IMG/VR virus record: IMGVR_UViG_3300016476_001378
Reading direction: 5' to 3' (one strand)
Length of the DNA stretch: 64,000 nucleotides
Source: a virus
Lineage: Duplodnaviria; Caudoviricetes
The stretch's first letter is position 1. Each line of letters begins with the position of its first letter. Below are positions 1 to 64,000 of the stretch, one piece after another. The notes under the pieces were generated by a model. The model searched no databases. It worked only from the letters and a program-made list of their open reading frames with translations, and was not told where the DNA came from. The translations under genes and the position numbers were made by a program.

Positions 1-3000
1 GACTGAAGAATAATAATTTACGTTGGAAGTACCAAGCACAAATGGTTCATCATAATGCATGTAGAATGTTAAATTTTTATTCTGTATACCACCAGTTACT
101 TTAACTCTTGGTGCTGCAATCATTTCTTCTGTTGTGTTAAAGCCTGCAGATCTTGTCCAGACACCATTTGAGCCAGTACCAACTGTAGTAACTTGATAAA
201 TACCATTTAGCTTGGAATCTTCTTGATTTTTAACGAGAATCAAATCCAAAGCTGACACTGTTTTGCCATCAACAACACTAGGTGCGCCTGTTGCTAAATT
301 CACAATATTTGCGGTAGTAGCATAGTCTACAGTTGTATCATACCCATCGCCAAGATCTAACTGGCGATTGATTCTCATCCTAACCAGCAGATAAGTATGA
401 GTGTCGGTGACAAAAGGAGTAAAATTAGAGGCCCCTATAATTGGATCTCCTGTTCTAGTGCCCACTGCGTTGTATGTGACTTCAAGATAGTGGCTTGTGC
501 CTGAACCTGTTGCAGGCTCAGCTGTAAAGTAAAGATCTGAAGTGCCAATAACAATAAATTCACTATTGGATAAGTAGAATGTTTTGCCTTTGTTCACAGT
601 ACCATTTTCAGCTGTTGATACATTGCCAACAGCAATATATGTATTCTTTAGCATTTCTGATTGCTCATCGAATAAATTCGAGCGAGTCAGAACACACTTA
701 ACACCTGTAGTGCCTACAGTAGATACATTATAGATGCCATTTTGCGCTCTGTTAGTTTGGTCTTTGACCAAAATGGTATTCTGGGTGTATGATGCAGCCA
801 AAACAACAGATGTTGCTGATTCTGTTGGATAATCCACTAAAGTTATGGATGTGCCTGTCGAAGGCAATGTAGCAATCTCACCTACGATTCTATCATTATC
901 AACATCATAAATAAAGCCTCCAACAGTTAGGCCAAAGTACTCAACATCGCCTAAGTCAATAGACAAATCAACTTGCTTACTTGTTGTGCTGTATGTCATG
1001 GTTGGAGAAAATAAAGTATACAATGTATAAGTGTATCTTCTGGATAAAGCAACTCCATCTATAGATACTGCACCTGCTGTGTTGTATGTCAACTTTGCGC
1101 CAATAGCTGGGGCAGTTGGTTCAGGTCCAGCGGAATAAGCTGCATCTAAATTAGCAGTTGTTGCTAATTTTACATTTATACTTCTACCAGTTGCTGGTGT
1201 TGTTTTTGCTGCAACTGTACAGAATTCAACAGCGCCCCAATCTTGTACAGAAGCTACACCCTGACCTTCAGGTTGGATTGGGTTTGTATCTTCTATTGAA
1301 TCTGTAAGCGCAAAATTCCACATTTTTAGCAAACCGCGATCTGGGAATTTTTGCTCAATTACAGAATATGGTGTGAAAATACTATCTCTGTTTAAGAAAG
1401 TTTTAGTTGTGGTATTATTACCACTGGTCACTGTAACGCCGGTTGTTGTCAATTGAACATTGATTAAATAATGACCATCTCCAATTTCAAAACCTTGTGA
1501 ACCGCTACCAGACTCGTGACGCATCTCAAACTCTAAAGTATAAGGTTCTAAATTAGTTTGTTGCCTATTGACAGCTTGCTCCCAGTCGGAACCTGTTTCT
1601 TGAGTAAACACAGTGGACTTGCCCAAGAAACCATTGATGTAAATGTACTCTTTTGTTCCGCTCTCGGCATACTTGCTGTCTATTGTCTTTGCGCCAACAA
1701 CATTTAATTTGTTTCTTGAATTGGTTTCACCATCATGATAAAATTGCCAAGCCCAACCCGCAGGGTCTGTTACAAATGCCTTGCTAAATTCAAGCACATT
1801 CCAGCTTGAATTATAGAAAGCAAATGAAGTTTGGTTAGCAGACCAAGAATTGGCACTAGAGTTAATGACAATTGGCTCTGTAGTGTTAAGGTAGAAAGTT
1901 AAATTAGCATTTGTGCTTCCTGCTGTAACAAATACATTTGTGTTTGGCAAGGCTTTATAATTTGTATCAAAATCTAAGGCCCTTGTTAGTTCAGTTTTTA
2001 CACTCCCTGTGCCAAGTCTTGTGACTGTATAAATGCCATTTTGTATAGCAGATGCTTGATTCTTAATTAAAATTCTATTCCCAAGGGCTACTGACACACC
2101 ATCTATGCTTAAAGTGCCTACAGCTGGCGCCACAAGCTTACCAGAGGCATAAACCCAAGTGCCTGACAGAGCAGCAGTTGTTGCGAGTCTTACATTTGTA
2201 AGCTTGTGTGTAAAGAAATTATTAACAACTTCATTATTAATGCCTGGGAGAGATCTAAGCTGCTCAGAGTAGCTATGAATTTCAGGCCTATCACCTATAG
2301 CTGCGACCACCTGATTTGCATAACTAATAATATCTGAAACTTGAAGAACGGAAGATTCATAATCATCTATGCCACTCTTGTTTAGATCTAGAACAAAAGT
2401 ATATTGCGATTCAGTGGTCGCATTTGTTTTGTTTAGTCTACGGGTGTATTTAAACACTTTGCCTTGCTTCGTGCCAAAGAACAAAGCATCGTATGCACTG
2501 GTTATGCTGGTCAAATCATAATTTGCGTCATACATTGGCTCTGACTTAATGCGCTCCCATGAATTTGAAAGAACATAATTATCAATAGGGGCCCTAAATA
2601 TATAACTCTTTGATGCAGTGCCAATATAAATGTATGATTTTGTTTCATGCATAAATTGGTGGAGAGTCATGCAGCTAATAGGCAGCGGATTCAAATCAAC
2701 ATCGGATGCTGTAAAAATAGGACCAACTATTTCTTTGCCATCAAATGACCAAACCTTGCCATTGCCTGACCCCAATAAAATCTTGTCACTAAGCGCAACC
2801 ATGCTTAAGATAGCACGTTCTCCTAAAGGACCAAGATCGACTACTCTTTCCAGCGTATTGTAATCCCATTTCCAAATTTGTGCGGCTGATCTCTCAACTA
2901 CACAATTAAATGTCGATGTGTAAGTGCCAGAAGGTAAGTTTTGGAATACTAAGTAACCAGTTTCATTATCAACATAGAACTTAGGCTCTGCTGTAATTGA

Positions 3001-6000
3001 ATCTGTGGCAGATGCTGCTCTGTTCCAAGTCGTGCCATTGACAGTCATAGTTATAGTGTCAATGTCGCCCAAAAATATCTTTCTATTATAAGTACCAGTA
3101 GATAAGGAAACAAGCTTGTATGCTGTCTCACCAGATGTTGACCAAGTTACACTATCAAATCTAATATTTGGTGTTGCAAATTCATTAAATTTAATAGCGG
3201 CCATGTACACAGCTTCTTTTGCCTGTGTTGGATCTGTCCATTTGATCGAATTATTTACAAGAATGTTCTTTGGAAATTCAGTAACGCCAAAAATGCTAAA
3301 ACTATTTCTAGTTAAATAAGTGTCTCGGGACAGTGTGTTCCAAACGCTGCTTGGTTGAGCGGCATTATTCCCATAATCTCTAACCTGAACTTCAATTCTT
3401 TTAATGCCATTTGGGTCTACAGATGTTGTTGTGCCACCACCTGAGCCACCTGAGCCACCTGAGCCACCTGAGCCACCTGTAGAGCCGCCTGCGTCTGTAT
3501 TTCCTGTGTTGCCTGTATTGCCACCTATAGGGTCAGGATTAGGATTGGTGCCAGGATCTCCTGAGGGCAGTGGTGGTTCTTCTGATCCAGAAACGGCGCC
3601 ACCAGATCCAGCAAATGCACTAAAGCCACCATTAAATGATGCGGAAACAACATCAAATGCTATTGGCTTCTTTGAAATTTCGGCATAAGGCTCCCAGTTA
3701 CTCCATGCACCTATGCCATTGCCATCAATAAGCCTAAAACGCATGTCTTTGACAGACGATACAGCATCCTGGCCCTCTATTTTTACATTAACAATTGTTT
3801 TGTTAGTATATTCAGACACAACACCATCTGGATCAATTATTGTAACTTCTGCTGATGGTGGCACAGTGTCGACCAATGAAATTAATTGAGCATTGACAGT
3901 TATAGGATAAGATTCAGATAAATTACCAGCATTATCAATAACTTCAACCCAAACTTTTCTGGGGCCATCTGTGCCCATGTTTTGCGGTGTATAGTTTGGA
4001 TCATCGACATAAGGATCTGTTGTTCCATCGGGATTTTTCCACCATGAACCATAATGATAGATAGTATAAACTATTTCATCATCTATAAGATTTCCAGAGA
4101 GATCTCTTTTCTTAAAAGAATCCCACTCAAGCCAATCTGTGTAAGAAATTTTACCAAAGTCAGTTTCCTTGCCAACCCTGAAAAGCCAGTTACCAGAATC
4201 TGCATCTGTCGCTCTTACATCCAACATTGTAGTTCTTACGGTTGGGTGAAGAACTGTAGTTACATAAGGTCTGTCAGATTCAGTGTTTACAGACAGGGTA
4301 GAAAGAATGGAAGGCGTATAGTACGGTGCAGAAATATCAACAGTCACTGCATCTGACAAACCCGAGGCATCAGATGAAACTAGAGCGTGGCTTTCTGCAC
4401 ATACTCTGAATTGCAAAGAAGCCTGATGAAAAACATTGTCATATCTTTCTCTAAAGCTATGGAAAAGCTTATACCAAAGAAGTGGAACAATTTGCCAACC
4501 AGTGCCCTGAACTTGACCAGCAGGTATGCCAGGCAATGCACTTCCACTGTAATTTACAAAAATTTCTGTTGAAATTTGATCAAATCCCTTTGCCCTTGCC
4601 AGACTCATGCCTCTTGGCAATTTGACAACCATCCAATATTTCGTACCCGCTGTTAGATTTGGTGCAGTGTCGTTGCCTAAGTTAAATTGAACTAAATTAT
4701 TATTTGGAATTTTATATCCAGTAAGTGCAAAGTCGGTTGAAGTCTCTTTTGCTGGTGCTATCCAGTCAGTGACAGCAGCGCCAATGTAACTATTACCAGC
4801 TGTTGTAGGTGTGGTGTATGCATAAATTCTAACTTCAGGATGTCTTGGTAAAACATTAGGGTCGGTTAAAGCATCTGTATCTTCAACCATAACTTCCAAA
4901 AGTTGAGGATATAAAGCAGTTTCTGTCAATGTTCTAGATCTAGGAATAAACTCCTGAACAATGTATTTATATTCAAGTGTGGAAGCCACAGAGGCCTTAT
5001 AGACATAGTCTCTAAACTCTGTATTGCCAGCAAGCATTAATTGGCCCAATAATGGCTTTTGGTATGCCGACCCACCAGTGCCTTTGATAAAATGTCTTTG
5101 ATTTGGCAGATCACTATTGCCAACAACTGCCTTGGGAACAAGCCCTGTAATTGAAATGTTCTTTAAAATAGCTCTTGAATTAACTGAGGTTGGAGAATCT
5201 ACCGCACCTCCAAAATCTAAATACAACTGGCTTCTAACACCCACTGCAACATGCCAACCCATACCCATTCGAGCCGTTGGTAAATCAGAAGTATGTTTAA
5301 AGTTAGCTATTGTTTCTCCATTGCGATTAATTATAATCCAAAGACCTTCACCGACAGAAGGAGTGTTACTGACAAGTATTTCAATGTTCTCACTTGTAGC
5401 GTCTGCTAGATATTCATAGGTTGAAATAATTTCGCTACTGACACTATTATCATTTTTGCGATGAATAAGACTGATGTTTTTATTAGTTTGATCAAATTTG
5501 ATCATGACAGTTGGCTTGTTTAAATTGCTGCTTGAATTTACATAGGCATCATCACATCTTGTACCCATGGGCTCTTCTGAAGCAAAAACTGGCCTTGGAC
5601 TTAATGCTACATAAAACTGGCCCTGAATCATTTGATAATCAAATGTAATCTTGGCTCTGTCAGAAAATGTTGGCATTTGTGAAAGTAACTCAGCATAAGA
5701 TCTGCCTGTGCCACTCGAAGTTTTCTTATCGACATCAAGGTCTGCCTTTAAGAAATAGCCCAATAATTCATCTACGCCAGAGCCAGAAGCTGGATCTGCG
5801 TCATAAACCGGGTCATTAAAACTAAGCTCTGTCCAAGTTCCATTATCTAATGCAGCTTGCCAACCCTCTTTAGTGGTATTCGTACTGACATTTGTATCTA
5901 TTTGTATGTCGTCATCTTTACAGTCGCCAAGATCTACATCTAATAAAATTCTTGCCGTACCTTGAGCCAATTCTTCAAGGGCATAAGTTAAACTGCCCGC

Positions 6001-7467
6001 GACAGATTCTATCAAAACATTTGCTTGGACATTGGTGGAAACACCCTCCCAGTCAGACATCGAATCCAAAGTTGCAGTGCCTAGTAAAAACGATTTAGTT
6101 TTATCAGAGAAAGGTGTGAAATATGATTTCACAATTCTTTTATTATCAAAAGCATTTGTTGGAGAAATTGCTGCTGGTCGAGCCAACTTAGTCATGTAAA
6201 GTTCAATGACGCCACCTTCTCTTAATTCTTTGACTATTGACTTAGATAATGTTGTAGTTTGTATTGTTGTTGCAGTAGTGCCAGTTCTCTTGATAATTTT
6301 AGCTGTAGGATAAGTATTCAAACCGTCATTCTGGCATTCGATCTTTATCTCAACTTCTTTGCAAGTAGAAGAGTTTGCAGCCTCATCTGCATTTCGAATA
6401 TTAAGCCTCAAAGAAACAGCATAATGAGATTGTTGATCCTTGTCAGCATTAATCGACAAAACTGTTTGAGCAAATAAATCTGGCTGTATTGTCAAATTCG
6501 GATCTGAATAGACAGCAGAGGGCGAATTAAATGCCACACCAGAATCTGATGACAAAGTGGCAGTGACAGTTGTATTAATTGAAACACTAGAGCTTGAAGC
6601 ATAAGTTCTAGTACTAGGGGTAAAATTTCTTTTTACAAGCGCAGGGGATGGAGTATTTGCACTAAAATTAGGGGCCAATGTTCTATTGGAATTTGAAGAC
6701 AAATTCGATGTTATCACATAAGCCAAGGGAGTAGCTGTGTCTGGCCCCCTTAATTCAATTAAATCACCTGTGTATCTAGCAACACCTGTGCCATAAAGAG
6801 CAGTAGCAGCCTCGTTGGCAGCATTAAATTTCCATAAAGCCTTACGGCCTGCATAATCTGGATTTCTTGCAATAATTTGTGGTAAACCTGGTCTAATGCC
6901 AGACTCAGGCTGCCAATAAATCTGATCAAAAACACCCATGTTGTTAGGGTATGTGCTTTGATCTCCGACAATAGACTCGGCTATTATCCTAAAATAAACT
7001 GTTGATAATCCACCATTACCAGAAAGCGGCCAGTTATTAATGATAAATAAATCATTACCAGCTTCTTCACTTCTTGCTCCTAAAGAAGTGTTATCTGGAT
7101 CAAAAAAGGCGACTGGGTCTATGTCAAAAATGTAATTTTTATTACTGCCAGTAACTTTATTTCCAATATTTGGGTCATACTCTGTTGAGTCGTAAGGCCA
7201 GTCAGTAATTGTTATTGTAGACGAAGGCAAGAAAAGTGGATCGTTGGAAAGCCGAATTGACTTAATAGTCTTAAGCTTAACAGGGTCTCTATTTTCAACA
7301 TCTACGAGTTCCAATCCAAATTTTAAAGTAACTTTATTGTTGTCAATGTAGGGTGAAAGATTTAACTTACCAGTAAAATAATTCTCGCCCTCGTTAAGGA
7401 CGAAATCATTGTTTAAAAAAGTATTGTTAAGATTTGGTGGAAGAACAAGTCTGATAGCATTGGGCAT
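1..7467 (-). CDS. Giant tail-tip/fibre virion protein, at least 2489 aa, runs off the left edge (absent from the ORF track)
   Basis: Hand translation from ATG at 7467 (MPNAIRLVLPP...) found no stop down to base 1 (...GTSNVNYYSSV), and the frame agrees at both ends. Contains Ig-like segments (VEVIDNAGNLS, VQVRDYGNN), a GGS linker, a propeller-like stretch and three ATTA..DG..IL[IV]K[ND]Q..NGIY fibre-type repeats. Confidence 0.85.
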   Translation of the reverse strand, partial: MPNAIRLVLPPNLNNTFLNNDFVLNEGENYFTGKLNLSPYIDNNKVTLKFGLELVDVENRDPVKLKTIKSIRLSNDPLFLPSSTITITDWPYDSTEYDPNIGNKVTGSNKNYIFDIDPVAFFDPDNTSLGARSEEAGNDLFIINNWPLSGNGGLSTVYFRIIAESIVGDQSTYPNNMGVFDQIYWQPESGIRPGLPQIIARNPDYAGRKALWKFNAANEAATALYGTGVARYTGDLIELRGPDTATPLAYVITSNLSSNSNRTLAPNFSANTPSPALVKRNFTPSTRTYASSSSVSINTTVTATLSSDSGVAFNSPSAVYSDPNLTIQPDLFAQTVLSINADKDQQSHYAVSLRLNIRNADEAANSSTCKEVEIKIECQNDGLNTYPTAKIIKRTGTTATTIQTTTLSKSIVKELREGGVIELYMTKLARPAAISPTNAFDNKRIVKSYFTPFSDKTKSFLLGTATLDSMSDWEGVSTNVQANVLIESVAGSLTYALEELAQGTARILLDVDLGDCKDDDIQIDTNVSTNTTKEGWQAALDNGTWTELSFNDPVYDADPASGSGVDELLGYFLKADLDVDKKTSSGTGRSYAELLSQMPTFSDRAKITFDYQMIQGQFYVALSPRPVFASEEPMGTRCDDAYVNSSSNLNKPTVMIKFDQTNKNISLIHRKNDNSVSSEIISTYEYLADATSENIEILVSNTPSVGEGLWIIINRNGETIANFKHTSDLPTARMGMGWHVAVGVRSQLYLDFGGAVDSPTSVNSRAILKNISITGLVPKAVVGNSDLPNQRHFIKGTGGSAYQKPLLGQLMLAGNTEFRDYVYKASVASTLEYKYIVQEFIPRSRTLTETALYPQLLEVMVEDTDALTDPNVLPRHPEVRIYAYTTPTTAGNSYIGAAVTDWIAPAKETSTDFALTGYKIPNNNLVQFNLGNDTAPNLTAGTKYWMVVKLPRGMSLARAKGFDQISTEIFVNYSGSALPGIPAGQVQGTGWQIVPLLWYKLFHSFRERYDNVFHQASLQFRVCAESHALVSSDASGLSDAVTVDISAPYYTPSILSTLSVNTESDRPYVTTVLHPTVRTTMLDVRATDADSGNWLFRVGKETDFGKISYTDWLEWDSFKKRDLSGNLIDDEIVYTIYHYGSWWKNPDGTTDPYVDDPNYTPQNMGTDGPRKVWVEVIDNAGNLSESYPITVNAQLISLVDTVPPSAEVTIIDPDGVVSEYTNKTIVNVKIEGQDAVSSVKDMRFRLIDGNGIGAWSNWEPYAEISKKPIAFDVVSASFNGGFSAFAGSGGAVSGSEEPPLPSGDPGTNPNPDPIGGNTGNTGNTDAGGSTGGSGGSGGSGGSGGGTTTSVDPNGIKRIEVQVRDYGNNAAQPSSVWNTLSRDTYLTRNSFSIFGVTEFPKNILVNNSIKWTDPTQAKEAVYMAAIKFNEFATPNIRFDSVTWSTSGETAYKLVSLSTGTYNRKIFLGDIDTITMTVNGTTWNRAASATDSITAEPKFYVDNETGYLVFQNLPSGTYTSTFNCVVERSAAQIWKWDYNTLERVVDLGPLGERAILSMVALSDKILLGSGNGKVWSFDGKEIVGPIFTASDVDLNPLPISCMTLHQFMHETKSYIYIGTASKSYIFRAPIDNYVLSNSWERIKSEPMYDANYDLTSITSAYDALFFGTKQGKVFKYTRRLNKTNATTESQYTFVLDLNKSGIDDYESSVLQVSDIISYANQVVAAIGDRPEIHSYSEQLRSLPGINNEVVNNFFTHKLTNVRLATTAALSGTWVYASGKLVAPAVGTLSIDGVSVALGNRILIKNQASAIQNGIYTVTRLGTGSVKTELTRALDFDTNYKALPNTNVFVTAGSTNANLTFYLNTTEPIVINSSANSWSANQTSFAFYNSSWNVLEFSKAFVTDPAGWAWQFYHDGETNSRNKLNVVGAKTIDSKYAESGTKEYIYINGFLGKSTVFTQETGSDWEQAVNRQQTNLEPYTLEFEMRHESGSGSQGFEIGDGHYLINVQLTTTGVTVTSGNNTTTKTFLNRDSIFTPYSVIEQKFPDRGLLKMWNFALTDSIEDTNPIQPEGQGVASVQDWGAVEFCTVAAKTTPATGRSINVKLATTANLDAAYSAGPEPTAPAIGAKLTYNTAGAVSIDGVALSRRYTYTLYTLFSPTMTYSTTSKQVDLSIDLGDVEYFGLTVGGFIYDVDNDRIVGEIATLPSTGTSITLVDYPTESATSVVLAASYTQNTILVKDQTNRAQNGIYNVSTVGTTGVKCVLTRSNLFDEQSEMLKNTYIAVGNVSTAENGTVNKGKTFYLSNSEFIVIGTSDLYFTAEPATGSGTSHYLEVTYNAVGTRTGDPIIGASNFTPFVTDTHTYLLVRMRINRQLDLGDGYDTTVDYATTANIVNLATGAPSVVDGKTVSALDLILVKNQEDSKLNGIYQVTTVGTGSNGVWTRSAGFNTTEEMIAAPRVKVTGGIQNKNLTFYMHYDEPFVLGTSNVNYYSSV
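3437..3479 (-). repeat. 9-bp tandem repeat (ccacctgag, about 4.8 copies) encoding a Gly-Gly-Ser linker
   Basis: Read directly. In frame it gives TGGSGGSGGSGGSGGG. Confidence 0.95.
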
Positions 7468-7544
7468 TTTTATTAAACCAGAGATGAAGTTTTGTTTTCT
7501 AAGTTTAATTATTCTTTATACAAGATGGCTTGTACCTGTTAGAA

Positions 7545-8552
7545 TTAAAATAAATCTATCTCTGTTGTTGAAGATGCAAAGACCGCTGCGGGATCGTCAG
7601 CTTTCAAAGCTATTGAGGCTTGTTGAACAATGTCTGTGTATACTGAAAAATAAACAAAGCCATCTACAGAATAAACGGTATCTTCTTCATAGAAAGTGTA
7701 TTCTCCAACATAGACCGATGGAACACTTGTGCCTGAAATCAATGTTAAATTAATAAAATCTGGAGCTGTAATAGTATCAACGCCATTTGGCAAGTAGATA
7801 AGAAGCTTCACGTTGATACTTGACAAATATTGATTACAAACTACTCTAAAATAAACAGTTCTGCTATTTGGGCCTTTACCTTGATTATAATAGTAAAGTT
7901 CGTCATCTGGCAAATTTAAATCAAACACTGGCACTGTAGAAATAACAGGTACGCCCAATCTGATGGGCCTTACACGCTCATGGTTTTGAGCTGATGTGTC
8001 GTATGTATCAAATAAACCAATTGAAAATTCGGGGCCTCTAGAACCAGATGGAACAAAGATCTCAGTGCTTGTAAACATTGAAACCGGAGGATCTGGAACG
8101 GGATCAGCTTCTACAGCTGTCAGCTGAGAAAAAGCCCCTTCTTGAAAGAAATTAATCTTAAAGCTGTCTGAAGAAGTAAATATAGTCAAGATTCCATTTG
8201 TAAAATTGACAAATCTGGCATCGAAACATTCAAGCCTAATGTTATTTTTATCAGTGTGCAAAAACGCAAAATTATCATTAAAACTGATATTGAATGAACT
8301 ATCAAACTTTAAGTGAACATTTCTAACCTTTGGTGATGTTTGATTGTAGTTTACTATAATTAGATTGTCATCTTGATAAACTGCACAATTAAAATTTTCT
8401 TCAATTTTAAATACAACTGCATCTCCAACATTCCCAAGCATAGAATTGCTCGGAACTTCGAGCAACGAAACACTGATGACTTCATCTTTTAATTCAATAG
8501 TAAAAACATTACTATTTTTGATTGTATTTAATAAAAATTTATTTTCGTCCAT
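7545..8552 (-). CDS. Hypothetical virion protein, beta-rich, 335 aa
   Basis: Long ORF packed tightly between large tail genes. No family recognised. Confidence 0.7.
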   Translation of the reverse strand: MDENKFLLNTIKNSNVFTIELKDEVISVSLLEVPSNSMLGNVGDAVVFKIEENFNCAVYQDDNLIIVNYNQTSPKVRNVHLKFDSSFNISFNDNFAFLHTDKNNIRLECFDARFVNFTNGILTIFTSSDSFKINFFQEGAFSQLTAVEADPVPDPPVSMFTSTEIFVPSGSRGPEFSIGLFDTYDTSAQNHERVRPIRLGVPVISTVPVFDLNLPDDELYYYNQGKGPNSRTVYFRVVCNQYLSSINVKLLIYLPNGVDTITAPDFINLTLISGTSVPSVYVGEYTFYEEDTVYSVDGFVYFSVYTDIVQQASIALKADDPAAVFASSTTEIDLF

Positions 8553-8559
8553 TTTAAGA

Positions 8560-11500
8560 TTACTCGGATACTAAAAGATCGCCATTCTCAGTAAAGTTTA
8601 AACCAACAGGGTGTGTAATGACTTGGCCACCCCAGTCTAATTTAACGTTGCCAGCTGAATCATATTTTACAACTCTACTGCTAATTCCACCGTTGACAAC
8701 ATCATCTAAAGCAACCCAATAATGAACCTTGTCATAGTCTGGCATTGCTCTGACTGCATCAACACCCTCTGTTGTAAAGCTAGAGAGCAATAAATTATTA
8801 GTTGGATTCTGGCTAATCAAAAGAACTTTGCCATTATCGTTGGTCTGTGAAGGTGCTGCAATTAATAAATTTCTGTATGCCAAATTGCTGCCTATTGTCA
8901 TTAGATAAGCACTTCCACCACGGCCTTCTAAGAATCTCACAGTTGTGTAAGGGATTCTCTTTGACTCAATATTTGTGCCATAAGAATCATATCTATTTAC
9001 AGAATATTCTCCAACAGACGCTACAACCCATTGATCAGATTCAATTACCTGTATACTTAGTGGAGAATACAGATTGTCAAACACAACCTCTCCCACAAAA
9101 ACCTTTATTCTAACAGGAGTGTTACCATCTGGCCCCATTAATGTATCTGTATTTGTAGAATTGTCATTAAAATCACCTTCAACAGTGACTACTGTATCTT
9201 TAATAAGGCCCTTGAATGATACAAACTCTTCAGATTTAAATTTGCCAGTTCCACCCACATTTTTATAGAGTTTTGTTGTGCCATCTACATAAGCGGGCAA
9301 GTCTGTGCCATCGTTTTTGTCTGTAGAAGAGCTTGGAGTTGTGTATGCGACCCCATCATTACCATCAGATTTTATGACATTATTTGCTGTATTTGTATCT
9401 GTTTCAATGTTTAAATAAAATTCATTAGCAAGCCAAGAATTCAATTGGTCTTTTAGTGTGCCTGTAAATTGAACTTCTAAAGTAGCTGTTTTTTGTCCAG
9501 TCCATGACACTCCATTTAAATTATCGGGGCCACCATTTCCAGCTCCGCTTGCATAAGTTAAAGGTTTAAATAGTGTTACAGTTACTTGATTATCATTTGT
9601 TCTGCCAGTATTATCAAATGTTACTACCTGATCTCCAGACTGAACAGTGATTTTTGCAGCCTTTGCTGGATCGTAGGTAACATATTGGCTAAATGAAATC
9701 CACATCTTACCCAGCCTTGGATTGTATTGAGCTGTGAGTGCAACTAAGTCTCTTTGGTTGCGCTTTAATCTTACATTACCTTGTATGGCTCTTACAAAAT
9801 AACCACTCTCATCAACTTCGACAACTCTATCATTATAAGTATCTGCAATTACAATGTGCTGATTGTTTAAAATGAAAACATCTCTAGGCTTTTCTAAACC
9901 ATTTGCAACAGATTGGCTCCATGCCTGCACAGGGGTGGTATAAAGTCCACCACTTGCTACATCTGCATTCATACCTGTATAAATGCTAGTTTCCGCTGAA
10001 CCATCTGCGTCATAGAAGAAGCCATGGCCTTCTGCTGTAAATTTTAAAAATTTATAATTGCCAACTTCTGATGTATTTGTTAATTCTAAATAAGCCTCAT
10101 CTGCTGTATTATCGCCAAAGATATCTGGATCTATAGTGACACCAACATTAGTGAAAGTTCTACCCTGATTTATAAATTCATCTTGTGTGTCCCAAGTCTT
10201 ATCGGCAGATTCACCAGCTCTAATATAAAAGAGGCCCACAAGCTGAACAGATGGTGCTGATTGCTTATCAGAAGAAGTCTCAAGGCGGACTTTGATATCT
10301 ATCCAATTTCCAGCATTGTTTGTAGAACTAATAATGCCAGTAGTGGCATCTACAGGAATAAATCCAGAACTATTTAATGCAGACTCTGAAGCAGCTACTC
10401 TCGTAGAAATTGAAACAGTTGCACCATTTGAATCGCCTGTGACTTCAGCCGTCACATTGCTAAAAATTGGGGTTCCAGAAGAATCATTGAATCTAAAAAT
10501 TAACTGGCCATTATCATAGAAATACAGTGTGTTCCAGACGAACATAGCACTATCTGGTGCTGGAGCTATAGATTCTTCGTCTATGCCATTAATTCTGGCG
10601 TATTGAGCCCTTTTAAGATCTGCTTGGCTAGACAATTTGCCACTATTTGCGTTTAAATCTGCATCTTTTAACTGAATGTTAATGTCTCTGTCATTGATCC
10701 AATAGAATCCCATTCCAATGACTCTTTGTCTTTGGGAGACCAGAGTTGCAAAAAAGGTGTCTAAATCGAAAGTAGCAATGTCTTCATCAGATCCAGTAGA
10801 TTCTAATGTGTAAAGAACACTCTTCGGTGTAATGTTGATGCTTGATATTGAAGTATTAGATGAGTTAAAGTTTACCGCAGTACCACCTGACTCAACAACA
10901 AAATAAACACTAACATTAGAACTGGCGCTGGCAATAGCATAAGAGATAGCAAATTTATTTAAATTACTAAAGTCTCTGGCTAAAACGTTACCTGTCGAAT
11001 CTTTAAATGTTAAAAATAAATAAGTAGCTACATCATACTGGTTTGCATCGTTTGGATTGTTAAATTCATTTACAAATGCAAACGTCCATCCTCTTGATGT
11101 TGAAAAAATACCAGATCCATAAAGCGAACTTGTTTCAGGATTGGAAATAACACCAAATCTATAGGGCTGCAAAAGCGTAAAATAAGCTGGATCCCCAGTA
11201 TTTATGATTTCTATGTGCTCAGACTTGTCATTCGCCAAAGTGTTGGTAGCATTAAAAGCATTTGTAAAATCTGTATCAGATTTCCAAAATAAGCTATCGC
11301 TGGAGATAGCTGTTGGATTACCACCAATGATCCTATGATTGGTTTTGTCAATAGTCGCCAAGGCCAAAGTTGTTGGTACATAAGGGGCCTCCACAGCTGT
11401 CAAACCATCCGCGCTCCATGTTGAGTAATAAGCCACAAAAGAATCATCGCTGTTGTAGCCTGGGAGATACAAAATGGCATTAATTAAATTCTTATCAATT

Positions 11501-12351
11501 TCAGAAAGCCCAGATTGTTTCTTCAAGGCCATTGTTAATTGCAGCATGTTTGCAACAAACAAATCCGATAATCTGCTTCCTGTTGGATAAGTTAAATTTG
11601 CAAGAAGAGAATCTATTTCTGTGTGAGTTAGTGTGCCCTTGTTTGACAAATTATTATGATCAATTTGAGGCAATCTTTCAACAGGTATTGTGCCTGTTGT
11701 AATCTTTGATGCGTCTAAGTTGGATAAATACTCGCCAGAAAGCTTGCCCTGGACATGAGCCCCTAAATCAATTGGACTTGGATTTCTAGTTCCACCAATG
11801 TGCTTATGTGCATTGATTCTATTGTTTAAGGTATTAAACAGGCTAATTACAACACGGCCATTGTCTGCATCATTTGCAATTGCAAAAACATAATTACCTG
11901 CATCTGAAACACTTACTGTTACAGCCCCAAGTCCTATGTAATAATTAGGGTTGTTTATTTCGATTAAAGATGCAACAAATGTAACTGTACTTAATTCTGG
12001 AGTTGTTGAATCAGGGGTTGCATAAATCCAAAATTTAGCTGGGAAGCTAGATGTTGAGATTGGTAATTCAAGTGAGAAATTTGAAGTTGTCTTAGCATAC
12101 TTCCAAGCAACATGTCCTTCGCCTGGTGTAATTGTTACAGATAAAGATGTTAAATCGCTAGGCTCTACTATTCTCCAAGAGGAGCCAGAATTTGTCAAAT
12201 TATCTTCAAGCACACCATTGCCAAAGATCTTATAGAGATGAAGCAGATTGTTTTCCAGCGCAAGAAATCTGCGCTGATCCATATCTAAAATTTCACCTGT
12301 TCTATCTGCTGGTTCTAAATAACCAAACCCGTAAATGCTTGTTTTCTTCAT
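8560..12351 (-). CDS. Tail fibre/receptor-binding-like protein with NHL-type beta-propeller, 1263 aa
   Basis: Fibre-shaft-like motifs (AHKHIGG, LDASKITTGTIPVERLP) and NHL-like blades (LEKPRDVFILNNQHIVIADTYNDRVVEVD; ITHPVGLNFTENGDLLVSE). Confidence 0.7.
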   Translation of the reverse strand: MKKTSIYGFGYLEPADRTGEILDMDQRRFLALENNLLHLYKIFGNGVLEDNLTNSGSSWRIVEPSDLTSLSVTITPGEGHVAWKYAKTTSNFSLELPISTSSFPAKFWIYATPDSTTPELSTVTFVASLIEINNPNYYIGLGAVTVSVSDAGNYVFAIANDADNGRVVISLFNTLNNRINAHKHIGGTRNPSPIDLGAHVQGKLSGEYLSNLDASKITTGTIPVERLPQIDHNNLSNKGTLTHTEIDSLLANLTYPTGSRLSDLFVANMLQLTMALKKQSGLSEIDKNLINAILYLPGYNSDDSFVAYYSTWSADGLTAVEAPYVPTTLALATIDKTNHRIIGGNPTAISSDSLFWKSDTDFTNAFNATNTLANDKSEHIEIINTGDPAYFTLLQPYRFGVISNPETSSLYGSGIFSTSRGWTFAFVNEFNNPNDANQYDVATYLFLTFKDSTGNVLARDFSNLNKFAISYAIASASSNVSVYFVVESGGTAVNFNSSNTSISSINITPKSVLYTLESTGSDEDIATFDLDTFFATLVSQRQRVIGMGFYWINDRDINIQLKDADLNANSGKLSSQADLKRAQYARINGIDEESIAPAPDSAMFVWNTLYFYDNGQLIFRFNDSSGTPIFSNVTAEVTGDSNGATVSISTRVAASESALNSSGFIPVDATTGIISSTNNAGNWIDIKVRLETSSDKQSAPSVQLVGLFYIRAGESADKTWDTQDEFINQGRTFTNVGVTIDPDIFGDNTADEAYLELTNTSEVGNYKFLKFTAEGHGFFYDADGSAETSIYTGMNADVASGGLYTTPVQAWSQSVANGLEKPRDVFILNNQHIVIADTYNDRVVEVDESGYFVRAIQGNVRLKRNQRDLVALTAQYNPRLGKMWISFSQYVTYDPAKAAKITVQSGDQVVTFDNTGRTNDNQVTVTLFKPLTYASGAGNGGPDNLNGVSWTGQKTATLEVQFTGTLKDQLNSWLANEFYLNIETDTNTANNVIKSDGNDGVAYTTPSSSTDKNDGTDLPAYVDGTTKLYKNVGGTGKFKSEEFVSFKGLIKDTVVTVEGDFNDNSTNTDTLMGPDGNTPVRIKVFVGEVVFDNLYSPLSIQVIESDQWVVASVGEYSVNRYDSYGTNIESKRIPYTTVRFLEGRGGSAYLMTIGSNLAYRNLLIAAPSQTNDNGKVLLISQNPTNNLLLSSFTTEGVDAVRAMPDYDKVHYWVALDDVVNGGISSRVVKYDSAGNVKLDWGGQVITHPVGLNFTENGDLLVSE

Positions 12352-12372
12352 TTAGCAATAAGACCTTATTTG

Positions 12373-12588
12373 TTAGCTGTCTTTATATTGTGATGTAATA
12401 GTATCTAGCCCCCAAACAGATTCACCCCATCTGAAATCTTTACTATTTTTACTTAAATTGTAATCTTGGGGTAGAGGTATTCTACCTGTCTGGACATTAA
12501 TAGCCGAGCCATCTGGAAAGTGAACATCTGGTACTGTTTGTCTAATCTGATTCGCGACAACATCAGATAGAGTTTTAAATCTAGGCAT
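12373..12588 (-). CDS. Small hypothetical protein, 71 aa
   Basis: Fills the gap between two co-oriented genes. Aromatic C-terminal FRWGESVWG. Confidence 0.65.
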   Translation of the reverse strand: MPRFKTLSDVVANQIRQTVPDVHFPDGSAINVQTGRIPLPQDYNLSKNSKDFRWGESVWGLDTITSQYKDS

Positions 12589-12598
12589 CTATTTATTC

Positions 12599-15500
12599 TT
12601 AAGTTATTTGCGGGAAATAACTTCCTTCTACTCTGGCTGTTATTAAATTTTTCTCTACATCTATAGCGTAACTGACAGAACTATAGATATATTCTTCAGT
12701 TGTGTCTAATTCTACTCCACCTGCAAATGATTTTATTTTAAATTTACCATAAGACTTCAATGGCTTTGTGACATAAACATTTACAGATAAAGATTGAAAA
12801 GTTTTTCGTGCAACGTTTTCTCTTGCATCAAAAATTTGTTTTCCAAGTATTTTAGACTGTATCAAACCTGGGTTTGGTGACAAGTCATTATAATAATCAT
12901 CTTTATTGAAGCCAACGTAACCCAAAACTTCTTGATATTGAACATTGGGGCCGACCAGTGCATTTAATCTGGCAAATGCAGAATCACCTACAGCTTGAGT
13001 TATAAATTCATTATTAGAATCAAAAATAGATGGATAACCATCAAAGTTTTGATGAATCAAAACAACTTGAGAGTGAAGATTGTTGACAGCGGTTTCTTCT
13101 ATCCAACCGTCAGATGTTGCCAAGCCATGCAACCCTTCAGGGTTTGAATTTACAAGATAAGTTATACCCTGACCATCTATTGCTGCATCTCCTGCAAAAA
13201 ATAATTCTTCTGCATTGTCAACACCTCTAGTCGTGAGCTCAAATAATTCTTTTTCAGGATTCCAATAAATCACAGGAAGATTACTTGCCAAATTTGACCC
13301 AGAGGGGCTTGAAACGTGAATCATCATTGAAAGTAAGGGCTGGACGATGTCTTTGATCTTCTTATCTCTAGATGCAGAAATCACACGGCTAGATAACGCA
13401 TTTTGATATTGAGGCAAGCCTGTGTATTGATTAAAATAAATGTCATAAAGCACATCAAAGTCAGATACTCGACTTCTTGGCACGTAATATTTTGCAAGAC
13501 CAGCAAATTCAAAACAATCCTCTAAAATATATTGATAAGTTCTAAAATGTAATGAGACTGGGTTGGATACATTAAAGTGTATTCCAGAAAGCAACGTGTC
13601 TCCAATGTCATCACACTTGACTTCTACTTCATAAGAATCAGGCTTTCTTACAACTTTGACACCCTTTGTCATGCCCTGGAAGAAAGTATGTTTATCATTG
13701 CCATAGCCAGCTTTTAGAGTAAATGTGAGAATGTTTTCTTGTAAGGCATTTAGAATCTGTCTGCCTATCAGATCATTTGTCATATTTTTAAAAGTCAAAG
13801 TTGCACTTGCTTTTCTGTACGACAAGTTCTTGCCCTCAAAATCTTCATCTATTCTTGCGCTTACCAAATAACCTGTAACATCAGAATATTCGCCCCATAA
13901 TGGCTTGTTAATACCTGAAACTTTTTTATCAGTAACAGTTGTGTAGTTCCTTAGGTAGAAGAATACAGGCCCCTCTATTGTTGTATTGTATGTAACAACA
14001 CCATCGATAGAATATCTTGGATTTTGTGGGCGTGAATTATCTTGAGCCCTATTTAATTCACGATAATAAAACTCAGGATTTTTAACATAATCAGCGTCTT
14101 TAATTACTCCGCCCTCGCCATCATTTATTCTTCTCCAGTCAGAATAATATGTAGGGGCCTCTTTTGTATTTTGTCTCAAGTCAGAAGCTGGATCATTATA
14201 AACATTAGTTGGATTTTTGCGTGTAAGAAGATCTGTATTTAAGGCAGTTTCTGTAAATGTATCAACACCAACAGCAACATCGCCATGGATTTTAATTTTG
14301 CCATAGCCCTGTGTGCCAGTAATAGAAATTCCAGAAAATGATTCTGTATTTGTGGCATTCACTTCTTCGTAATTTAAATTATCAAAACAGATTGGAGAAT
14401 AAGTGTAAGAGCATTGCAAATTTGTAAATAAAATCTGAATCATAGAGTCTTGTGGAATTCTACATTCGAAATATTCACTATAGTTTGTTTGATTGGCTTC
14501 AGATTTTAATTTAAAAGGCTCAATAGAATTCCAAGTAGACACATCTGGATCAAAACCAATGTACATATTGGGGCCAGCGAAATGAACAAATACATCAAAT
14601 TCAGTAGAATTGTTTAAGCCTAAAGTATTGCCTTGTAATTCTATTTCATCGAAAGATCCACTAAGTGGATTCTCATATCTTAAAAATGTTCTATTGGTTT
14701 GCAAGAAAATACTAAAATGTGAAACATATTTAGACTTGCCAGGCTTGCCAAAGTTAATTACAATTGAGCTATTTTCTGGTGTTGAATCAGAGCCATCAAT
14801 AAAAGCTGAAGGCTTTGTGTGATTAAATCTTAACCAAAAACCGCAATTGACTCCGCCTCTGGCTTGAACAACCTTCGGAGCTACCGCAACATTGCCAACT
14901 TTAGAGAAATAAATATTAGGTGATTCATACAGAAGGTCATCAGCAATGGGAAAAATTCTTTTGACTAAACACTTTGTATTTTGTGCGTGTACTGTAACTT
15001 GGCTGCCAGTTCCATTGTATTGGGTGCTTATGTGAGCATACCCATTTGGCTCATAGTTTGTTACGCCTAAATTGACAAAAAATGTTTTGATAAAATCTGT
15101 GCTTGTGACTTGTTGCCAAATGTTATAAGTCTTTCTGGCAGTAAGCCCAGTATAAGGAGCTCTTTTATAAAATGGGATAAAACCACTGCCGCCTGTTCTT
15201 AAGATTTGGTCATCTAAAACATTATTTGGCGTATTTGTAATAGATTCTGTCAGACGTTGTTCAATTATCGGGGAGCCTGCGGGAACCACGTATGCAGCTG
15301 TGCTAAATTTTGACTTTGAAGCACCAGATAATAAATTAAGTACAGGATGCTCCATCCCTGGGCCTATAGCACCTTCGCCAAAGGTACAGGCAGGAGCCCC
15401 AATATTAAGATTGAGCTTTGGAATAATACCGCCAGATCCAGATGCTAAAGTTGCTAATTTTTTAGAAAATGTAGATCTTTCTATCTGGTGTGTGTAAGTG

Positions 15501-15643
15501 GCGGTGATTGTGTTGGTTTTATCTTTTTGCTGTCTAAATCTTGATTGAACAGACTGAATAGAACCAATTTCTGGCAAATTGACTGCACCTATAACGCAAC
15601 TAATATTTAACGGTTTTGGCGCAGTTGGATCTGTACTTGCCAT
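12599..15643 (-). CDS. Putative baseplate hub/tail-tip protein, 1014 aa
   Basis: C-terminal half has a hub-like pattern (DVTGYLVSARIDE..ASATLTFKN..LKAGYG..FFQG..YEVEVKCDD). SD GAGGA upstream. Confidence 0.55.
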   Translation of the reverse strand: MASTDPTAPKPLNISCVIGAVNLPEIGSIQSVQSRFRQQKDKTNTITATYTHQIERSTFSKKLATLASGSGGIIPKLNLNIGAPACTFGEGAIGPGMEHPVLNLLSGASKSKFSTAAYVVPAGSPIIEQRLTESITNTPNNVLDDQILRTGGSGFIPFYKRAPYTGLTARKTYNIWQQVTSTDFIKTFFVNLGVTNYEPNGYAHISTQYNGTGSQVTVHAQNTKCLVKRIFPIADDLLYESPNIYFSKVGNVAVAPKVVQARGGVNCGFWLRFNHTKPSAFIDGSDSTPENSSIVINFGKPGKSKYVSHFSIFLQTNRTFLRYENPLSGSFDEIELQGNTLGLNNSTEFDVFVHFAGPNMYIGFDPDVSTWNSIEPFKLKSEANQTNYSEYFECRIPQDSMIQILFTNLQCSYTYSPICFDNLNYEEVNATNTESFSGISITGTQGYGKIKIHGDVAVGVDTFTETALNTDLLTRKNPTNVYNDPASDLRQNTKEAPTYYSDWRRINDGEGGVIKDADYVKNPEFYYRELNRAQDNSRPQNPRYSIDGVVTYNTTIEGPVFFYLRNYTTVTDKKVSGINKPLWGEYSDVTGYLVSARIDEDFEGKNLSYRKASATLTFKNMTNDLIGRQILNALQENILTFTLKAGYGNDKHTFFQGMTKGVKVVRKPDSYEVEVKCDDIGDTLLSGIHFNVSNPVSLHFRTYQYILEDCFEFAGLAKYYVPRSRVSDFDVLYDIYFNQYTGLPQYQNALSSRVISASRDKKIKDIVQPLLSMMIHVSSPSGSNLASNLPVIYWNPEKELFELTTRGVDNAEELFFAGDAAIDGQGITYLVNSNPEGLHGLATSDGWIEETAVNNLHSQVVLIHQNFDGYPSIFDSNNEFITQAVGDSAFARLNALVGPNVQYQEVLGYVGFNKDDYYNDLSPNPGLIQSKILGKQIFDARENVARKTFQSLSVNVYVTKPLKSYGKFKIKSFAGGVELDTTEEYIYSSVSYAIDVEKNLITARVEGSYFPQIT

Positions 15644-15686
15644 TTTTTATTCCTCTCACAATAAATCTATTTACTGCTGTTTTGTT

Positions 15687-16232
15687 TTAATTTTTAGGTG
15701 CAATAACCATAGACATGGCCTTGCCATCCAAAACTGCTGGCTTTTCTATAATAGATATTTCTGATGTAGCTTCCACAATCCTGTTAATTAATTTTTCTGC
15801 GAATTCTGGATAAGCTATTTCGCGGCCTTTGAACTTAATTAAAATCTTAACTTTGTCTCCATGTTTGAGAAATTTAATAGCATTATTGACTTTCACTTTA
15901 AAGTCATGCTCTTCAATGCTCATGCCAAAGTTTAAAATTTTTAAATCAGATTGCTTGGAAGAATTATGTAAATCTCTTTGCTTTTTCGATTGTTGATATT
16001 TATATTTGCCATAATCAACAATTTTACAAACTGGCGGTGTGGCGGTCGGAGCAATTTCAACCAGATCTAAACTAAGCTCCCTTGCCATGTCAAGTGCCTT
16101 ATTTGCACTTACCACACCCTTTTGCTCACCATTCTCATCAATTAAACGAACTTCTCGCAGCTTTGGGAGGTTATTGAAAAATCTCAAAATTTGTTCGTTA
16201 ATTCGTGGTTCTTGCAAATCTCTATCTGTCAT
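15687..16232 (-). CDS. infC: Translation initiation factor IF-3 (phage-encoded)
   Basis: INEQI, EVRLIDENGEQ.GVV, LDLVEIAP.A.PPVCKIVDYGKYKY and HDF.VK....KFL..GDKVK..I.F.GRE motifs. Full two-domain length, ATG start, SD AAGGA. Confidence 0.96.
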   Translation of the reverse strand: MTDRDLQEPRINEQILRFFNNLPKLREVRLIDENGEQKGVVSANKALDMARELSLDLVEIAPTATPPVCKIVDYGKYKYQQSKKQRDLHNSSKQSDLKILNFGMSIEEHDFKVKVNNAIKFLKHGDKVKILIKFKGREIAYPEFAEKLINRIVEATSEISIIEKPAVLDGKAMSMVIAPKN

Positions 16233-16274
16233 CTAATTTCCTTTTAAGTAAGTTATAGTTTTATATTACAAAAA

Positions 16275-19200
16275 TTAATCGGCAATCTTATAAAGTGCCG
16301 ATACCGACCCGCCAGCATAAATCTGGCGACCAACCAATTCACCCGATAATAATCTATAATAAATAAACAAAGAGCCAGCATTTTGACCAGAATTGCTAAT
16401 AAAAAATCCTGGAGCTTGCACAGGCACATCTGATTCTTCTAAATTTGTAGAATTTAAAATCAAGAAACCTTTATTGACCATTTCTCTAAAACTAGGATGG
16501 GCTTTGTTAGTTTCTTTATTATTTATTGGATTTATATTTCTATTTCCGCCTACCATTGTAATGTAATTAGTGACATAGCTCTGGAATCCGCTTGCACAAG
16601 ATACATGTGCCATGAAAATTTTACCTGCACACCAATAGGCTACATAAATAACTTTTGTTTTCTCATAATAATATAAAACAGGGCAAAAAACATTTAAGTA
16701 AACATTGCCAGTTGTTGCAGTCGCCATGTCAACTAATGCAAATGGCCTTGGCCCCAAATTATTAAGTGAAGAAATCACCAAGCCTGTAATTTCATTAGCC
16801 CTGCCTTCAAGTACATAAGCAACCATTACATTGCCATACTGATCGATTGTTATGCCTGGATGCGTTGACAATACATTTAATCCACTAAGGGAATTTGAAT
16901 AAACTATAGGTTCTTTTTTATCATAAATAATAGTAGAAGCTATATCAGAAGGCCCGTCTAATACATAAGTATAGCCTTTTATCAAATAAGAATCTGTTTC
17001 TGCAGTTGCAGCACTCAACAAAGATACCTTTTTCATAACAAGGGCGCCGGGATTCGCCAGGCCCACAACGTAAACATGCTTGTCCAAAGACGAATAAGCA
17101 ATGCTCATCTTGTCAATGTTTTTAGAAATTTTTAATACAATGCTATTCAAATCGGCAGAAAATCCATCAATTGTTGGAGTTTTCCAAGTATTTAAGAGGC
17201 CCCCATTTGCACTAACAAGCGATTTCAAATAAGCGTTATTTGCATCAGAATTTTCTGTTGCAATGACCAATGCAGACCTTTGACCATTTGTTGAATTGTA
17301 ATCAATATTTAATAAACTTGGATTTTCGCCCGAAAGAATATTTGCAACATTGTTATATAATCCCGTAACCAAACCCTGAAACTGAGGTAAATTCAAGGGA
17401 TCATTTAGTTTATATTGAACCACTTGATTTGTGTCAGATAAAATGTTTACAGTGTCAGATTTTTTAGAATTTGCAGCTATGTGTGTTGTATTTTCTAGTC
17501 CAATTTCTATTGCAGCAATTTTTTCCTCTGCAACTTCATCTTCTGCTCCTAATACCGTTCTGACTCCAAGCGTTCCAAAGTCATTCTGCAAAAATGGATT
17601 ACCCTTAATAAAAACCTCTGTACCCTTGGGCATGTTTATGTACCAAGTAGGAGAATAAACTGCGCCGCTTACTATGTAATCATCTTCAGTTGCCATGAAT
17701 TGTGTGAAATTCATAGTATTTGTATCACCTACAAACCAAAACTGCTGCGAATCCAGCGAGGTGCTTGGTATTATCTGCAAATCCTCATAATATCTGGTTC
17801 CAGAACTAGATGGTTCGGTGAGATTTAATTTCAAAATACTGGAATCTGTAGTTGTGACAGTTATGGTGTTAATTCTAACGCCCAGAGGTTTTGCTTTTAG
17901 CTTTTCTGTTATAATGTCTAATTCTTCTTGTGTTATCTCTGCCCCATTTGAAGAATAAGGGTAAACATATAGTCTGAAAACAAGCTGGGATTGTTCACCA
18001 CTCACATAGAATGGATAATTTATGGTTGTTTGATAAGTTGTATTCGACACATTGTCTGTCAAAAATGGAGAAACAAATAGTCTTTCTGTTATAGTGCCAT
18101 AAACATCAACAAAGAAAGCCATTATTCTATAGCTATAACGCTTTCTCGACGTATCAGCATCTATGTCAAAGCCTATCTGTACAGTCCATGATCCGGTGTT
18201 AACCTTAGCTCCTGTAAAAGTATTTCCAGTTGTAACAAAATCTACAAAATAAACAACACTCTTATCGTTTGTTAAAGCATAATCTGGAGTTTCAATGTAA
18301 ATTTTTAATTGATCTAAATTTGAAGGGGCCAAGATTAATAAATTATTGTAAGAAATACCAAATGGATTAGTGGTTGAATTTATTTTGTTAAAATTCTCTT
18401 CATATTTAACAAATTCATTTGGCAAACTGGAATATGTAATACCATTGTATTGCTTATTATTTAGGTTTATTACAGTGTCTTCCAAAGGCTGATAAGTAGC
18501 ATTTGTAAAATCATAATAACGCGATGCGCTTAAAGTACCTGGTGTGTTTTTTAATAAAGTAGTTTCTAGTCTAGTAACAGTAGGATCTATTTGAATCTCA
18601 ATTGAGGGTGGATTAATTCTATTTATAGCAACAGGATCTACAGTCCCCGTGGGGTATGTAAGAGCGTAGATGGCTACGACAATGTTTGTCGTAGGTGAGG
18701 TGAAAGGACTAGAATAAACATTATTTCTGTCTATCAACCCATCTGTAAATTTGATAACATCAAAATCAGTAAAATCTTGCGGCAATGGTGCAGATACAAT
18801 TAAATCATCTAGGTTTTGAGGTGTGCCTATAACTGTTTTTGTAGATGTGCCACTTGCAGTTTCATAAGTTTTAAAAATAATTTCGGTTCCAGCACCTCTA
18901 TGCTGATGTGGGTTTTCTGGATTGACCTCAGCAGTGCCTGGATGGAACCACATTCTAAGAAATAAATGGGTATTGACAGCATAATTTGTATCTACAGAAC
19001 GTCCTTTGAAATGAAATTTAAATATGCCTTTGCGGAATGAGATACTTGATCCATAAAGATCGTCCTGTGTTGGGTTGATTGTAAAAAAGGCTATGGGGTC
19101 TAAATTCAATGGATTCTGCAAACTTTGTGAATAATATCTAATGATATTGGATGTTGCTGCAGAAGATGAGCCTGTAGTATTTAATTCAAGTGTTGTTTTT

Positions 19201-20639
19201 TCAGTATAAAGCTCGCCCAAGAATGGTTGGCCAGCAGTTAATGCACCAGTGTTTTCATTCTTCTGAATGATTCTATACCAAGACTTAGATGTCGCACTTG
19301 AATCATAGAATATCCAAGGAGAAGGCTGAAAATCAGAAATTGCAATTGTGTCTTGGACATCAAATTCATAAAATAATTGCCAGTCATCTGTTTCAAGAGG
19401 CTGAGTTGAAGAATTAAACTTCTGAATAGTTATTCTAGTTGTTGAACTTAAAATAATAGCATTGCCAACCCTTACCAATCTTCCTGTGAGTCCAGAAATT
19501 GTATTTGGAGTCAGATAAAAAATTGATGTTTGTTTACCTAAAATGGGGCCCACAAAAATTACTATAATCCAGGAAGGGTTGTTAATATCAGCGAGTAAGC
19601 CCGCCAATGAGCCACTCACGCTACCTAGTCCATACTGCGGGAATCCAGCTATTAGAAATCTAATGTTGATAGAATGTGCAAAGCCCCTTGTTTTTATTAA
19701 ATCATCTGGAGTAAAAACTTTGACACTGTAGGTTGGGTCTGAATTGTTGTTTGGCCAATAATATTGGCTCATGGTATTTTGTGCAGTTATTTTAAAATCA
19801 ATAGGTATTGCATAAGACAAAAGTTTACATGGCAAATTCGCGTCTGGAATATTGCAGCGGACAGCATTAAAGAACATTACCTTTCTCAAGTAAAGCTTAA
19901 CCGCTATCCCGGAATTGACAATTCTAACTCTGTCAATTACTTTATAGTCATTGACAATGGTAGTTGTACCAAACCTAACAGTTGTTGTTTTAAATGAATC
20001 ATTGGATTCAAATTTATTGTAATAATAACCCGATGTCTGTAACTCAGAATTGTCAGCTGGATAAAATGTACCTGCGGCATCATCCTCGCCAGCGACATAA
20101 ACTTTGATTTTTGTAAAAACGTATTTACTCCAATCAATATCCATGATGACACTGGCGCCGCTTAAAAATGCTCGTACTTTATCAATGTCTGATTGTGCAT
20201 TTTCTGCAGCAGATTCTTCCATTAACCCTATAAGGGCTGGGTCTGCAATGTCTACAAGCAAATTATATTGCAGTGTGATAGCTGAAATTCTAACAGGAAT
20301 TTTAAATTGGGCTTGCCAATAAAAGTCGGTACTTTTTAATGAATAGTCATCATTGACAATTGAAACAAATTTATTTGGAGTTTGTAATTTTCTAAAAGCC
20401 CTATTAATTGGATTATAAGGAGACAAAGTGCCAGAAGAATTTTTTGCATACTCTGTTGCAACTACAGTGCTGTCTGTATTGCTGACATAATAATCATTTC
20501 TAAATCTGCCACGAGTCAGTGTAAGAAAATTCCAACCAAGCCCAACAGTGCCACCTGCACTTGGATTATTTCTTGGCACCCATTTAAATTTTCCATCTGC
20601 TGGCACTCGGCCAGGATTTTCATAAGGATCGTATGGCAT
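16275..20639 (-). CDS. Large virion structural protein, 1454 aa
   Basis: Long S/T/N-rich beta ORF in the tail block, with an FN3-like segment (FYDSSATSKSWYRII) and a propeller-like C-terminus. Confidence 0.7.
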   Translation of the reverse strand: MPYDPYENPGRVPADGKFKWVPRNNPSAGGTVGLGWNFLTLTRGRFRNDYYVSNTDSTVVATEYAKNSSGTLSPYNPINRAFRKLQTPNKFVSIVNDDYSLKSTDFYWQAQFKIPVRISAITLQYNLLVDIADPALIGLMEESAAENAQSDIDKVRAFLSGASVIMDIDWSKYVFTKIKVYVAGEDDAAGTFYPADNSELQTSGYYYNKFESNDSFKTTTVRFGTTTIVNDYKVIDRVRIVNSGIAVKLYLRKVMFFNAVRCNIPDANLPCKLLSYAIPIDFKITAQNTMSQYYWPNNNSDPTYSVKVFTPDDLIKTRGFAHSINIRFLIAGFPQYGLGSVSGSLAGLLADINNPSWIIVIFVGPILGKQTSIFYLTPNTISGLTGRLVRVGNAIILSSTTRITIQKFNSSTQPLETDDWQLFYEFDVQDTIAISDFQPSPWIFYDSSATSKSWYRIIQKNENTGALTAGQPFLGELYTEKTTLELNTTGSSSAATSNIIRYYSQSLQNPLNLDPIAFFTINPTQDDLYGSSISFRKGIFKFHFKGRSVDTNYAVNTHLFLRMWFHPGTAEVNPENPHQHRGAGTEIIFKTYETASGTSTKTVIGTPQNLDDLIVSAPLPQDFTDFDVIKFTDGLIDRNNVYSSPFTSPTTNIVVAIYALTYPTGTVDPVAINRINPPSIEIQIDPTVTRLETTLLKNTPGTLSASRYYDFTNATYQPLEDTVINLNNKQYNGITYSSLPNEFVKYEENFNKINSTTNPFGISYNNLLILAPSNLDQLKIYIETPDYALTNDKSVVYFVDFVTTGNTFTGAKVNTGSWTVQIGFDIDADTSRKRYSYRIMAFFVDVYGTITERLFVSPFLTDNVSNTTYQTTINYPFYVSGEQSQLVFRLYVYPYSSNGAEITQEELDIITEKLKAKPLGVRINTITVTTTDSSILKLNLTEPSSSGTRYYEDLQIIPSTSLDSQQFWFVGDTNTMNFTQFMATEDDYIVSGAVYSPTWYINMPKGTEVFIKGNPFLQNDFGTLGVRTVLGAEDEVAEEKIAAIEIGLENTTHIAANSKKSDTVNILSDTNQVVQYKLNDPLNLPQFQGLVTGLYNNVANILSGENPSLLNIDYNSTNGQRSALVIATENSDANNAYLKSLVSANGGLLNTWKTPTIDGFSADLNSIVLKISKNIDKMSIAYSSLDKHVYVVGLANPGALVMKKVSLLSAATAETDSYLIKGYTYVLDGPSDIASTIIYDKKEPIVYSNSLSGLNVLSTHPGITIDQYGNVMVAYVLEGRANEITGLVISSLNNLGPRPFALVDMATATTGNVYLNVFCPVLYYYEKTKVIYVAYWCAGKIFMAHVSCASGFQSYVTNYITMVGGNRNINPINNKETNKAHPSFREMVNKGFLILNSTNLEESDVPVQAPGFFISNSGQNAGSLFIYYRLLSGELVGRQIYAGGSVSALYKIAD

Positions 20640-20648
20640 TTTTTATAC

Positions 20649-23600
20649 TCAACTATTTAACATGTCTAAATACATTTGTTCAATCATTTTTCTGTAGACT
20701 ATTCTTAGTTTTTTCTCATGGTCTATTTGCATTTGATTGAATTCGTATTTAAGTTCTCTTTCTATTCTTTGTCTTAATAAGAACTCATCTATTTCTTTCG
20801 CGCTTTCGTTTTCTTTTTGCTTTTCTTGAATCATTTGAATGATCTTTGTAGCATCTATGAAAACTTTTTCGGGGCCCTTTTCTTGTGATGTTTTAATGGC
20901 CTCCAATGTTTCTTTTTGAGCAACCTTGTTTGCTTCTTGCTGTCTTTCTTGAACATTCTGAATAGTATTTTGTATACTTTCAGTTTCGCGTTCAAGGGCG
21001 AATTCTCTATCTTCTTTGATTATAGACTGGATAATCTGATTAATAGGGCTTGAATTTTCACTTTCGGCCTCCAAAGGCTGCTCAGTTATAACCTTAACAA
21101 GTTCCTGCTGAATCTGCTGCTCTGCTCGTCTAAGATTAGCCCTGTTGTTACCTCTCTCATTCTCCAGATTTGCTCTAAATCTTTCTCTTTCTTTTAATAA
21201 CTCTTGATAAATTATACTTTCAGAACTCAAAGCTTCTTTTATCTGCTGAGTGGTAGCTGAATCTGTTGGCTGGTCTTTTGGAACTTCAGTTTTCATTAGT
21301 GTATCACCACCAACTGTGATGTATTTTACACTTTTGAGCTTTACATTGTTTTCGTCTTCTTCTTCAGCTTCTGAAGAGCCGCTTGCGCTAACCCCAGTAA
21401 TAACAGGATTTAAAGGTCTAGGCTGTTGCTGCTCTATTCCCTGATAGTCAAATTGTGTCAACCCTGAAGCCTCTTGGGTCTGCGGTATAAGTCCTTCGTT
21501 TATAATTTGCTCTGAGATTTTTTCTATGTCTCTCGGCTGCAAAGCATTATTTAAATTAATTCTACCAGGCTGTTGCACATTGTCTTCAGCGGCATCGTCC
21601 GGTCTTGAGGTGCGTCTATTGACTGCAAACAATCTAGGTATGGAAGTTTCGGGACTATCTGTCCCTGACTCACCAACCTGAGGAGCCTGTGGCAATGACA
21701 CCTGTTGCAAACTGGTTAAATCTTGCCCTCTGGTATTTCCTTGCCCTTGTTGAATAGTAGCATCAAAAATACCACCAGTTTGTGCAGATTGCCCAGGAAT
21801 ACTTCCAAAATCATTTTGTTCTGCTTGGCCAGATTGTGTCTGAATAGAAACTTCTTGAACTCCAGCAGGTGATAAAATTGTATTTCCAGCTGTACCAGAG
21901 CTTAAATTAATTCTATCTCTTCGTCTCTCTTGTGCTTCCTCCTGTGTTGCAAAGCCTGGCGCTTGACTTTCTGGCAAGGCTTCATAAGTTGTTTGATTTA
22001 AATTATCGTTTGCAGAAGATGGCAAAACTTTGCCATTTGAATCAATCTGAGGAGAAACATTTATTTGATCTGTAACAGAATAAACTTTAGACTGCTGAGA
22101 TACTAACTCGGGACTAGATACTGCATCAGTTGTTATTGTACCCTGGACATTCCCATCAGCATCAAGAGTTTGTCTAGTGTCTGCCTGGGTACCTTGAGCC
22201 GTTTGGGCTTCAGGCAAAGATACCATTTCTGGAGAATTAATTCTAGTCGCGAACTGACCAGATGCTTGTATGGCTTCTGAAATCGCCTGGGAGGCTTCAG
22301 CTTGGACAGCTTGAGTTGCCGCTTGAACGGCTTGAGCTGTCACCTGAGATGCTGCTGTTTCTATTACTTGAGAAGATTCGCTCTGAGCAACCTGAGGTGC
22401 GGATAGGTCAGTTCCAGATGTAGCTGATGCTTCTGTACCAGATGCAGCTGATGCTTCTGCGCCAGGGCGATTTCCCATGTTATTTACGGGCTGGCCAGTT
22501 ATAGGGGAAACAGAAGCCTCTAAATAGTTTCTTTGTGCATCTGGAGTGGAGCCTTCAAAACCTGGAAGTTGCACTTGCTCAACGCCATCAGGCCCCTGTT
22601 GATTTACAAATTGTGGGTTAGGCTGCTCTACAAAAACACCATCTTCATTATAATACCCAGGTGTAGGCTGTGTGTTAGAGCCTAAATTATCGCCAGGAAT
22701 CTGCCCGGCTCTTTGGATGGAAATTCTTCCACTCTGATTCTGCTCTATTGCATTAAGTGTTGCTTCTGTTTGCTCTAATGTTTCATCTAATGCCTGAATA
22801 GCATCAGATGCCTGTCCTAATCCAGAAGCCTGTGCAAGTTCTTGGTAAGTTAATTGCTTTAAATCATCAGCTTCTGCTGGGCTTTCAGAGTTAACAATTG
22901 ATGATTCTAAATTTTGAGCATCTTGAATAGTGTCTCTAATAACAACTCTTGCCGCATCCTGGACAGTATCAACTAGTCCTTGTGTGGTTTCTTGAATGGA
23001 CTCACTTGCAACTTGGGCTGCAGTTGTAACAGACTCTTTAATGACACCTTGTATGGTTTCTCCTGTTACCATTTGAGAAACTTGCTGCATCGAGCCTTCA
23101 GCAATTTGCTCAGCTGTTTGTAAAGCACTCTGTGTTACGGCGCGAGAGACATCTTGTGAAACTTGCTGTATTACATTCTGCCCTACAATCTGTTCTGTTA
23201 TTTTATCTGCTATGTCTGCGGCGTTTTGAATAACTTCTTGTGCTGCATTAGCCACTGCATTCTGTGCTGTTGACTCCAAGACATTTTGGACTACATCCTG
23301 AACGGAGTCTACATTGGAATTTTGCAACGCACCCTGAACAGCTCTCTGAGCTGCATCTTGGGCCGCACTTTCTGCAACACCCTGAGCTGTAGCCTGAGTG
23401 GTATTTTGAAGTGTGTTAATAGCCGCATTTTGCGATGCAACTTGATCTGCTATTTGAGCTGAGCCTTGGTAAAGAACTCTGTTTGCAATTTCTGCTATTT
23501 TATTTACTGCTACAGTTGCCCCAATAACATTACCATTGTCATCATAAATAGGCCCATCAGAATTATTGACTCTTGCCTTAATATTTTCAACCGCTTCTTC

Positions 23601-24812
23601 ATAAGCTTTCGTGCCTGGTTGTGCATAAAAAGTTGTTCCATCATCATTGTAAAAAACACCCGTTGAAACAGATGTCAATAATTTTTGATAAACGGGGCCC
23701 TTTAATTCATCTTTAGTCTCAGATTGACCAACCTGCCCAGACTGGGGCTGATTTTGATCTGTGGCATCAGAAGCCAATCCTAGATTTTGGGCTAAATTTT
23801 GTATTCCTCTGCTTACATTTTGGGCCAGACTTTGAAATCCCTGTATTATCCTGGGGCTTTCTTCTGATCTTTCCGATACAGATTGATTAGGCTTATTGTC
23901 TTGTGCAGGAGTTGTAAGGCTTGTTTGATTGACTGTTGTGGTCTGATTACCTAAAATCCCTTCTTCAGATGTGTTTTCCCCAGTTGTTTCTGCAGCTGAC
24001 ATAGTTGTGCCAGTAACATCATTGATTGATTGCCCTGGCACAGATGGTGATACCGCGCCTTGATTATTTGGCTGAGCCAGGGTGCTAGTTTGGTTAGCAA
24101 TTTCTGTGCTCTCAGAAGGATTCGCTTGCGCTCGAGGTTGTGCAACGTCCTGTTGTTCTGTCGAAATTAATGACTCTACAGTTGTTTGTAAAATAGAATC
24201 ATTTTCATTAAAAGGGGCCTCTTGATTAAATATTTCCGATTGGCTTGCTTCACCTAATGGCTGGAATTCAGTTTCTGTTAAGTTGTCGGCATTTGTCTCA
24301 TTTTCAATTTTGTTAATAAATTCTGGAGACTCCATTGACTGGCCAGGTATGGAACCTACTTTACCGAGTGTAACTGCGTTGGACTCTAAATTGCTAAGTT
24401 CGTTGCTATTACCTTCACTGATGCTTTGGCCAACACTATCTAAGTCAATGACAACAACTTCTTCCTCTAGGGGTTGAGAGGACTTGGGTTGGGCTGGCTT
24501 GACGTTTGCCCTAAAGGGTTGAAGAGTTGTTTTGTTGCTTGAAATTTCTACAGAATAAGACCCACTCTTAACACCAACTTTGCCAAGGTCAATAATTTGA
24601 CCAGATGTTAATGTTCCATCAAAAGTCCCTGCTACTTTACCAAAGCCATCTACAAATCTAACTTGGTATGATTCGCCAGGTTCCCCTAAATCCTTACCAG
24701 AAAAAGCTACATTGCTGCCTTCTGAGAATTCTATAGAAGAAATTTGAGGTGTATTTTGTGTGGCTGTTTGATTAACTATATTGTAATCTTTTTTTTTACC
24801 CCAGAGGGGTTT
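20649..24812 (-). CDS. Long Q/E/A-rich low-complexity protein; frame open from 24812, first ATG at 24335; possibly reached by slippage from the upstream ORF
   Basis: The track ORF 20649..24335 extends 159 sense codons upstream with no ATG/GTG/TTG, up to TAA at 24813-24815. Helical AQ-rich middle and coiled-coil C-terminus. Confidence 0.75.
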   Translation of the reverse strand, partial: KPLWGKKKDYNIVNQTATQNTPQISSIEFSEGSNVAFSGKDLGEPGESYQVRFVDGFGKVAGTFDGTLTSGQIIDLGKVGVKSGSYSVEISSNKTTLQPFRANVKPAQPKSSQPLEEEVVVIDLDSVGQSISEGNSNELSNLESNAVTLGKVGSIPGQSMESPEFINKIENETNADNLTETEFQPLGEASQSEIFNQEAPFNENDSILQTTVESLISTEQQDVAQPRAQANPSESTEIANQTSTLAQPNNQGAVSPSVPGQSINDVTGTTMSAAETTGENTSEEGILGNQTTTVNQTSLTTPAQDNKPNQSVSERSEESPRIIQGFQSLAQNVSRGIQNLAQNLGLASDATDQNQPQSGQVGQSETKDELKGPVYQKLLTSVSTGVFYNDDGTTFYAQPGTKAYEEAVENIKARVNNSDGPIYDDNGNVIGATVAVNKIAEIANRVLYQGSAQIADQVASQNAAINTLQNTTQATAQGVAESAAQDAAQRAVQGALQNSNVDSVQDVVQNVLESTAQNAVANAAQEVIQNAADIADKITEQIVGQNVIQQVSQDVSRAVTQSALQTAEQIAEGSMQQVSQMVTGETIQGVIKESVTTAAQVASESIQETTQGLVDTVQDAARVVIRDTIQDAQNLESSIVNSESPAEADDLKQLTYQELAQASGLGQASDAIQALDETLEQTEATLNAIEQNQSGRISIQRAGQIPGDNLGSNTQPTPGYYNEDGVFVEQPNPQFVNQQGPDGVEQVQLPGFEGSTPDAQRNYLEASVSPITGQPVNNMGNRPGAEASAASGTEASATSGTDLSAPQVAQSESSQVIETAASQVTAQAVQAATQAVQAEASQAISEAIQASGQFATRINSPEMVSLPEAQTAQGTQADTRQTLDADGNVQGTITTDAVSSPELVSQQSKVYSVTDQINVSPQIDSNGKVLPSSANDNLNQTTYEALPESQAPGFATQEEAQERRRDRINLSSGTAGNTILSPAGVQEVSIQTQSGQAEQNDFGSIPGQSAQTGGIFDATIQQGQGNTRGQDLTSLQQVSLPQAPQVGESGTDSPETSIPRLFAVNRRTSRPDDAAEDNVQQPGRINLNNALQPRDIEKISEQIINEGLIPQTQEASGLTQFDYQGIEQQQPRPLNPVITGVSASGSSEAEEEDENNVKLKSVKYITVGGDTLMKTEVPKDQPTDSATTQQIKEALSSESIIYQELLKERERFRANLENERGNNRANLRRAEQQIQQELVKVITEQPLEAESENSSPINQIIQSIIKEDREFALERETESIQNTIQNVQERQQEANKVAQKETLEAIKTSQEKGPEKVFIDATKIIQMIQEKQKENESAKEIDEFLLRQRIERELKYEFNQMQIDHEKKLRIVYRKMIEQMYLDMLNS

Positions 24813-25429
24813 TTAGACATTGAGTCAGGGACATAAAGCCTTGGAGATTCTCTCATCCTTTGGCTTGCAGAAATCCTATCTGGATTATTTTCTGATCTAT
24901 TTTTTGCCTTTAGTTTAGCAGACAATGTAACTTCTGTTGGAACAGACATACCTGTCTTTTTCATAAGGCCAATAACATTAGGGTCCGCTGCGACAAAGTC
25001 ATTCATTGCCTCAGATTCAAAGTCATGATAAATTGTATCTTGATTTGACTCATTTTGGAACTGGTTGATTTTTGTATATTTTTCTTCTGCTCTAGGATAA
25101 GCTATCCCAGCATCAACTTGTTGTTTTTGGTCATTAAAAAGAGGAAATTCTGGCCTCTCCTTTGATGTAAGTAAAGGCTTGTTATCCTGAGATGAAGGGA
25201 CATACCTGCGAGTAATTCTCATAGGAGCTCGCCCTAAAGGGGCATCAGGAAACTGCTCACTATCTTCATCGACAGTATACATAGTAACAGGCAAGGGTCT
25301 GGCATGAAGTGCTGATCCAGAAATAACAGGTTCGTATGCGTCTGTCAAGCCTACTTCCAATTGAGAAGCATCAACGTATTCGGATTCGTCAGGTTTAATG
25401 ATAGATGATAGTGAGAATCTTTTTGCCAT
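24776..25429 (-). CDS. Hypothetical protein, 217 aa, ending just after an A9G slippery site
   Basis: ORF ends GGG GTA AAA AAA AAG ATT ACA ATA TAG. Confidence 0.75.
   Translation of the reverse strand: MAKRFSLSSIIKPDESEYVDASQLEVGLTDAYEPVISGSALHARPLPVTMYTVDEDSEQFPDAPLGRAPMRITRRYVPSSQDNKPLLTSKERPEFPLFNDQKQQVDAGIAYPRAEEKYTKINQFQNESNQDTIYHDFESEAMNDFVAADPNVIGLMKKTGMSVPTEVTLSAKLKAKNRSENNPDRISASQRMRESPRLYVPDSMSKNPSGVKKKITI
24788..24797 (-). other. Candidate -1 frameshift or transcriptional slippage site (A9G, containing A_AAA_AAG)
   Basis: Lies inside the 37-nt overlap where the -1 frame has opened (24812) and the 0 frame has not yet closed (24776). Confidence 0.6.
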
Positions 25430-25487
25430 GTTTTTACTTTTAAAAAAATAATTTGAACCACATATTGCAGTGGTTCAAATTATACAG

Positions 25488-25709
25488 TTATTTTGGTTCT
25501 TCTTTTTTGAACCTATTTGTAGCCTTCTTTTTAAATCTACTTTTTCTATGCTTTGCGGTATCTTCTTCAACAGTTAAATCACCATGTTTGGGTTTTTCTT
25601 CAACAATTGTTCCCCAGGGCACTGGACTTTTAGACTGTTCCATTAAAGAGTCCCAATAGGATTTCCATCTAGCATCACTTGTTACTTCTTTATCCATAAT
25701 TAGCCTCAC
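25488..25709 (-). CDS. Small basic hypothetical protein, 73 aa
   Basis: GTG start overlaps the upstream TGA (GTGA). Lys/Arg-rich C-terminus. Confidence 0.6.
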   Translation of the reverse strand: MRLIMDKEVTSDARWKSYWDSLMEQSKSPVPWGTIVEEKPKHGDLTVEEDTAKHRKSRFKKKATNRFKKEEPK

Positions 25710-27646
25710 TTTTTACCCACAGCAACTGGGGTATAATTTACCTGACCTCCACCAAGACCTGTTTTTGCAAGATTTTCCATTAACATTTTATTATTTTCAA
25801 CTTCTTGCTTGACAGCAGCTTTGTAATAATTACTTGCATTTTTAGCCATTGATTCGCCCATAGGACCATGACCTGTACTAGCTTGTAAGGCCTGAGAAAT
25901 CTGCATAAGCAAATTAACAATCTTCTTACCTGTTTCCCAGGTGTTTTTAATAGCAATCGGTCTAGTGACTCTTGTATTAATTGTTTTTGTTTTGCCACTT
26001 CTATCTGTTGTTGTTTTCAAATTGTTTACCATTAAGGCTGATATTGGCGCATCTAATTGTGCTTTATTGGTATCATATTCTTCTTTTAACTCAAAATATT
26101 CTAATTCTTTTGGAAGAACTTTTCTTTGTATTTCCAAGTCTTGTTTAATTGCTTCAAGATCCTGGAGCATTGCTGTAAATTTCATTTCATTCAAAGAAAT
26201 AGTATCGCTTTGGGCTGACAATTGTTCAGAACCAGATACAGGATTGCTAATCCATTTTTTAGATTCACTTATAACAAGATTAATTTCTTCCTTCTGCTTA
26301 TTAATTTCTCTTAAAGTCTCATCAATTTTTTTAACAACATTTCCAGATGTAACCAAACTTGAAAATAATCCCAAGTCTCCAGATAGGCCCTTGGTCTTCT
26401 GTTCGCTTATATTGTTAATTTGCTTTAAATTATTTTCAATGACTCTTTGTCTTTGTTCAATCAGTGCTGATTTTCTGGTAATAAGATTACCAGCTGCACG
26501 AGCTGCCTGCTCCGCAGGAGACAATGTGCCAGAACTAGTTGTTGAAGTGGTTGTAGAAGACGTTCCACTTCCCGATGCTCCGCTTCCTGATGCTCCAGCT
26601 GAAGCACCTGCTGCTAAAATAGTTTTAAATAACTTGCTTGAACCTTTACGCCTTTTACTATTTAGATCTATACCCAGCGCATCTAAACCTTCTAGGCCTT
26701 TTGTTATTCTGTCTACTAGGCCTTTCTTTTTCATTTCAACCCTAATTAAATTTTGTATAAAAGCACCAGCATCAAAAGTTCTATCTTTTATTTCTTTTTT
26801 GGCATTTTCTAATTCCAAAATATTGGTTTCCATAAACCATGCCAAAAAGCTTCTATAAAAAATTTCAAACGCGGTAGTTAATTCATTCTGAGCCTTCATA
26901 TTTCTTATAGCAAGTGCCATGTCTTCTGTAGGTGTGCGTGTAAGCTCCATAACTGTAGCAACTTGTGACACTGATTTAGAAAAATCATTCGGATCTATCG
27001 GAGTTTTGGACCAAATTGATTTATAAAAAGGCAAAGAAATTAATAAGTTTTGATATTTTGTAAAATTTCCAGTATTTATGGCATCTAAAGCAACATTCAT
27101 AATGTATTCTGGGGTAAAAACAGGTGCTCCATCTTGCATAGATTCGAATAATTTCTTACTCCACTCCAAAACATCTTGTGGGTTACTAAATGTCTTAGCA
27201 GCTTTGGAAATAAAATTAAGAAATGTATCCCATGTATATCTTCCACTCCAAGCAGGCCAAACTTGTAAAATCATTGCAATGGCAGCATCTTCAGGTATAG
27301 ATGAATCTGCTGTTATTTTTGCAATTACAGTATCGGCATATATTTCAGCAGGCGACCTTGTACCAGGGCTCGGTGGCTTATCATCAAGGCCTTTCATAGG
27401 TTTAATGATTTTAGAAATTAATTCTTGCTTATTAGATGCTATTGTTCGTTGTTGATCTATAATGCCTTCGACTGCCTTCGCCGCAGAACCAGGCTTTGTC
27501 GTAAAATCAAATATGGCCTCGTTTATTGCGCCTTCTGGACTTGATGGCGCGCCCAACCCTTGGGTCATCTGCACGATTCCGGATTGTAGTTCGTCTGAGT
27601 CAGGTAGTGGCCAGATTGCTAATCTATAATTTCTTTGTTCAGGCAT
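25706..27646 (-). CDS. Alpha-helical/coiled-coil hypothetical virion protein, 646 aa
   Basis: Long ORF with two helical halves joined by an AGASAGASGSGASGSGTSSTTTSTTSSG linker. Confidence 0.7.
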   Translation of the reverse strand: MPEQRNYRLAIWPLPDSDELQSGIVQMTQGLGAPSSPEGAINEAIFDFTTKPGSAAKAVEGIIDQQRTIASNKQELISKIIKPMKGLDDKPPSPGTRSPAEIYADTVIAKITADSSIPEDAAIAMILQVWPAWSGRYTWDTFLNFISKAAKTFSNPQDVLEWSKKLFESMQDGAPVFTPEYIMNVALDAINTGNFTKYQNLLISLPFYKSIWSKTPIDPNDFSKSVSQVATVMELTRTPTEDMALAIRNMKAQNELTTAFEIFYRSFLAWFMETNILELENAKKEIKDRTFDAGAFIQNLIRVEMKKKGLVDRITKGLEGLDALGIDLNSKRRKGSSKLFKTILAAGASAGASGSGASGSGTSSTTTSTTSSGTLSPAEQAARAAGNLITRKSALIEQRQRVIENNLKQINNISEQKTKGLSGDLGLFSSLVTSGNVVKKIDETLREINKQKEEINLVISESKKWISNPVSGSEQLSAQSDTISLNEMKFTAMLQDLEAIKQDLEIQRKVLPKELEYFELKEEYDTNKAQLDAPISALMVNNLKTTTDRSGKTKTINTRVTRPIAIKNTWETGKKIVNLLMQISQALQASTGHGPMGESMAKNASNYYKAAVKQEVENNKMLMENLAKTGLGGGQVNYTPVAVGKK

Positions 27647-27678
27647 AATAAAGCACCATTAAAAATTTAATATTTAAA

Positions 27679-27706
27679 ATATTATAAAACTAACCACCCA
27701 TGCCCT
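27679..27706 (-). promoter_or_regulatory. AGG-class promoter candidate
   Basis: AGGG-N18-TAATAT upstream of 27646. Confidence 0.45.
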
Positions 27707-28760
27707 TGAACAAAGCACGGAAAAATCTACTTCTGCCACCAGGAAGCATGTATTCTGGTGTAACAATTGTTCTACTGGTTGGGTATCTGGCAAGAGGAAT
27801 CTTTTCTAAGAATTTATCAAAATCTTCTTTATAAAGTTTTGCATCTTCTCTTATCTGACCAAACACATCATTGTTCTCGGGGTCGGCTATTAATAGCTTA
27901 AATTCTCTATTCTTAAGCTGAATTAATAAACTTCTTAATAAATAATAAGTGGCCCCTGTAATTAATGCAGCATCATAATAAAATGGGGCTAATCCTACAG
28001 ATGTATACTTAGATGTACCTGGCTGTGCATTAATTGCCTGTAGGGCCATGTAAAGGGCATTATTGAGTTCACTATGAGAGAACATCCTAGTCCAGTAACT
28101 TGCATAAACCGTATCATAAGGCTCTAAGTTAACAGGATTGCCACTTGCATCTTTAAAATGAATTCTGCCATTATAATCTGCTTGATAGGTTAAACCTTGT
28201 GGATAGTTATCTTCATTCCCGTTAATTGTTCTATAAATTGGATTCACATCATCAAGGTGAATAAATGGATCTACATTACCATCCAAAGAAGCTCCTGAAA
28301 TTCTAATTTCTGGTTTTGGATAGGAATTCCAATATTTATGAACAAACCTACATGAACTTCTATTAAAATGCTCAAAGATAGCCTCTTCACTTTCAACATG
28401 AACTTCCATGAGTTGTCTAACTTGATAAATTAAAGAGGCCTTAACAAGCATTTCTGAGCCCATCATTGGCTGGCTTGTTGAAAGAACAGTGTTATCTGGA
28501 GCGATTTCTCTAACTCTGTAAAAATGACTTGGGTTGCCTTGTGGATCAACAAAGTCAAAAGCTGGAAATGGTAAAGTTGCAATTGTAATAAAGGAGCTAT
28601 CAAGAGTTGGCCCCCTTAAAATTTGATAAAAAGCTACGGGAGAGGTTGATTTCCTCTCCCAAGAGATATATACACCTGGATTGGCTGCAGTGGACATGTA
28701 GTCCAGCCAAGAAGTATTCGGATAATCTAACGCGGTGAATTCTTGATTTTCTGCAGCCAA
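27690..28760 (-). CDS. Putative neck/head-completion protein with N-terminal FN3-like domain, 356 aa
   Basis: TTG start with SD GAGGT. FN3-like N-terminus (VYISWE..FYQILR..FVD..FYRVR) and connector-like helical C-terminus (FSHSELNNALYMALQAINAQP). Confidence 0.55.
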   Translation of the reverse strand: MAAENQEFTALDYPNTSWLDYMSTAANPGVYISWERKSTSPVAFYQILRGPTLDSSFITIATLPFPAFDFVDPQGNPSHFYRVREIAPDNTVLSTSQPMMGSEMLVKASLIYQVRQLMEVHVESEEAIFEHFNRSSCRFVHKYWNSYPKPEIRISGASLDGNVDPFIHLDDVNPIYRTINGNEDNYPQGLTYQADYNGRIHFKDASGNPVNLEPYDTVYASYWTRMFSHSELNNALYMALQAINAQPGTSKYTSVGLAPFYYDAALITGATYYLLRSLLIQLKNREFKLLIADPENNDVFGQIREDAKLYKEDFDKFLEKIPLARYPTSRTIVTPEYMLPGGRSRFFRALFKGMGG

Positions 28761-28772
28761 TTTGTTACCTCA

Positions 28773-29579
28773 TTATCGCTTGCGCTTTACAGAGCCCTTC
28801 TTTGACTCTTCCTCATACGCATCCATCTCATCATCATCTCCGATAAGAATTTCTTCAGCGTATGATTCATTAGAATCAATGACCAAATTTGTATGGTCGA
28901 TGCCTGCTAGGCGCTGATCTCTATTAAAGTTAGTCATGCTGGCCTGTGCTGGTGCTCTATTGTCACCATCGCCGTATGAAGGTACAGCATAAGTTGCCTT
29001 ACCTCTACCTGGATCTCCAGACCAAGATCCTGTGCTTGTTCTGTTCATATAGTTACGAACAATGTCAGGATTATCCTGTGTCATTTGGCCAAATTCTCGA
29101 GCTGTGAGAATCTTGCCTTGCTCTGCATAAGCTGTGCGGAGGTTGTTAAAAGCCTGTGCGTAAGATGAGTGATCTGTAGCGAAACCAGCTGTTGAAACCA
29201 ATCCACTCTTATCGCCACCACCTGCGCGAGCTGCATCAAATGTGTCTGCTACAATTTGCTTGCCATCGACATTAATGATACTGGATTCACGCTGTGCAGC
29301 TTCCTTGCGCTGCTCCTGCTGAAGCATGGCGATTTCCATCTCCATGAGCTGATCAGCCTCTTCACGGGAAATCTTTTGCAAGTTTCCGAGAGCCAAAGAA
29401 CGACGAATGTCTCTTGACTTCTTAAGAAGTGTTGGGTCTTCTGAAAGAAGATCCTTAACCTCATAAGGCTCAAAATAGATACCCATGTCTGAAACGAAGT
29501 GATGTCCTGGTGTTACGTTTTGAACGAAGAATGAATCCTCTTCAAGCTCAGGAGAGACTACTGTCTTTGTATTATTCAT
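28773..29579 (-). CDS. Hypothetical protein, 268 aa, probably virion-associated
   Basis: SD AAGGA and its own promoter motif. No family recognised. Confidence 0.7.
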   Translation of the reverse strand: MNNTKTVVSPELEEDSFFVQNVTPGHHFVSDMGIYFEPYEVKDLLSEDPTLLKKSRDIRRSLALGNLQKISREEADQLMEMEIAMLQQEQRKEAAQRESSIINVDGKQIVADTFDAARAGGGDKSGLVSTAGFATDHSSYAQAFNNLRTAYAEQGKILTAREFGQMTQDNPDIVRNYMNRTSTGSWSGDPGRGKATYAVPSYGDGDNRAPAQASMTNFNRDQRLAGIDHTNLVIDSNESYAEEILIGDDDEMDAYEEESKKGSVKRKR

Positions 29580-29636
29580 TTTAATTTTCCTTTTTATTTT
29601 TTGGAATTTAACATTGTTTTTAAATGTTAAGATCTA

Positions 29637-29664
29637 CTTTTCTATCAAATGGGGTAAAAATCCT
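29637..29664 (-). promoter_or_regulatory. AGG-class promoter candidate
   Basis: AGGA-N18-GAAAAG upstream of 29579. Confidence 0.55.
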
Positions 29665-29668
29665 GTTT

Positions 29669-30016
29669 TTACTTTTTCTTTTTGGAAGAGGGGCCCTTCC
29701 ATACAGTTTTATCGTACTCTCCGCCAGTCCACAGTTCATTAGATTGGCCTTCTCTGCTATTTGGTCCAAATTCTTTTTTGCGTTTGTCCCTAGCATCCTT
29801 CATGTAGGCTCCCATGTCTCGCCTACTCTTTTTAACACCAGCGTTTTTCTCACCGAGTGTTAGACCCATGTGAAAAGATGCCAAACCGGGCACCTTTTTT
29901 GTGTCTTTTGAACCACATTCCTCGCAAGCCCACTGTTCTGAGGTTGATTTTTCAAAGGTTGTAAAAACTTCAAAATCACATTCACAGTCATTGCACATAA
30001 AAGAATAAATTGGCAT
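29669..30016 (-). CDS. FmdB-family zinc-ribbon protein
   Basis: MPIYSFMCNDCECDFEV...CEECGS matches the MPxYxYxCxxCGxxFE...CPxCG pattern. SD GGAGG. Confidence 0.85.
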   Translation of the reverse strand: MPIYSFMCNDCECDFEVFTTFEKSTSEQWACEECGSKDTKKVPGLASFHMGLTLGEKNAGVKKSRRDMGAYMKDARDKRKKEFGPNSREGQSNELWTGGEYDKTVWKGPSSKKKK

Positions 30017-30058
30017 ACAAATCCTCCAAAAATAGATTGTACAAAATTATTTGAAACA

Positions 30059-30086
30059 AGGTCATTTTGAGGCTAAATTATAAATA
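30059..30086 (+). promoter_or_regulatory. AGG-class promoter candidate
   Basis: AGGT-N18-TAAATA upstream of 30108. Confidence 0.55.
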
Positions 30087-30107
30087 TTTAAAAGAGGGTT
30101 TATTAAA

Positions 30108-30296
30108 ATGGATAACAAAAAAAGTACAACTATTACAGTGCCTATGTACTGTGTCAAATGCAGATCTAAAGTTATAGTTACAGGCCCCAAATTGATTACT
30201 TGGCCGAATGGCAAAAAGGCTATTGAGGGTCATTGTCCACACTGCAATACTAAAACTTTCAAAGTCGTAAAGAGTACGTTTACATTGGAGGGTTAA
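30108..30296 (+). CDS. Small zinc-ribbon protein, DUF5679-like
   Basis: YCVKCR...NGKKAIEGHCPHCNTKTFK. SD GAGG. Confidence 0.8.
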   Translation: MDNKKSTTITVPMYCVKCRSKVIVTGPKLITWPNGKKAIEGHCPHCNTKTFKVVKSTFTLEG

Positions 30297-30300
30297 TAAA

Positions 30301-30609
30301 ATGGGTGGAATTAATTTAGGTAACTTATTAATAAAGAAGCCTTTGAGATGGGCTTTCTCTCAAGCTTTTGGTTCTAAGATGAAAATTTGGTTTGATGATA
30401 ATGTTTCAGGTGTAATTGATGCAGCATTAGCCAGTGGCATCTTTACTCCAGAAACTGCAGTATTAAAATTTGTAGAAGGTAACTTTGTAGATGGCTTATT
30501 TAAGCAAGCTGTAAGTAACTTAGGCATTCCTAAGCAATACCAAGGTTTTGCAAAAGAGTACATTGAAAAAGAAATCAAGAAACAAATTGAAAACAAGTTA
30601 AAAGGTTAA
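30301..30609 (+). CDS. Hypothetical protein, 102 aa
   Basis: SD GGAGG, followed by a terminator. Confidence 0.7.
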   Translation: MGGINLGNLLIKKPLRWAFSQAFGSKMKIWFDDNVSGVIDAALASGIFTPETAVLKFVEGNFVDGLFKQAVSNLGIPKQYQGFAKEYIEKEIKKQIENKLKG

Positions 30610-30614
30610 CTAAT

Positions 30615-30640
30615 AAAGGGGATGGAAACATCCTCTTTTT
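30615..30640 (+). terminator. Intrinsic terminator
   Basis: aaaggggatg-gaaa-catcctcttt stem-loop with a T run. Confidence 0.75.
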
Positions 30641-30803
30641 CTTATTAGTAGGTAAATTATAACACTTGTTGTAAAAAGCTAAATAGATATTTAAATACTA
30701 TATCTATTATAATACCTCTAAATAGGGGTTCAAAAAACTGAAAATAATCATAGTCAAAAAGACATTATGAAATTTTCAAATAGATTAAAAGGTTGCTCAA
30801 GAA

Positions 30804-31058
30804 ATGGATAATTATTTGCCACAAGAACCAATCGAGCCAATGCACGATTTCCATCCAGCTATCAAGAACTTCGCTATGCCAACTATTAACAGGAAAGAAG
30901 AGACCGGTAAGAAGCATACTTGTTCGATCACCTTTCAGGCCCCTAGTGATGTTAAAGAGCATGACATGATGGATTATATTTTAGGTATTGAAAGTGCTTT
31001 AGGCGCCAAGGTTGTTAAATTCACTTGGACATTGTCTGAAGACAAGAACAAAGACTGA
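30804..31058 (+). CDS. Hypothetical protein, 84 aa
   Basis: ATG with AAGG upstream, between two terminator-like hairpins. Confidence 0.6.
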   Translation: MDNYLPQEPIEPMHDFHPAIKNFAMPTINRKEETGKKHTCSITFQAPSDVKEHDMMDYILGIESALGAKVVKFTWTLSEDKNKD

Positions 31059-31082
31059 TTGTATAATTTAATTAGATTATGC

Positions 31083-31113
31083 AGCCCGCTTAATCGCGGG
31101 CTTTTTCTTTTTT
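31083..31113 (+). terminator. Intrinsic terminator
   Basis: agcccgc-ttaatc-gcgggct followed by ttttctttttt. Confidence 0.8.
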
Positions 31114-31123
31114 GAGGTAATAG

Positions 31124-31726
31124 ATGGAAGAAACAGAAAACAGAATATCATTTAGGCAAGACAAGAAAACAGCAGCCTTGAATATTCATAAAAATAAATT
31201 TGGCCATACTGTAACCAGCGATACATCTGGCCAAAGTTTAGATGAAGCAGTCCAGCTCAGAGTTGGAGGCACAGGCGTGGAAGCTTATGTAGATCTTTTT
31301 GAAACTCCTACAATGAAAAAATTTATGGAGCAAAATAATCTAGACATAAATGAAGACAGCAATGAAATTGAAAAAATGGTGGAAATTGATTTATCAGAAG
31401 AAGCCGAAGAGGAATTTGTTCAGGCTCCTTATATTCGCCCTGGTACACTAGAAGAATTTGATAAATTTGCAGATAAAATCATAGGCAGGCCAGCCACGCA
31501 AAATACAACACCTGTTCAAACTGCTTCTGCCAAAAAACCATCTGTGTTTGCAACTCCTGAATCTCAAAAATTCTGCACCAATTGTAAATGCAAAATTAAA
31601 AAAGATGCAAAGTTTTGCCCAGAGTGCGGCACACCTCAAACTTTAGCACAATTTTGCAAAAACTGTGGTATTAAATTTGAAGGTTTGGAAAAATTTTGTT
31701 CTGAATGTGGCACCAAAAGAGAATAG
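31124..31726 (+). CDS. Double zinc-ribbon (DZR) domain protein
   Basis: C-terminal FCTNC..FCPECG..FCKNCG..FCSECG. SD GAGGT. Confidence 0.85.
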   Translation: MEETENRISFRQDKKTAALNIHKNKFGHTVTSDTSGQSLDEAVQLRVGGTGVEAYVDLFETPTMKKFMEQNNLDINEDSNEIEKMVEIDLSEEAEEEFVQAPYIRPGTLEEFDKFADKIIGRPATQNTTPVQTASAKKPSVFATPESQKFCTNCKCKIKKDAKFCPECGTPQTLAQFCKNCGIKFEGLEKFCSECGTKRE

Positions 31727-31752
31727 GTTTATCTCCTTTTAATATAGAAAAT
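31725..31752 (+). promoter_or_regulatory. AGG-class promoter candidate heading the connector-tail operon
   Basis: AGGT-N18-GAAAAT upstream of 31772. Confidence 0.55.
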
Positions 31753-31771
31753 TTAATGAAGGAGTTAAAAG

Positions 31772-32497
31772 ATGAGCTGGTACAGATACGCTAGAACTAC
31801 AACTGCTTTAAGAAAACACATGATGAGAGTTGATCTTCATGTGCATGCTGGTGACGAAGCCGATTACACAGACGAACAAATTAAAGAAGATGCTATTAGA
31901 TCTATTCTTTCAGCTGCTGTTATCAAGGGTCTAGATGTAATTGGAATTGTAGCCCACGATGGACTTACAATGGGCCAAAGAGCCATTAACATTTCGGCAA
32001 ATGAACAATTAGATCTCTGGGTTGTAGCTGGCCATGAATATCTCTGTACTGATAAATTTAGAATCATAGCTTACAATATTAAACAACCAGTTCCACCAAA
32101 TTTAACTTATCAACAAGCAGCAGAATGGGTTCATAAAAATAAAGGCCTTGTAATGATTATTGACCTTACAAAAAGACAGGCTCAGATCATCAATAAGCTT
32201 AAAGGCACGAGTGCACAGCCAGATGCAGTAGAACTCTATAATGCAGAGGTTGGCTGGTTTATGGACATTGATGTGCATGATTATTATGAGTTTATGAACT
32301 CAGCAGCAAAAAGTGCAAAAATGCTAGAAGATACCAACGTTTACACTCTAATCAACAGAAAAGATTTTGAGCAATTAGGTTTTATGCCTGAGGGTGAAGG
32401 AACAGACTATGTTCCTAAATATTTAAAGAGATCTGATGAATTAGAAGCGCAAAAAGAGCAGCAGCAAGCTAACCAGCCAGCACAAGGAGGCGTTTAA
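31772..32497 (+). CDS. PHP-fold protein, probably catalytically degenerate
   Basis: VDLHVH, GLDVIGIVAHD, VVAGHE and DAVELYN are present, but the C-terminal GSDAH is replaced by NSAAK. SD AAGGAG. Confidence 0.75.
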   Translation: MSWYRYARTTTALRKHMMRVDLHVHAGDEADYTDEQIKEDAIRSILSAAVIKGLDVIGIVAHDGLTMGQRAINISANEQLDLWVVAGHEYLCTDKFRIIAYNIKQPVPPNLTYQQAAEWVHKNKGLVMIIDLTKRQAQIINKLKGTSAQPDAVELYNAEVGWFMDIDVHDYYEFMNSAAKSAKMLEDTNVYTLINRKDFEQLGFMPEGEGTDYVPKYLKRSDELEAQKEQQQANQPAQGGV

Positions 32498-32991
32498 TGT
32501 CTAGAAAATATTGCACAGTGGACAATGTAAAGCAGTATCTGCCACAAAACATTATTGTCGAGGGACAAAATCCAGATCCAAATCCTTTCAACCCTTCACC
32601 AGAAACATTACCTGCTATAAACATAGAATTTTTTATTGAGCAAGCCTGCATTGAGATCGATTCTGCGCTTGCCACAATTTACGACGTACCGCTTAAAAAA
32701 ATTAACTTTGGGGGAGATGTTCAATATCCACCTCCAATCCCTTCCATTGCGGCTCTCCTGGCCTCACAGATGATCTGGGAACAGAGACTGCAGGGTACAG
32801 ATAGCCAAAGAAGCGAATCTCAAAAAGAAAGAGAAAAATGGGCCCATGATGAATTAACAATGATTCAAAATGGCGAAAGAAGACTTATGGCCCAAAGAGC
32901 GACAAGGGGCAATCGTTATGTTAGAAATACAGCCCTTGACATTCCTAAGAACCCTGTTAAAGATGGTAAATCAACAGGCGCACCAAGATAA
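32497..32991 (+). CDS. Head-tail connector (Mu gp36/DUF1320-like)
   Basis: YCTVDNVKQYLP..IEQACIEIDSALATIYDVPL..A..EL..IQNG pattern. TAATG-coupled to the PHP gene. Confidence 0.7.
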   Translation: MSRKYCTVDNVKQYLPQNIIVEGQNPDPNPFNPSPETLPAINIEFFIEQACIEIDSALATIYDVPLKKINFGGDVQYPPPIPSIAALLASQMIWEQRLQGTDSQRSESQKEREKWAHDELTMIQNGERRLMAQRATRGNRYVRNTALDIPKNPVKDGKSTGAPR

Positions 32992-33014
32992 TAAATTTAC
33001 TTATTGGTTAAAAA

Positions 33015-33794
33015 ATGCAACAACAAATTTACGAAACTATCCAAGCAATGTTATTCTTGGAAATGCCAAAAAATCAAGCTGGCAACATAGTTATCTTTGA
33101 CAGAGAGGTAAAAGGCTGGAGCTTAGGCGATAGAAAGCTTAAGCCAGCCACTCCTGCCATCGTCATTTATGGTCAATCCATAAATAGAAAAGATATTGCA
33201 ACTCGTACTTATGAAGTAGAGCATACCGTAACCATTAAATTAGAACTTGGCAGTGACAATCAAACTATTTCGGCATCAATACTTCAGGAGTTTGAAAGAT
33301 TAGTCAATGAAGTATTTTTAAGCCACAGACAAATCTGGGTAATGGGCCAATGCCCAGTTTGTATGAAGAAAACATTATCACCAGAGCACTTTCTTATCGA
33401 GCATGCCAACATCTTCCAGAGCTATGCCGACGATGCAGTTGCCGATGCCGAAGCGGCGTGGGCAGAGACACATACAACTACTATGCCAACAATGGCAAAC
33501 TCCAGACAAGCAGTGCTCGCATTTAATCGCGTGGTAGAAGCTATTAGAAACAATAACCCTGTAAAAAATCTTACAGCTGAAGCTAAGAGAGCTTTTGATT
33601 TTGTAATTTCTACAAAAATGAAACCCATTAGAGTTCTGTATGATGTTAGAATTTCAGACATCAAACCTACAGACAATGGAATTGATAAGCAAACTTATCA
33701 CACTGGAGAAGTTACAATACACGCAATGGAACTTTCATTAATACCAGCAACAGGCCCCGATAATGTATCTACAGAGTCTTGGAGTGTTAGATGA
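33015..33794 (+). CDS. Putative tail terminator/completion protein with a Cys/His insertion
   Basis: Follows the connector. TPAIVIYG..YEVEHTVTIKL..helix..GEVTI layout with an inserted CPVC-x8-H-x4-H. Confidence 0.45.
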   Translation: MQQQIYETIQAMLFLEMPKNQAGNIVIFDREVKGWSLGDRKLKPATPAIVIYGQSINRKDIATRTYEVEHTVTIKLELGSDNQTISASILQEFERLVNEVFLSHRQIWVMGQCPVCMKKTLSPEHFLIEHANIFQSYADDAVADAEAAWAETHTTTMPTMANSRQAVLAFNRVVEAIRNNNPVKNLTAEAKRAFDFVISTKMKPIRVLYDVRISDIKPTDNGIDKQTYHTGEVTIHAMELSLIPATGPDNVSTESWSVR

Positions 33795-36700
33795 CCGATA
33801 TCTCAAGGCTAGGTTTAGAAAAAATAGCATCAAACCTAGGAGCAGCACAAGCATCAATAGCAAATCAATTAGGCGACACTAATAAAAATCCAGGGGCCCT
33901 ACTTGATTTAGAAGCAGTCTTGTGCAAATTGAGAGGCAGTACATTATTTTACAATGATGACTATAGCCGATTTTATTACCCTGCCCCATCTAATCCCTCT
34001 GTCATAGAGCCATTTGATTTTGTAAAATTTAATTCATCAGATCTTGTAGGTCTTGGAATTCAAGGGGCCTCAATTTCAAAAGATAATGAAGCCTCAAACT
34101 TGGGTTTCCCTGCGCTTGGAATGGCAAGTTGGCACCCTGGTTATTTAGGACCGCCTTGTCCAGAAGGATTTGGCACATGGTATTACAATGCTTGGGCTGG
34201 ATACCACAAAGATCCACCTTCCTCAGGATTCGAAAATGGTAACTATCAAGATCGCTATGGTTATGAAAATCCTGTCAGATACAATTCAAGTAACCAATCT
34301 TATAACCGCGTACCATTTTTTGAGCATGCAAGATGGATTTCCATATTAAATAGCAGTGGTAGCAGTAGAACCACTGGTACTTATTCATTTGCTATAAATA
34401 AAGATAAAATTTATGGCATAAAAATAAAAGATCACATCACTGGATTCCCACAAGATATTCGATTTATGTATTACACCAAGCTTGTGCAAGGACGCTCAAG
34501 CACAACCTGGGAAAGCATAAATGTAACCACAAATGCAAATTATGAACTAAGTTATCTAGCTTACTCTGTAGAGGAAGTAGATGATACTTATGTATTTAAA
34601 ATAAACATACCAAACGATTTGACTTATAATCCAACAGTTGGTTCCAGTGGTAGTGGGCACGTTGCCAATAAATGGTGGCATTTTGTAATGTTCTGGGGCT
34701 CAATAGATGAAAAAGCTTTTCAGGATGTTATTGAATTTGATGGCGGCCTTACAGAAATTGACATATTCTCCAATGAGTTAATAGTTTGGAATGTTAAGCA
34801 CTTCTTTAGAGACGGTTTGGACTCAAAGCTAAAATGGCTGCAACAATCTATTAATGATTCTGCAGAGAATAATTTAAAGGGCACTGATTATAGATATTTG
34901 GTGGCCCAAAACAGAACCCATTTTTTATTGGAAGATGGCGGGACGTTGGTTGCCTCCAATCCAGATAAGTATTCTTTAGCAACTACTATTTTAGGCGATA
35001 ATCTTAGTAGTATTAATAGTGTGTCCAATGACGTAATAGAATTGGATGCAGATCAATTCCAGTCTGCTATACTTACCGTTAAAACATCGGGCGATAATCA
35101 AGGCATTGGCGAAACAGCCTATAAATTAACTTTGGGCCCCAAATTTTATTCTGATTTTGCAACAACTAATTGGGAAGATTTTGAATATTACCCAGAACCA
35201 GAAGCAGACTACATTACTATAGCGAAGATAATTTTAAAAAGAGCATCTGCTGAAAACTATGAAGCTATAGAATCGAATATCATCAATGGAACAAAAGTTG
35301 ACGTAATTAATCCCTTGTACGGAATTAACCAAACAACTATAGTTCAAAATGCTGTTATTCATTGGATGCAACAAGTTGTGCCATCGCATGCTGTCGCTCC
35401 ACATGGTGATCCACTTTTGTCAAGCCGACTACTAACGGGTATGTATAAATCTGTTCGCAACTTTAGGTTCCACAGAACAGAAGATCCAATTGTAGTTGCA
35501 GCAACTAGACTTTTAACATACGGCTCTAGGACTCCAGAAGCCTTATTTAGCACCAGAACTTCTGTTTATAATGTAAACAGCCAAGGCTCAATTATTTTCA
35601 GGAGATTGCTCAAAAATCCAACAGATGATCTATTGCAACCTTCACCAGATGAGCCTCTTGCAATCCAATTTGACTCTAATACTAGAAAAACTATTGAAAG
35701 CATAGCTTCTGCTGCACCATCAACAGAAATGCTAAGACTTAATGCCGATCATTTATTTTTGACAAATAATAAATTAAACATAGCAAATACGTTTGAAGTT
35801 TATTTAGAGTCCTCAGACAATTGTACGGCTGCAGATACTAGCGCCACTGGCAATAGGGTTGGTTTGGATTATACTTTGAGAATGTACTTAGAAGATAGTA
35901 ATGAAAACTTACTTAAAAAAGACTGGTACATTATGGCTAGTAAATATTTATTAACCAATCAAGAAATGGCTGATAGAATTACTAAAGAGCAATCTACCGT
36001 TGGTTATTTTACATTTGACACTCTGTCAAATATTCAAGAATGGAGACTTCAGGGCTATGCTGGCATAGTTCCAGATTTAGTCATGAATGAAAGCAGAGTT
36101 CTTACAACTAGATTCGCAAGTCCGCCCGATAGTACGCAAGTTACAGAAGCCCAATACAGAGCTAATTTAGAGGCCCAAGGTTATTCACAAAGCGAGATAG
36201 ATGAATTAGTTCTTAGGTACTTAGAAGATGGCAATGAATTCTATTCTGAGAATCTTTTTCAGTATGATAATAACTTTGTTGCATTAAGAGAAGCTGCTTT
36301 AAATATAACTACATTTACAGAAGGTACACCATACTGGCAATCAAACATAGCTGGCCTCTATGATGTTACTCAACCAGATCCAGAGTCTGGTACTGTTTTT
36401 TATTCTGATAGTTTTACCATAGCATTAGAAGGGGCCTCTCCTTCAGATCTTGAGTCCGTTGGTAAGCTTGCTCAGACAATTTATTCTTACACTCCAAGCT
36501 CAAGTATAACAGACCTAATACTTGAGAACAATAGAACTGCTTTTAAATTCAATAGTGGATCTGGCGGATCAATTTCAGAAGTCTCCTTGAAACTTAAAAG
36601 TAGTATTTTTGATGCTGCAGACACTGCTATAACAAATAATGGAAGAATTTATCTTAAAATTTATTCTTCTACTGGAACTCAACCAGATAGCCTTTTAGCA

Positions 36701-37783
36701 TCTAGTATTGATTATGTAGATTACACAACCATTCTGGAGAGTGACTACAATGCATACAGATGGAAGGTTAGTGCTCAGCTTTTAGCGGGTGAAGATTATT
36801 GGGCTGTTTTAGAATTAAACTCTGTTCCTCAAGGTGGAGATATTCTTATAGCAACATCAAACCCTTATGATGAAACTGTCAGAGAAATAGATTTCCAAGC
36901 TTTTTCTTTTATTAGTCTTGCAGATACAAATACATTTACGTGTTCAATACCAATCAAATTTATTCAATCTAGTGCTAACACTGGCGAAAATTTGACAAAT
37001 TCTTCTGGCAGACTTGATTTTGTTGTTTATTCATCGACAGATGCTGGAACCATTGGAGCACCAATTTCTATCACTGCGATGCCTGGTTTTAATACTTATG
37101 TTAATTTCTCTGACATTTTAACATACAATAAGAATTTCCAATTCTCTGTATCCTTCTCAGCGGCAAAAGATACAAAATATTGGGTTGGTTTAGTGCCTAA
37201 CGTAAGGCCAAGGGGCGGCACAATTGTTGCCGACATGGCAAATACATTCTTAGATCAAATACAATTTACTTTGCAAACCAATGATGTGGGGCAATACACA
37301 GCATGGGATAACTGGGATGGCAGCAATTACAAAGCATGGATGGAAGTTTATTATGAAGTGTCTGAGATCTATGGATATTTCAATAGAGATGAAGACTACT
37401 CCATTCAGAAATGGCTACCATCTTCAAACAAAAGTAGAATAACTACAGCCCTATTACAAAAGGAAGGCTCGTGGGCATTCACAGCTAAAAAATTCCCACA
37501 GCCTTCAGCTGTTTATATTTATCCAAGATACGCTCCAGGCTATTATGTCCCAAGTTATAATAATATCTATGTGTCTATTAGATTGGTAGTTGGCGGAAAA
37601 TTAACAGATTACATTGTTCAAATAGACCCAACCGCATCACCAGTAGAGCCAATTAGAGTCAACCCTGTTGGGGAAGAAGCTGAAAGCATCGCTTACCTCT
37701 ATGTTGCAAAGACCCTAGAAGAATTACAGAATGGAACACATGGGGCCCCTCCAGGTGATAGAATAATTATAAGGAGTTCATAA
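33791..37783 (+). CDS. Large virion structural protein, 1330 aa
   Basis: ATGA-coupled long ORF with two C-terminal beta-sandwich repeats ending LLAGEDYWAVL and AAKDTKYWVGL. Confidence 0.7.
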   Translation: MTDISRLGLEKIASNLGAAQASIANQLGDTNKNPGALLDLEAVLCKLRGSTLFYNDDYSRFYYPAPSNPSVIEPFDFVKFNSSDLVGLGIQGASISKDNEASNLGFPALGMASWHPGYLGPPCPEGFGTWYYNAWAGYHKDPPSSGFENGNYQDRYGYENPVRYNSSNQSYNRVPFFEHARWISILNSSGSSRTTGTYSFAINKDKIYGIKIKDHITGFPQDIRFMYYTKLVQGRSSTTWESINVTTNANYELSYLAYSVEEVDDTYVFKINIPNDLTYNPTVGSSGSGHVANKWWHFVMFWGSIDEKAFQDVIEFDGGLTEIDIFSNELIVWNVKHFFRDGLDSKLKWLQQSINDSAENNLKGTDYRYLVAQNRTHFLLEDGGTLVASNPDKYSLATTILGDNLSSINSVSNDVIELDADQFQSAILTVKTSGDNQGIGETAYKLTLGPKFYSDFATTNWEDFEYYPEPEADYITIAKIILKRASAENYEAIESNIINGTKVDVINPLYGINQTTIVQNAVIHWMQQVVPSHAVAPHGDPLLSSRLLTGMYKSVRNFRFHRTEDPIVVAATRLLTYGSRTPEALFSTRTSVYNVNSQGSIIFRRLLKNPTDDLLQPSPDEPLAIQFDSNTRKTIESIASAAPSTEMLRLNADHLFLTNNKLNIANTFEVYLESSDNCTAADTSATGNRVGLDYTLRMYLEDSNENLLKKDWYIMASKYLLTNQEMADRITKEQSTVGYFTFDTLSNIQEWRLQGYAGIVPDLVMNESRVLTTRFASPPDSTQVTEAQYRANLEAQGYSQSEIDELVLRYLEDGNEFYSENLFQYDNNFVALREAALNITTFTEGTPYWQSNIAGLYDVTQPDPESGTVFYSDSFTIALEGASPSDLESVGKLAQTIYSYTPSSSITDLILENNRTAFKFNSGSGGSISEVSLKLKSSIFDAADTAITNNGRIYLKIYSSTGTQPDSLLASSIDYVDYTTILESDYNAYRWKVSAQLLAGEDYWAVLELNSVPQGGDILIATSNPYDETVREIDFQAFSFISLADTNTFTCSIPIKFIQSSANTGENLTNSSGRLDFVVYSSTDAGTIGAPISITAMPGFNTYVNFSDILTYNKNFQFSVSFSAAKDTKYWVGLVPNVRPRGGTIVADMANTFLDQIQFTLQTNDVGQYTAWDNWDGSNYKAWMEVYYEVSEIYGYFNRDEDYSIQKWLPSSNKSRITTALLQKEGSWAFTAKKFPQPSAVYIYPRYAPGYYVPSYNNIYVSIRLVVGGKLTDYIVQIDPTASPVEPIRVNPVGEEAESIAYLYVAKTLEELQNGTHGAPPGDRIIIRSS

Positions 37784-38664
37784 TGAGTGAAACACCAGAA
37801 GTTACAGCAGAACTATTAAACTCATTGCTGCTCCAATATGATAAATTAGTTGAAGGCGATGATCTTTATTTGAGTTTGGAAGAATTTGCCATCGGCCAAC
37901 CAGTAACTAATAGGCCCCTAGATTTATGTTGGGGCTATGCTTCTGTAGAGGCAAGTACGCAATCTTTAGCAGAGTATGAAGTTGTCATTGGCAGGGGTAT
38001 AACTAGATCAACCACATCCAATGTTACCAAACAAATTAATAGAGTTAATTATGATTTCACAGGCTTGAATTTAACAGATTTATTACCAAATAACCAATAT
38101 CAAAACATTTATGCTTTTGGTAGTATTTTTATAAGCCCTGGCGATGACTCAGGACTGATTAAAAATCCCACATCTATAATCGAAGCTGTGTTGCTAAAGG
38201 GTGAATTAGGTGGTTATCCTCTTTTGATGACGCATGATTTAGAAATAAATAATGTTCTCAGAATGATAAGAGATGAAGAGATCCCAGCTGCTATTAAGCC
38301 AAATGATAATTCAATAGAAATTTTTAGATTTGTATTAGAAATTAATTATTATAGCACAGATGATTACACCACCAAAGATGTTAAAATACATTTTTTGGAC
38401 AAAAGAAAACCCAGAGGTTGGGGTGGCTTTGCAGAAGAGGCACTGGCTGCAACCATAACTCCTTTTTTGATTTACAAAAAAGAAGATTATGCCACATTTT
38501 TAAATGCATTTGATAATAATATTTATAATTTAATAAAAAGCTGGATAAATCTAAGGTATTGGTCGCCAAACTTTCTTGACTATTGGCAAAATCCAAGCAA
38601 TTCAGTGCTGATGCCAGATAGATTAAAAGACTATTTAAAAATAAAATTCAGTATCACGATTTGA
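37783..38664 (+). CDS. Hypothetical virion protein, 293 aa
   Basis: TAATG-coupled, SD AAGGAG. Confidence 0.7.
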   Translation: MSETPEVTAELLNSLLLQYDKLVEGDDLYLSLEEFAIGQPVTNRPLDLCWGYASVEASTQSLAEYEVVIGRGITRSTTSNVTKQINRVNYDFTGLNLTDLLPNNQYQNIYAFGSIFISPGDDSGLIKNPTSIIEAVLLKGELGGYPLLMTHDLEINNVLRMIRDEEIPAAIKPNDNSIEIFRFVLEINYYSTDDYTTKDVKIHFLDKRKPRGWGGFAEEALAATITPFLIYKKEDYATFLNAFDNNIYNLIKSWINLRYWSPNFLDYWQNPSNSVLMPDRLKDYLKIKFSITI

Positions 38665-38671
38665 GGTTAAA

Positions 38672-41062
38672 ATGGCAGACATTAATGAGGAATTTATTGC
38701 AGAATACGCAAGAGTTGTGGGCAATGCTTTTACGGCTATAGACAGCGGCATTGGCGATGAAAATACTCCTGGGTCAGCAATTTTTACCCTAAATCAACTT
38801 TCGTTTTTGGCAGACAGAAAGCTACCAGCTTTTGGAATTGTCCAAAACATGAATTCAACAGGATTTACAGTCACTGTAGATGAGAATGATCCTGCTTTTA
38901 TTAAAGTTAGTTCTGGTCAAATAGCCTATAAAAACAATAACATTAATGTGCCATCGCAAAGAGTTTCTATAGTAAGAACTGTTGTTGGAACTTATAACAA
39001 CACTGATGTTTATGGCATGAGAATTGGTTTCCCATATTCTGAAGCAGTTAAAACATCTGGTCAAATTTATTCTTCAGTTTTGACACAAACAACTTCAATG
39101 ACCTCAAATGTTGTTTATGTTGAAAACCCACAAAGAATTATTGATTTAGGATTCCCTATAACAGCATACATTGGCAGCAATACCTATGTGGTATTTAATG
39201 GAACAAATGCAGACAACACGGGATTCACAATAGATCCAGCAATCAATGGTGGATTTCTGCCAACAGTTTTTGATGAAGGCACTAATGTAAATTTCATTTA
39301 TGAGCCTAAAATCAAGGCCATTTACGGACTTCCAGTCCCTGTTGCATCTAATGACCCAAGTGCTTTTAAATATTATCCTAATTTGCCATCTGACTGGTTG
39401 CCCATAGCTGACATTCTAATAGAAAATCCAAATGATCCTGCTGTGGCAATTTTTGGATCAGATAATGCAATTTTAAGAACAGCTATTGATTATCCGCCAG
39501 TAAATTCAGCAACACCTATTTTTTCTGATACAGATGCACAAATTATTGCAAGCTCTATAAAGGTTGCAAAATCTCAATTAGTAAGTAACAAAGACAGAGC
39601 TTCTGTATCTGAGGCTGTAAGAGCTTTAGAAAATTACACAAGTGCCCTCCAAACAAATGCAGGATTAGGCTTTAGACAATTTTGGGGAGCAAGGCCGTTA
39701 AAGCAAACAACTTACTACAATAAGGGTGTTAGCTATGAAGGGCTTGAAAGATTTGAATTTAGTGACAATTTCTCTCAGGCATATTATGAATTGTCTGGGA
39801 GAGACACTCAGAAAACATTGGGTTTCTTTAGGGGAGATTTGTACGGCAGCCCATCTGTTATTGCTGGCAATGCTCCGAGTAGTATCACGACGGGTACAAA
39901 AGACACATTCATCGGAACAACAAGTAGTCTTACAAGAGGCACCTATACTTATGGTGTAAGTGCAGTTACTTCTGCGGGCGAAACACCAGCTACATACAAA
40001 TCTGTAATCACATCCAGTACAGGCTCTACAAATTTAAATACAATACAATGGCCTTCAGTTTCAGGGGCCCTATTTTATCATGTATACAGAAGATCAAATA
40101 CTTCTGGCGAACAAGTAGAATACAGATTAACCACACCTGGTGAGATTACCGGCACTGGTACATTTGTAAATTCTCCAGTAACACCTAACGATACTTACAG
40201 CTTGACAACATCTGGTGTGGCATTTAAAATCACACCCAGTGGCTCCACGCAATTTGGTGGCATTTTATTCCAGATGAAAGCCACAGACTATTCGCTTACA
40301 AACATCAATGATTATGTATCTGTAAAACTCTACAGCAATAATGTTTCAACATCAAAGCCGAATGCACAAGTTTTGGACTTGGGCACTGTTACATTCGGTT
40401 CAATTATCAGAAATGCAAATGGAGATTTGACAACAGACTTCCAGAAAATAATCTGCCAAGCTGATTATAAGCTAACCACAGGTAACATTTACTGGGTTGT
40501 ACTTTCATTGTCAAATGCAGCTTCCACTGGTAACATACAGATTCATGTAAATAACTCAACTGCCACAGGTCAACTTGCAACTTACTCCAGCCCAAACTGG
40601 ACACTTGTAAATAACAAGACAGCATATTATGAAGTACTAGGCTACATTGACAATGGAAGAACTGGTTCAAATGCAATTTCAAGAGGTGTTTATTTAACCG
40701 GAAAAACAACTTTGGAACCAAGGCGCTTAAGAATTTATTTACCAGAAATTGAAAGTTTCCCAACAAGGGTTAATGCTCTTTACGGCGATGGCGCAACGAC
40801 AACCGAGACCGCTATTACAAAAAATGAAATGCTGGTTACTGTTGTCGCGCAACTAGGGTCAGACACGCCTGTTACGTTGCCAACCATCACAATACCACAA
40901 GGCACACCGAGCGGTTCAAGTTTCTTACTAGGATCAGCAAGTCAAATTTTTGACAGAATTGTAGATTTAAGAGTTGTTCCTGGAGCTAATGTTGTAAGAA
41001 AAGCCCAGAATGCAATCTATTGGTCTAAGTATGATACATTTGTAGTGGAGAATATTCCATAA
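38672..41062 (+). CDS. Virion structural protein with FN3-like and beta-sandwich domains, 796 aa
   Basis: TYTYGVSAVTSAGET..IQWPSVSGALFYHVYRR and LTTGNIYWVVL. SD GAGGT. Confidence 0.7.
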   Translation: MADINEEFIAEYARVVGNAFTAIDSGIGDENTPGSAIFTLNQLSFLADRKLPAFGIVQNMNSTGFTVTVDENDPAFIKVSSGQIAYKNNNINVPSQRVSIVRTVVGTYNNTDVYGMRIGFPYSEAVKTSGQIYSSVLTQTTSMTSNVVYVENPQRIIDLGFPITAYIGSNTYVVFNGTNADNTGFTIDPAINGGFLPTVFDEGTNVNFIYEPKIKAIYGLPVPVASNDPSAFKYYPNLPSDWLPIADILIENPNDPAVAIFGSDNAILRTAIDYPPVNSATPIFSDTDAQIIASSIKVAKSQLVSNKDRASVSEAVRALENYTSALQTNAGLGFRQFWGARPLKQTTYYNKGVSYEGLERFEFSDNFSQAYYELSGRDTQKTLGFFRGDLYGSPSVIAGNAPSSITTGTKDTFIGTTSSLTRGTYTYGVSAVTSAGETPATYKSVITSSTGSTNLNTIQWPSVSGALFYHVYRRSNTSGEQVEYRLTTPGEITGTGTFVNSPVTPNDTYSLTTSGVAFKITPSGSTQFGGILFQMKATDYSLTNINDYVSVKLYSNNVSTSKPNAQVLDLGTVTFGSIIRNANGDLTTDFQKIICQADYKLTTGNIYWVVLSLSNAASTGNIQIHVNNSTATGQLATYSSPNWTLVNNKTAYYEVLGYIDNGRTGSNAISRGVYLTGKTTLEPRRLRIYLPEIESFPTRVNALYGDGATTTETAITKNEMLVTVVAQLGSDTPVTLPTITIPQGTPSGSSFLLGSASQIFDRIVDLRVVPGANVVRKAQNAIYWSKYDTFVVENIP

Positions 41063-42411
41063 TGCCCGATTACAATGAATTTACATCTGGTTTTGGGATA
41101 CCGCATTTAGGCAGTGGCTTCAATGATGTTGTAGCCTTTGTTTTTGATTCTCCAAGAGAAACGTCTGTCAATGCCACTGCTAATTCCATTGATGCAAAAA
41201 ACATTTTAGAAACAAAAAATTTTAATTTTGCAATAAATCAAAAATCAGTTTCTGGCGACAGGTATGCAGGCGAAGGCGCAGACCAAAGCATGCTTTCTAT
41301 AGGCAATGTTTCCTTAAGTGCATCTTTGACAACACCATTGTTTCAAAGCCAAACCGGATGGGTTACTCCTATTTTTGCAACTCTCTGGGATAGAACAAAG
41401 TTATCCTGGTGGGGGACTGCAGGGGCATGTAAAGGTAATTTAATAACCAACGCCTCTTCTGGCGCAACCTATTTAGAAACAGATAACATTTCTGATTTTG
41501 CTTCGCTTCCAACGCCTTTTAATTTAAATATCCTAACAGATACAGAAACGCCCGAAACTGTTATTGTTTCTTCAGTAACCAAGGCAACAAGAAGATTAAA
41601 CTTAAGCAGCCCTACTGTTAATGCTCATACAGCATCTGAAACAACACTTGCTTGCCTGCCTTATAATTTAACAAACGGCCCAATAAGAGAACCAGCATTT
41701 TCATTAATGTCACTCAGAGAAGGTATGCTGTCTCCATGCCTTGTGGATAAAATGACTATAACAGCAAATGCTGGAGAGCCAGTACAAATAGAAATGTCAT
41801 TTAAGGCTTTGAACATTTATCGCGACAGACAGATGGACATGAACAATAGAAAGCAAGAATTAATTTCAAATGCCTTTTCCATTCATGACCCAAATAGAAT
41901 AATAAATGGAACTATGGTTAGATTGTCACTATCTAGTTATAATTCTGGCAATTTTGGATTACCAACAGCGCTTGGGGATCAAATTTTGGCTGGCTTTCAA
42001 GGGTTGCAAATAAATGATTTTACCATAACAGGTGTAACACTTACAATTGAAAATCAATTAAAAGAAATTTATACTTCGCATTCTATAAATAGAGATGTAC
42101 AATTAAGAAGAAGAGAAAATACCTACCCTTATGCTTTGGCTTCAGAGGGAAGAATAATTTCTGGTAAAATAAGGTATAGATCACCTATAGATTTCTGGAG
42201 CAACTTTGAAAAAATAGCGGGCCCCAGTTCTATTAATGGTGGTGGTCTCTTAATAGATTTTGGTTCATTCAGCATAACTATGAATGAAATAGCATGGCAG
42301 CCTTCTACAAGTGAAGGAAACATGACTTCCCAAAATAGAGAGATTAGTTTCACTATGATTGCAGAAAATAGAAACGCTATGCCTGTACTTGATTTTTCTC
42401 AGCAGGGATAA
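41062..42411 (+). CDS. Tail-tube-like protein 1 with an inserted accessory domain, 449 aa
   Basis: Tube-fold patterns CLVDKMTITANAGEPVQIEMSFKA and ITGVTLTIENQL...EGRIISGKIRY. Confidence 0.6.
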   Translation: MPDYNEFTSGFGIPHLGSGFNDVVAFVFDSPRETSVNATANSIDAKNILETKNFNFAINQKSVSGDRYAGEGADQSMLSIGNVSLSASLTTPLFQSQTGWVTPIFATLWDRTKLSWWGTAGACKGNLITNASSGATYLETDNISDFASLPTPFNLNILTDTETPETVIVSSVTKATRRLNLSSPTVNAHTASETTLACLPYNLTNGPIREPAFSLMSLREGMLSPCLVDKMTITANAGEPVQIEMSFKALNIYRDRQMDMNNRKQELISNAFSIHDPNRIINGTMVRLSLSSYNSGNFGLPTALGDQILAGFQGLQINDFTITGVTLTIENQLKEIYTSHSINRDVQLRRRENTYPYALASEGRIISGKIRYRSPIDFWSNFEKIAGPSSINGGGLLIDFGSFSITMNEIAWQPSTSEGNMTSQNREISFTMIAENRNAMPVLDFSQQG

Positions 42412-42420
42412 AAAGTTAAA

Positions 42421-42837
42421 ATGTCAATATTTGTAGATCCACAAGCAACATTCAGAGTTATTGTTAAATTCAAAGAAATTAAGAATGAAGACGGTGACGT
42501 TGTAGGCCTTAGCATTTTGGCAGACAATACAGAAGATGAAGAGGCGCTTGATTGTGTGTGTGAGGCAAAAGGAAGAGATTTTGATAACATGTCTGCTGTA
42601 ATGGAAGCATGTACAGCTATTAACCATACAAATGGCAAGCCAGTTATTCAAATTTCTAAATTCTGCAAAATGATTATTATGAGATTTTTTGTATCTTGGA
42701 ACATTTTTGAATCAGACGCATCCAATGAGCCTCTTCCAATAAATGCAGAAAACATTGGTAATGTACATTATAAAATCGTCAGAGCTTTAGCTAGAAAATG
42801 GTTATTGATGACTGACGGAAAAATCGGAATGCAATAA
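42421..42837 (+). CDS. Putative tail assembly chaperone 1
   Basis: Small acidic protein directly after the tube-like gene. FFVSWNI..PLPINAENI motif resembles tail chaperones. Confidence 0.5.
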   Translation: MSIFVDPQATFRVIVKFKEIKNEDGDVVGLSILADNTEDEEALDCVCEAKGRDFDNMSAVMEACTAINHTNGKPVIQISKFCKMIIMRFFVSWNIFESDASNEPLPINAENIGNVHYKIVRALARKWLLMTDGKIGMQ

Positions 42838-43988
42838 TGGCCAACAACGAACTAATTTTATTAAGATCCGCTTCATTTGAACAGATTTTTATTATGTCTT
42901 TAACTGATAAAAATCCTAACATTTGGAGAGAACCTGATCAGTTAAGGGTTCAATCTAAAATTAGAGGCCCCCTTTTAGATCAATATGTTTGGAATCTTTA
43001 CGATTTAGCAAACAGTACATCTACTAAATTTATAGATAATTTTGGTATTATTCCAGCAGATGATGAAAATTGGCATGTTGTTTTTGCCGAAAGTTTTAAA
43101 GATGATGTTGGAGCTCAATACATCTCATCTGTAGATACATTTAATCCAGTTTCAACATTTACGCATCCTAATTCTGCCAAATTAGTTACTATTCCTAGAT
43201 TGGAATTTTTTCCTATAATCACATCAAATCCAGAAGTAACAACAACAAACGCTTCAAATAAAATTATTTATAACTGCTGTGTATACCCAGCTTATCCCGT
43301 TGTGTTTGCATCTTCAATTGCGTCAAATACACATTATGGCCCTGTTTTTGCTAATAAAATTTCTATTTCCATAAATGAAAAGCAACCAGTTAGAATAGGT
43401 TTAGACTTTGTAGGTGGAAAAAGTTTAAAACCAGATAGAAAAGAACAAGTTGCTCTTACTGCAAATGATTATTATAGAACATTGAGTTTTTATGATTTCT
43501 CGTATGCTTACCAAGTATTTGATACAGAAGCAGACTTTTTAGATTTTTATAAAAATAGCACAGCTCAATCTAGAAGCACAGCAGAAAGAATTATTGATGT
43601 CAGATTAGAGATAGATAATAAATACGAATTTACTGCTACTGCAAGAAATCTAAATAAAACATCATTTAATTCAATTGAGCAGGGCCCTAAATTTATTCAA
43701 TTGCGTGAACGATCTGTTTTTGGTTCAATTACATATATTTCGGATAGCCCAGATTTCGTCGTCCCAAACTCTAATGCTTTAACATTTCATTTTGGTGACA
43801 TATTTTATTTCCCTATGGAAAAAGTTTATTGGCAGAAGCACAAAGTTGATGTTACAGCTGCAAAAAATTACACGCACACTTTTGAATTCATAGCTGTCGC
43901 TGTAGATTTAGCTGTATCAAATGGTTTTAAATCATCAACTAAAAACATGTATGTGTCTGAGTTTAAAGTACCAACCCCAGGAGCTTAA
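42837..43988 (+). CDS. Tail-tube-like protein 2 (divergent paralogue), 383 aa
   Basis: FANKISISINEKQPVRIGLDFVG and IIDVRLEIDNKY...RERSVFGSITY parallel the motifs of 41062..42411. Confidence 0.5.
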   Translation: MANNELILLRSASFEQIFIMSLTDKNPNIWREPDQLRVQSKIRGPLLDQYVWNLYDLANSTSTKFIDNFGIIPADDENWHVVFAESFKDDVGAQYISSVDTFNPVSTFTHPNSAKLVTIPRLEFFPIITSNPEVTTTNASNKIIYNCCVYPAYPVVFASSIASNTHYGPVFANKISISINEKQPVRIGLDFVGGKSLKPDRKEQVALTANDYYRTLSFYDFSYAYQVFDTEADFLDFYKNSTAQSRSTAERIIDVRLEIDNKYEFTATARNLNKTSFNSIEQGPKFIQLRERSVFGSITYISDSPDFVVPNSNALTFHFGDIFYFPMEKVYWQKHKVDVTAAKNYTHTFEFIAVAVDLAVSNGFKSSTKNMYVSEFKVPTPGA

Positions 43989-43991
43989 ATT

Positions 43992-44765
43992 ATGGAAAAT
44001 GATGACATGCTTCCGTTTAACTTTAACTTAAGTGATGACGACTTTGTTGAACTTGGTTATGATGATGAAACGGTTGATGATTGGATTAAAAATTTACCAG
44101 AACTCAATAAAAAGAAACATGAATTCTTAATTAAGGTTGACTGGGAAGAAACTAGTGAAATTTATGTAGCTGTAAGAGAACTCTATTGGCATGAGATGAT
44201 GGATGCAGAAGCCCATGCTTTTAGAATGAAAGATGCAGAAGAAATGTATCTTGCTGGCGAACATGAAAGAAGAGAGATTCTTAAGAAGGCCTTGTTGTGG
44301 GTCGCAGTTATCCCAGAGTGCGAATTTGATAATAATGAAGATGGAATGATTTTATCAAGGTTAAACTTTGATGTTGTCGAATCTATCTGGGCAGAATATC
44401 AATCTAAAATTTATTTAGGGGCCACAGAAGCCTCTGCTCTTTACAATGCTGCTGTTAAATACTTCAATGGTGAAGCTCAAACAAACAGTCCTGTACCATC
44501 TATCATTGTTGAAGTGGACATGATGTTAAAATTTGGGGGCCTTTCAAGAAAAGAGTTAAGAAAATTAACTTCCATTGAAATGGAAAAAATGCAAACTGTA
44601 TTTATGGCAAGATCTGAAGCTTTGGGATTTGCAAATAGAAAATCTACAGTTTCTGTGCCACAAAGTAATAAAGAAACTGATGCAGAAGATTACTCTGAGT
44701 GGAAATCTACACTACCGCCAGGGATGGACGAAATGGCAGGACAGTTTATGCAACCATGGGATTAA
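43992..44765 (+). CDS. Putative tail assembly chaperone 2 (G+T-like single frame), 257 aa
   Basis: Acidic. VRELYWHEMMDAE early and a gpT-like KFGGLSRKELRKLTSIEM late. Confidence 0.4.
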   Translation: MENDDMLPFNFNLSDDDFVELGYDDETVDDWIKNLPELNKKKHEFLIKVDWEETSEIYVAVRELYWHEMMDAEAHAFRMKDAEEMYLAGEHERREILKKALLWVAVIPECEFDNNEDGMILSRLNFDVVESIWAEYQSKIYLGATEASALYNAAVKYFNGEAQTNSPVPSIIVEVDMMLKFGGLSRKELRKLTSIEMEKMQTVFMARSEALGFANRKSTVSVPQSNKETDAEDYSEWKSTLPPGMDEMAGQFMQPWD

Positions 44766-44767
44766 GC

Positions 44768-44795
44768 AGGTCTGAGGCCCCTAAAAGTATAAACA
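44768..44795 (+). promoter_or_regulatory. AGG-class promoter candidate
   Basis: GCAGGT-N18-TAAACA upstream of 44816. Confidence 0.5.
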
Positions 44796-44815
44796 ATGAG
44801 TAGAGGTTCTACAAT

Positions 44816-45136
44816 TTGAGTCCCGAAGAAGCGATCAAACTACTAAGAGAACATGCATTGGAATTAATTGAATTCCATGGTAAAATGAGTGCGTTTGACC
44901 ATTTGAATCCAGAAGAATCACAAACTGTTTTATCATTGTGCCTTTATTTAATAGAAGAATTAGCTGAAAATAGGTGGTTCACTTCAGAAATTATTGAAAG
45001 ATATGATTCTGGTGATCCACCTATTTTTATGCCACACGATGCTAACAATTTTAAAATAGTAAATGAAAAAGAGGACCTAGATCTCTCCAGGCCCCCTTTT
45101 GATTATGATTTCTTTTCTAATTTGAAGGATTTATAA
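44816..45136 (+). CDS. Hypothetical protein, 106 aa
   Basis: TTG start with SD GAGGT. 3' end overlaps the convergent gene by 20 nt. Confidence 0.65.
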   Translation: MSPEEAIKLLREHALELIEFHGKMSAFDHLNPEESQTVLSLCLYLIEELAENRWFTSEIIERYDSGDPPIFMPHDANNFKIVNEKEDLDLSRPPFDYDFFSNLKDL

Positions 45137-45581
45137 ATTTATCAGCGTCAGTTCCAAGAACTTCAACGCCAAGCTGTCCTAAAAGCTCTGCAAAATTTTT
45201 ACCCTCAGGAGTGTCTACAGCTTCAGTCTTTTGTTCTTCTGTAGTCTCTTCTGTAGCAGGTTCTTCTGTAGCCATTTCATCAGCTGGTTCTTCTGCTTGC
45301 TGTTCTTTTTCTTCTGGAGTCATTAACTCTTCAGGGATTTGTGGAGTTTGCATGTCTTCTGCAATTTTTAATAAATGGTTGGCAGTGACATAGTCATCTC
45401 TAAACATAAGTTCAGCAGCCATTTTTGTGAAATGTACATTGATGTCAAAATTATCAACATTAGATGAAAGAGCTATTCTTCTTGCTAAATCATTAAGGGT
45501 GTTGCTAATTCTATATTGACCAGAATTGGCACTTTTTTCTGCCATCTGTAGTATGTTATCAACAGCTGCTTTCCTATTCAT
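45117..45581 (-). CDS. Hypothetical acidic protein with two helical-hairpin repeats, 154 aa
   Basis: SD GGAG, own promoter motif, E-rich tail. Confidence 0.7.
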   Translation of the reverse strand: MNRKAAVDNILQMAEKSANSGQYRISNTLNDLARRIALSSNVDNFDINVHFTKMAAELMFRDDYVTANHLLKIAEDMQTPQIPEELMTPEEKEQQAEEPADEMATEEPATEETTEEQKTEAVDTPEGKNFAELLGQLGVEVLGTDADKFINPSN

Positions 45582-45611
45582 CTTATTACTCCAAAAACAT
45601 TCTTAATAGTA

Positions 45612-45639
45612 ATTTTACAGACAAATAAGAAAAAGTCCT
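45612..45639 (-). promoter_or_regulatory. AGG-class promoter candidate
   Basis: AGGA-N18-TAAAAT upstream of 45581, overlapping the terminator arm. Confidence 0.45.
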
Positions 45640-45663
45640 CTAATTTAAATTTAGAGGACTTTT
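45631..45663. terminator. Bidirectional intrinsic terminator
   Basis: aaaagtcctctaa-tttaaat-ttagaggactttt perfect inverted repeat. Confidence 0.75.
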
Positions 45664-45670
45664 AACATTC

Positions 45671-46540
45671 TTAAATTAGGAATTTAGAAGGAGTTTCTTT
45701 TCTAAGATTGCCTTCAAATTTTGAATAAACAGCAATCTTAACAGCATGAATAATGGGGCCAATTTTTGGTAATCCCGCTTCATCAAAACCAAGCCAGCCA
45801 GATGCGTCCATTTCTGTTTCTTTGCTATCTGTTCTAACTTCAACATCCATTCCAGACATTAGACAAAGTTTTTCCATGGCTTTAATTAATGCTGACTTTT
45901 GCTCTTCGGCATTTTTAAATTCACTAACCATTTCTTGGATCTTGGCAGTTTCTTCAGGATTTTTAATAACAACAAAGGGACAGGTCTCCCAAAGCAAAGC
46001 CAAATCCCATCTTCCCATAACCCTATTGAGATAGCTTACAGAACCATCGCTAGGATTAGTTAAGCCACATTCTGGAGTGTCTTGTAATTTCTTTTTAATC
46101 GATTTAAGTTCAGTCTCAATAAAAGCTCTATAAAGCTTCAACTCGTGTGAAATCATTTGATTGACTTCAGTATAGTTTCTTGCTTGAACAGAAAGAGAAA
46201 ATTTGCTGTAAATCTGAGCGGTTTCATCATGCGTATCAATTATTAAATCTATACATTCGTCACACGTTAATTCTTTTTCATCTAAAAGAATCTTATCTGC
46301 CTCTTTGACATAAAATTCATAAGACTTTAACGGATGATCCATGTATACTACCAAATCAAAATCATTTTCTTCTTTTGGCAATAATTCAAATGGAAGGGGC
46401 CTAAAATTATTAATCAGGCCTAAAATAGCAATTTTCTTAGACAGAATTTGCGCTGTTTGGAAAAGCTCGATGTTGGCCTCTATCCAAGTTGAAACCTGTT
46501 CAACCAATTCGGCTTCTGTAAGTTTTTTGTTAGTACTCAT
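45671..46540 (-). CDS. Hypothetical protein, 289 aa
   Basis: Long ORF preceded by TTTTGTATAAT. No family recognised. Confidence 0.7.
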   Translation of the reverse strand: MSTNKKLTEAELVEQVSTWIEANIELFQTAQILSKKIAILGLINNFRPLPFELLPKEENDFDLVVYMDHPLKSYEFYVKEADKILLDEKELTCDECIDLIIDTHDETAQIYSKFSLSVQARNYTEVNQMISHELKLYRAFIETELKSIKKKLQDTPECGLTNPSDGSVSYLNRVMGRWDLALLWETCPFVVIKNPEETAKIQEMVSEFKNAEEQKSALIKAMEKLCLMSGMDVEVRTDSKETEMDASGWLGFDEAGLPKIGPIIHAVKIAVYSKFEGNLRKETPSKFLI

Positions 46541-46575
46541 TTGTAATCAATTATACAAAATAAAGAAGCAATAAA

Positions 46576-47727
46576 TTACTTAAGCGCTTCTTCAATTTGC
46601 ATGCTTTTCTTTAGCAATCTATAACGCAATTTTTGATAACCAACTTTACAACGTGAATCTTGAGACCAAGCTAAAATACTTTTTTCTTCACCATCCAATG
46701 TAAATAAATGAGTTTTTTTCTTAGAATCTGGATTAACCCAAAGGGTTTTACCTTTATCTGGTATTACAGTCATGGCAATTTCTGGAGATACATTCCTCCT
46801 AAACAGACGATCATATAATGTATTTTTGTCCACAATACACCTTTCATCTTTAAGCCAGTCCAGATAGTGCTTGTTTTCACCCCAGGCTTCAACATATAAT
46901 CTGGAACGCAAATCTCTGTTATCTTCCTTGATGTGAGTAATATTATCTAAAATTGGTCTGATGCTACATCTGTTTACATTATATTTCAAAGATAACTCAT
47001 TGGGATTTAATCCGTTCTCATAATCATTTCTAATTTTTTCTGCAAGCTCAAAGTCAACCTTAACTGTTTGCTCTAAATAATCATCTTTATCGATATAATC
47101 AGAATAAATGTCATATTTTCTTTTGAGCCTTGTTTCTTCCGTGCTATCTTTGTATATCCAGTCTAAAAATGATTTTGTATGATTGGAACCAGTATATATT
47201 AATTCAAAATAAGTAATGTTGTCTTTGATTGATCCGCATTCTGCACCATAATGTTTTTCAAATTCTTTCTTGAGCCTTTCTATAAAAGGCAAAGTACTTA
47301 CAATTTTTACTATCAATTTTTTATCATTTGGATTGTGTGCCTGAGCCAAGCCTACGTGACCATCTCCATCAAAATATCCTCTTACAAAATGAGAAATGTA
47401 TTGTTCTGGAATTTGCTCTATCCATTTTAGATCTTGAGATTTGTGGCGCGTTAAACCAAAATTCATTAAATCTTTAGTAATTTCTTGGGATGTAATGACC
47501 ATTTGCACACTATTAGTTTTTTTACAGTAATATAAAGGCCCATCATAATCAATGAAACTTATTATTTTTTTTAAAATATAATCATCTTTACTGTGTATTT
47601 GTATTTGTATTTTGTTTTTAGATGTTGCCAAATGTCCATCAGCACAAAAAAATCCCAAAACATAAGCCATTTCATTAGACCATTGCTTGAAATAATTATG
47701 ATTTTTATTATATTTATTATTTCTCAT
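46576..47727 (-). mobile_element. Free-standing double-motif LAGLIDADG homing endonuclease gene
   Basis: AYVLGFFCADGH and HFVRGYFDGDGH motifs, C-terminal HTH-like segment and two repeats. More AT-rich than the adjacent capsid gene. Confidence 0.88.
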
Positions 47728-47767
47728 GATTAAATTATCTATTTTTAAATACTATAATAATAAATTG

Positions 47768-47802
47768 CAAAATAATAGGGGGAGAAAATCTCCCCCTATT
47801 AT
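47768..47802 (-). terminator. Intrinsic terminator after the major capsid gene
   Basis: ataatagggggaga-aaa-tctccccctattat inverted repeat with a T run on the minus strand. Confidence 0.85.
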
Positions 47803-47820
47803 AGTAAACCAGACTCTGGT

Positions 47821-48681
47821 CTAGCTAACTGTGATTCTTGCTACAGCGTAATCGTTGATTACTGCGAAGCCGAGTTCCTCGAAGATAACCCAGCCGAGGC
47901 GGAGTCTCTTTGGATCGTCTGCAGGAAGAACGGTGATGTCCTGGCGAACAGGCATAGCACCAACGAACTGTGCAGGAGCGAGGACGTATACAGCGTTCTT
48001 AGGAACCATTGTGCTGACGTGGATGTCAGCGCTGTAGAGGTGGCCGTAAAGACCAGTCATGAGGATATCGCGTTGGGTTGCTTCATCGAAGAAGTCCTTA
48101 CCCCACATACGAACATCCTTGTAGCGCTGAGGATGCATAACAATCTTAGCACCGATTAACTCATGCTCTTCGATCAATGTCAACGCGAGGTTGATATTGT
48201 CTGGTTGAAGAGTACCAGTTACGGAGATGCTGTGGTCAGCAGGAACTGCAGCATTGATGACGCTGAATACTTCAACGTCTTCTTGGCGCTGGAGGGAATC
48301 CTTAGCACGGACCTGTGCACGGTCAACGATGTAATATCTTCTCTGGCGAATTTCGTTCAACTTGATTGTGGGGTTGGAAGCGATCTCGATAACTGGAACG
48401 AGAAGTTCTTCTGCTTCAACAACGTGTGTTGGAACGGAACCGCGCTTAGGGATAACAGCAGACTTAACTGCGATATCTCTCTCGTAGCGTGGAAGAGCAC
48501 CCTGTGGGAGCTCATCAACCATCAAAAGTTTGCGGCCAATAGCCTGGTACATGAGGGAAGTCTTGATTGGCTCAACCATTGCCTGTGCAAGTGCAACACG
48601 GCCTTCGGCTGTTTCAAGAGCTGCAGCGATTACGGCTTCCTTCTGCTCATTTACGCTTTTTGCGTTCTTAACAATACTCAT
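47821..48681 (-). CDS. Major capsid protein, HK97 fold, short (286 aa) type resembling that of Bacillus phage G
   Basis: GRKLLMVDELPQGALPRYERD E-loop, IVDRAQVRAKDSLQRQED spine helix, IVMHPQRY and GWVIFEELGFAVIN. SD AAGGAG, biased codons, position after scaffold and decoration genes. Confidence 0.9.
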   Translation of the reverse strand: MSIVKNAKSVNEQKEAVIAAALETAEGRVALAQAMVEPIKTSLMYQAIGRKLLMVDELPQGALPRYERDIAVKSAVIPKRGSVPTHVVEAEELLVPVIEIASNPTIKLNEIRQRRYYIVDRAQVRAKDSLQRQEDVEVFSVINAAVPADHSISVTGTLQPDNINLALTLIEEHELIGAKIVMHPQRYKDVRMWGKDFFDEATQRDILMTGLYGHLYSADIHVSTMVPKNAVYVLAPAQFVGAMPVRQDITVLPADDPKRLRLGWVIFEELGFAVINDYAVARITVS

Positions 48682-48721
48682 TTTTAATTATTCTCCTTAA
48701 GATTTGGATCGTAATCACCTA

Positions 48722-49363
48722 TTAAAGAAGGGTGATGTACCAAAGTCCTGCTGCTGAATCGTATCTGTCGAGCTTAGCGACGACTGCACCCTGGTTGGTT
48801 GCGGAGCTCTGAACCTTAACAAGCTTACCAGCATTTGCGCCAGCGCCGTAGGTCAAGAGGTCATTGACTGCCCATGATGTGTAAGCAGAATCTGCAACAG
48901 AGGATGTGCTTGCGTCGTTGGTCTGGAAGTTTGCAACCTGGTCGGTTACGAACTGGCCTGGAGCCTGGTAAACGCCAACGCCACGGCGTGGACCCTGGTA
49001 GCCAGTGGAACCACTTGTGAGGTCTGTAGGACCTGTAACGGTTTCATCGAATGCAGCATTGTCTGCGAGACCACGCTTGATACCAACGAACCAGCCATTG
49101 TTTGCAGCCTGAACAACACCAGAGCCGTCAACATAAGTTGAACCAACTGGGTCAGCCTGGATGAAAGTAACGCCTGTCGCTGCTTTGTCGTCAGCTGAAA
49201 GACCAACGATTGCTGCAACGGATTGGTGTGCTGTGGTAGCACGGTTTGCCTTAACAACTAAACCATCAGTGCCTCTTGCGAGAACCATACCAGCATAGAA
49301 TACTGTGTCCTTAGCAACTGAGTAGTTGAATGGGAATACATTAATAAGTTCTTTAATTGCCAT
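48722..49363 (-). CDS. Capsid decoration/cement protein
   Basis: Immediately upstream of the capsid gene. G/A/T-rich beta-tulip-like pattern (FYAGMVL..IVGLSADDK..GQFVTDQ..NDLLTY..GKL). SD AGGAGG. Confidence 0.7.
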   Translation of the reverse strand: MAIKELINVFPFNYSVAKDTVFYAGMVLARGTDGLVVKANRATTAHQSVAAIVGLSADDKAATGVTFIQADPVGSTYVDGSGVVQAANNGWFVGIKRGLADNAAFDETVTGPTDLTSGSTGYQGPRRGVGVYQAPGQFVTDQVANFQTNDASTSSVADSAYTSWAVNDLLTYGAGANAGKLVKVQSSATNQGAVVAKLDRYDSAAGLWYITLL

Positions 49364-49418
49364 TTCTGGATTTCCTCCTAAAGGATTAAAACAAAATTAC
49401 CTAACTAAACGATGTAAA

Positions 49419-50993
49419 TTAACCTTCGAATTCTGGCTTAGAGAAAATATTCTTCAAAGCCTGCTGAAGATCTGTCGAAACATTGTTTGTTGAACCTGCA
49501 TAACCAGGGATTGTTGCCACGCCCTGCGCCGATGCTGTGCGGAGAGTCTTCTCTGCATGTGCGGACACAACGCGCTGCTCTGCACTCTGAGATACTCTCA
49601 ACATTTGAGCACCAGATGCAAGCATTGCCTTGACGGTCAAACCGTCATTTAACCACAAATCTACATTTGCTTCGACTTCATCAGCTGAAATCAAACCTGC
49701 AAGACAGAGTTTTGTGGATACGCCGTAAGCGGTCTTTAAACGAGCTCTGAAAACTTCAGCTTCCTTAGCCATGGATTCCCACTTAGCCTCAACAGCTGCA
49801 TCATCTTCCATGTCTTCTTTTTTGTCGTCTTCATCTTCTGCAATGGAAATATTCTCAATATTTGCCATCTTAGCCAAAGTGTCGATCTTAGAAGCATTGA
49901 TTTGGCGATAAAGATCCAAGCCTTCTGCGAAAGTAAGGTTGGAAATAACATCTTCTTCTACACCAGCTGTCTTAAGCTCATTGTAAAGGAATTCTTCAGC
50001 CTGATCTTCGTCAGAAAGATCAGATGCAATAACAACATTTGTGCGGCTGAGATTTTCTGTTTGTGTTGGAACTTCAAAATTACCAAATTCTGGTAAAATG
50101 CCTTGTGAAGGTGTTCCGCTAAATAAATCAAAATTAGCCTCATACATTGCAGAGTCTTCTACATTGCCGTCTTTCTTGACAGCATTTAACTCGTTCTTGA
50201 GACCAAGATGTTCTGGGTTAAGAGTTGGGACATCCTGCTTTGCAAAGGTTGGGTTTTGGTCGCGGAGGCTGTTGCCTTCGCTGCTTTGCATAGTCATTTT
50301 GTCGAACTTGCCTTCATTGCTGTACTGAGCATCTGCAGCATACTCAAAATCGGATGCAGTGCGTGTGTTTGCAAGAGAGGCAAGAATAGCTTCGCGCTGT
50401 TCGCGGGCAGTTCTATTCATGTTTTGTACCTTCCTGTTCGCTGTTGCAGGCATTTTGTCTGCGTTATCAGCGGGTAATTCTTCTGATTCTTCGGAAGTTG
50501 AATCTTCCTCTAAGTTGTCTTCTGCAACTGCACCATCACCGAAAACTTCGGCCATAGCCTTTTCGAGAGCTTGCTGGAATTCATCTACTTTATCAGCAGG
50601 TACTTCCACTTCGAGAGTCGCAACGTTGTCATCTACTTCGCCACTATCTTCCATGCCATTATCGTCCTGAACTTCATCCTCATCGGATTCAGCCATATCA
50701 TCATCATGGTCGGCATCTATATCTTTTGCGAAGTCGGCAGTCATTTGTGTGCCATGCTCGTCTGATCCCATAAACTCGCTAGGATCGATCCCCTCAGCCT
50801 CAAGTGCAGAAGGCATCATTGATTCACGATATGCAGCCGCTACGATTCTAGCTGAAGTTTCATCAAGGCCTGCTGTTTTGACTAAATCATTTACACAAGC
50901 ATTCATATCTTCGGCGTCTTCTACACGGATTTCTGCAATTCTCATTGCGCGTTTAAGAGCTTGACGTTGGGCGGTATCATTATTTAAAGCCAT
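49419..50993 (-). CDS. Putative capsid scaffolding protein, 524 aa
   Basis: Very acidic and helical, between protease and capsid genes. Amphipathic C-terminal helix DLQQALKNIF. Confidence 0.65.
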   Translation of the reverse strand: MALNNDTAQRQALKRAMRIAEIRVEDAEDMNACVNDLVKTAGLDETSARIVAAAYRESMMPSALEAEGIDPSEFMGSDEHGTQMTADFAKDIDADHDDDMAESDEDEVQDDNGMEDSGEVDDNVATLEVEVPADKVDEFQQALEKAMAEVFGDGAVAEDNLEEDSTSEESEELPADNADKMPATANRKVQNMNRTAREQREAILASLANTRTASDFEYAADAQYSNEGKFDKMTMQSSEGNSLRDQNPTFAKQDVPTLNPEHLGLKNELNAVKKDGNVEDSAMYEANFDLFSGTPSQGILPEFGNFEVPTQTENLSRTNVVIASDLSDEDQAEEFLYNELKTAGVEEDVISNLTFAEGLDLYRQINASKIDTLAKMANIENISIAEDEDDKKEDMEDDAAVEAKWESMAKEAEVFRARLKTAYGVSTKLCLAGLISADEVEANVDLWLNDGLTVKAMLASGAQMLRVSQSAEQRVVSAHAEKTLRTASAQGVATIPGYAGSTNNVSTDLQQALKNIFSKPEFEG

Positions 50994-51016
50994 AGTGTCT
51001 GCTCCCTTCTCTAATC

Positions 51017-51043
51017 TATTTCTGTAAATTATTCCATTTACCT
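51017..51043 (-). promoter_or_regulatory. AGG-class promoter candidate for scaffold-decoration-capsid operon
   Basis: GCAGGT-N17-GAAATA upstream of 50993. Confidence 0.55.
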
Positions 51044-51148
51044 GCTTATTTTTTTAAAAAAGTTATTACAGTTTAAATCGCAAATCAGAAAATGACATGA
51101 ATTTATCACTAATAAACATAACAGATTAAGAAATTTTATACAATAAAG

Positions 51149-51188
51149 AATAAATAAAAGGGGGTCAAAAAGCCCCCTTTTATTTATT
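51149..51188. terminator. Bidirectional intrinsic terminator after the protease gene
   Basis: aataaataaaaggggg...cccccttttatttatt, 16-bp arms. Confidence 0.85.
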
Positions 51189-51194
51189 TAATTG

Positions 51195-54100
51195 TTAGAC
51201 AATCTTGTCGATACTTACAGAAACCTTGGTCTTGTCATCAGAGCTCGCATGAACTCTTGGGATGTAAACCTCACCACAGCTGTAGCAGAATCTGTGAGCC
51301 TGAACCTTCTTAGCTTCACGGTTTCCACAGGATGGGCAAATGTGTCCAACTGGAAGTGTGCTTGCTGTTGTTGGGTTAAAGTCAGCAGAAGCTGCTCTAA
51401 TAAAGACCTCTGGATCTTGCTTCCATGACAATCTAACCATGATTGGCATAGAGCTTGCCATGGCAGGAGCGCCTGGCATACCTGGTGCTGCAGGAGCAGC
51501 TGGCTCTGGAGCTGGTGCAGTAGCAGCACCTAATCCCATTTCGCCACCAAGTGGAGCTTCAGGAGCTGGAGCTTCGGCAGCTGGAGCCTCAGGAGCTGTT
51601 GCTCCGTCGCCAGATTCAACTTCGGTATCGCTACCTGGGTTGATGGTGATTTGGTAGCTGATGGTCATGTCGGTACCACAGCTATTACAATGTCCCTTGC
51701 CATCTGCGAGATCAACATCTTTACCGCCACAGGAAGGACAGATGCTACCGATAGGAAGCTTCTTGCCTGGTTCTGGTAAATCATCAGTGTCGACATCAGC
51801 TGCGCCAGCATCAGTATCTGCCATAGGTTGTGTCAATGCGCTGAGTCCTGGGCCACCTGCTAAGTTTGCACCTGCAGCAGCACCCATAGCTGGGGCTTGT
51901 GCCATTGCTGGAGCACCCATACCTGGAACAGCTTGTGCAAATCTTGCAATGATTTCTTTTCTCTTGGCTTGGCGAAGAGCCTTAGCTGAAGCTGTTGCAA
52001 TAACACCCTCATCTTCAACTTGTTGACCAACAGGGCCAAGATTTTCACCACCCTCAAGTGTTTCTGCGCCCATGCCTTCAGGCATTTCTTCAGCTGGCAT
52101 GTCAGGTGTGAAAGTTTTTGTAAATCTTGATGTTACAGAAGCGTTGATGTAGCCATCTGCAGAAACGCTAACTTCATTCAATGAGAATGTATTAGGATCT
52201 ACTGTGTAGCCAGCGCTTGATAAAAGCTGCATAGCCTTGTCGCGGAACTGTGCTTCAAAATCTTCGCTTGAAGGATCGATACCGCCAAGATCCTCAACTG
52301 TACAATTGATTCTCTTAGTAACGATCTTCTCGTCAACAATCTGAACCTTTGCAGTCTTGACCAATTTGGCTACAAGATTCTCTGCAACCTTAGGATTCTG
52401 AGTTGTGAGGCTTGCAGCTTCTGCAATAGCCTTTGAAGAATGACCAAATTCCATGCTGTAATCAGCCATCCAGCCGATAATATTCTCTGTAACATCGTTT
52501 GCAGAAGCAAGTCTTGTTGAACCAAAGAAGTCTTTTCTAGCTCTTGCTGCTAAGCGATCAGCAGTTGCCTTTTCAGACTTAGCAAATTCAACTCTAGCAA
52601 TAAGGTCATCTGTGTCAATTGAAGAAATAGCATCAACAACCTCAGCAGGAGTAATCATAGCATCTTCAACAGATGCTGCGAAAGCCATAAGGGTTGTCTT
52701 CAAGTGCTCTCTGCTAACTTCATCATCACTGCCAACGGAAGCCAATGCAGCCTTGAGAAGATCTGTTCTGGAAGCCTTGATGGAAGAAACTGTAGGAACA
52801 ATGTTTGAATTCTTAACAAGTTCTGTAGCAGCAGCTGTGACTGTATTAACAACAGTTTCGTAATTTGACTTAGCAGAAGACAAAACAGCACGTACATCAC
52901 TTGCTGAAACTTCCTTGCCAGTAACCTTGCCCAACTCATTGTAGATAGCTGCAACTGGGGAAAGAACAACAGTCTTGTTATGGAAAGACTTGCGGGAAGC
53001 TACAACTTCTCTTCTCTTAGAACCAAGTTGTGCCAACTTGACAAGATGAGCAAATTCCTTCTTGCTTGCCAATGCGATAGCAACATCAACGATCTCTTCA
53101 GGAGTAACCTGTGATGTAACAACAGCATTTGCAAGAGCGGTAAGTGCAACCTTTACAACAGAGCTTGCAGAAGCAGCAGAGTGCTCCTTCTGAACTGCAG
53201 TCAATTGCTCTTCGATAACTTCTTCAGGATTGCCAAATCTGGCATCCTCAAGTAAAGCTTCCTTAACATCGTCATCTGTAAAGTTTCTGCCATAAAGACC
53301 AGCTTCATTCTCGATAAGATCTTCCATGACTTCAAGCTTGTCAGCATTAACTTCACCGCCGACACCAGCAATCTCTTCAGCTTGTGACTTTTCACCAGCA
53401 GGATTGTTTCTCTTGTATCTTTCAGCAGCAGCACTACCTAAAAGCTCTTCAATAACAGTATCATAAGAACCCTTGTGCATAGGCTCAAGAGCCTCTTCCA
53501 AGATGGTTTCTCTGTGCTCAGGATGCCAATTTGAAGTAACACTTCTACCATTTGACTTAGCAGCGCTAACAGCACGGCTGAAATCTGACAAGAATTCAGC
53601 AGCTACTTCAATGCCATTGCCAGAAGCAATTGCCTCAAGGTGCATGTCACTAATGTTAGGCTCCCAAGCAATTCTAGTATTGTTGTGATAAGCTTCAACA
53701 TCGCCCTTAGAAGAAATGACAATCTTGTTGCCCATTTTGTCTTCCAATTCGAACTTTTCAGTAGCCTTGGCAGCTTGCTTTAATCTGCGCTGTTGGGTAA
53801 ATTTTTCCCAAATGCTCATGTTTTTATTTCCTCCCGACACCTTATTTGTAGGTGAATTAGTTTTAATCGGCTGATTGTTATTTGCCGCGCGAACACTAGC
53901 GACTTGGCCAGGTGCGGCGACCCCAAGTGCAGAGGCAAGATTCTCGAGAGCCTTGCCAAAATTCTCTCTCTTGTTACCACGAACTTTAGTAGAAGCGGTT
54001 GCAACTCTGCTAACTTCTTCACCAGTGTGTGACCACACGATCATTCTGGAAGAATTATTAGAAGCTACTGCGCCACCACCAATGCTTTGTTGCATTTCTT

Positions 54101-55472
54101 GTGGTAAAACAAATGCTTGGTTTTGGGTCATCATTTGACCAACATTACCAGCTGGTGAATAACTTTGCTGTGCTGTTTGTGGTGCAGCGGCTGCAGCCTG
54201 TGGTTGTTGCTCAGCTAATTGACCCTGATTAATAGGGGCCTGCTGCTGACCACCAGCATCAACACCATCGTCAATCAAATCTTGCATGGTTGCCTGTAAA
54301 TCAGCCATGGATTTGGAAATTTTAGAAACGTGTGCTAAATCTACATTATCTTTTCTTGCAAACATGTTGATAATAGAAACTTCTAAGAAGTTCAATGCAA
54401 GATTGAGCATGTCTAAGATGTTTAAGCCAGAAGCAGGGTCAATTCCTAAATACTTAAGAATGTTTGTGACTGTTGCATTTTGGCCACCGCCATCACCTGC
54501 TAAAAGTGGGCCCCCTACTAATGTTTGAGCAACTCTTAATGCAGACTTGGTAGCAGCGCTAATCTGTCTTAAATCATTTTCATACTCTTTACGATCAACA
54601 ACTGTTGAAGGAATGCTGCTTGCAGCAAGCATAACATTGCTGTGAAGTTCACTAGCTTTCTTTTCCAAGGTTACAGCCTTGGTAAGAATGTCATCCTTAT
54701 CGTAAATTTCTTCAATCTCACAAGTTGGGAAAGCACCATCTCCAACAACTGACAATTCAATAAATTTGAGGCCCATGTTTTTCTCATAAACCTTCTTGCC
54801 ATTTTTTGGATTGATCTTGCCCTTAAATTTCTTTAAGTGTTCGCAGTAATCACGCTCTGTGACAGCAATATTGCCACACTCAGAACATTCTCCGCTTTCA
54901 ACTTGGCATCCCATGGAAACATCATGCATGTAACCAACGCGAATACCCCTTGCAATATCTGGATATGCCGACTCGTCTACATAAAATACAGTATAAACAC
55001 AATTCTCACTATCATCCCATTCAGCATGGACAACCATGCCCTTGGCTTCAAGAACGTCATCATTTTTATGATTTGCATAGATAGGAACGCCCTCAAAAGT
55101 CTTGTAGGCTGGCCCCTTTGTTTTAACTTTCTTGCCCTCTGAATCTGTTTGAATAATATCAACTTCTTTTAGAAGTTCAGATTTAGCAAAATAGTCTCCA
55201 TTTGCATTGACAGTATCTGCATCAATTGCTCTAGCACGAACCCAGAGAAGCTTCTCATCTCTTAGTTCATTCATAATCTTGATTACATCTGTGTCTTTGT
55301 ATTTTTCCAAAACATCATCGACTTCAGCGTAGAGTGACTGTAACCCATCCTTAGCAGCCTCTCTAATCGTTGAGGCAATGCGAAGGTTGGAATTTTTTAT
55401 TTCATTACGGTCTGTTGTATTTAAAAATGAATTTAAATTAATAAGACCTCCTGAAATGCCTTGTTTTATCAT
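51195..55472 (-). CDS. Prohead maturation protease polyprotein (HK97/herpes assemblin-fold domain, long helical region, zinc ribbons), 1425 aa
   Basis: NANGDYF, TFEGVPIYANH (His), DVSMGC (Ser), CSECGN..CEH insert and FIELSVV..GA. C-terminal CPSCG..CNSCG and CPSCG..CYSCG. Confidence 0.8.
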   Translation of the reverse strand: MIKQGISGGLINLNSFLNTTDRNEIKNSNLRIASTIREAAKDGLQSLYAEVDDVLEKYKDTDVIKIMNELRDEKLLWVRARAIDADTVNANGDYFAKSELLKEVDIIQTDSEGKKVKTKGPAYKTFEGVPIYANHKNDDVLEAKGMVVHAEWDDSENCVYTVFYVDESAYPDIARGIRVGYMHDVSMGCQVESGECSECGNIAVTERDYCEHLKKFKGKINPKNGKKVYEKNMGLKFIELSVVGDGAFPTCEIEEIYDKDDILTKAVTLEKKASELHSNVMLAASSIPSTVVDRKEYENDLRQISAATKSALRVAQTLVGGPLLAGDGGGQNATVTNILKYLGIDPASGLNILDMLNLALNFLEVSIINMFARKDNVDLAHVSKISKSMADLQATMQDLIDDGVDAGGQQQAPINQGQLAEQQPQAAAAAPQTAQQSYSPAGNVGQMMTQNQAFVLPQEMQQSIGGGAVASNNSSRMIVWSHTGEEVSRVATASTKVRGNKRENFGKALENLASALGVAAPGQVASVRAANNNQPIKTNSPTNKVSGGNKNMSIWEKFTQQRRLKQAAKATEKFELEDKMGNKIVISSKGDVEAYHNNTRIAWEPNISDMHLEAIASGNGIEVAAEFLSDFSRAVSAAKSNGRSVTSNWHPEHRETILEEALEPMHKGSYDTVIEELLGSAAAERYKRNNPAGEKSQAEEIAGVGGEVNADKLEVMEDLIENEAGLYGRNFTDDDVKEALLEDARFGNPEEVIEEQLTAVQKEHSAASASSVVKVALTALANAVVTSQVTPEEIVDVAIALASKKEFAHLVKLAQLGSKRREVVASRKSFHNKTVVLSPVAAIYNELGKVTGKEVSASDVRAVLSSAKSNYETVVNTVTAAATELVKNSNIVPTVSSIKASRTDLLKAALASVGSDDEVSREHLKTTLMAFAASVEDAMITPAEVVDAISSIDTDDLIARVEFAKSEKATADRLAARARKDFFGSTRLASANDVTENIIGWMADYSMEFGHSSKAIAEAASLTTQNPKVAENLVAKLVKTAKVQIVDEKIVTKRINCTVEDLGGIDPSSEDFEAQFRDKAMQLLSSAGYTVDPNTFSLNEVSVSADGYINASVTSRFTKTFTPDMPAEEMPEGMGAETLEGGENLGPVGQQVEDEGVIATASAKALRQAKRKEIIARFAQAVPGMGAPAMAQAPAMGAAAGANLAGGPGLSALTQPMADTDAGAADVDTDDLPEPGKKLPIGSICPSCGGKDVDLADGKGHCNSCGTDMTISYQITINPGSDTEVESGDGATAPEAPAAEAPAPEAPLGGEMGLGAATAPAPEPAAPAAPGMPGAPAMASSMPIMVRLSWKQDPEVFIRAASADFNPTTASTLPVGHICPSCGNREAKKVQAHRFCYSCGEVYIPRVHASSDDKTKVSVSIDKIV

Positions 55473-55540
55473 ATGGCTTCCTCTGTAGCGCTTGAATTAG
55501 AATTTTTTTGAAAAAATCAAAAATTAAACTCTAAATAAAC

Positions 55541-55567
55541 TATTTAGCTTATTTTAATTAGAGTCCT
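55541..55567 (-). promoter_or_regulatory. AGG-class promoter candidate for the protease gene
   Basis: GCAGGA-N17-TAAATA upstream of 55472. Confidence 0.55.
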
Positions 55568-55600
55568 GCGTTTTTCAAAATTTATACTTAAGATTGTACA

Positions 55601-55627
55601 AAAAAGCCCTCTGTTTTAGAGGGCTTT
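55601..55627 (-). terminator. Intrinsic terminator after the portal gene
   Basis: aaagccctct-gtttt-agagggcttt with a T run on the minus strand. Confidence 0.85.
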
Positions 55628-55630
55628 AGT

Positions 55631-57955
55631 TTAGCTTGCTAATTTCTTAATAGCGTTGAAGATTACTTGCACAACTTCGTGTTGCTTGTTGTCTAGTTCT
55701 TCTTCTGTAAATCTAAGAACTGTCCAACCTTGTGATGCTAGTTCCATGTCTCTGCGCTTGTCTTTGTCGATGTCTGCTGGATTAGCATGGAATTTTTTAG
55801 AATCAGCTTCTATTCCAAGTTTTAGATCAGGAATTGCGGCATCTAATTGATATTTATTATTGGGGCCAGCTTGATACTGGGCATAAATAGCAAATGGGAT
55901 GTTTTGTGCAAGAATTAAATTGTAAAGTTTTTGTTCCCAACTGGTAAACAATTGAATTGATTGAGTTGGATACTTTTTCTTTGCTGTGATAATCTTGCCT
56001 TCGCTTACTAAGCCTTGATATTCATTAACTGCATAGGCGTTAATTGGCCATGTAAATACTGTAAATCCTGGGCCTGGTTCAATTAAGGCAATCATTTCTT
56101 CAGGCATTTCTGGAAGTGGGCCAACTAAGCCTCTGCCAGTAACCTTAAACTCATGTTGTAAGAAATCTTTGTGTGCAGCAGATTTTATTCTTGCACTAGC
56201 AATTCTTGTGGAAGCGCGCTCGTTATAAACTTCTGATTGCTCATCATAAATTTCTTTAATTAAAGTAGAGGCCAATCTGTATGCTTCTGCGGGATTTTCA
56301 ACAGATGCTAGGGCTGGCAAACCAGCAGGAGCCCCTAAACCAGCAGGAGCTGGTAAAGCACCTGGGGAAGGAGGCATTCCTAATCCACCGTCAAGTCCCA
56401 TTCCAGCAGGGGCTCCATAACCCATGCCTGATACACTACCTAAGCCAGCAATTGTATTAGGTGTAACAACATTTGCAGCTTGCTCATAGCGAAGTCTTTC
56501 AACTTCTTGGTCAAAGTCAATGTTGAAATATTCATACATTGTTTGAGCAGAGATTTTACCATTTTTAAATAAGTCTGCTAAAACTTGAATTACACCAGTG
56601 TTGTCTCTTAGTTGGGTGTCATCCCATTTGATGGAAGGATAAATAAATTCATCTTCGCCTCTGTCGCCCTTCGTTGTGAAACCATTCCACATAGCAACTT
56701 GGCGGAAAATTCTTTCCTCAATCCAATAAGCAACTTGGTTTCTGATCTGATCCAGTCTCTTGTTTAAGGCTAACAAACCAACTTGTGCATTAGAATAAGA
56801 GGGGCCATCACCATTAATGATAGCTTTATTTAATGAGAGAGCATTGATAAACTCTGTTTCAATGCCTTCCATCTCATTTGTGATTGGGAGAATTTTACTG
56901 TTTGCACCAACAAAATCAAAATCAACAGCGTGGTGAGTAACAATAGTAAGAAGTGGATCCATTGCAACATTTGCAAGTTCTTCTTGCATTGTTTCAAGGT
57001 CTTCTTCACTAGCAGGGCGATTATCATTACCAATTTTGACCATCTTGATTGGTAGAATGTGTCTTTCTGCTATAAGCCATTGTGCTGTTCTAAGTTTGTC
57101 CTTATAAGCATAAACGCCCATAAGTCTCTTGAGAATGGATGTTCCATAAGGGGCAAAAGCAGATGAACCATGCTTTAGATGCCAAACAGCCTCATTTGAA
57201 AGCTTAATTGGCTGCCCTTGGAGAATAATTGGTCTTAATGCTTCTGGAATTGCATTATATTGTTCTGCTGGTTGTTGCTCTCTTACAATTCTTACCAAAT
57301 TTTCATCTGGAGTGTAGAAATAAGAAGCTGGCATGTCACCAAAGCCAGGTGTAATTTCAATATAGTCAGGATTTAAAATATCAATGTGGCTGATGGTTCC
57401 GCCTTCGTGGTCACATTGGTTGCCTTTAGCATCTGTTCCTAAGCCTTCACACTTTGGACAAGAAATTGTAGCAAATAAAATAACATCACCATGCAAATAA
57501 TAATGGTGAGCAATTTGCGGCATCAAGCTTACAAGATTTAATTTTTTTGAAAGCTTTTCAAAGTAACCTTTGACGTAAGGTGACCCACATTCAATCTTAA
57601 ATCCAGCCAAGGGGAAATCTGAATAAAAGTCAATACCAGCAGCAACGATAGGTTCATTGTCATAAATCCATTGGGCCCAAGTATAAACTTCTTTTCTGTT
57701 TGTTGGTACTTGGAAAGCCTGGGGCTGAGTAAACGGAGTATAGAAATTTGGAGAAGTGTAAGTTGTATTTACTTGAGCAGTTCTCATTGCTTGTCTAGCT
57801 CTTGAATCCATAAGATTCATAGATCTAGCGCCAGGTAAAGACCTACCTGATTTTTCAGAAGGCATCATTCCAGAGACTTCTCTGCCTGTAACTTCAGCTG
57901 TTGCTCTTCTTAAAACACTTGTAAGTGTTGGTATATTCTCTTTACCTTTTGGCAC
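55631..57955 (-). CDS. Portal protein with a C-terminal DUF559/Vsr-like endonuclease domain, 774 aa
   Basis: Portal motifs (YDNEPIVAAGIDFYSDFP, ILNPDYIEI, VWHLKH..PYGTSIL, YPSIKWD, ISAQTMYEYFNIDFDQEVERL). C-terminal YQLDAAIPDLKLGIEADSKKFH..DKRRDMELASQGWTVLRF. GTG start, SD GAGG. Confidence 0.85.
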   Translation of the reverse strand: MPKGKENIPTLTSVLRRATAEVTGREVSGMMPSEKSGRSLPGARSMNLMDSRARQAMRTAQVNTTYTSPNFYTPFTQPQAFQVPTNRKEVYTWAQWIYDNEPIVAAGIDFYSDFPLAGFKIECGSPYVKGYFEKLSKKLNLVSLMPQIAHHYYLHGDVILFATISCPKCEGLGTDAKGNQCDHEGGTISHIDILNPDYIEITPGFGDMPASYFYTPDENLVRIVREQQPAEQYNAIPEALRPIILQGQPIKLSNEAVWHLKHGSSAFAPYGTSILKRLMGVYAYKDKLRTAQWLIAERHILPIKMVKIGNDNRPASEEDLETMQEELANVAMDPLLTIVTHHAVDFDFVGANSKILPITNEMEGIETEFINALSLNKAIINGDGPSYSNAQVGLLALNKRLDQIRNQVAYWIEERIFRQVAMWNGFTTKGDRGEDEFIYPSIKWDDTQLRDNTGVIQVLADLFKNGKISAQTMYEYFNIDFDQEVERLRYEQAANVVTPNTIAGLGSVSGMGYGAPAGMGLDGGLGMPPSPGALPAPAGLGAPAGLPALASVENPAEAYRLASTLIKEIYDEQSEVYNERASTRIASARIKSAAHKDFLQHEFKVTGRGLVGPLPEMPEEMIALIEPGPGFTVFTWPINAYAVNEYQGLVSEGKIITAKKKYPTQSIQLFTSWEQKLYNLILAQNIPFAIYAQYQAGPNNKYQLDAAIPDLKLGIEADSKKFHANPADIDKDKRRDMELASQGWTVLRFTEEELDNKQHEVVQVIFNAIKKLAS

Positions 57956-57979
57956 AATGAAACCCTCAATTTTTATTTA

Positions 57980-58008
57980 ATTATACAAAATTTAATAACC
58001 GATGGCAA
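57980..58008 (-). promoter_or_regulatory. Sigma70/SigA-like promoter upstream of the portal gene
   Basis: TTGCCA-17 nt-TATAAT on the minus strand. Confidence 0.65.
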
Positions 58009-58010
58009 TC

Positions 58011-58523
58011 TTACCAAGAATATTGTGTGCCCGGTCTATTAGATGGTACAATGCCTGGGCCATTATCATAAGACTTGGCTACAAATGCGCTGTTGTTGCT
58101 TTTGTGAACCGTTGGCGCATCTCCATTACCGCTAAAGATAGAGTCAATAGATTGTCTATGCTCTGTTTCTAATGCCTCTTCTAATGTACCACCTTGATAA
58201 GGGTCCATTAAATTTACAGTAACATATTTGCTTTTGTAAAGTTGCTTAGAAGTTCTATTCATAGGCTCTTGATGTAAAGCTTGTAATTTTTCTTCAAGGG
58301 TTTTAGAATAAGCGTCTATAGCTGGATTTTTTAAAATGTGATCTGTAAATTCCAAGGCTCTAGTTTTGCCAACTGCATAATTGTCATTCTCATCGACAGA
58401 CTCAGGCTTTTCATCAGGCGGGCCATTGATGCCCCCTGGCAAATCTAAAGCAGGTTCTTCATGGCTGGATTTTACATCTGGGATGAGTCCAGCCATGAAA
58501 TTATTACTTTGGCGATACCACAT
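58011..58523 (-). CDS. Hypothetical head-associated protein, 170 aa (MWYRQS leader)
   Basis: Co-oriented directly upstream of the portal gene, with two TLEE.L repeats. Confidence 0.7.
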   Translation of the reverse strand: MWYRQSNNFMAGLIPDVKSSHEEPALDLPGGINGPPDEKPESVDENDNYAVGKTRALEFTDHILKNPAIDAYSKTLEEKLQALHQEPMNRTSKQLYKSKYVTVNLMDPYQGGTLEEALETEHRQSIDSIFSGNGDAPTVHKSNNSAFVAKSYDNGPGIVPSNRPGTQYSW

Positions 58524-58528
58524 AGGAT

Positions 58529-59983
58529 TTAATAACCCTTGTGACTCTTGCTTAAAAGTTCTTCTAATGTTGAAAGAAGAGCTTCCATTTCATCGTCATC
58601 ATAGTAATGCTCTGCATCTGCAAGCAATTCTTCAATTGTTTGATCGTTATCTAAATCTGCCTCGTGGCGTGTTTCAACTTGAACACCAAGATTATCTTCA
58701 CTATCTGATTCAATAGCATTTGTCTTGGAAGCATTCCATGCCTTCTTGATGTTGACATCCTGAATGCGCTCTTTTGGCTCGCCATGATGGCCTAAATTAG
58801 GCTCAGAAGCTTCGTCAAGTCTCTGCTCGATCTGCTCATCAACATACAATTTCTTTCTCTTTGCTTCGAGCTGTGCGCTAAAGGAAATTTCTTCAGCTGC
58901 ATCGATACCAGCATTAGATGCAACAACTGGCTTTCTCAATCTGTTTTCCATGTTACCTTCTCCAACTAAACCTTGATGGCGGTTGTAAATTTTTTTGTCA
59001 TCTAATTTAGTTTCGATGTTGTCTTCTAAATTAGTCTTCTTTGTTCCTTTGATTGCCTTGAGCTTTTCTTGCATTCTGTGCTCAAAGTTCATGGTGTCAA
59101 TGGCTAAACTCTCTGGATTAAATCTCTCTCCATCTTTGATATTCAATCTATTGTTTGTTTCAGGATGGACTTCATCTAATCTATTGATTACATTGATGTG
59201 GTTATCTGCTGCGGTCTTGAGCCAATCTTGGTATGCACAAGAGACCTGGCCATCTTGAGTAACTCTGGAGTCAATACAATTGTCTCTACAGGAGCTAATA
59301 GGCATAGGAATGGCATTGCCAATTTGGTGTCTTGCCTTAGGACATAATTGATAAGGCTCACCATCTTGGTGTCTAGGATTTTCAATGTAAGCAATTCTAA
59401 CACTAGGTTGCTTCACATTGCCAGCAAATACATTGTGAATTCTGTAAGCAGCAGCATCAACTGTTTCTGCTTCGCCAGCTAAAACTGCTCTTTTAGCCTT
59501 TGTAAAAGCGTATCTCTCAGAGTCAGAGTTGGAATCATTCGCTAATTTATCTAATAATTTAACGGCCTCAACTTGTGTTTTGCCGCTATTGTCTGCAGCA
59601 AAGCTCTTGACTAATTCATAAGCTTTTCTAATATCTGTTAATCTGTTAGCTGTTCTAATTTGTTCCATATTATTAACCGAAGAAGAGATCTTTTCCATAG
59701 CGTCCATTGGGTTTAATTTGATGATTCGCACAACGCCGTGGCATCCACCTAAATCATCATTAAACATTTTAATCATAGGATCGTTCTGATCAAAATCAGA
59801 ATCGTCCACTTCATTGCCAAATGGCATAGAAGGAAGAACAACAGGGGCCATTTGTGAATCTGTGCGCTTCATGTTCTCCATTAATGATGGTAAGATAGCC
59901 TTAAGCATGTTTAATAAAGCTGAACCATCTATTAAGTGCTTGTCATGTTCGTGCTTTGGAGCACTCTTCTTGTTTTCACTCAT
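58529..59983 (-). CDS. Hypothetical internal head protein, 484 aa
   Basis: Central four-Cys domain (CPKAR..CRDNC..C) and C-terminal acidic short repeats. Confidence 0.7.
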   Translation of the reverse strand: MSENKKSAPKHEHDKHLIDGSALLNMLKAILPSLMENMKRTDSQMAPVVLPSMPFGNEVDDSDFDQNDPMIKMFNDDLGGCHGVVRIIKLNPMDAMEKISSSVNNMEQIRTANRLTDIRKAYELVKSFAADNSGKTQVEAVKLLDKLANDSNSDSERYAFTKAKRAVLAGEAETVDAAAYRIHNVFAGNVKQPSVRIAYIENPRHQDGEPYQLCPKARHQIGNAIPMPISSCRDNCIDSRVTQDGQVSCAYQDWLKTAADNHINVINRLDEVHPETNNRLNIKDGERFNPESLAIDTMNFEHRMQEKLKAIKGTKKTNLEDNIETKLDDKKIYNRHQGLVGEGNMENRLRKPVVASNAGIDAAEEISFSAQLEAKRKKLYVDEQIEQRLDEASEPNLGHHGEPKERIQDVNIKKAWNASKTNAIESDSEDNLGVQVETRHEADLDNDQTIEELLADAEHYYDDDEMEALLSTLEELLSKSHKGY

Positions 59984-59995
59984 TTTTGACTTTCC

Positions 59996-60922
59996 TTATG
60001 GCAATTCGTTTACTTCAAATCCACGCTTTGTTAAAGCTTCGCGAATTTTCTTTAATTCTGCATTGACGCCATCTTTGCTGGCAGCCTTGCGGCCATCGCC
60101 TTGAGGAGTCTTATCATTGTAATTCAACAAGTCATTTAACCAGGATGCTCTAGCCATAAGCTCTGCTGTAGATCTCTTAGTATAATCTGGTTTTTGATCA
60201 TAAATAGATCCAGTGGCATTTACAGCTGCAAATCTGGAGAAATTAAAAGAATTAGAAGCTTCCTTTTCTGTTTTCTGGAATTTCTTTTCTTCACTTCTAG
60301 TTTTCTTGGAATAATCCATCACAACATCGACAGCCTTGCCAATGGTTTCATCATTCCACATGTTCTTCTTGCCAATGTAACGAATGATGTCTTTTTTGGA
60401 AATTCCGTGGTCAAGCATCTTACCGACCTGACCCATCAAAACGCGGAAAGGGTTGCCACGAGTTTTCTTCTTAGTCTTTTCTTCTCTGGCTTTGCCTTTG
60501 GCTGCGGCGTATTTAGCAAAATTAAATACCTTGCTTGATTTAGTTTCTTTGCTATCCATTTGTCTAATCCTTGATGCAAGTTCTTTGGCAAGTTGAGGCC
60601 CCGTTTTATAAGTTTCACCAGAAATTGGGTCCTTGGTAGCCACGCTATCAGTATTATTCTGCAAAGCGCCATACAATGCATTCAAATCATCAATTAAATC
60701 TTCAAAATATTCTGTTGCTTTGCGAACTTCGTCAATGTGTGTTTGTGTTGTTTCAGTATTGGGATCTGCAATCTCATCTAAGATTTTAAGAAGATCCTTT
60801 CTTGACATGGTTAAATTTTGCCCCGCATCATCTCCTGTTGCTGGCTGTAGAAGAATATTGTGTACGCCATTCATAGGATTGGAAGCAAGTCCGCCTACTT
60901 GTGAAAATGTATTACGGGGCAT
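59996..60922 (-). CDS. Hypothetical head-associated protein, 308 aa
   Basis: KKKTRGNPFRVLMGQVGKMLDHG domain bracketed by two FNF.[KR][YF]AA motifs. Confidence 0.7.
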   Translation of the reverse strand: MPRNTFSQVGGLASNPMNGVHNILLQPATGDDAGQNLTMSRKDLLKILDEIADPNTETTQTHIDEVRKATEYFEDLIDDLNALYGALQNNTDSVATKDPISGETYKTGPQLAKELASRIRQMDSKETKSSKVFNFAKYAAAKGKAREEKTKKKTRGNPFRVLMGQVGKMLDHGISKKDIIRYIGKKNMWNDETIGKAVDVVMDYSKKTRSEEKKFQKTEKEASNSFNFSRFAAVNATGSIYDQKPDYTKRSTAELMARASWLNDLLNYNDKTPQGDGRKAASKDGVNAELKKIREALTKRGFEVNELP

Positions 60923-60927
60923 AATAA

Positions 60928-61767
60928 TTAACCTCTTACCATGCGATCGAATTCATCGATCCAGCTACTGGTTTGATCTTGAAACTTCTTGACTTGATTC
61001 TTCATAGCACCGCTCTGCCATTCTTGATGCTTCTCTTCGTGGCTCTTGATGCTGTGGTCTTTGATCGCAAGTCTTGTTTCTCTGCGGCTTTCTGCAATAG
61101 ACTTTCTTTGCTCTTCTCTTTCTTGAATGAAAGAATAGTCCATCATGTTGTTTCTACCAGCAACGCCAGTTTCATGATGAGCCTTAACAATAGAATGTCC
61201 TCTGTCTGTAGCATAAGCCTTATTTCTTAAAGAGCCCATTTCTTGAAGCTTTTCTTGCTCCCAGTTTGCAACTCTTGCACTCTGCTTTTCTCTTGCACTG
61301 ATTCTGTCAAATTTATCATTATCAGCATCAGCCATTTCCATAAGAATGCCATCGATTTCATCCATGTCATTCCACATTGAAGCGCCTCTGAGTGCAGCTG
61401 CGATAGGATCATTGAACATTTCGCTTGGGTTTGCTCTCATAGCCATGGCGATGTTATCTGTGTCATAGCCAGCTCTTCTGATGCCGCTCAAAGAAATGTC
61501 TTCTGGTCTCATATTAGACAATGCTTCATCTTCTGGAATAAATTTATTCTCAGACAAAACTGAAGCAGATGTAATTCTTTCCCAAGCCTTATCCTGAGCA
61601 ACTCTTGCCTTTTCTGTGTTAAAGCCAACCATTTCGCGGTTCATTGCTTCACGGCGAGATTCTACATCTTGCATTGTGCTTGCTGTTTTGAAAAGTGCCT
61701 GCTCTATGGATTGAGGAATTTCGTTTTCAGATACTCTTTTAAATCTTCCCATAATAGAATTGAACAC
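60928..61767 (-). CDS. Hypothetical charged helical protein, 279 aa
   Basis: GTG start, AAGGAGG upstream. Confidence 0.7.
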   Translation of the reverse strand: MFNSIMGRFKRVSENEIPQSIEQALFKTASTMQDVESRREAMNREMVGFNTEKARVAQDKAWERITSASVLSENKFIPEDEALSNMRPEDISLSGIRRAGYDTDNIAMAMRANPSEMFNDPIAAALRGASMWNDMDEIDGILMEMADADNDKFDRISAREKQSARVANWEQEKLQEMGSLRNKAYATDRGHSIVKAHHETGVAGRNNMMDYSFIQEREEQRKSIAESRRETRLAIKDHSIKSHEEKHQEWQSGAMKNQVKKFQDQTSSWIDEFDRMVRG

Positions 61768-61789
61768 CTTAAAGGTGCCCGTCCTCCTT

Positions 61790-62014
61790 TTATTTCTTGC
61801 CTTGCCCGTAGATGTCAGACAAAGAGATTCCAGAAACTATGTGAGGCAAACCATTACGCCTAGCCTCATCGCCTAATACATTTTTATCACCGCGTACAGT
61901 AGGCGCAACACCAAAACCTTGTTTTCTGGGCACAAGGCCAGATCGCTGTAAATGATTATAAAAATGATCTAAATTATAATCATCAATTTTTTGAATAGAA
62001 TTTGACTTTTCCAT
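61790..62014 (-). CDS. Small hypothetical protein, 74 aa
   Basis: Fills the gap between co-oriented genes, with GGAG upstream. Confidence 0.55.
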   Translation of the reverse strand: MEKSNSIQKIDDYNLDHFYNHLQRSGLVPRKQGFGVAPTVRGDKNVLGDEARRNGLPHIVSGISLSDIYGQGKK

Positions 62015-62024
62015 AATGTTAAAT

Positions 62025-62061
62025 TATTCTCCAGTCCTATTATAAAGGACTGGAGAATAAA
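62025..62061. terminator. Terminator-like hairpin
   Basis: ttattctccagtcct-attataa-aggactggagaataa, 15-bp arms. Confidence 0.75.
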
Positions 62062-62070
62062 AAGTCTAGA

Positions 62071-63123
62071 CTACTTCTTTGCGAAGAGATCGCGAACCCA
62101 CTCTTCATCGCCGTAACCGAGTTCATCAACCCAGAAGCGGATACATCTGTCAAGCTGTTCTTGTGAAAGCTCAGCAACCTTTACAAAGCTTGCTACTGCA
62201 GTTCTCTTGGTGCTTGAGTTCAATGAAGAGGACATGATCTCACGAATCTGCTCTTCTTCAGGAGTTACAGATGCTACAACAGTATTGTTCATGCCGAGTG
62301 TTGCTTCTACATACTCAACTGGGAAGCCATTGTCGATAAGTCTCTGTGCAACAATTCTCTTCTCGGAATTGCCCATTGCTTCGACATTCTTGAAGCCATC
62401 ATTCTTTGTAGCTGACTTAGCTTCTGCAGCTGCTAAGCGCTCTGCAGTTGTCTTAGCCTGTGCTACAATGTTTGCTCTATTTGCTCTGCGAGCAGCAATC
62501 TTCTGAGTCTTCTCAGTCTCTTCAGATGCAAGAGCTTCTAATCTAGCTTCGATAATTCTGTTGCGATCTTCACGAGCTGCAAGAATAGCGCGAACTAATT
62601 GCTCATTACCAGCTGTCTTTGCTTGCATGAGAGCTTCTGCACTGATTTCTTCAGGGCTGTTGAAAACAATCTTGCCAGCTGTCTTTGCTGTACAACCACA
62701 CTTAGCGCCAGAATAAGCCTTACCACAAGCTTCGCATTCCTTAGCTTTTCTCTTCATTGGTTCAGCATCATCATCTTCTTTGGCATTGGCCTTAGGAGCA
62801 TTCTTCTTCATTTTGTTCTTCATGAACTCTTTGAGGCCGCCCTTAAGTTTGTCTAAATTGCCAGCGGTTGCTTTCTTGCCTTCGCCGTTCTCTTCGCCGT
62901 TCTCTTCTTCTTCTTCTTCTTCTTCTTCTTCTGCAGACTCAGGTGCTTCTTCAGCATCTTCATCTTCATCGTCTTCAGGCTTGGTGCCTTCAGGCTTGGT
63001 GTCTTCATCTGCAGCAAGTTTGATATTTAAAGTTTGCGCGAACTTTGCCCAGTCAATTGTATTGATCTGCTTTGCACTACCGAGAGAATCCTTCTCAGCA
63101 GATGGGAAAATACGATCAGCCAT
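62071..63123 (-). CDS. Acidic/helical scaffold-like or internal head protein, 350 aa
   Basis: Poly-Glu tract, CEACG..C.C motif, many [KR]xA motifs, SD and its own promoter motif. Confidence 0.7.
   Translation of the reverse strand: MADRIFPSAEKDSLGSAKQINTIDWAKFAQTLNIKLAADEDTKPEGTKPEDDEDEDAEEAPESAEEEEEEEEEENGEENGEGKKATAGNLDKLKGGLKEFMKNKMKKNAPKANAKEDDDAEPMKRKAKECEACGKAYSGAKCGCTAKTAGKIVFNSPEEISAEALMQAKTAGNEQLVRAILAAREDRNRIIEARLEALASEETEKTQKIAARRANRANIVAQAKTTAERLAAAEAKSATKNDGFKNVEAMGNSEKRIVAQRLIDNGFPVEYVEATLGMNNTVVASVTPEEEQIREIMSSSLNSSTKRTAVASFVKVAELSQEQLDRCIRFWVDELGYGDEEWVRDLFAKK
62905..62931 (-). repeat. (GAA)9 microsatellite encoding poly-Glu
   Basis: Nine ttc units, next to a 12-bp duplication at 62881-62904. 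Confidence 0.95.
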
Positions 63124-63164
63124 TTTTAATTCCTACCTTTCAAGGGTGCCTTGATTATTTAAAT

Positions 63165-63192
63165 TTATTCAAAATAGAATAGCTTTTAACCT
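63165..63192 (-). promoter_or_regulatory. AGG-class promoter candidate
   Basis: AAGGT-N18-GAATAA upstream of 63123. Confidence 0.55.
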
Positions 63193-63202
63193 TTGATAAG
63201 CT

Positions 63203-63574
63203 TTATTTCGACTTATCCTTCGGAATAACAATAAGATTATTATTATGATATTTTATTATATCACCAATATCAATCCCATTTTTATCAAAGGCTCCTTTTT
63301 TTGCCTCGACAACAAATCGAGAGGGCCGAGAAGAAGCCACTGGTTTTTCAGATTCTGCTTTTAATTCACCAAAATCTACCACACGACCCGTATCGTCTAA
63401 GAATGCCAAGCTCAAATCAAAACTAACATTCTTATTCCAAAAAGAAAGATTGTCAGAACAAGGAAAAATAAAAAATACAACTTCATCATCTTCGAGAGGT
63501 TCGGCAAACATTAAGCCCTTTGCTCTCTTAGCATCGTTGTCAGCTATAAATCTTATTCTAAATTTCTTTTCCAT
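63203..63574 (-). CDS. DUF192-family protein
   Basis: AD...RAKGLMF..FIF..SFWNKNVSFDLSLAFLD..G.V..RFVVE..G..IGD. ATG at 63574 preferred over the track's overlapping TTG at 63592. Confidence 0.88.
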   Translation of the reverse strand: MEKKFRIRFIADNDAKRAKGLMFAEPLEDDEVVFFIFPCSDNLSFWNKNVSFDLSLAFLDDTGRVVDFGELKAESEKPVASSRPSRFVVEAKKGAFDKNGIDIGDIIKYHNNNLIVIPKDKSK

Positions 63575-63581
63575 GTTTATT

Positions 63582-64000
63582 TTAATCCACAAGCATCATA
63601 TTTAGCTGTTCCAAATTTTTCTGCATTGAAACAAGCCTTTCATAAATCATGTCAGCCTGTTGATGGTCACCATCTTCATCGAGATTTCGAGCTTTGACTA
63701 CCAAATCTTGTATGTCTTTCATTAAAGAACCATACGCTGTCTTGGTTTGTCCCCTCAAGCCATACAACTCCCACTCTCTACGAGATGGGGAATAAGCAAA
63801 AGGAATTAAGCCCGCTTTTTTATTCTCATATTCAGTTGTAAGCCATTTAGTAATTGTCTTCACATCCGCATACTTCAAAGGTTTAAGTTCGTATTTGTGT
63901 CCCTCTGGATGGGCTACAAACGGCCTTCTTGAAGAAGAAAATAAAGTAGCAACTACTTTTTCTATAATAATTTTAGAATCTGTTTCAGATTCTTCTAACT
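63582..64000 (-). CDS. Hypothetical protein, 5' end beyond the right edge
   Basis: The frame of track ORF 63582..63878 stays open to the window edge. Ends in a KARNLDEDGDHQQADMI helical hairpin. Confidence 0.7.
   Translation of the reverse strand, partial: LEESETDSKIIIEKVVATLFSSSRRPFVAHPEGHKYELKPLKYADVKTITKWLTTEYENKKAGLIPFAYSPSRREWELYGLRGQTKTAYGSLMKDIQDLVVKARNLDEDGDHQQADMIYERLVSMQKNLEQLNMMLVD

Follow-up and report, generated by a model that had tools for sequence, protein, structure and literature searches.

Two genes called hypothetical on the minus strand, together with the 440-nt gap that separates them, very probably constitute one gene with two products. They lie in a 64,000-nucleotide stretch of DNA from an uncultured jumbo phage of the G-like group, referred to here as the window. 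Comparison of related loci indicates, with high confidence, that the two products arise by programmed recoding at a run of nine adenines (A9), whichever mechanism is responsible, and RNA-polymerase slippage is cautiously favoured as the main one. According to this scheme, standard decoding would end at codon 217 and yield the short product, whereas transcripts that gain one A through RNA-polymerase slippage on the run of nine would be translated normally, as A10 messages, into a fusion of 1593 aa. The frame, set back by one base in a fraction of the products, would then lead into an Ig-like domain, an acidic linker and a C-terminal domain. What we infer here is the making of the long product, the mechanism and the product ratio.

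Gene organization and the predicted recoding site

The zero-frame ORF of 217 aa (24776..25429, minus strand), for which 36 homologues were found, would encode the short product and also the N-terminal domain of the long product. Near its 3' end is the predicted recoding site, the A9 run (24789..24797, minus strand), which appears as T9 on the plus strand and is read on the minus strand as GTA AAA AAA AAG. It includes an A_AAA_AAG heptamer (24788..24794, minus strand). The codons after the run are ATT ACA ATA TAG, placing the zero-frame stop (24776..24778, minus strand) four codons past it; in all relatives this stop falls 0-7 codons after the third codon of the run. The -1 frame is closed by a TAA just upstream of the site (24813..24815, minus strand), opens at 24812 and meets no stop before joining the annotated 1228-aa ORF, which gives a stop-free extension of 1379 codons (20649..24788, minus strand). 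The predicted fusion has 214 + 1379 = 1593 aa and about 172 kDa, compared with 24 kDa for the short product. The original prediction had proposed this arrangement, with a start-less gap open in the -1 frame, GTA AAA AAA AAG in the overlap with the upstream gene and a fusion of about 1593 aa. The sequence confirms each point, and natural single-ORF relatives match the fusion.

No ATG, GTG or TTG was found in the -1 frame before 24335. Its first ATG (24333..24335, minus strand), the annotated start of the 1228-aa ORF, is downstream of the Ig-like domain and is not conserved; among loci, the first ATG/GTG/TTG of this frame lies anywhere from 62 to 656 nt past the zero-frame stop. The window contains one run of nine and none of ten or more, where an order-3 Markov model of its sequence expects 2.5 and 0.8, respectively. 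A single A9 per 64 kb is no more than chance; the case for the site is built on its conservation.

Conservation of the A9 site

The run is exactly A9, followed by GATT, in the window and in all 29 close loci that cover the junction. All 21 distinct split-gene sites (17 close sites and four distant lineages read as DNA) likewise have a run of exactly nine, with no A8 or A10 among them, and always in the phase NNA AAA AAA AA(G/C). These sites are related to each other and amount, by the tree, to perhaps seven to nine independent lineages, and the count leaves out three split-type relatives read as protein only (P0005, P0041 and P0056). When the window, the 29 close loci and five distant sequences are pooled, A8 or A10 occurs in none of the 35 site-bearing sequences. 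Distant relatives were retrieved by profile search at about 18-33% identity, and split-gene sites extend to about 22% protein identity and to loci of 67% GC. The four distant split lineages read TTA AAA AAA AAC (67% GC), GTA AAA AAA AAC, ATA AAA AAA AAG and GTA AAA AAA AAG (60% GC); in each of them the A9 keeps its phase and the -1 frame is open. The A9 is the sole run of eight or more in the 60% GC and 67% GC loci, and in 364 kb of these phage loci only a single further run of nine occurs, with no run of ten.

The codons that cover the site differ from the rest of the gene, which is near synonymous saturation. Among the 17 distinct close sites, codons 210-216 have zero synonymous differences, whereas the mean for the gene is 0.44. 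The codon that precedes the lysine codons takes five different forms (GTA, GCA, CTA, TTA and ATA), always with A at the wobble position, and the chance per lineage of that wobble A plus AAA is 0.02-0.39. An alignment of 34 full-length homologues (55-97% identity) revealed an invariant KKK, 3-8 residues from the end. Thus, the slippery sequence is conserved beyond protein need inside the two-frame overlap, and the run of about nine A/T is under purifying selection. The -1 frame stays open for approximately 1000-1200 codons in close loci where it is complete, and the +1 frame is shut within five codons. The extension measures 1008-1222 codons in complete close relatives and 247-647 codons in distant ones. 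One close locus (L022) shows a lone CAA-to-TAA change at extension codon 573 relative to a 99.3% identical sibling, which was treated as an isolated variant or an error.

Composition of the extension

The start-less gap is coding and under purifying selection in the -1 frame, as judged from the pattern of substitutions. Six pairs of sequences were compared over the first 300 nt past the zero-frame stop, and most of the changes are at third positions of the -1 frame. For instance, the window and L009 differ at 51 positions of the gap, 39 of which are third positions of this frame, with 35 synonymous and 12 non-synonymous codons and seven to eight stops in the other frames. The encoded segment is modelled as an Ig-like seven-strand beta-sandwich (24498..24737, minus strand), with an AlphaFold2 pLDDT of 85-92 over the strands and Foldseek matches that are Ig-like folds. 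The domain is optional, since it is not seen in L036 or P0049.

The Ig-like domain is followed by a long acidic linker rich in Q, S, T, N and E (21231..24460, minus strand), probably disordered by its composition, whose length ranges from about 100 to over 1000 residues among relatives. The extension has a pI of 4.3 and no hydrophobic segment. It ends in a conserved C-terminal domain (20652..21230, minus strand), defined by alignment, with two charged segments and the ending LNS; the sequence pattern suggests that this domain is probably helical.

Single-ORF relatives and phylogeny

In six distant relatives (P0040, P0045, P0049, P0051, P0054 and P0055), a single ORF encodes the N-terminal domain together with parts of the extension, and a seventh, P0052, looks like them, with no profile score. 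With a profile built from the split-type C-terminal domain, P0040 scores 62 bits, P0049 47 bits and the P0051 group 25-27 bits, and the Ig profile finds three copies in P0045. P0040 is also syntenic, its gene preceding the orthologue of the 1454-aa gene of the window near the IF3 gene, and its junction has no A run. DNA was read for P0040 among the fused relatives, leaving out P0045, P0049, P0051, P0052, P0054 and P0055. Because fusions occur naturally in frame, the long form appears to be the evolutionary unit, and the short form an addition that some lineages do without. The only match that seemed longer, P0038, joins an unrelated membrane protein to the C-terminal half on a 1.7-kb low-coverage contig, and was judged a chimera.

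Phylogenetic analysis places P0040 as the sister of the close split clade (support 99/97), among other split lineages, in a tree that is unrooted and has long branches. The simplest reading is that the A9 site is old and was lost in P0040, and repeated gain would also be compatible with such a tree.

Possible mechanisms of recoding

An added A and a -1 ribosomal slip would give an identical junction, and sequence can only weigh the two. Both are known at A runs, in IS elements and in dnaX (PMC3711429), and they may act together here. On balance, RNA-polymerase slippage is somewhat favoured as the main mechanism. Bacterial RNA polymerase slips efficiently once a run reaches nine bases (PMC5009743, PMC1088944), and the run here is pinned at nine, beyond the length of a heptamer. 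Likewise, the wobble A, which A_AAA_AAG does not need, is kept in five codons, the final G has been replaced by C twice in sites with no 3' structure, and no ribosomal stimulator is common to all sites. In the two lineages where C ends the run, neither a 3' hairpin nor an SD-like element was found, and A_AAA_AAC is much less prone to shifting than A_AAA_AAG in E. coli (PMC5009743).

A candidate slippage stimulator was identified directly 5' of the run, the mini-hairpin ACCCC-TCT-GGGGT (24798..24810, minus strand), which ends at the base before the run and has the geometry of the Roseiflexus IS630 slippage stimulator. It is stronger than expected under synonymous randomization in 11 of 19 sites (p 0.000-0.03; window p 0.007) and uses the rare GGG codon, where an SD sequence would favour GGA. 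The structure is weak (about -5 to -7 kcal/mol), absent in the other eight sites and restricted to a clade, being missing in the L004/L014/L024/L025 group and in the distant lineages. In the clade of the window, this hairpin, formed in the nascent RNA right up against the run, may promote slippage.

Programmed -1 ribosomal frameshifting on A_AAA_AAA_AA(G/C), as the main route to the 1593-aa fusion or as a contributor to it, is a serious alternative, although we consider it the less probable one. All 21 sites share one phase of the run, a constancy that slippage by itself would not demand, and A_AAA_AAG, the best bacterial -1 motif, closes 19 of them, with A_AAA_AAC in the other two. Equally, the three additional A's could provide two successive points of tandem slippage for the ribosome, first A_AAA_AAA and then A_AAA_AAG. 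The mere presence of an X_XXY_YYZ heptamer in phase does not discriminate, because any A9 contains one. The original prediction named A_AAA_AAG as the dnaX/IS3-type -1 heptamer, and the heptamer is indeed present, but what is conserved is the whole A9, which in two lineages reads A_AAA_AAA_AAC; these two AAC lineages and the fixed length of nine speak against ribosomal shifting as the main route.

The evidence for ribosomal stimulators is uneven. A 3' hairpin of -10 to -13 kcal/mol lies 7-9 nt past the heptamer, in dnaX-type geometry, in the sub-clade of L015, L017, L018 and L026; it is weaker in L023, where an A-to-G change keeps the pair as G-U. The nearby zero-frame stop and the known production of Ig-like extensions by ribosomal frameshifting in phages (PMC5009743) are in line with a ribosomal shift as well. 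In contrast, no stem-loop is present 5-9 nt downstream in the window, in agreement with the earlier remark that it lacks a strong downstream stimulator, and 3' structure is also absent in L009, L006 and L035-L037. The GGGGT upstream of the run is 5 nt from the P-site codon, and its anti-SD match is no better than that of synonymous alternatives (p 0.35-0.6), for which reason it was rejected as an SD-type stimulator. The SD of E. coli dnaX and IS3-type shifts is usually spaced 10-14 nt upstream of the site, and no internal SD was found at that distance in the window. The E. coli dnaX and IS3-family shifts resemble the phage site in the heptamer, shared by 19 of 21 sites, and in the 3' hairpin at 7 nt of one sub-clade; the window differs from them in lacking the upstream SD and the 3' hairpin, and its run exceeds by three bases what such a shift needs.

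The remaining explanations are improbable even when taken together. Initiation of the downstream ORF at its own non-canonical start (ATA, ATT or CTG), possibly by coupling to the upstream stop and with the aid of the phage IF3, and with no fusion formed, is very unlikely. An ATA or CTG does overlap the zero-frame stop in 11 of 19 sites, and IF3 is encoded by the phage three genes downstream. But a -1 codon overlapping a stop is always N-T-R, and the overlap is hence mechanical; the overlapping codon is never ATG, GTG or TTG, is TTA or CTA in several loci, and the comparison across sites revealed no near-cognate -1 start common to the homologues. Furthermore, an independent start would leave the invariant A9 unexplained, and six relatives have both halves in one ORF. 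Switching between A9 and A10 during DNA replication, as in a phase-variable tract, is slightly less probable still: long homopolymers are hypermutable (PMC1088944) and minority alleles can be hidden in assembled contigs, but A8 and A10 are missing from all the site-bearing sequences, and the fused relative read as DNA lacks any A run at the junction. A sequencing or assembly error in a true A10 gene with a single ORF can practically be discarded, in spite of the error-prone nature of homopolymers and the existence of single-ORF relatives, because assemblies made independently in many studies, and lineages about 22% identical, all share the split at A9, the codons at the site are conserved, and contigs from three independent studies, although they hide rare variants, have no 1-base indel across the run.

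The original prediction had listed all three of these alternatives, and the comparisons tell against each. It had also set beforehand what would overturn the site: reads giving A10 in a single ORF, or homologues with an independent start and no slippery site. Neither was found in the assembled contigs and homologues compared, and the homologues keep the slippery site.

Comparison with known systems

Polymerase slippage in T. thermophilus dnaX (PMC5009743, PMC1088944) resembles the mechanism favoured here in its nine-base run within coding sequence, the close stops in the other frames and the N-terminus shared by both products. In dnaX the templated frame specifies the long product and slippage truncates it, whereas in the phage gene it is the short product that is templated, and the shift would add about six times its length. 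Another parallel is given by tssM1 of C. rodentium (A11) and tssM3 of Yersinia (PMC4256274), in which an A run precedes a premature stop and slippage restores a form that relatives encode as one ORF. For C. rodentium tssM1, both forms and their ratio matter (PMC4256274). Slippage in tssM is sporadic among T6SS clusters, in contrast to the phage A9 split, which belongs to an unannotated and unrelated family of phage proteins and is kept across deep lineages.

Among phages, ribosomal frameshifting adds Ig-like extensions in the T3 capsid, in Lactobacillus A2 and in Listeria A118, A500 and PSA (PMC5009743). As in those cases, the first domain after the shift is Ig-like, and in-frame and shifted versions coexist among relatives. 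The carrier here is not a capsid or tail-tube protein, and the conserved part is the far C-terminal domain, which is found in in-frame relatives too. In the lambda gpG/gpGT pair (PMC5009743), too, a small gene of the morphogenesis region has a conserved -1 shift close to its 3' end, with a minor longer form. The phage gene differs in that it is not seen between tube and tape-measure genes, and its extension is of 250-1380 aa. Searches of Pfam, PHROG, PDB and the Atlas revealed no family or fold that links it to tail chaperones, for a protein whose structural model is of low confidence (pLDDT 58). The comparison with G/GT made in the original prediction is thus useful as an analogy, but nothing tested ties the gene to these chaperones.

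Genome context and putative function

The window is a virion-gene region, with portal and maturation-protease genes and the phage IF3. Its major capsid gene (47821-48681) is 51% identical to gp27 of Bacillus phage G, and the best matches of the IF3 (42-49%) are scattered over many phyla. The DNA of the phage is present in freshwater, river and estuary metagenomes, and a close homologue of the gene is carried on a contig that reaches 446 kb. The gene keeps its place before a conserved gene of 1450-1600 aa (1454 aa in the window), and an upstream gene of 356 aa has a weak match to head-completion/adaptor proteins (scores 0.84-0.87). The gene leader contains a TGTATAA motif, a candidate late promoter, and a 14-bp hairpin (25448..25486, minus strand). 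TGTATA(A) is found upstream of the gene in 22 of the 22 loci listed, distant ones included, and the hairpin is limited to one clade. The same TGTATAA also precedes portal and other virion genes.

Searches of Pfam, PHROG and PDB gave no match to the 217-aa ORF, and with the Atlas included they assigned no function to the gene. Scans of IMG/VR and GTDB returned no relatives, and no record of a cultured phage could be matched to the short ORF, to the C-terminal domain or to the neighbours of 356 and 1454 aa. The monomer model of the 217-aa protein is poor (pTM 0.20). Because the gene is among conserved virion-module genes, two downstream of the possible head-completion gene, a role in virion assembly is suggested. 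Tentatively, we picture a late protein of assembly or of the virion, with a flexible tether between two binding domains; the slip would set how much of the tethered form is made relative to the untethered one, as for lambda G/GT or tssM.

Two other identities were considered. A tape-measure protein was not adopted, given the N-proximal Ig domain (three in P0045), the acidic low-complexity linker and the lack of a hydrophobic segment. As far as tested, the gene is not a G/GT chaperone; the tube-like gene (41062-42411, named from reading of the sequence, with no PHROG match) is 16 kb away on the other strand. Nor is the carrier of the Ig-like extension a major capsid or tail protein, as the capsid gene is elsewhere and no known family was matched.

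Implications for the phage group

The gene model is corrected for a whole uncharacterized family, including a folded domain hidden in what appeared to be a gap. The mechanisms proposed are known ones and the function of the gene is putative, which limits the surprise. A literature search, mostly of open-access work, retrieved no account of this gene family and none of programmed polymerase slippage in a tailed-phage assembly gene; to our knowledge, recoding in published phages has been attributed almost wholly to ribosomes. With a run pinned at nine over deep divergence, the family offers a clean natural test of polymerase slippage in tailed phages, and the cassette of about 25 nt can be tested in a reporter with no need to culture the phage. 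We tentatively propose that the A9 run could be an ancient, family-wide slippage site in a core morphogenesis gene of the G-like jumbo-phage group. If this is true, the balance between a short adaptor and its long tethered form would be governed by RNA-polymerase slippage instead of by the ribosome.

Gene content around the recoded gene

Upstream of the recoded gene, the short zero-frame ORF whose -1 extension begins at an A9 run, the window carries a 646-aa gene (25706-27646, minus strand). Judged by position only, its place is occupied by two genes in two relatives (L001, 7933-9947; L006, 7920-9951), of approximately 320 and 350 aa, which either touch or lie 4 nt apart. The conserved large gene adjoining the recoded gene is itself adjoined, in relatives L036 and L039, by a PolyA_pol/HD gene that is tRNA nucleotidyltransferase-like (L036, 8733-10697; L039, 7308-9872 and 11569-12738, the L039 entry also covering an IS605/TnpB element present in that locus). 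The portal gene (55631-57955, minus strand) has a nuclease-like domain at its C-terminal end, with matches to HNH/homing PHROGs, and the 383-aa gene after the capsid gene (46576-47727, minus strand) reads like a LAGLIDADG homing endonuclease. Within the structural region, the phage encodes a translation initiation factor IF3 (15687-16232, minus strand), retained in several relatives, including L039. An ORF of approximately 2,490 codons (1-7470, minus strand), absent from the default ORF list, extends past the window start.

Upstream signals of the recoded gene

The motif TGTATAA occurs on the sense strand a short distance 5' of gene starts at -25486, +31060, -46557, -51142, -57987 and -7522 (signs denote strands); the portal gene is one of those preceded, and the recoded gene is preceded by the motif in every relative displayed. 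We regard TGTATAA as a candidate phage late promoter, suggested by its placement and not by its count, as the total of 11 in the window is at chance level.

In relative L035, an additional A9 run (2909-2917) lies within the same N-terminal gene, 224 nt 5' of the recoding run, and is the sole other run of nine across the 364 kb of phage loci scanned.

The recoded gene has no Shine-Dalgarno sequence. Between TGTATAA and its ATG lies a hairpin whose 14-bp stem is fully paired, with a run of T behind it (25448-25483). The hairpin is retained at 14-16 bp, with variable loops, within one clade and could be a terminator, a processing site or a translation-control element.

Follow-up and report, generated by a model that had tools for sequence, protein, structure and literature searches.

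Why should the gene for a phage portal end in a nuclease? Portals are viewed as non-enzymatic channels, and the nucleases involved in packaging are thought to act from outside. The window, the whole stretch of 64,000 nucleotides that was analysed, comes from an uncultured freshwater giant phage, and its portal would put a nuclease inside the virus head. The original prediction, made from the letters alone, described a portal with a C-terminal DUF559/Vsr-like endonuclease in a single frame. Profiles, fold and a continuous open reading frame (ORF) of 774 aa all agree with that description. The coordinates proposed for it, 55631-56460, lie inside the fusion gene but only cover residues ~499-774, i.e., the last third of the ORF at 55631-57955.

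Layout and identity of the portal-nuclease gene

The gene and its parts are as follows.

55631..57955, minus strand: portal-nuclease fusion gene, 774 aa, one continuous ORF with a GTG start
57773..57955, minus strand: variable N-terminal leader, residues 1-61, with R-T-A at 58-60 as a candidate propeptide cleavage site
56471..57772, minus strand: portal core, residues 62-495, phage G gp14-like by profile and structure matches
57407..57460, minus strand: putative zinc-ribbon insertion (CxxC...CxH) in the portal core, residues 166-183
56297..56470, minus strand: disordered G/P/M/A-rich tether, residues 496-553, without cleavage motifs (pLDDT <50, motif counts)
55952..56296, minus strand: conserved "mid" segment, residues 554-668, 115 aa, a candidate propeptide with K/R-x-A at A562, A586 and A593
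55640..55951, minus strand: DUF559/EDxHD-type PD-(D/E)XK nuclease domain, residues 669-772, with predicted catalytic residues E674, D705, E716, D718, H723 and D732

Several lines of evidence identify the core as a portal. The fusion protein matches Portal_Mu at residues 244-479 (Pfam, E 5.8e-10) and the portal family PHROG 16240 (E 5.1e-40), and phage G gp14 is 30.7% identical to the core over residues 63-494. The best 50 Foldseek matches in the PDB are portal or neck structures throughout. At the other end, DUF559 (PF04480) is found at residues 671-769 with an E value of 4.1e-10 and 39.9 bits, against a Pfam cut-off of 20.6. The Pfam scan of the fusion protein returned the portal and DUF559 only, with no Hint/intein family match and no NUMOD-type DNA-binding module. 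The ~105-aa nuclease domain free of intein motifs is thus confirmed, and the G/P/M-rich linker expected at about 56300-56450 maps to the tether. In the AlphaFold model of the full protein (pLDDT 72, pTM 0.56), residues 498-551 are disordered, with a pLDDT <50.

Of 115 nuclease-fused portals, 114 show the CxxC...CxH pattern. It was seen in neither of two unfused portals, phage G gp14 and the LR745208 portal. This zinc-ribbon-like insertion might serve the nuclease or DNA as a docking site.

Known portals are dodecamers, and up to 12 copies of the domain would hence be present per prohead, at the crown. The C-terminus of the fusion, with its nuclease, should face the capsid lumen, since the stem, wing and crown of known portals lie inside the capsid (PMC9958956).

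Fold, inheritance and distribution of the nuclease

The closest structure match of the nuclease is the DUF559 protein 3HRL (VIA Z 9.6, rmsd 1.9 A over 93), followed by the homing endonuclease I-Bth0305I, 3R3P (VIA Z 9.3, rmsd 2.7 A over 97), and by Vsr, 1CW0 (VIA Z 8.1). The comparison with TnsA reached only Z 4.9; the corresponding search with PF08722 gave no match anywhere, its positive controls being likewise silent. The active-site set of I-Bth0305I comprises D196, N208, H213, D222 and E170 (PMC3239194). A gap-free profile alignment places E716, D718, H723 and D732 on I-Bth0305I E206, N208, H213 and D222, and D705 and E674 were assigned to its D196 and E170 by spacing and fold. All but one of 295 homologues (294) retain these residues, and the lone exception is a protein that ends in unrelated sequence; so do 75-77 of 77 deep rows (clusters <50% identity). 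Homodimer prediction for the domain gave a score of 0.00, which carries no weight for or against a dimer.

The description as Vsr-like holds for the fold. It need not extend to function, as residues 669-774 contain no Cys and mismatch nicking is not implied when the Vsr zinc motif is missing. Judged from its sequence, the domain has a Vsr/EDxHD fold, yet is neither Vsr nor a homing endonuclease.

Selection on the domain was estimated from 56 disjoint close pairs. The nuclease has a dN/dS of 0.026 and the portal core one of 0.022, while the mid segment reaches 0.088 and the tether 0.114. When trees were built from 115 sequences, the portal tree reproduced 13 of the 14 strong nuclease splits and was compatible with all 14; a 105-column slice of the portal, taken as a control, showed the same split agreement. 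Because its dN/dS is near that of the portal core and the trees are congruent, the nuclease is regarded as a domesticated enzyme, predicted to be catalytically intact, and not as a mobile, decaying or homing element. A degraded and inactive domain, which would have spoken against the original prediction, is at odds with the near-complete catalytic set and the low dN/dS.

The fusion occurs throughout the lineage. A search in related phages, as the prediction had advised, recovered the fused portal-nuclease in 152 of 163 clade loci, with nine cut by contig ends and two broken, and near-complete records of the clade measure 347-479 kb. Broken copies, three in all, carry an in-frame TGA without a good restart (L058) or frameshifts (L166 and L199). 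No two of the breaks share a position, and errors or defective copies are what they look like; natural split genes were rejected in view of the frameshifts and the TGA. Contigs from other samples span the core-linker-nuclease junctions without an indel or joint (X6 record 56046-57172, X2 record 55042-56428), and DNA of the fusion was found in freshwater, reservoir and estuary runs of 15 studies. RNA runs were set aside, consisting of contigs only and probably of DNA. The fusion is therefore neither an artefact nor unique to this genome.

Protein searches gave the same picture. They yielded 193 relatives, with a DUF559/MTES_1575 annotation on 119 of the best 120, and the portal core alone as query retrieved the same architecture. 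All complete homologues carry one and the same C-terminal domain, with no domain swapping. When a nuclease-only profile was run against 1.84 billion proteins, 74 of the best 150 matches had at least 450 aa and 73 of these 74 contained the portal core, and most of the short matches were fragments carrying the same linker. On this basis, the domain is, by sequence comparison, a portal-specific family.

Both folds are already known, and so are accessory packaging nucleases as a kind. What appears to be undescribed is a nuclease joined covalently to the inner end of the portal. Literature searches, whose coverage left out most subscription papers, found no description of such a fusion, and the ESM Atlas holds only automatically named DUF559/portal clusters with 104 and 52 members. 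The moraphages appear to be another, T4-like lineage (PMC12619734).

Some observations concern the hosts and the history of the lineage. An entire head module is located at 135-158 kb of a 1.36-Mb Armatimonadota MAG contig with a bacterial ruvC (L164, JAFDWS010000002.1). This contig is a giant provirus or a chimeric assembly, and Armatimonadota are a host lead; the large terminase subunit (TerL) of a 479-kb phage is 77% identical to that of L164. Deep-branching portals (P0186, P0213, P0308 and others) contain up to four inteins at recurring positions of the core, giving proteins of up to 2600 aa, and still keep the terminal nuclease intact.

Tether, mid segment and the head module

The portal gene stands ahead of the protease, scaffold and capsid genes in the head module, of which the following features are relevant here.

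57980..58008, minus strand: sigma-70-like promoter match (11/12, by consensus only) upstream of the portal gene
55597..55627, minus strand: hairpin followed by a T run, terminator-like, directly after the portal stop codon
51195..55472, minus strand: prohead protease with a long C-terminal extension, likely the processing enzyme (PHROG 18299, E 3.1e-16)
49419..50993, minus strand: probable scaffold, K/R-x-A-rich (7 vs 1.4 expected), before the decoration and capsid genes
47821..48681, minus strand: major capsid protein, phage G gp27-like (PHROG 2522, E 1.3e-70)

The gap between portal and protease ORFs is at most 300 bp in 121 of 136 loci, usually with no ORF in between. No small immunity-type ORF was seen between the portal stop and the protease gene in the window. 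The prohead protease (1425 aa) consists of a ~250-aa protease domain and a long extension with acidic repeats and many K/R-x-A sites, and ends in two Cys-rich, zinc-ribbon-like motifs. A free-standing LAGLIDADG endonuclease gene (46576-47727, minus strand) directly follows the major capsid gene, likewise in the P0044 contig. A DUF192 gene (63203-63592, minus strand) is located a few genes upstream of the portal and is conserved in all contexts examined. Phage G gp15 was considered as a MuF-like protein or a homologue of the mid segment and discarded, with no Pfam or PHROG match and an hhalign probability of 0.25%.

The clustered cleavage sites announced by the original prediction are present as quoted, namely in the stretches YRLAST (559-564), RASTRIAS..KSAAH (580-595) and IITAKK (655-660), but they belong to the mid segment and not to the G/P/M tether. 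Across 58 representatives, the tether holds no strict K/R-x-A motif, and the mid segment holds 80 compared to 15.5 expected. The motif is found at A562 in 50 of 57 representatives, at A586-A593 in 39, and at the end of the leader in 41 (6.8 by shuffle). Just before the nuclease the signal is weaker (31/57 vs 22 expected), and the window phage has I-T-A there.

Is K/R-x-A a processing site? Within the window, the proteins enriched in K/R-[TVIL]-A are the scaffold, the protease, the portal and three upstream proteins; tail and baseplate proteins show no such enrichment. When all i,i+2 pairs were ranked without bias in independent relatives, R-x-A came out at the top in internal head proteins (1152 vs 518), with E-x-L as the second most enriched pair. 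Five internal head families have a 3- to 4-fold enrichment of R-x-A, which capsid and decoration proteins do not share; it is likewise present in phage G gp7, gp11, gp14, gp19 and gp21. By analogy with SPN3US, whose prohead-protease motif is A-X-E (PMC10052503), K/R-x-A is probably a prohead-protease site. The motif would also predict which sites a prohead protease of the phage G type recognises.

In the model of this region, the sites do not lie in a loose linker. Folded alone, residues 550-774 reach a pLDDT of 87.6 and a pTM of 0.85, and this single AlphaFold model suggests that the site-bearing mid segment packs onto the nuclease. Covariation between the two supports the packing weakly, the alignment being shallow (Neff 55). 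No family match was found for the mid segment.

Release of the nuclease is not general either, even if K/R-x-A behaves like a prohead-protease signature. In 53 of 76 deep-branching fused portals, the linker is short and the mid segment is missing; a strict site lies between portal and nuclease in only 3 of these 53, and 24 have one in the tail after the nuclease. Most relatives carry a basic patch before the nuclease, the final 35 residues of the linker containing a median of 6-7 K/R. Because the deep relatives have no mid segment and mostly no release sites, the nuclease of much of the lineage probably acts while still on its tether. The simplest reading of the alignments is that the window's subgroup added a cleavable module in front of the nuclease.

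A possible role for the nuclease inside the head

What might the enzyme do there? The reading to which we give an even chance is that of an accessory nuclease which would nick or trim DNA during packaging, on the lumen side of the portal. Built into the crown of each prohead in up to 12 copies, the nuclease would meet the DNA leaving the channel on a flexible tether of ~60 aa. Its possible tasks include torsion relief, genome-end processing, or the removal of flaps, branches and heteroduplex from the recombination-dependent replication of a 350-480 kb genome. It would have to be substrate-restricted or switched; otherwise, the genome would be destroyed. In the window's subgroup, the mid segment could pack on the nuclease, be clipped by the prohead protease at the K/R-x-A sites, and plausibly keep the nuclease off until shell closure. 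The complete scheme, in which up to 12 tethered nucleases form a ring that nicks, trims or proof-reads the genome inside the head, and the subgroup's enzyme is made as a zymogen whose wrap-around propeptide is removed by the prohead protease after the shell has closed, is put forward tentatively and may well be wrong in this form.

Evidence for the packaging reading comes from the deep relatives, which keep the nuclease without release sites, from co-inheritance with the portal, and from selection as strong as on the core. Precedents exist. T4 gp49 binds the portal and releases branched DNA that has stalled (PMC9958956), T4 gp4 is a REase-fold DNase required in packaging (PMC7824862), and HNH proteins encoded next to terminase/portal genes are further accessory packaging nucleases (PMC12967558). 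Site-specific nicks are present in virion DNA (PMC11780129), and the portal nuclease is a candidate source of them.

Other results weigh against packaging. All three acidic motifs of the RNase H fold are intact in four related TerL proteins (the phage's own TerL lies outside the window), so that no essential cut is visibly missing. A substitute for the terminase nuclease was rejected for the same reason, and the portal nuclease is to be seen as supplementing that of the terminase. The 497-kb genome of phage G is packaged through a nuclease-free, P/G-tailed portal. An Endonuclease VII family match is present in two of five genomes; RuvC gave no match in four phage records, which says little given the divergence of phage resolvases. 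The weightiest objection is topological: branched DNA would be held up at the portal and never get to a lumen-side enzyme, so that the analogy with T4 gp49 fits poorly, and phage G does without the domain.

No over-represented word that might serve as a nick site is shared across the genomes compared, which also counts against packaging. GGGGCC, which the original prediction had linked to the nuclease, occurs 47 times in the genes of the window, on both strands, against 5.5 expected from synonymous shuffles. Only the 98%-identical locus L084 shares this enrichment; in other genomes the top words differ or there are none. GGGGCC was therefore rejected as a clade-wide target of the nuclease. Over the window (1-64000), GGGGCC/GGCCCC occurs 50 times, about 9-fold over expectation, with a gap at 46.4-54.2 kb, and ATAT, CATATG, CCGG and GGWCC are depleted. 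The close relatives L085/L096 have the related word GGGGGCA. AGATTGTG is enriched in G002 (L182-L185; 68 vs 8.8) and CGATCA in G003 (L186-L189; 101 vs 35); both may be repeats or host-methylation words.

Four other explanations were considered. The nuclease could be an ejected effector, freed by the protease as a ~13-25 kDa fragment that enters the host with the DNA, the portal being a fixed-copy vehicle. Its targets would be host or competitor DNA, or the ends of the incoming genome, and it would act in the manner of MuF toxins or of the internal proteins of T4 and SPN3US. The K/R-x-A sites conserved between portal and nuclease in the subgroup (A562 above all) would suit such a release, jumbo-phage heads do hold ejected, protease-processed proteins (PMC10052503), and the nuclease occupies the post-portal slot of MuF toxin genes (PMC5576092), with no MuF match in five genomes. 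This explanation seems unlikely, in view of the rarity of a strict site in the short-linker deep relatives, the lack of C-terminal polymorphism, the narrow gap to the protease gene with little room for an immunity gene, and a dN/dS unlike that of an arms-race protein. A morphogenetic role fits better than a MuF-type toxin, because the domain is constant, selection is at the level of the portal, and a downstream ORF is usually lacking. Alternatively, the tethered nuclease might act as a gate between self and non-self, cutting unmodified DNA of host, satellite or competitor as it enters the head and aborting mispackaging. The channel exit is an ideal position for it, REase-fold nucleases that are paired with DNA-modifying enzymes are proposed components of jumbo-phage restriction (PMC7824862), and such a gate would account for the phage's own DNA surviving 12 nucleases. 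It is nonetheless quite unlikely, as the invariance of the domain across hosts and a GC content of 33 to 56% would demand a shared modification.

A use without catalysis, in which the fold serves only as a binding site or anchor at the crown, for DNA or for a partner protein, would spare the full head the risk that an active nuclease brings and would agree with the basic patch before the domain. It is very unlikely, given six predicted catalytic residues that are near-invariant across clusters <50% identity. Lastly, the domain might be a homing endonuclease, selfish or in decay, that became joined to the portal gene, or the fusion might be an artefact of assembly. This is scarcely credible, even though the closest solved relative of known function is I-Bth0305I, inteins often invade the lineage's portals, and three broken copies exist. 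The congruent trees, the dN/dS equal to that of the core and the presence of the domain in essentially every complete portal largely refute a mobile or decaying element; there is no Hint domain, intron or NUMOD module, independent contigs bridge the fusion, and the three breaks differ in place.

That phages of 300-480 kb have retained an enzyme on the inner side of the portal throughout a deep lineage implies a packaging or entry step missing from current models. The nuclease is one small domain and is open to expression and assay.

Among cultured relatives, the closest is phage G of Bacillus/Lysinibacillus (Donellivirus gee; Portal_Mu, PF06074). Its gp14 has a P/G-rich C-terminal tail, its head proteins carry K/R-x-A, and its head module has a similar make-up, i.e., portal, protease, scaffold-like gene, decoration and capsid. 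In contrast to the window's portal, gp14 stops after the tail, with neither nuclease nor CxxC...CxH insertion; the LR745208 portal has neither a P/G-rich tail nor a nuclease. As in MuF polymorphic toxins, a head-bound nuclease is encoded right behind the portal sequence (PMC5576092). Unlike them, the fusion has no MuF domain (PF04233 matched neither the fusion protein nor five related genomes, where the control matched in 5), no variable toxin tip and generally no immunity ORF.

T4 gp49 (Endo VII, which binds the portal gp20), the T4 head-completion nuclease gp4 and the HNH proteins also represent a second packaging-linked nuclease besides the terminase. They are, however, separate proteins of other families, without a covalent bond to the portal at its lumen-side end. 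The E. coli Vsr mismatch nickase (1CW0) has the same fold and equivalent catalytic Asp/His/Asp residues (PMC3239194), but the portal nuclease has no zinc motif and no dcm neighbour, and E716 replaces Vsr Phe62, as in the EDxHD family. I-Bth0305I (3R3P) and the DUF559 protein NGO0050 (3HRL) share both fold and catalytic register with the portal nuclease. Unlike I-Bth0305I, it comes without a NUMOD arm, intron or intein, and it is passed on vertically in fusion with a structural protein.
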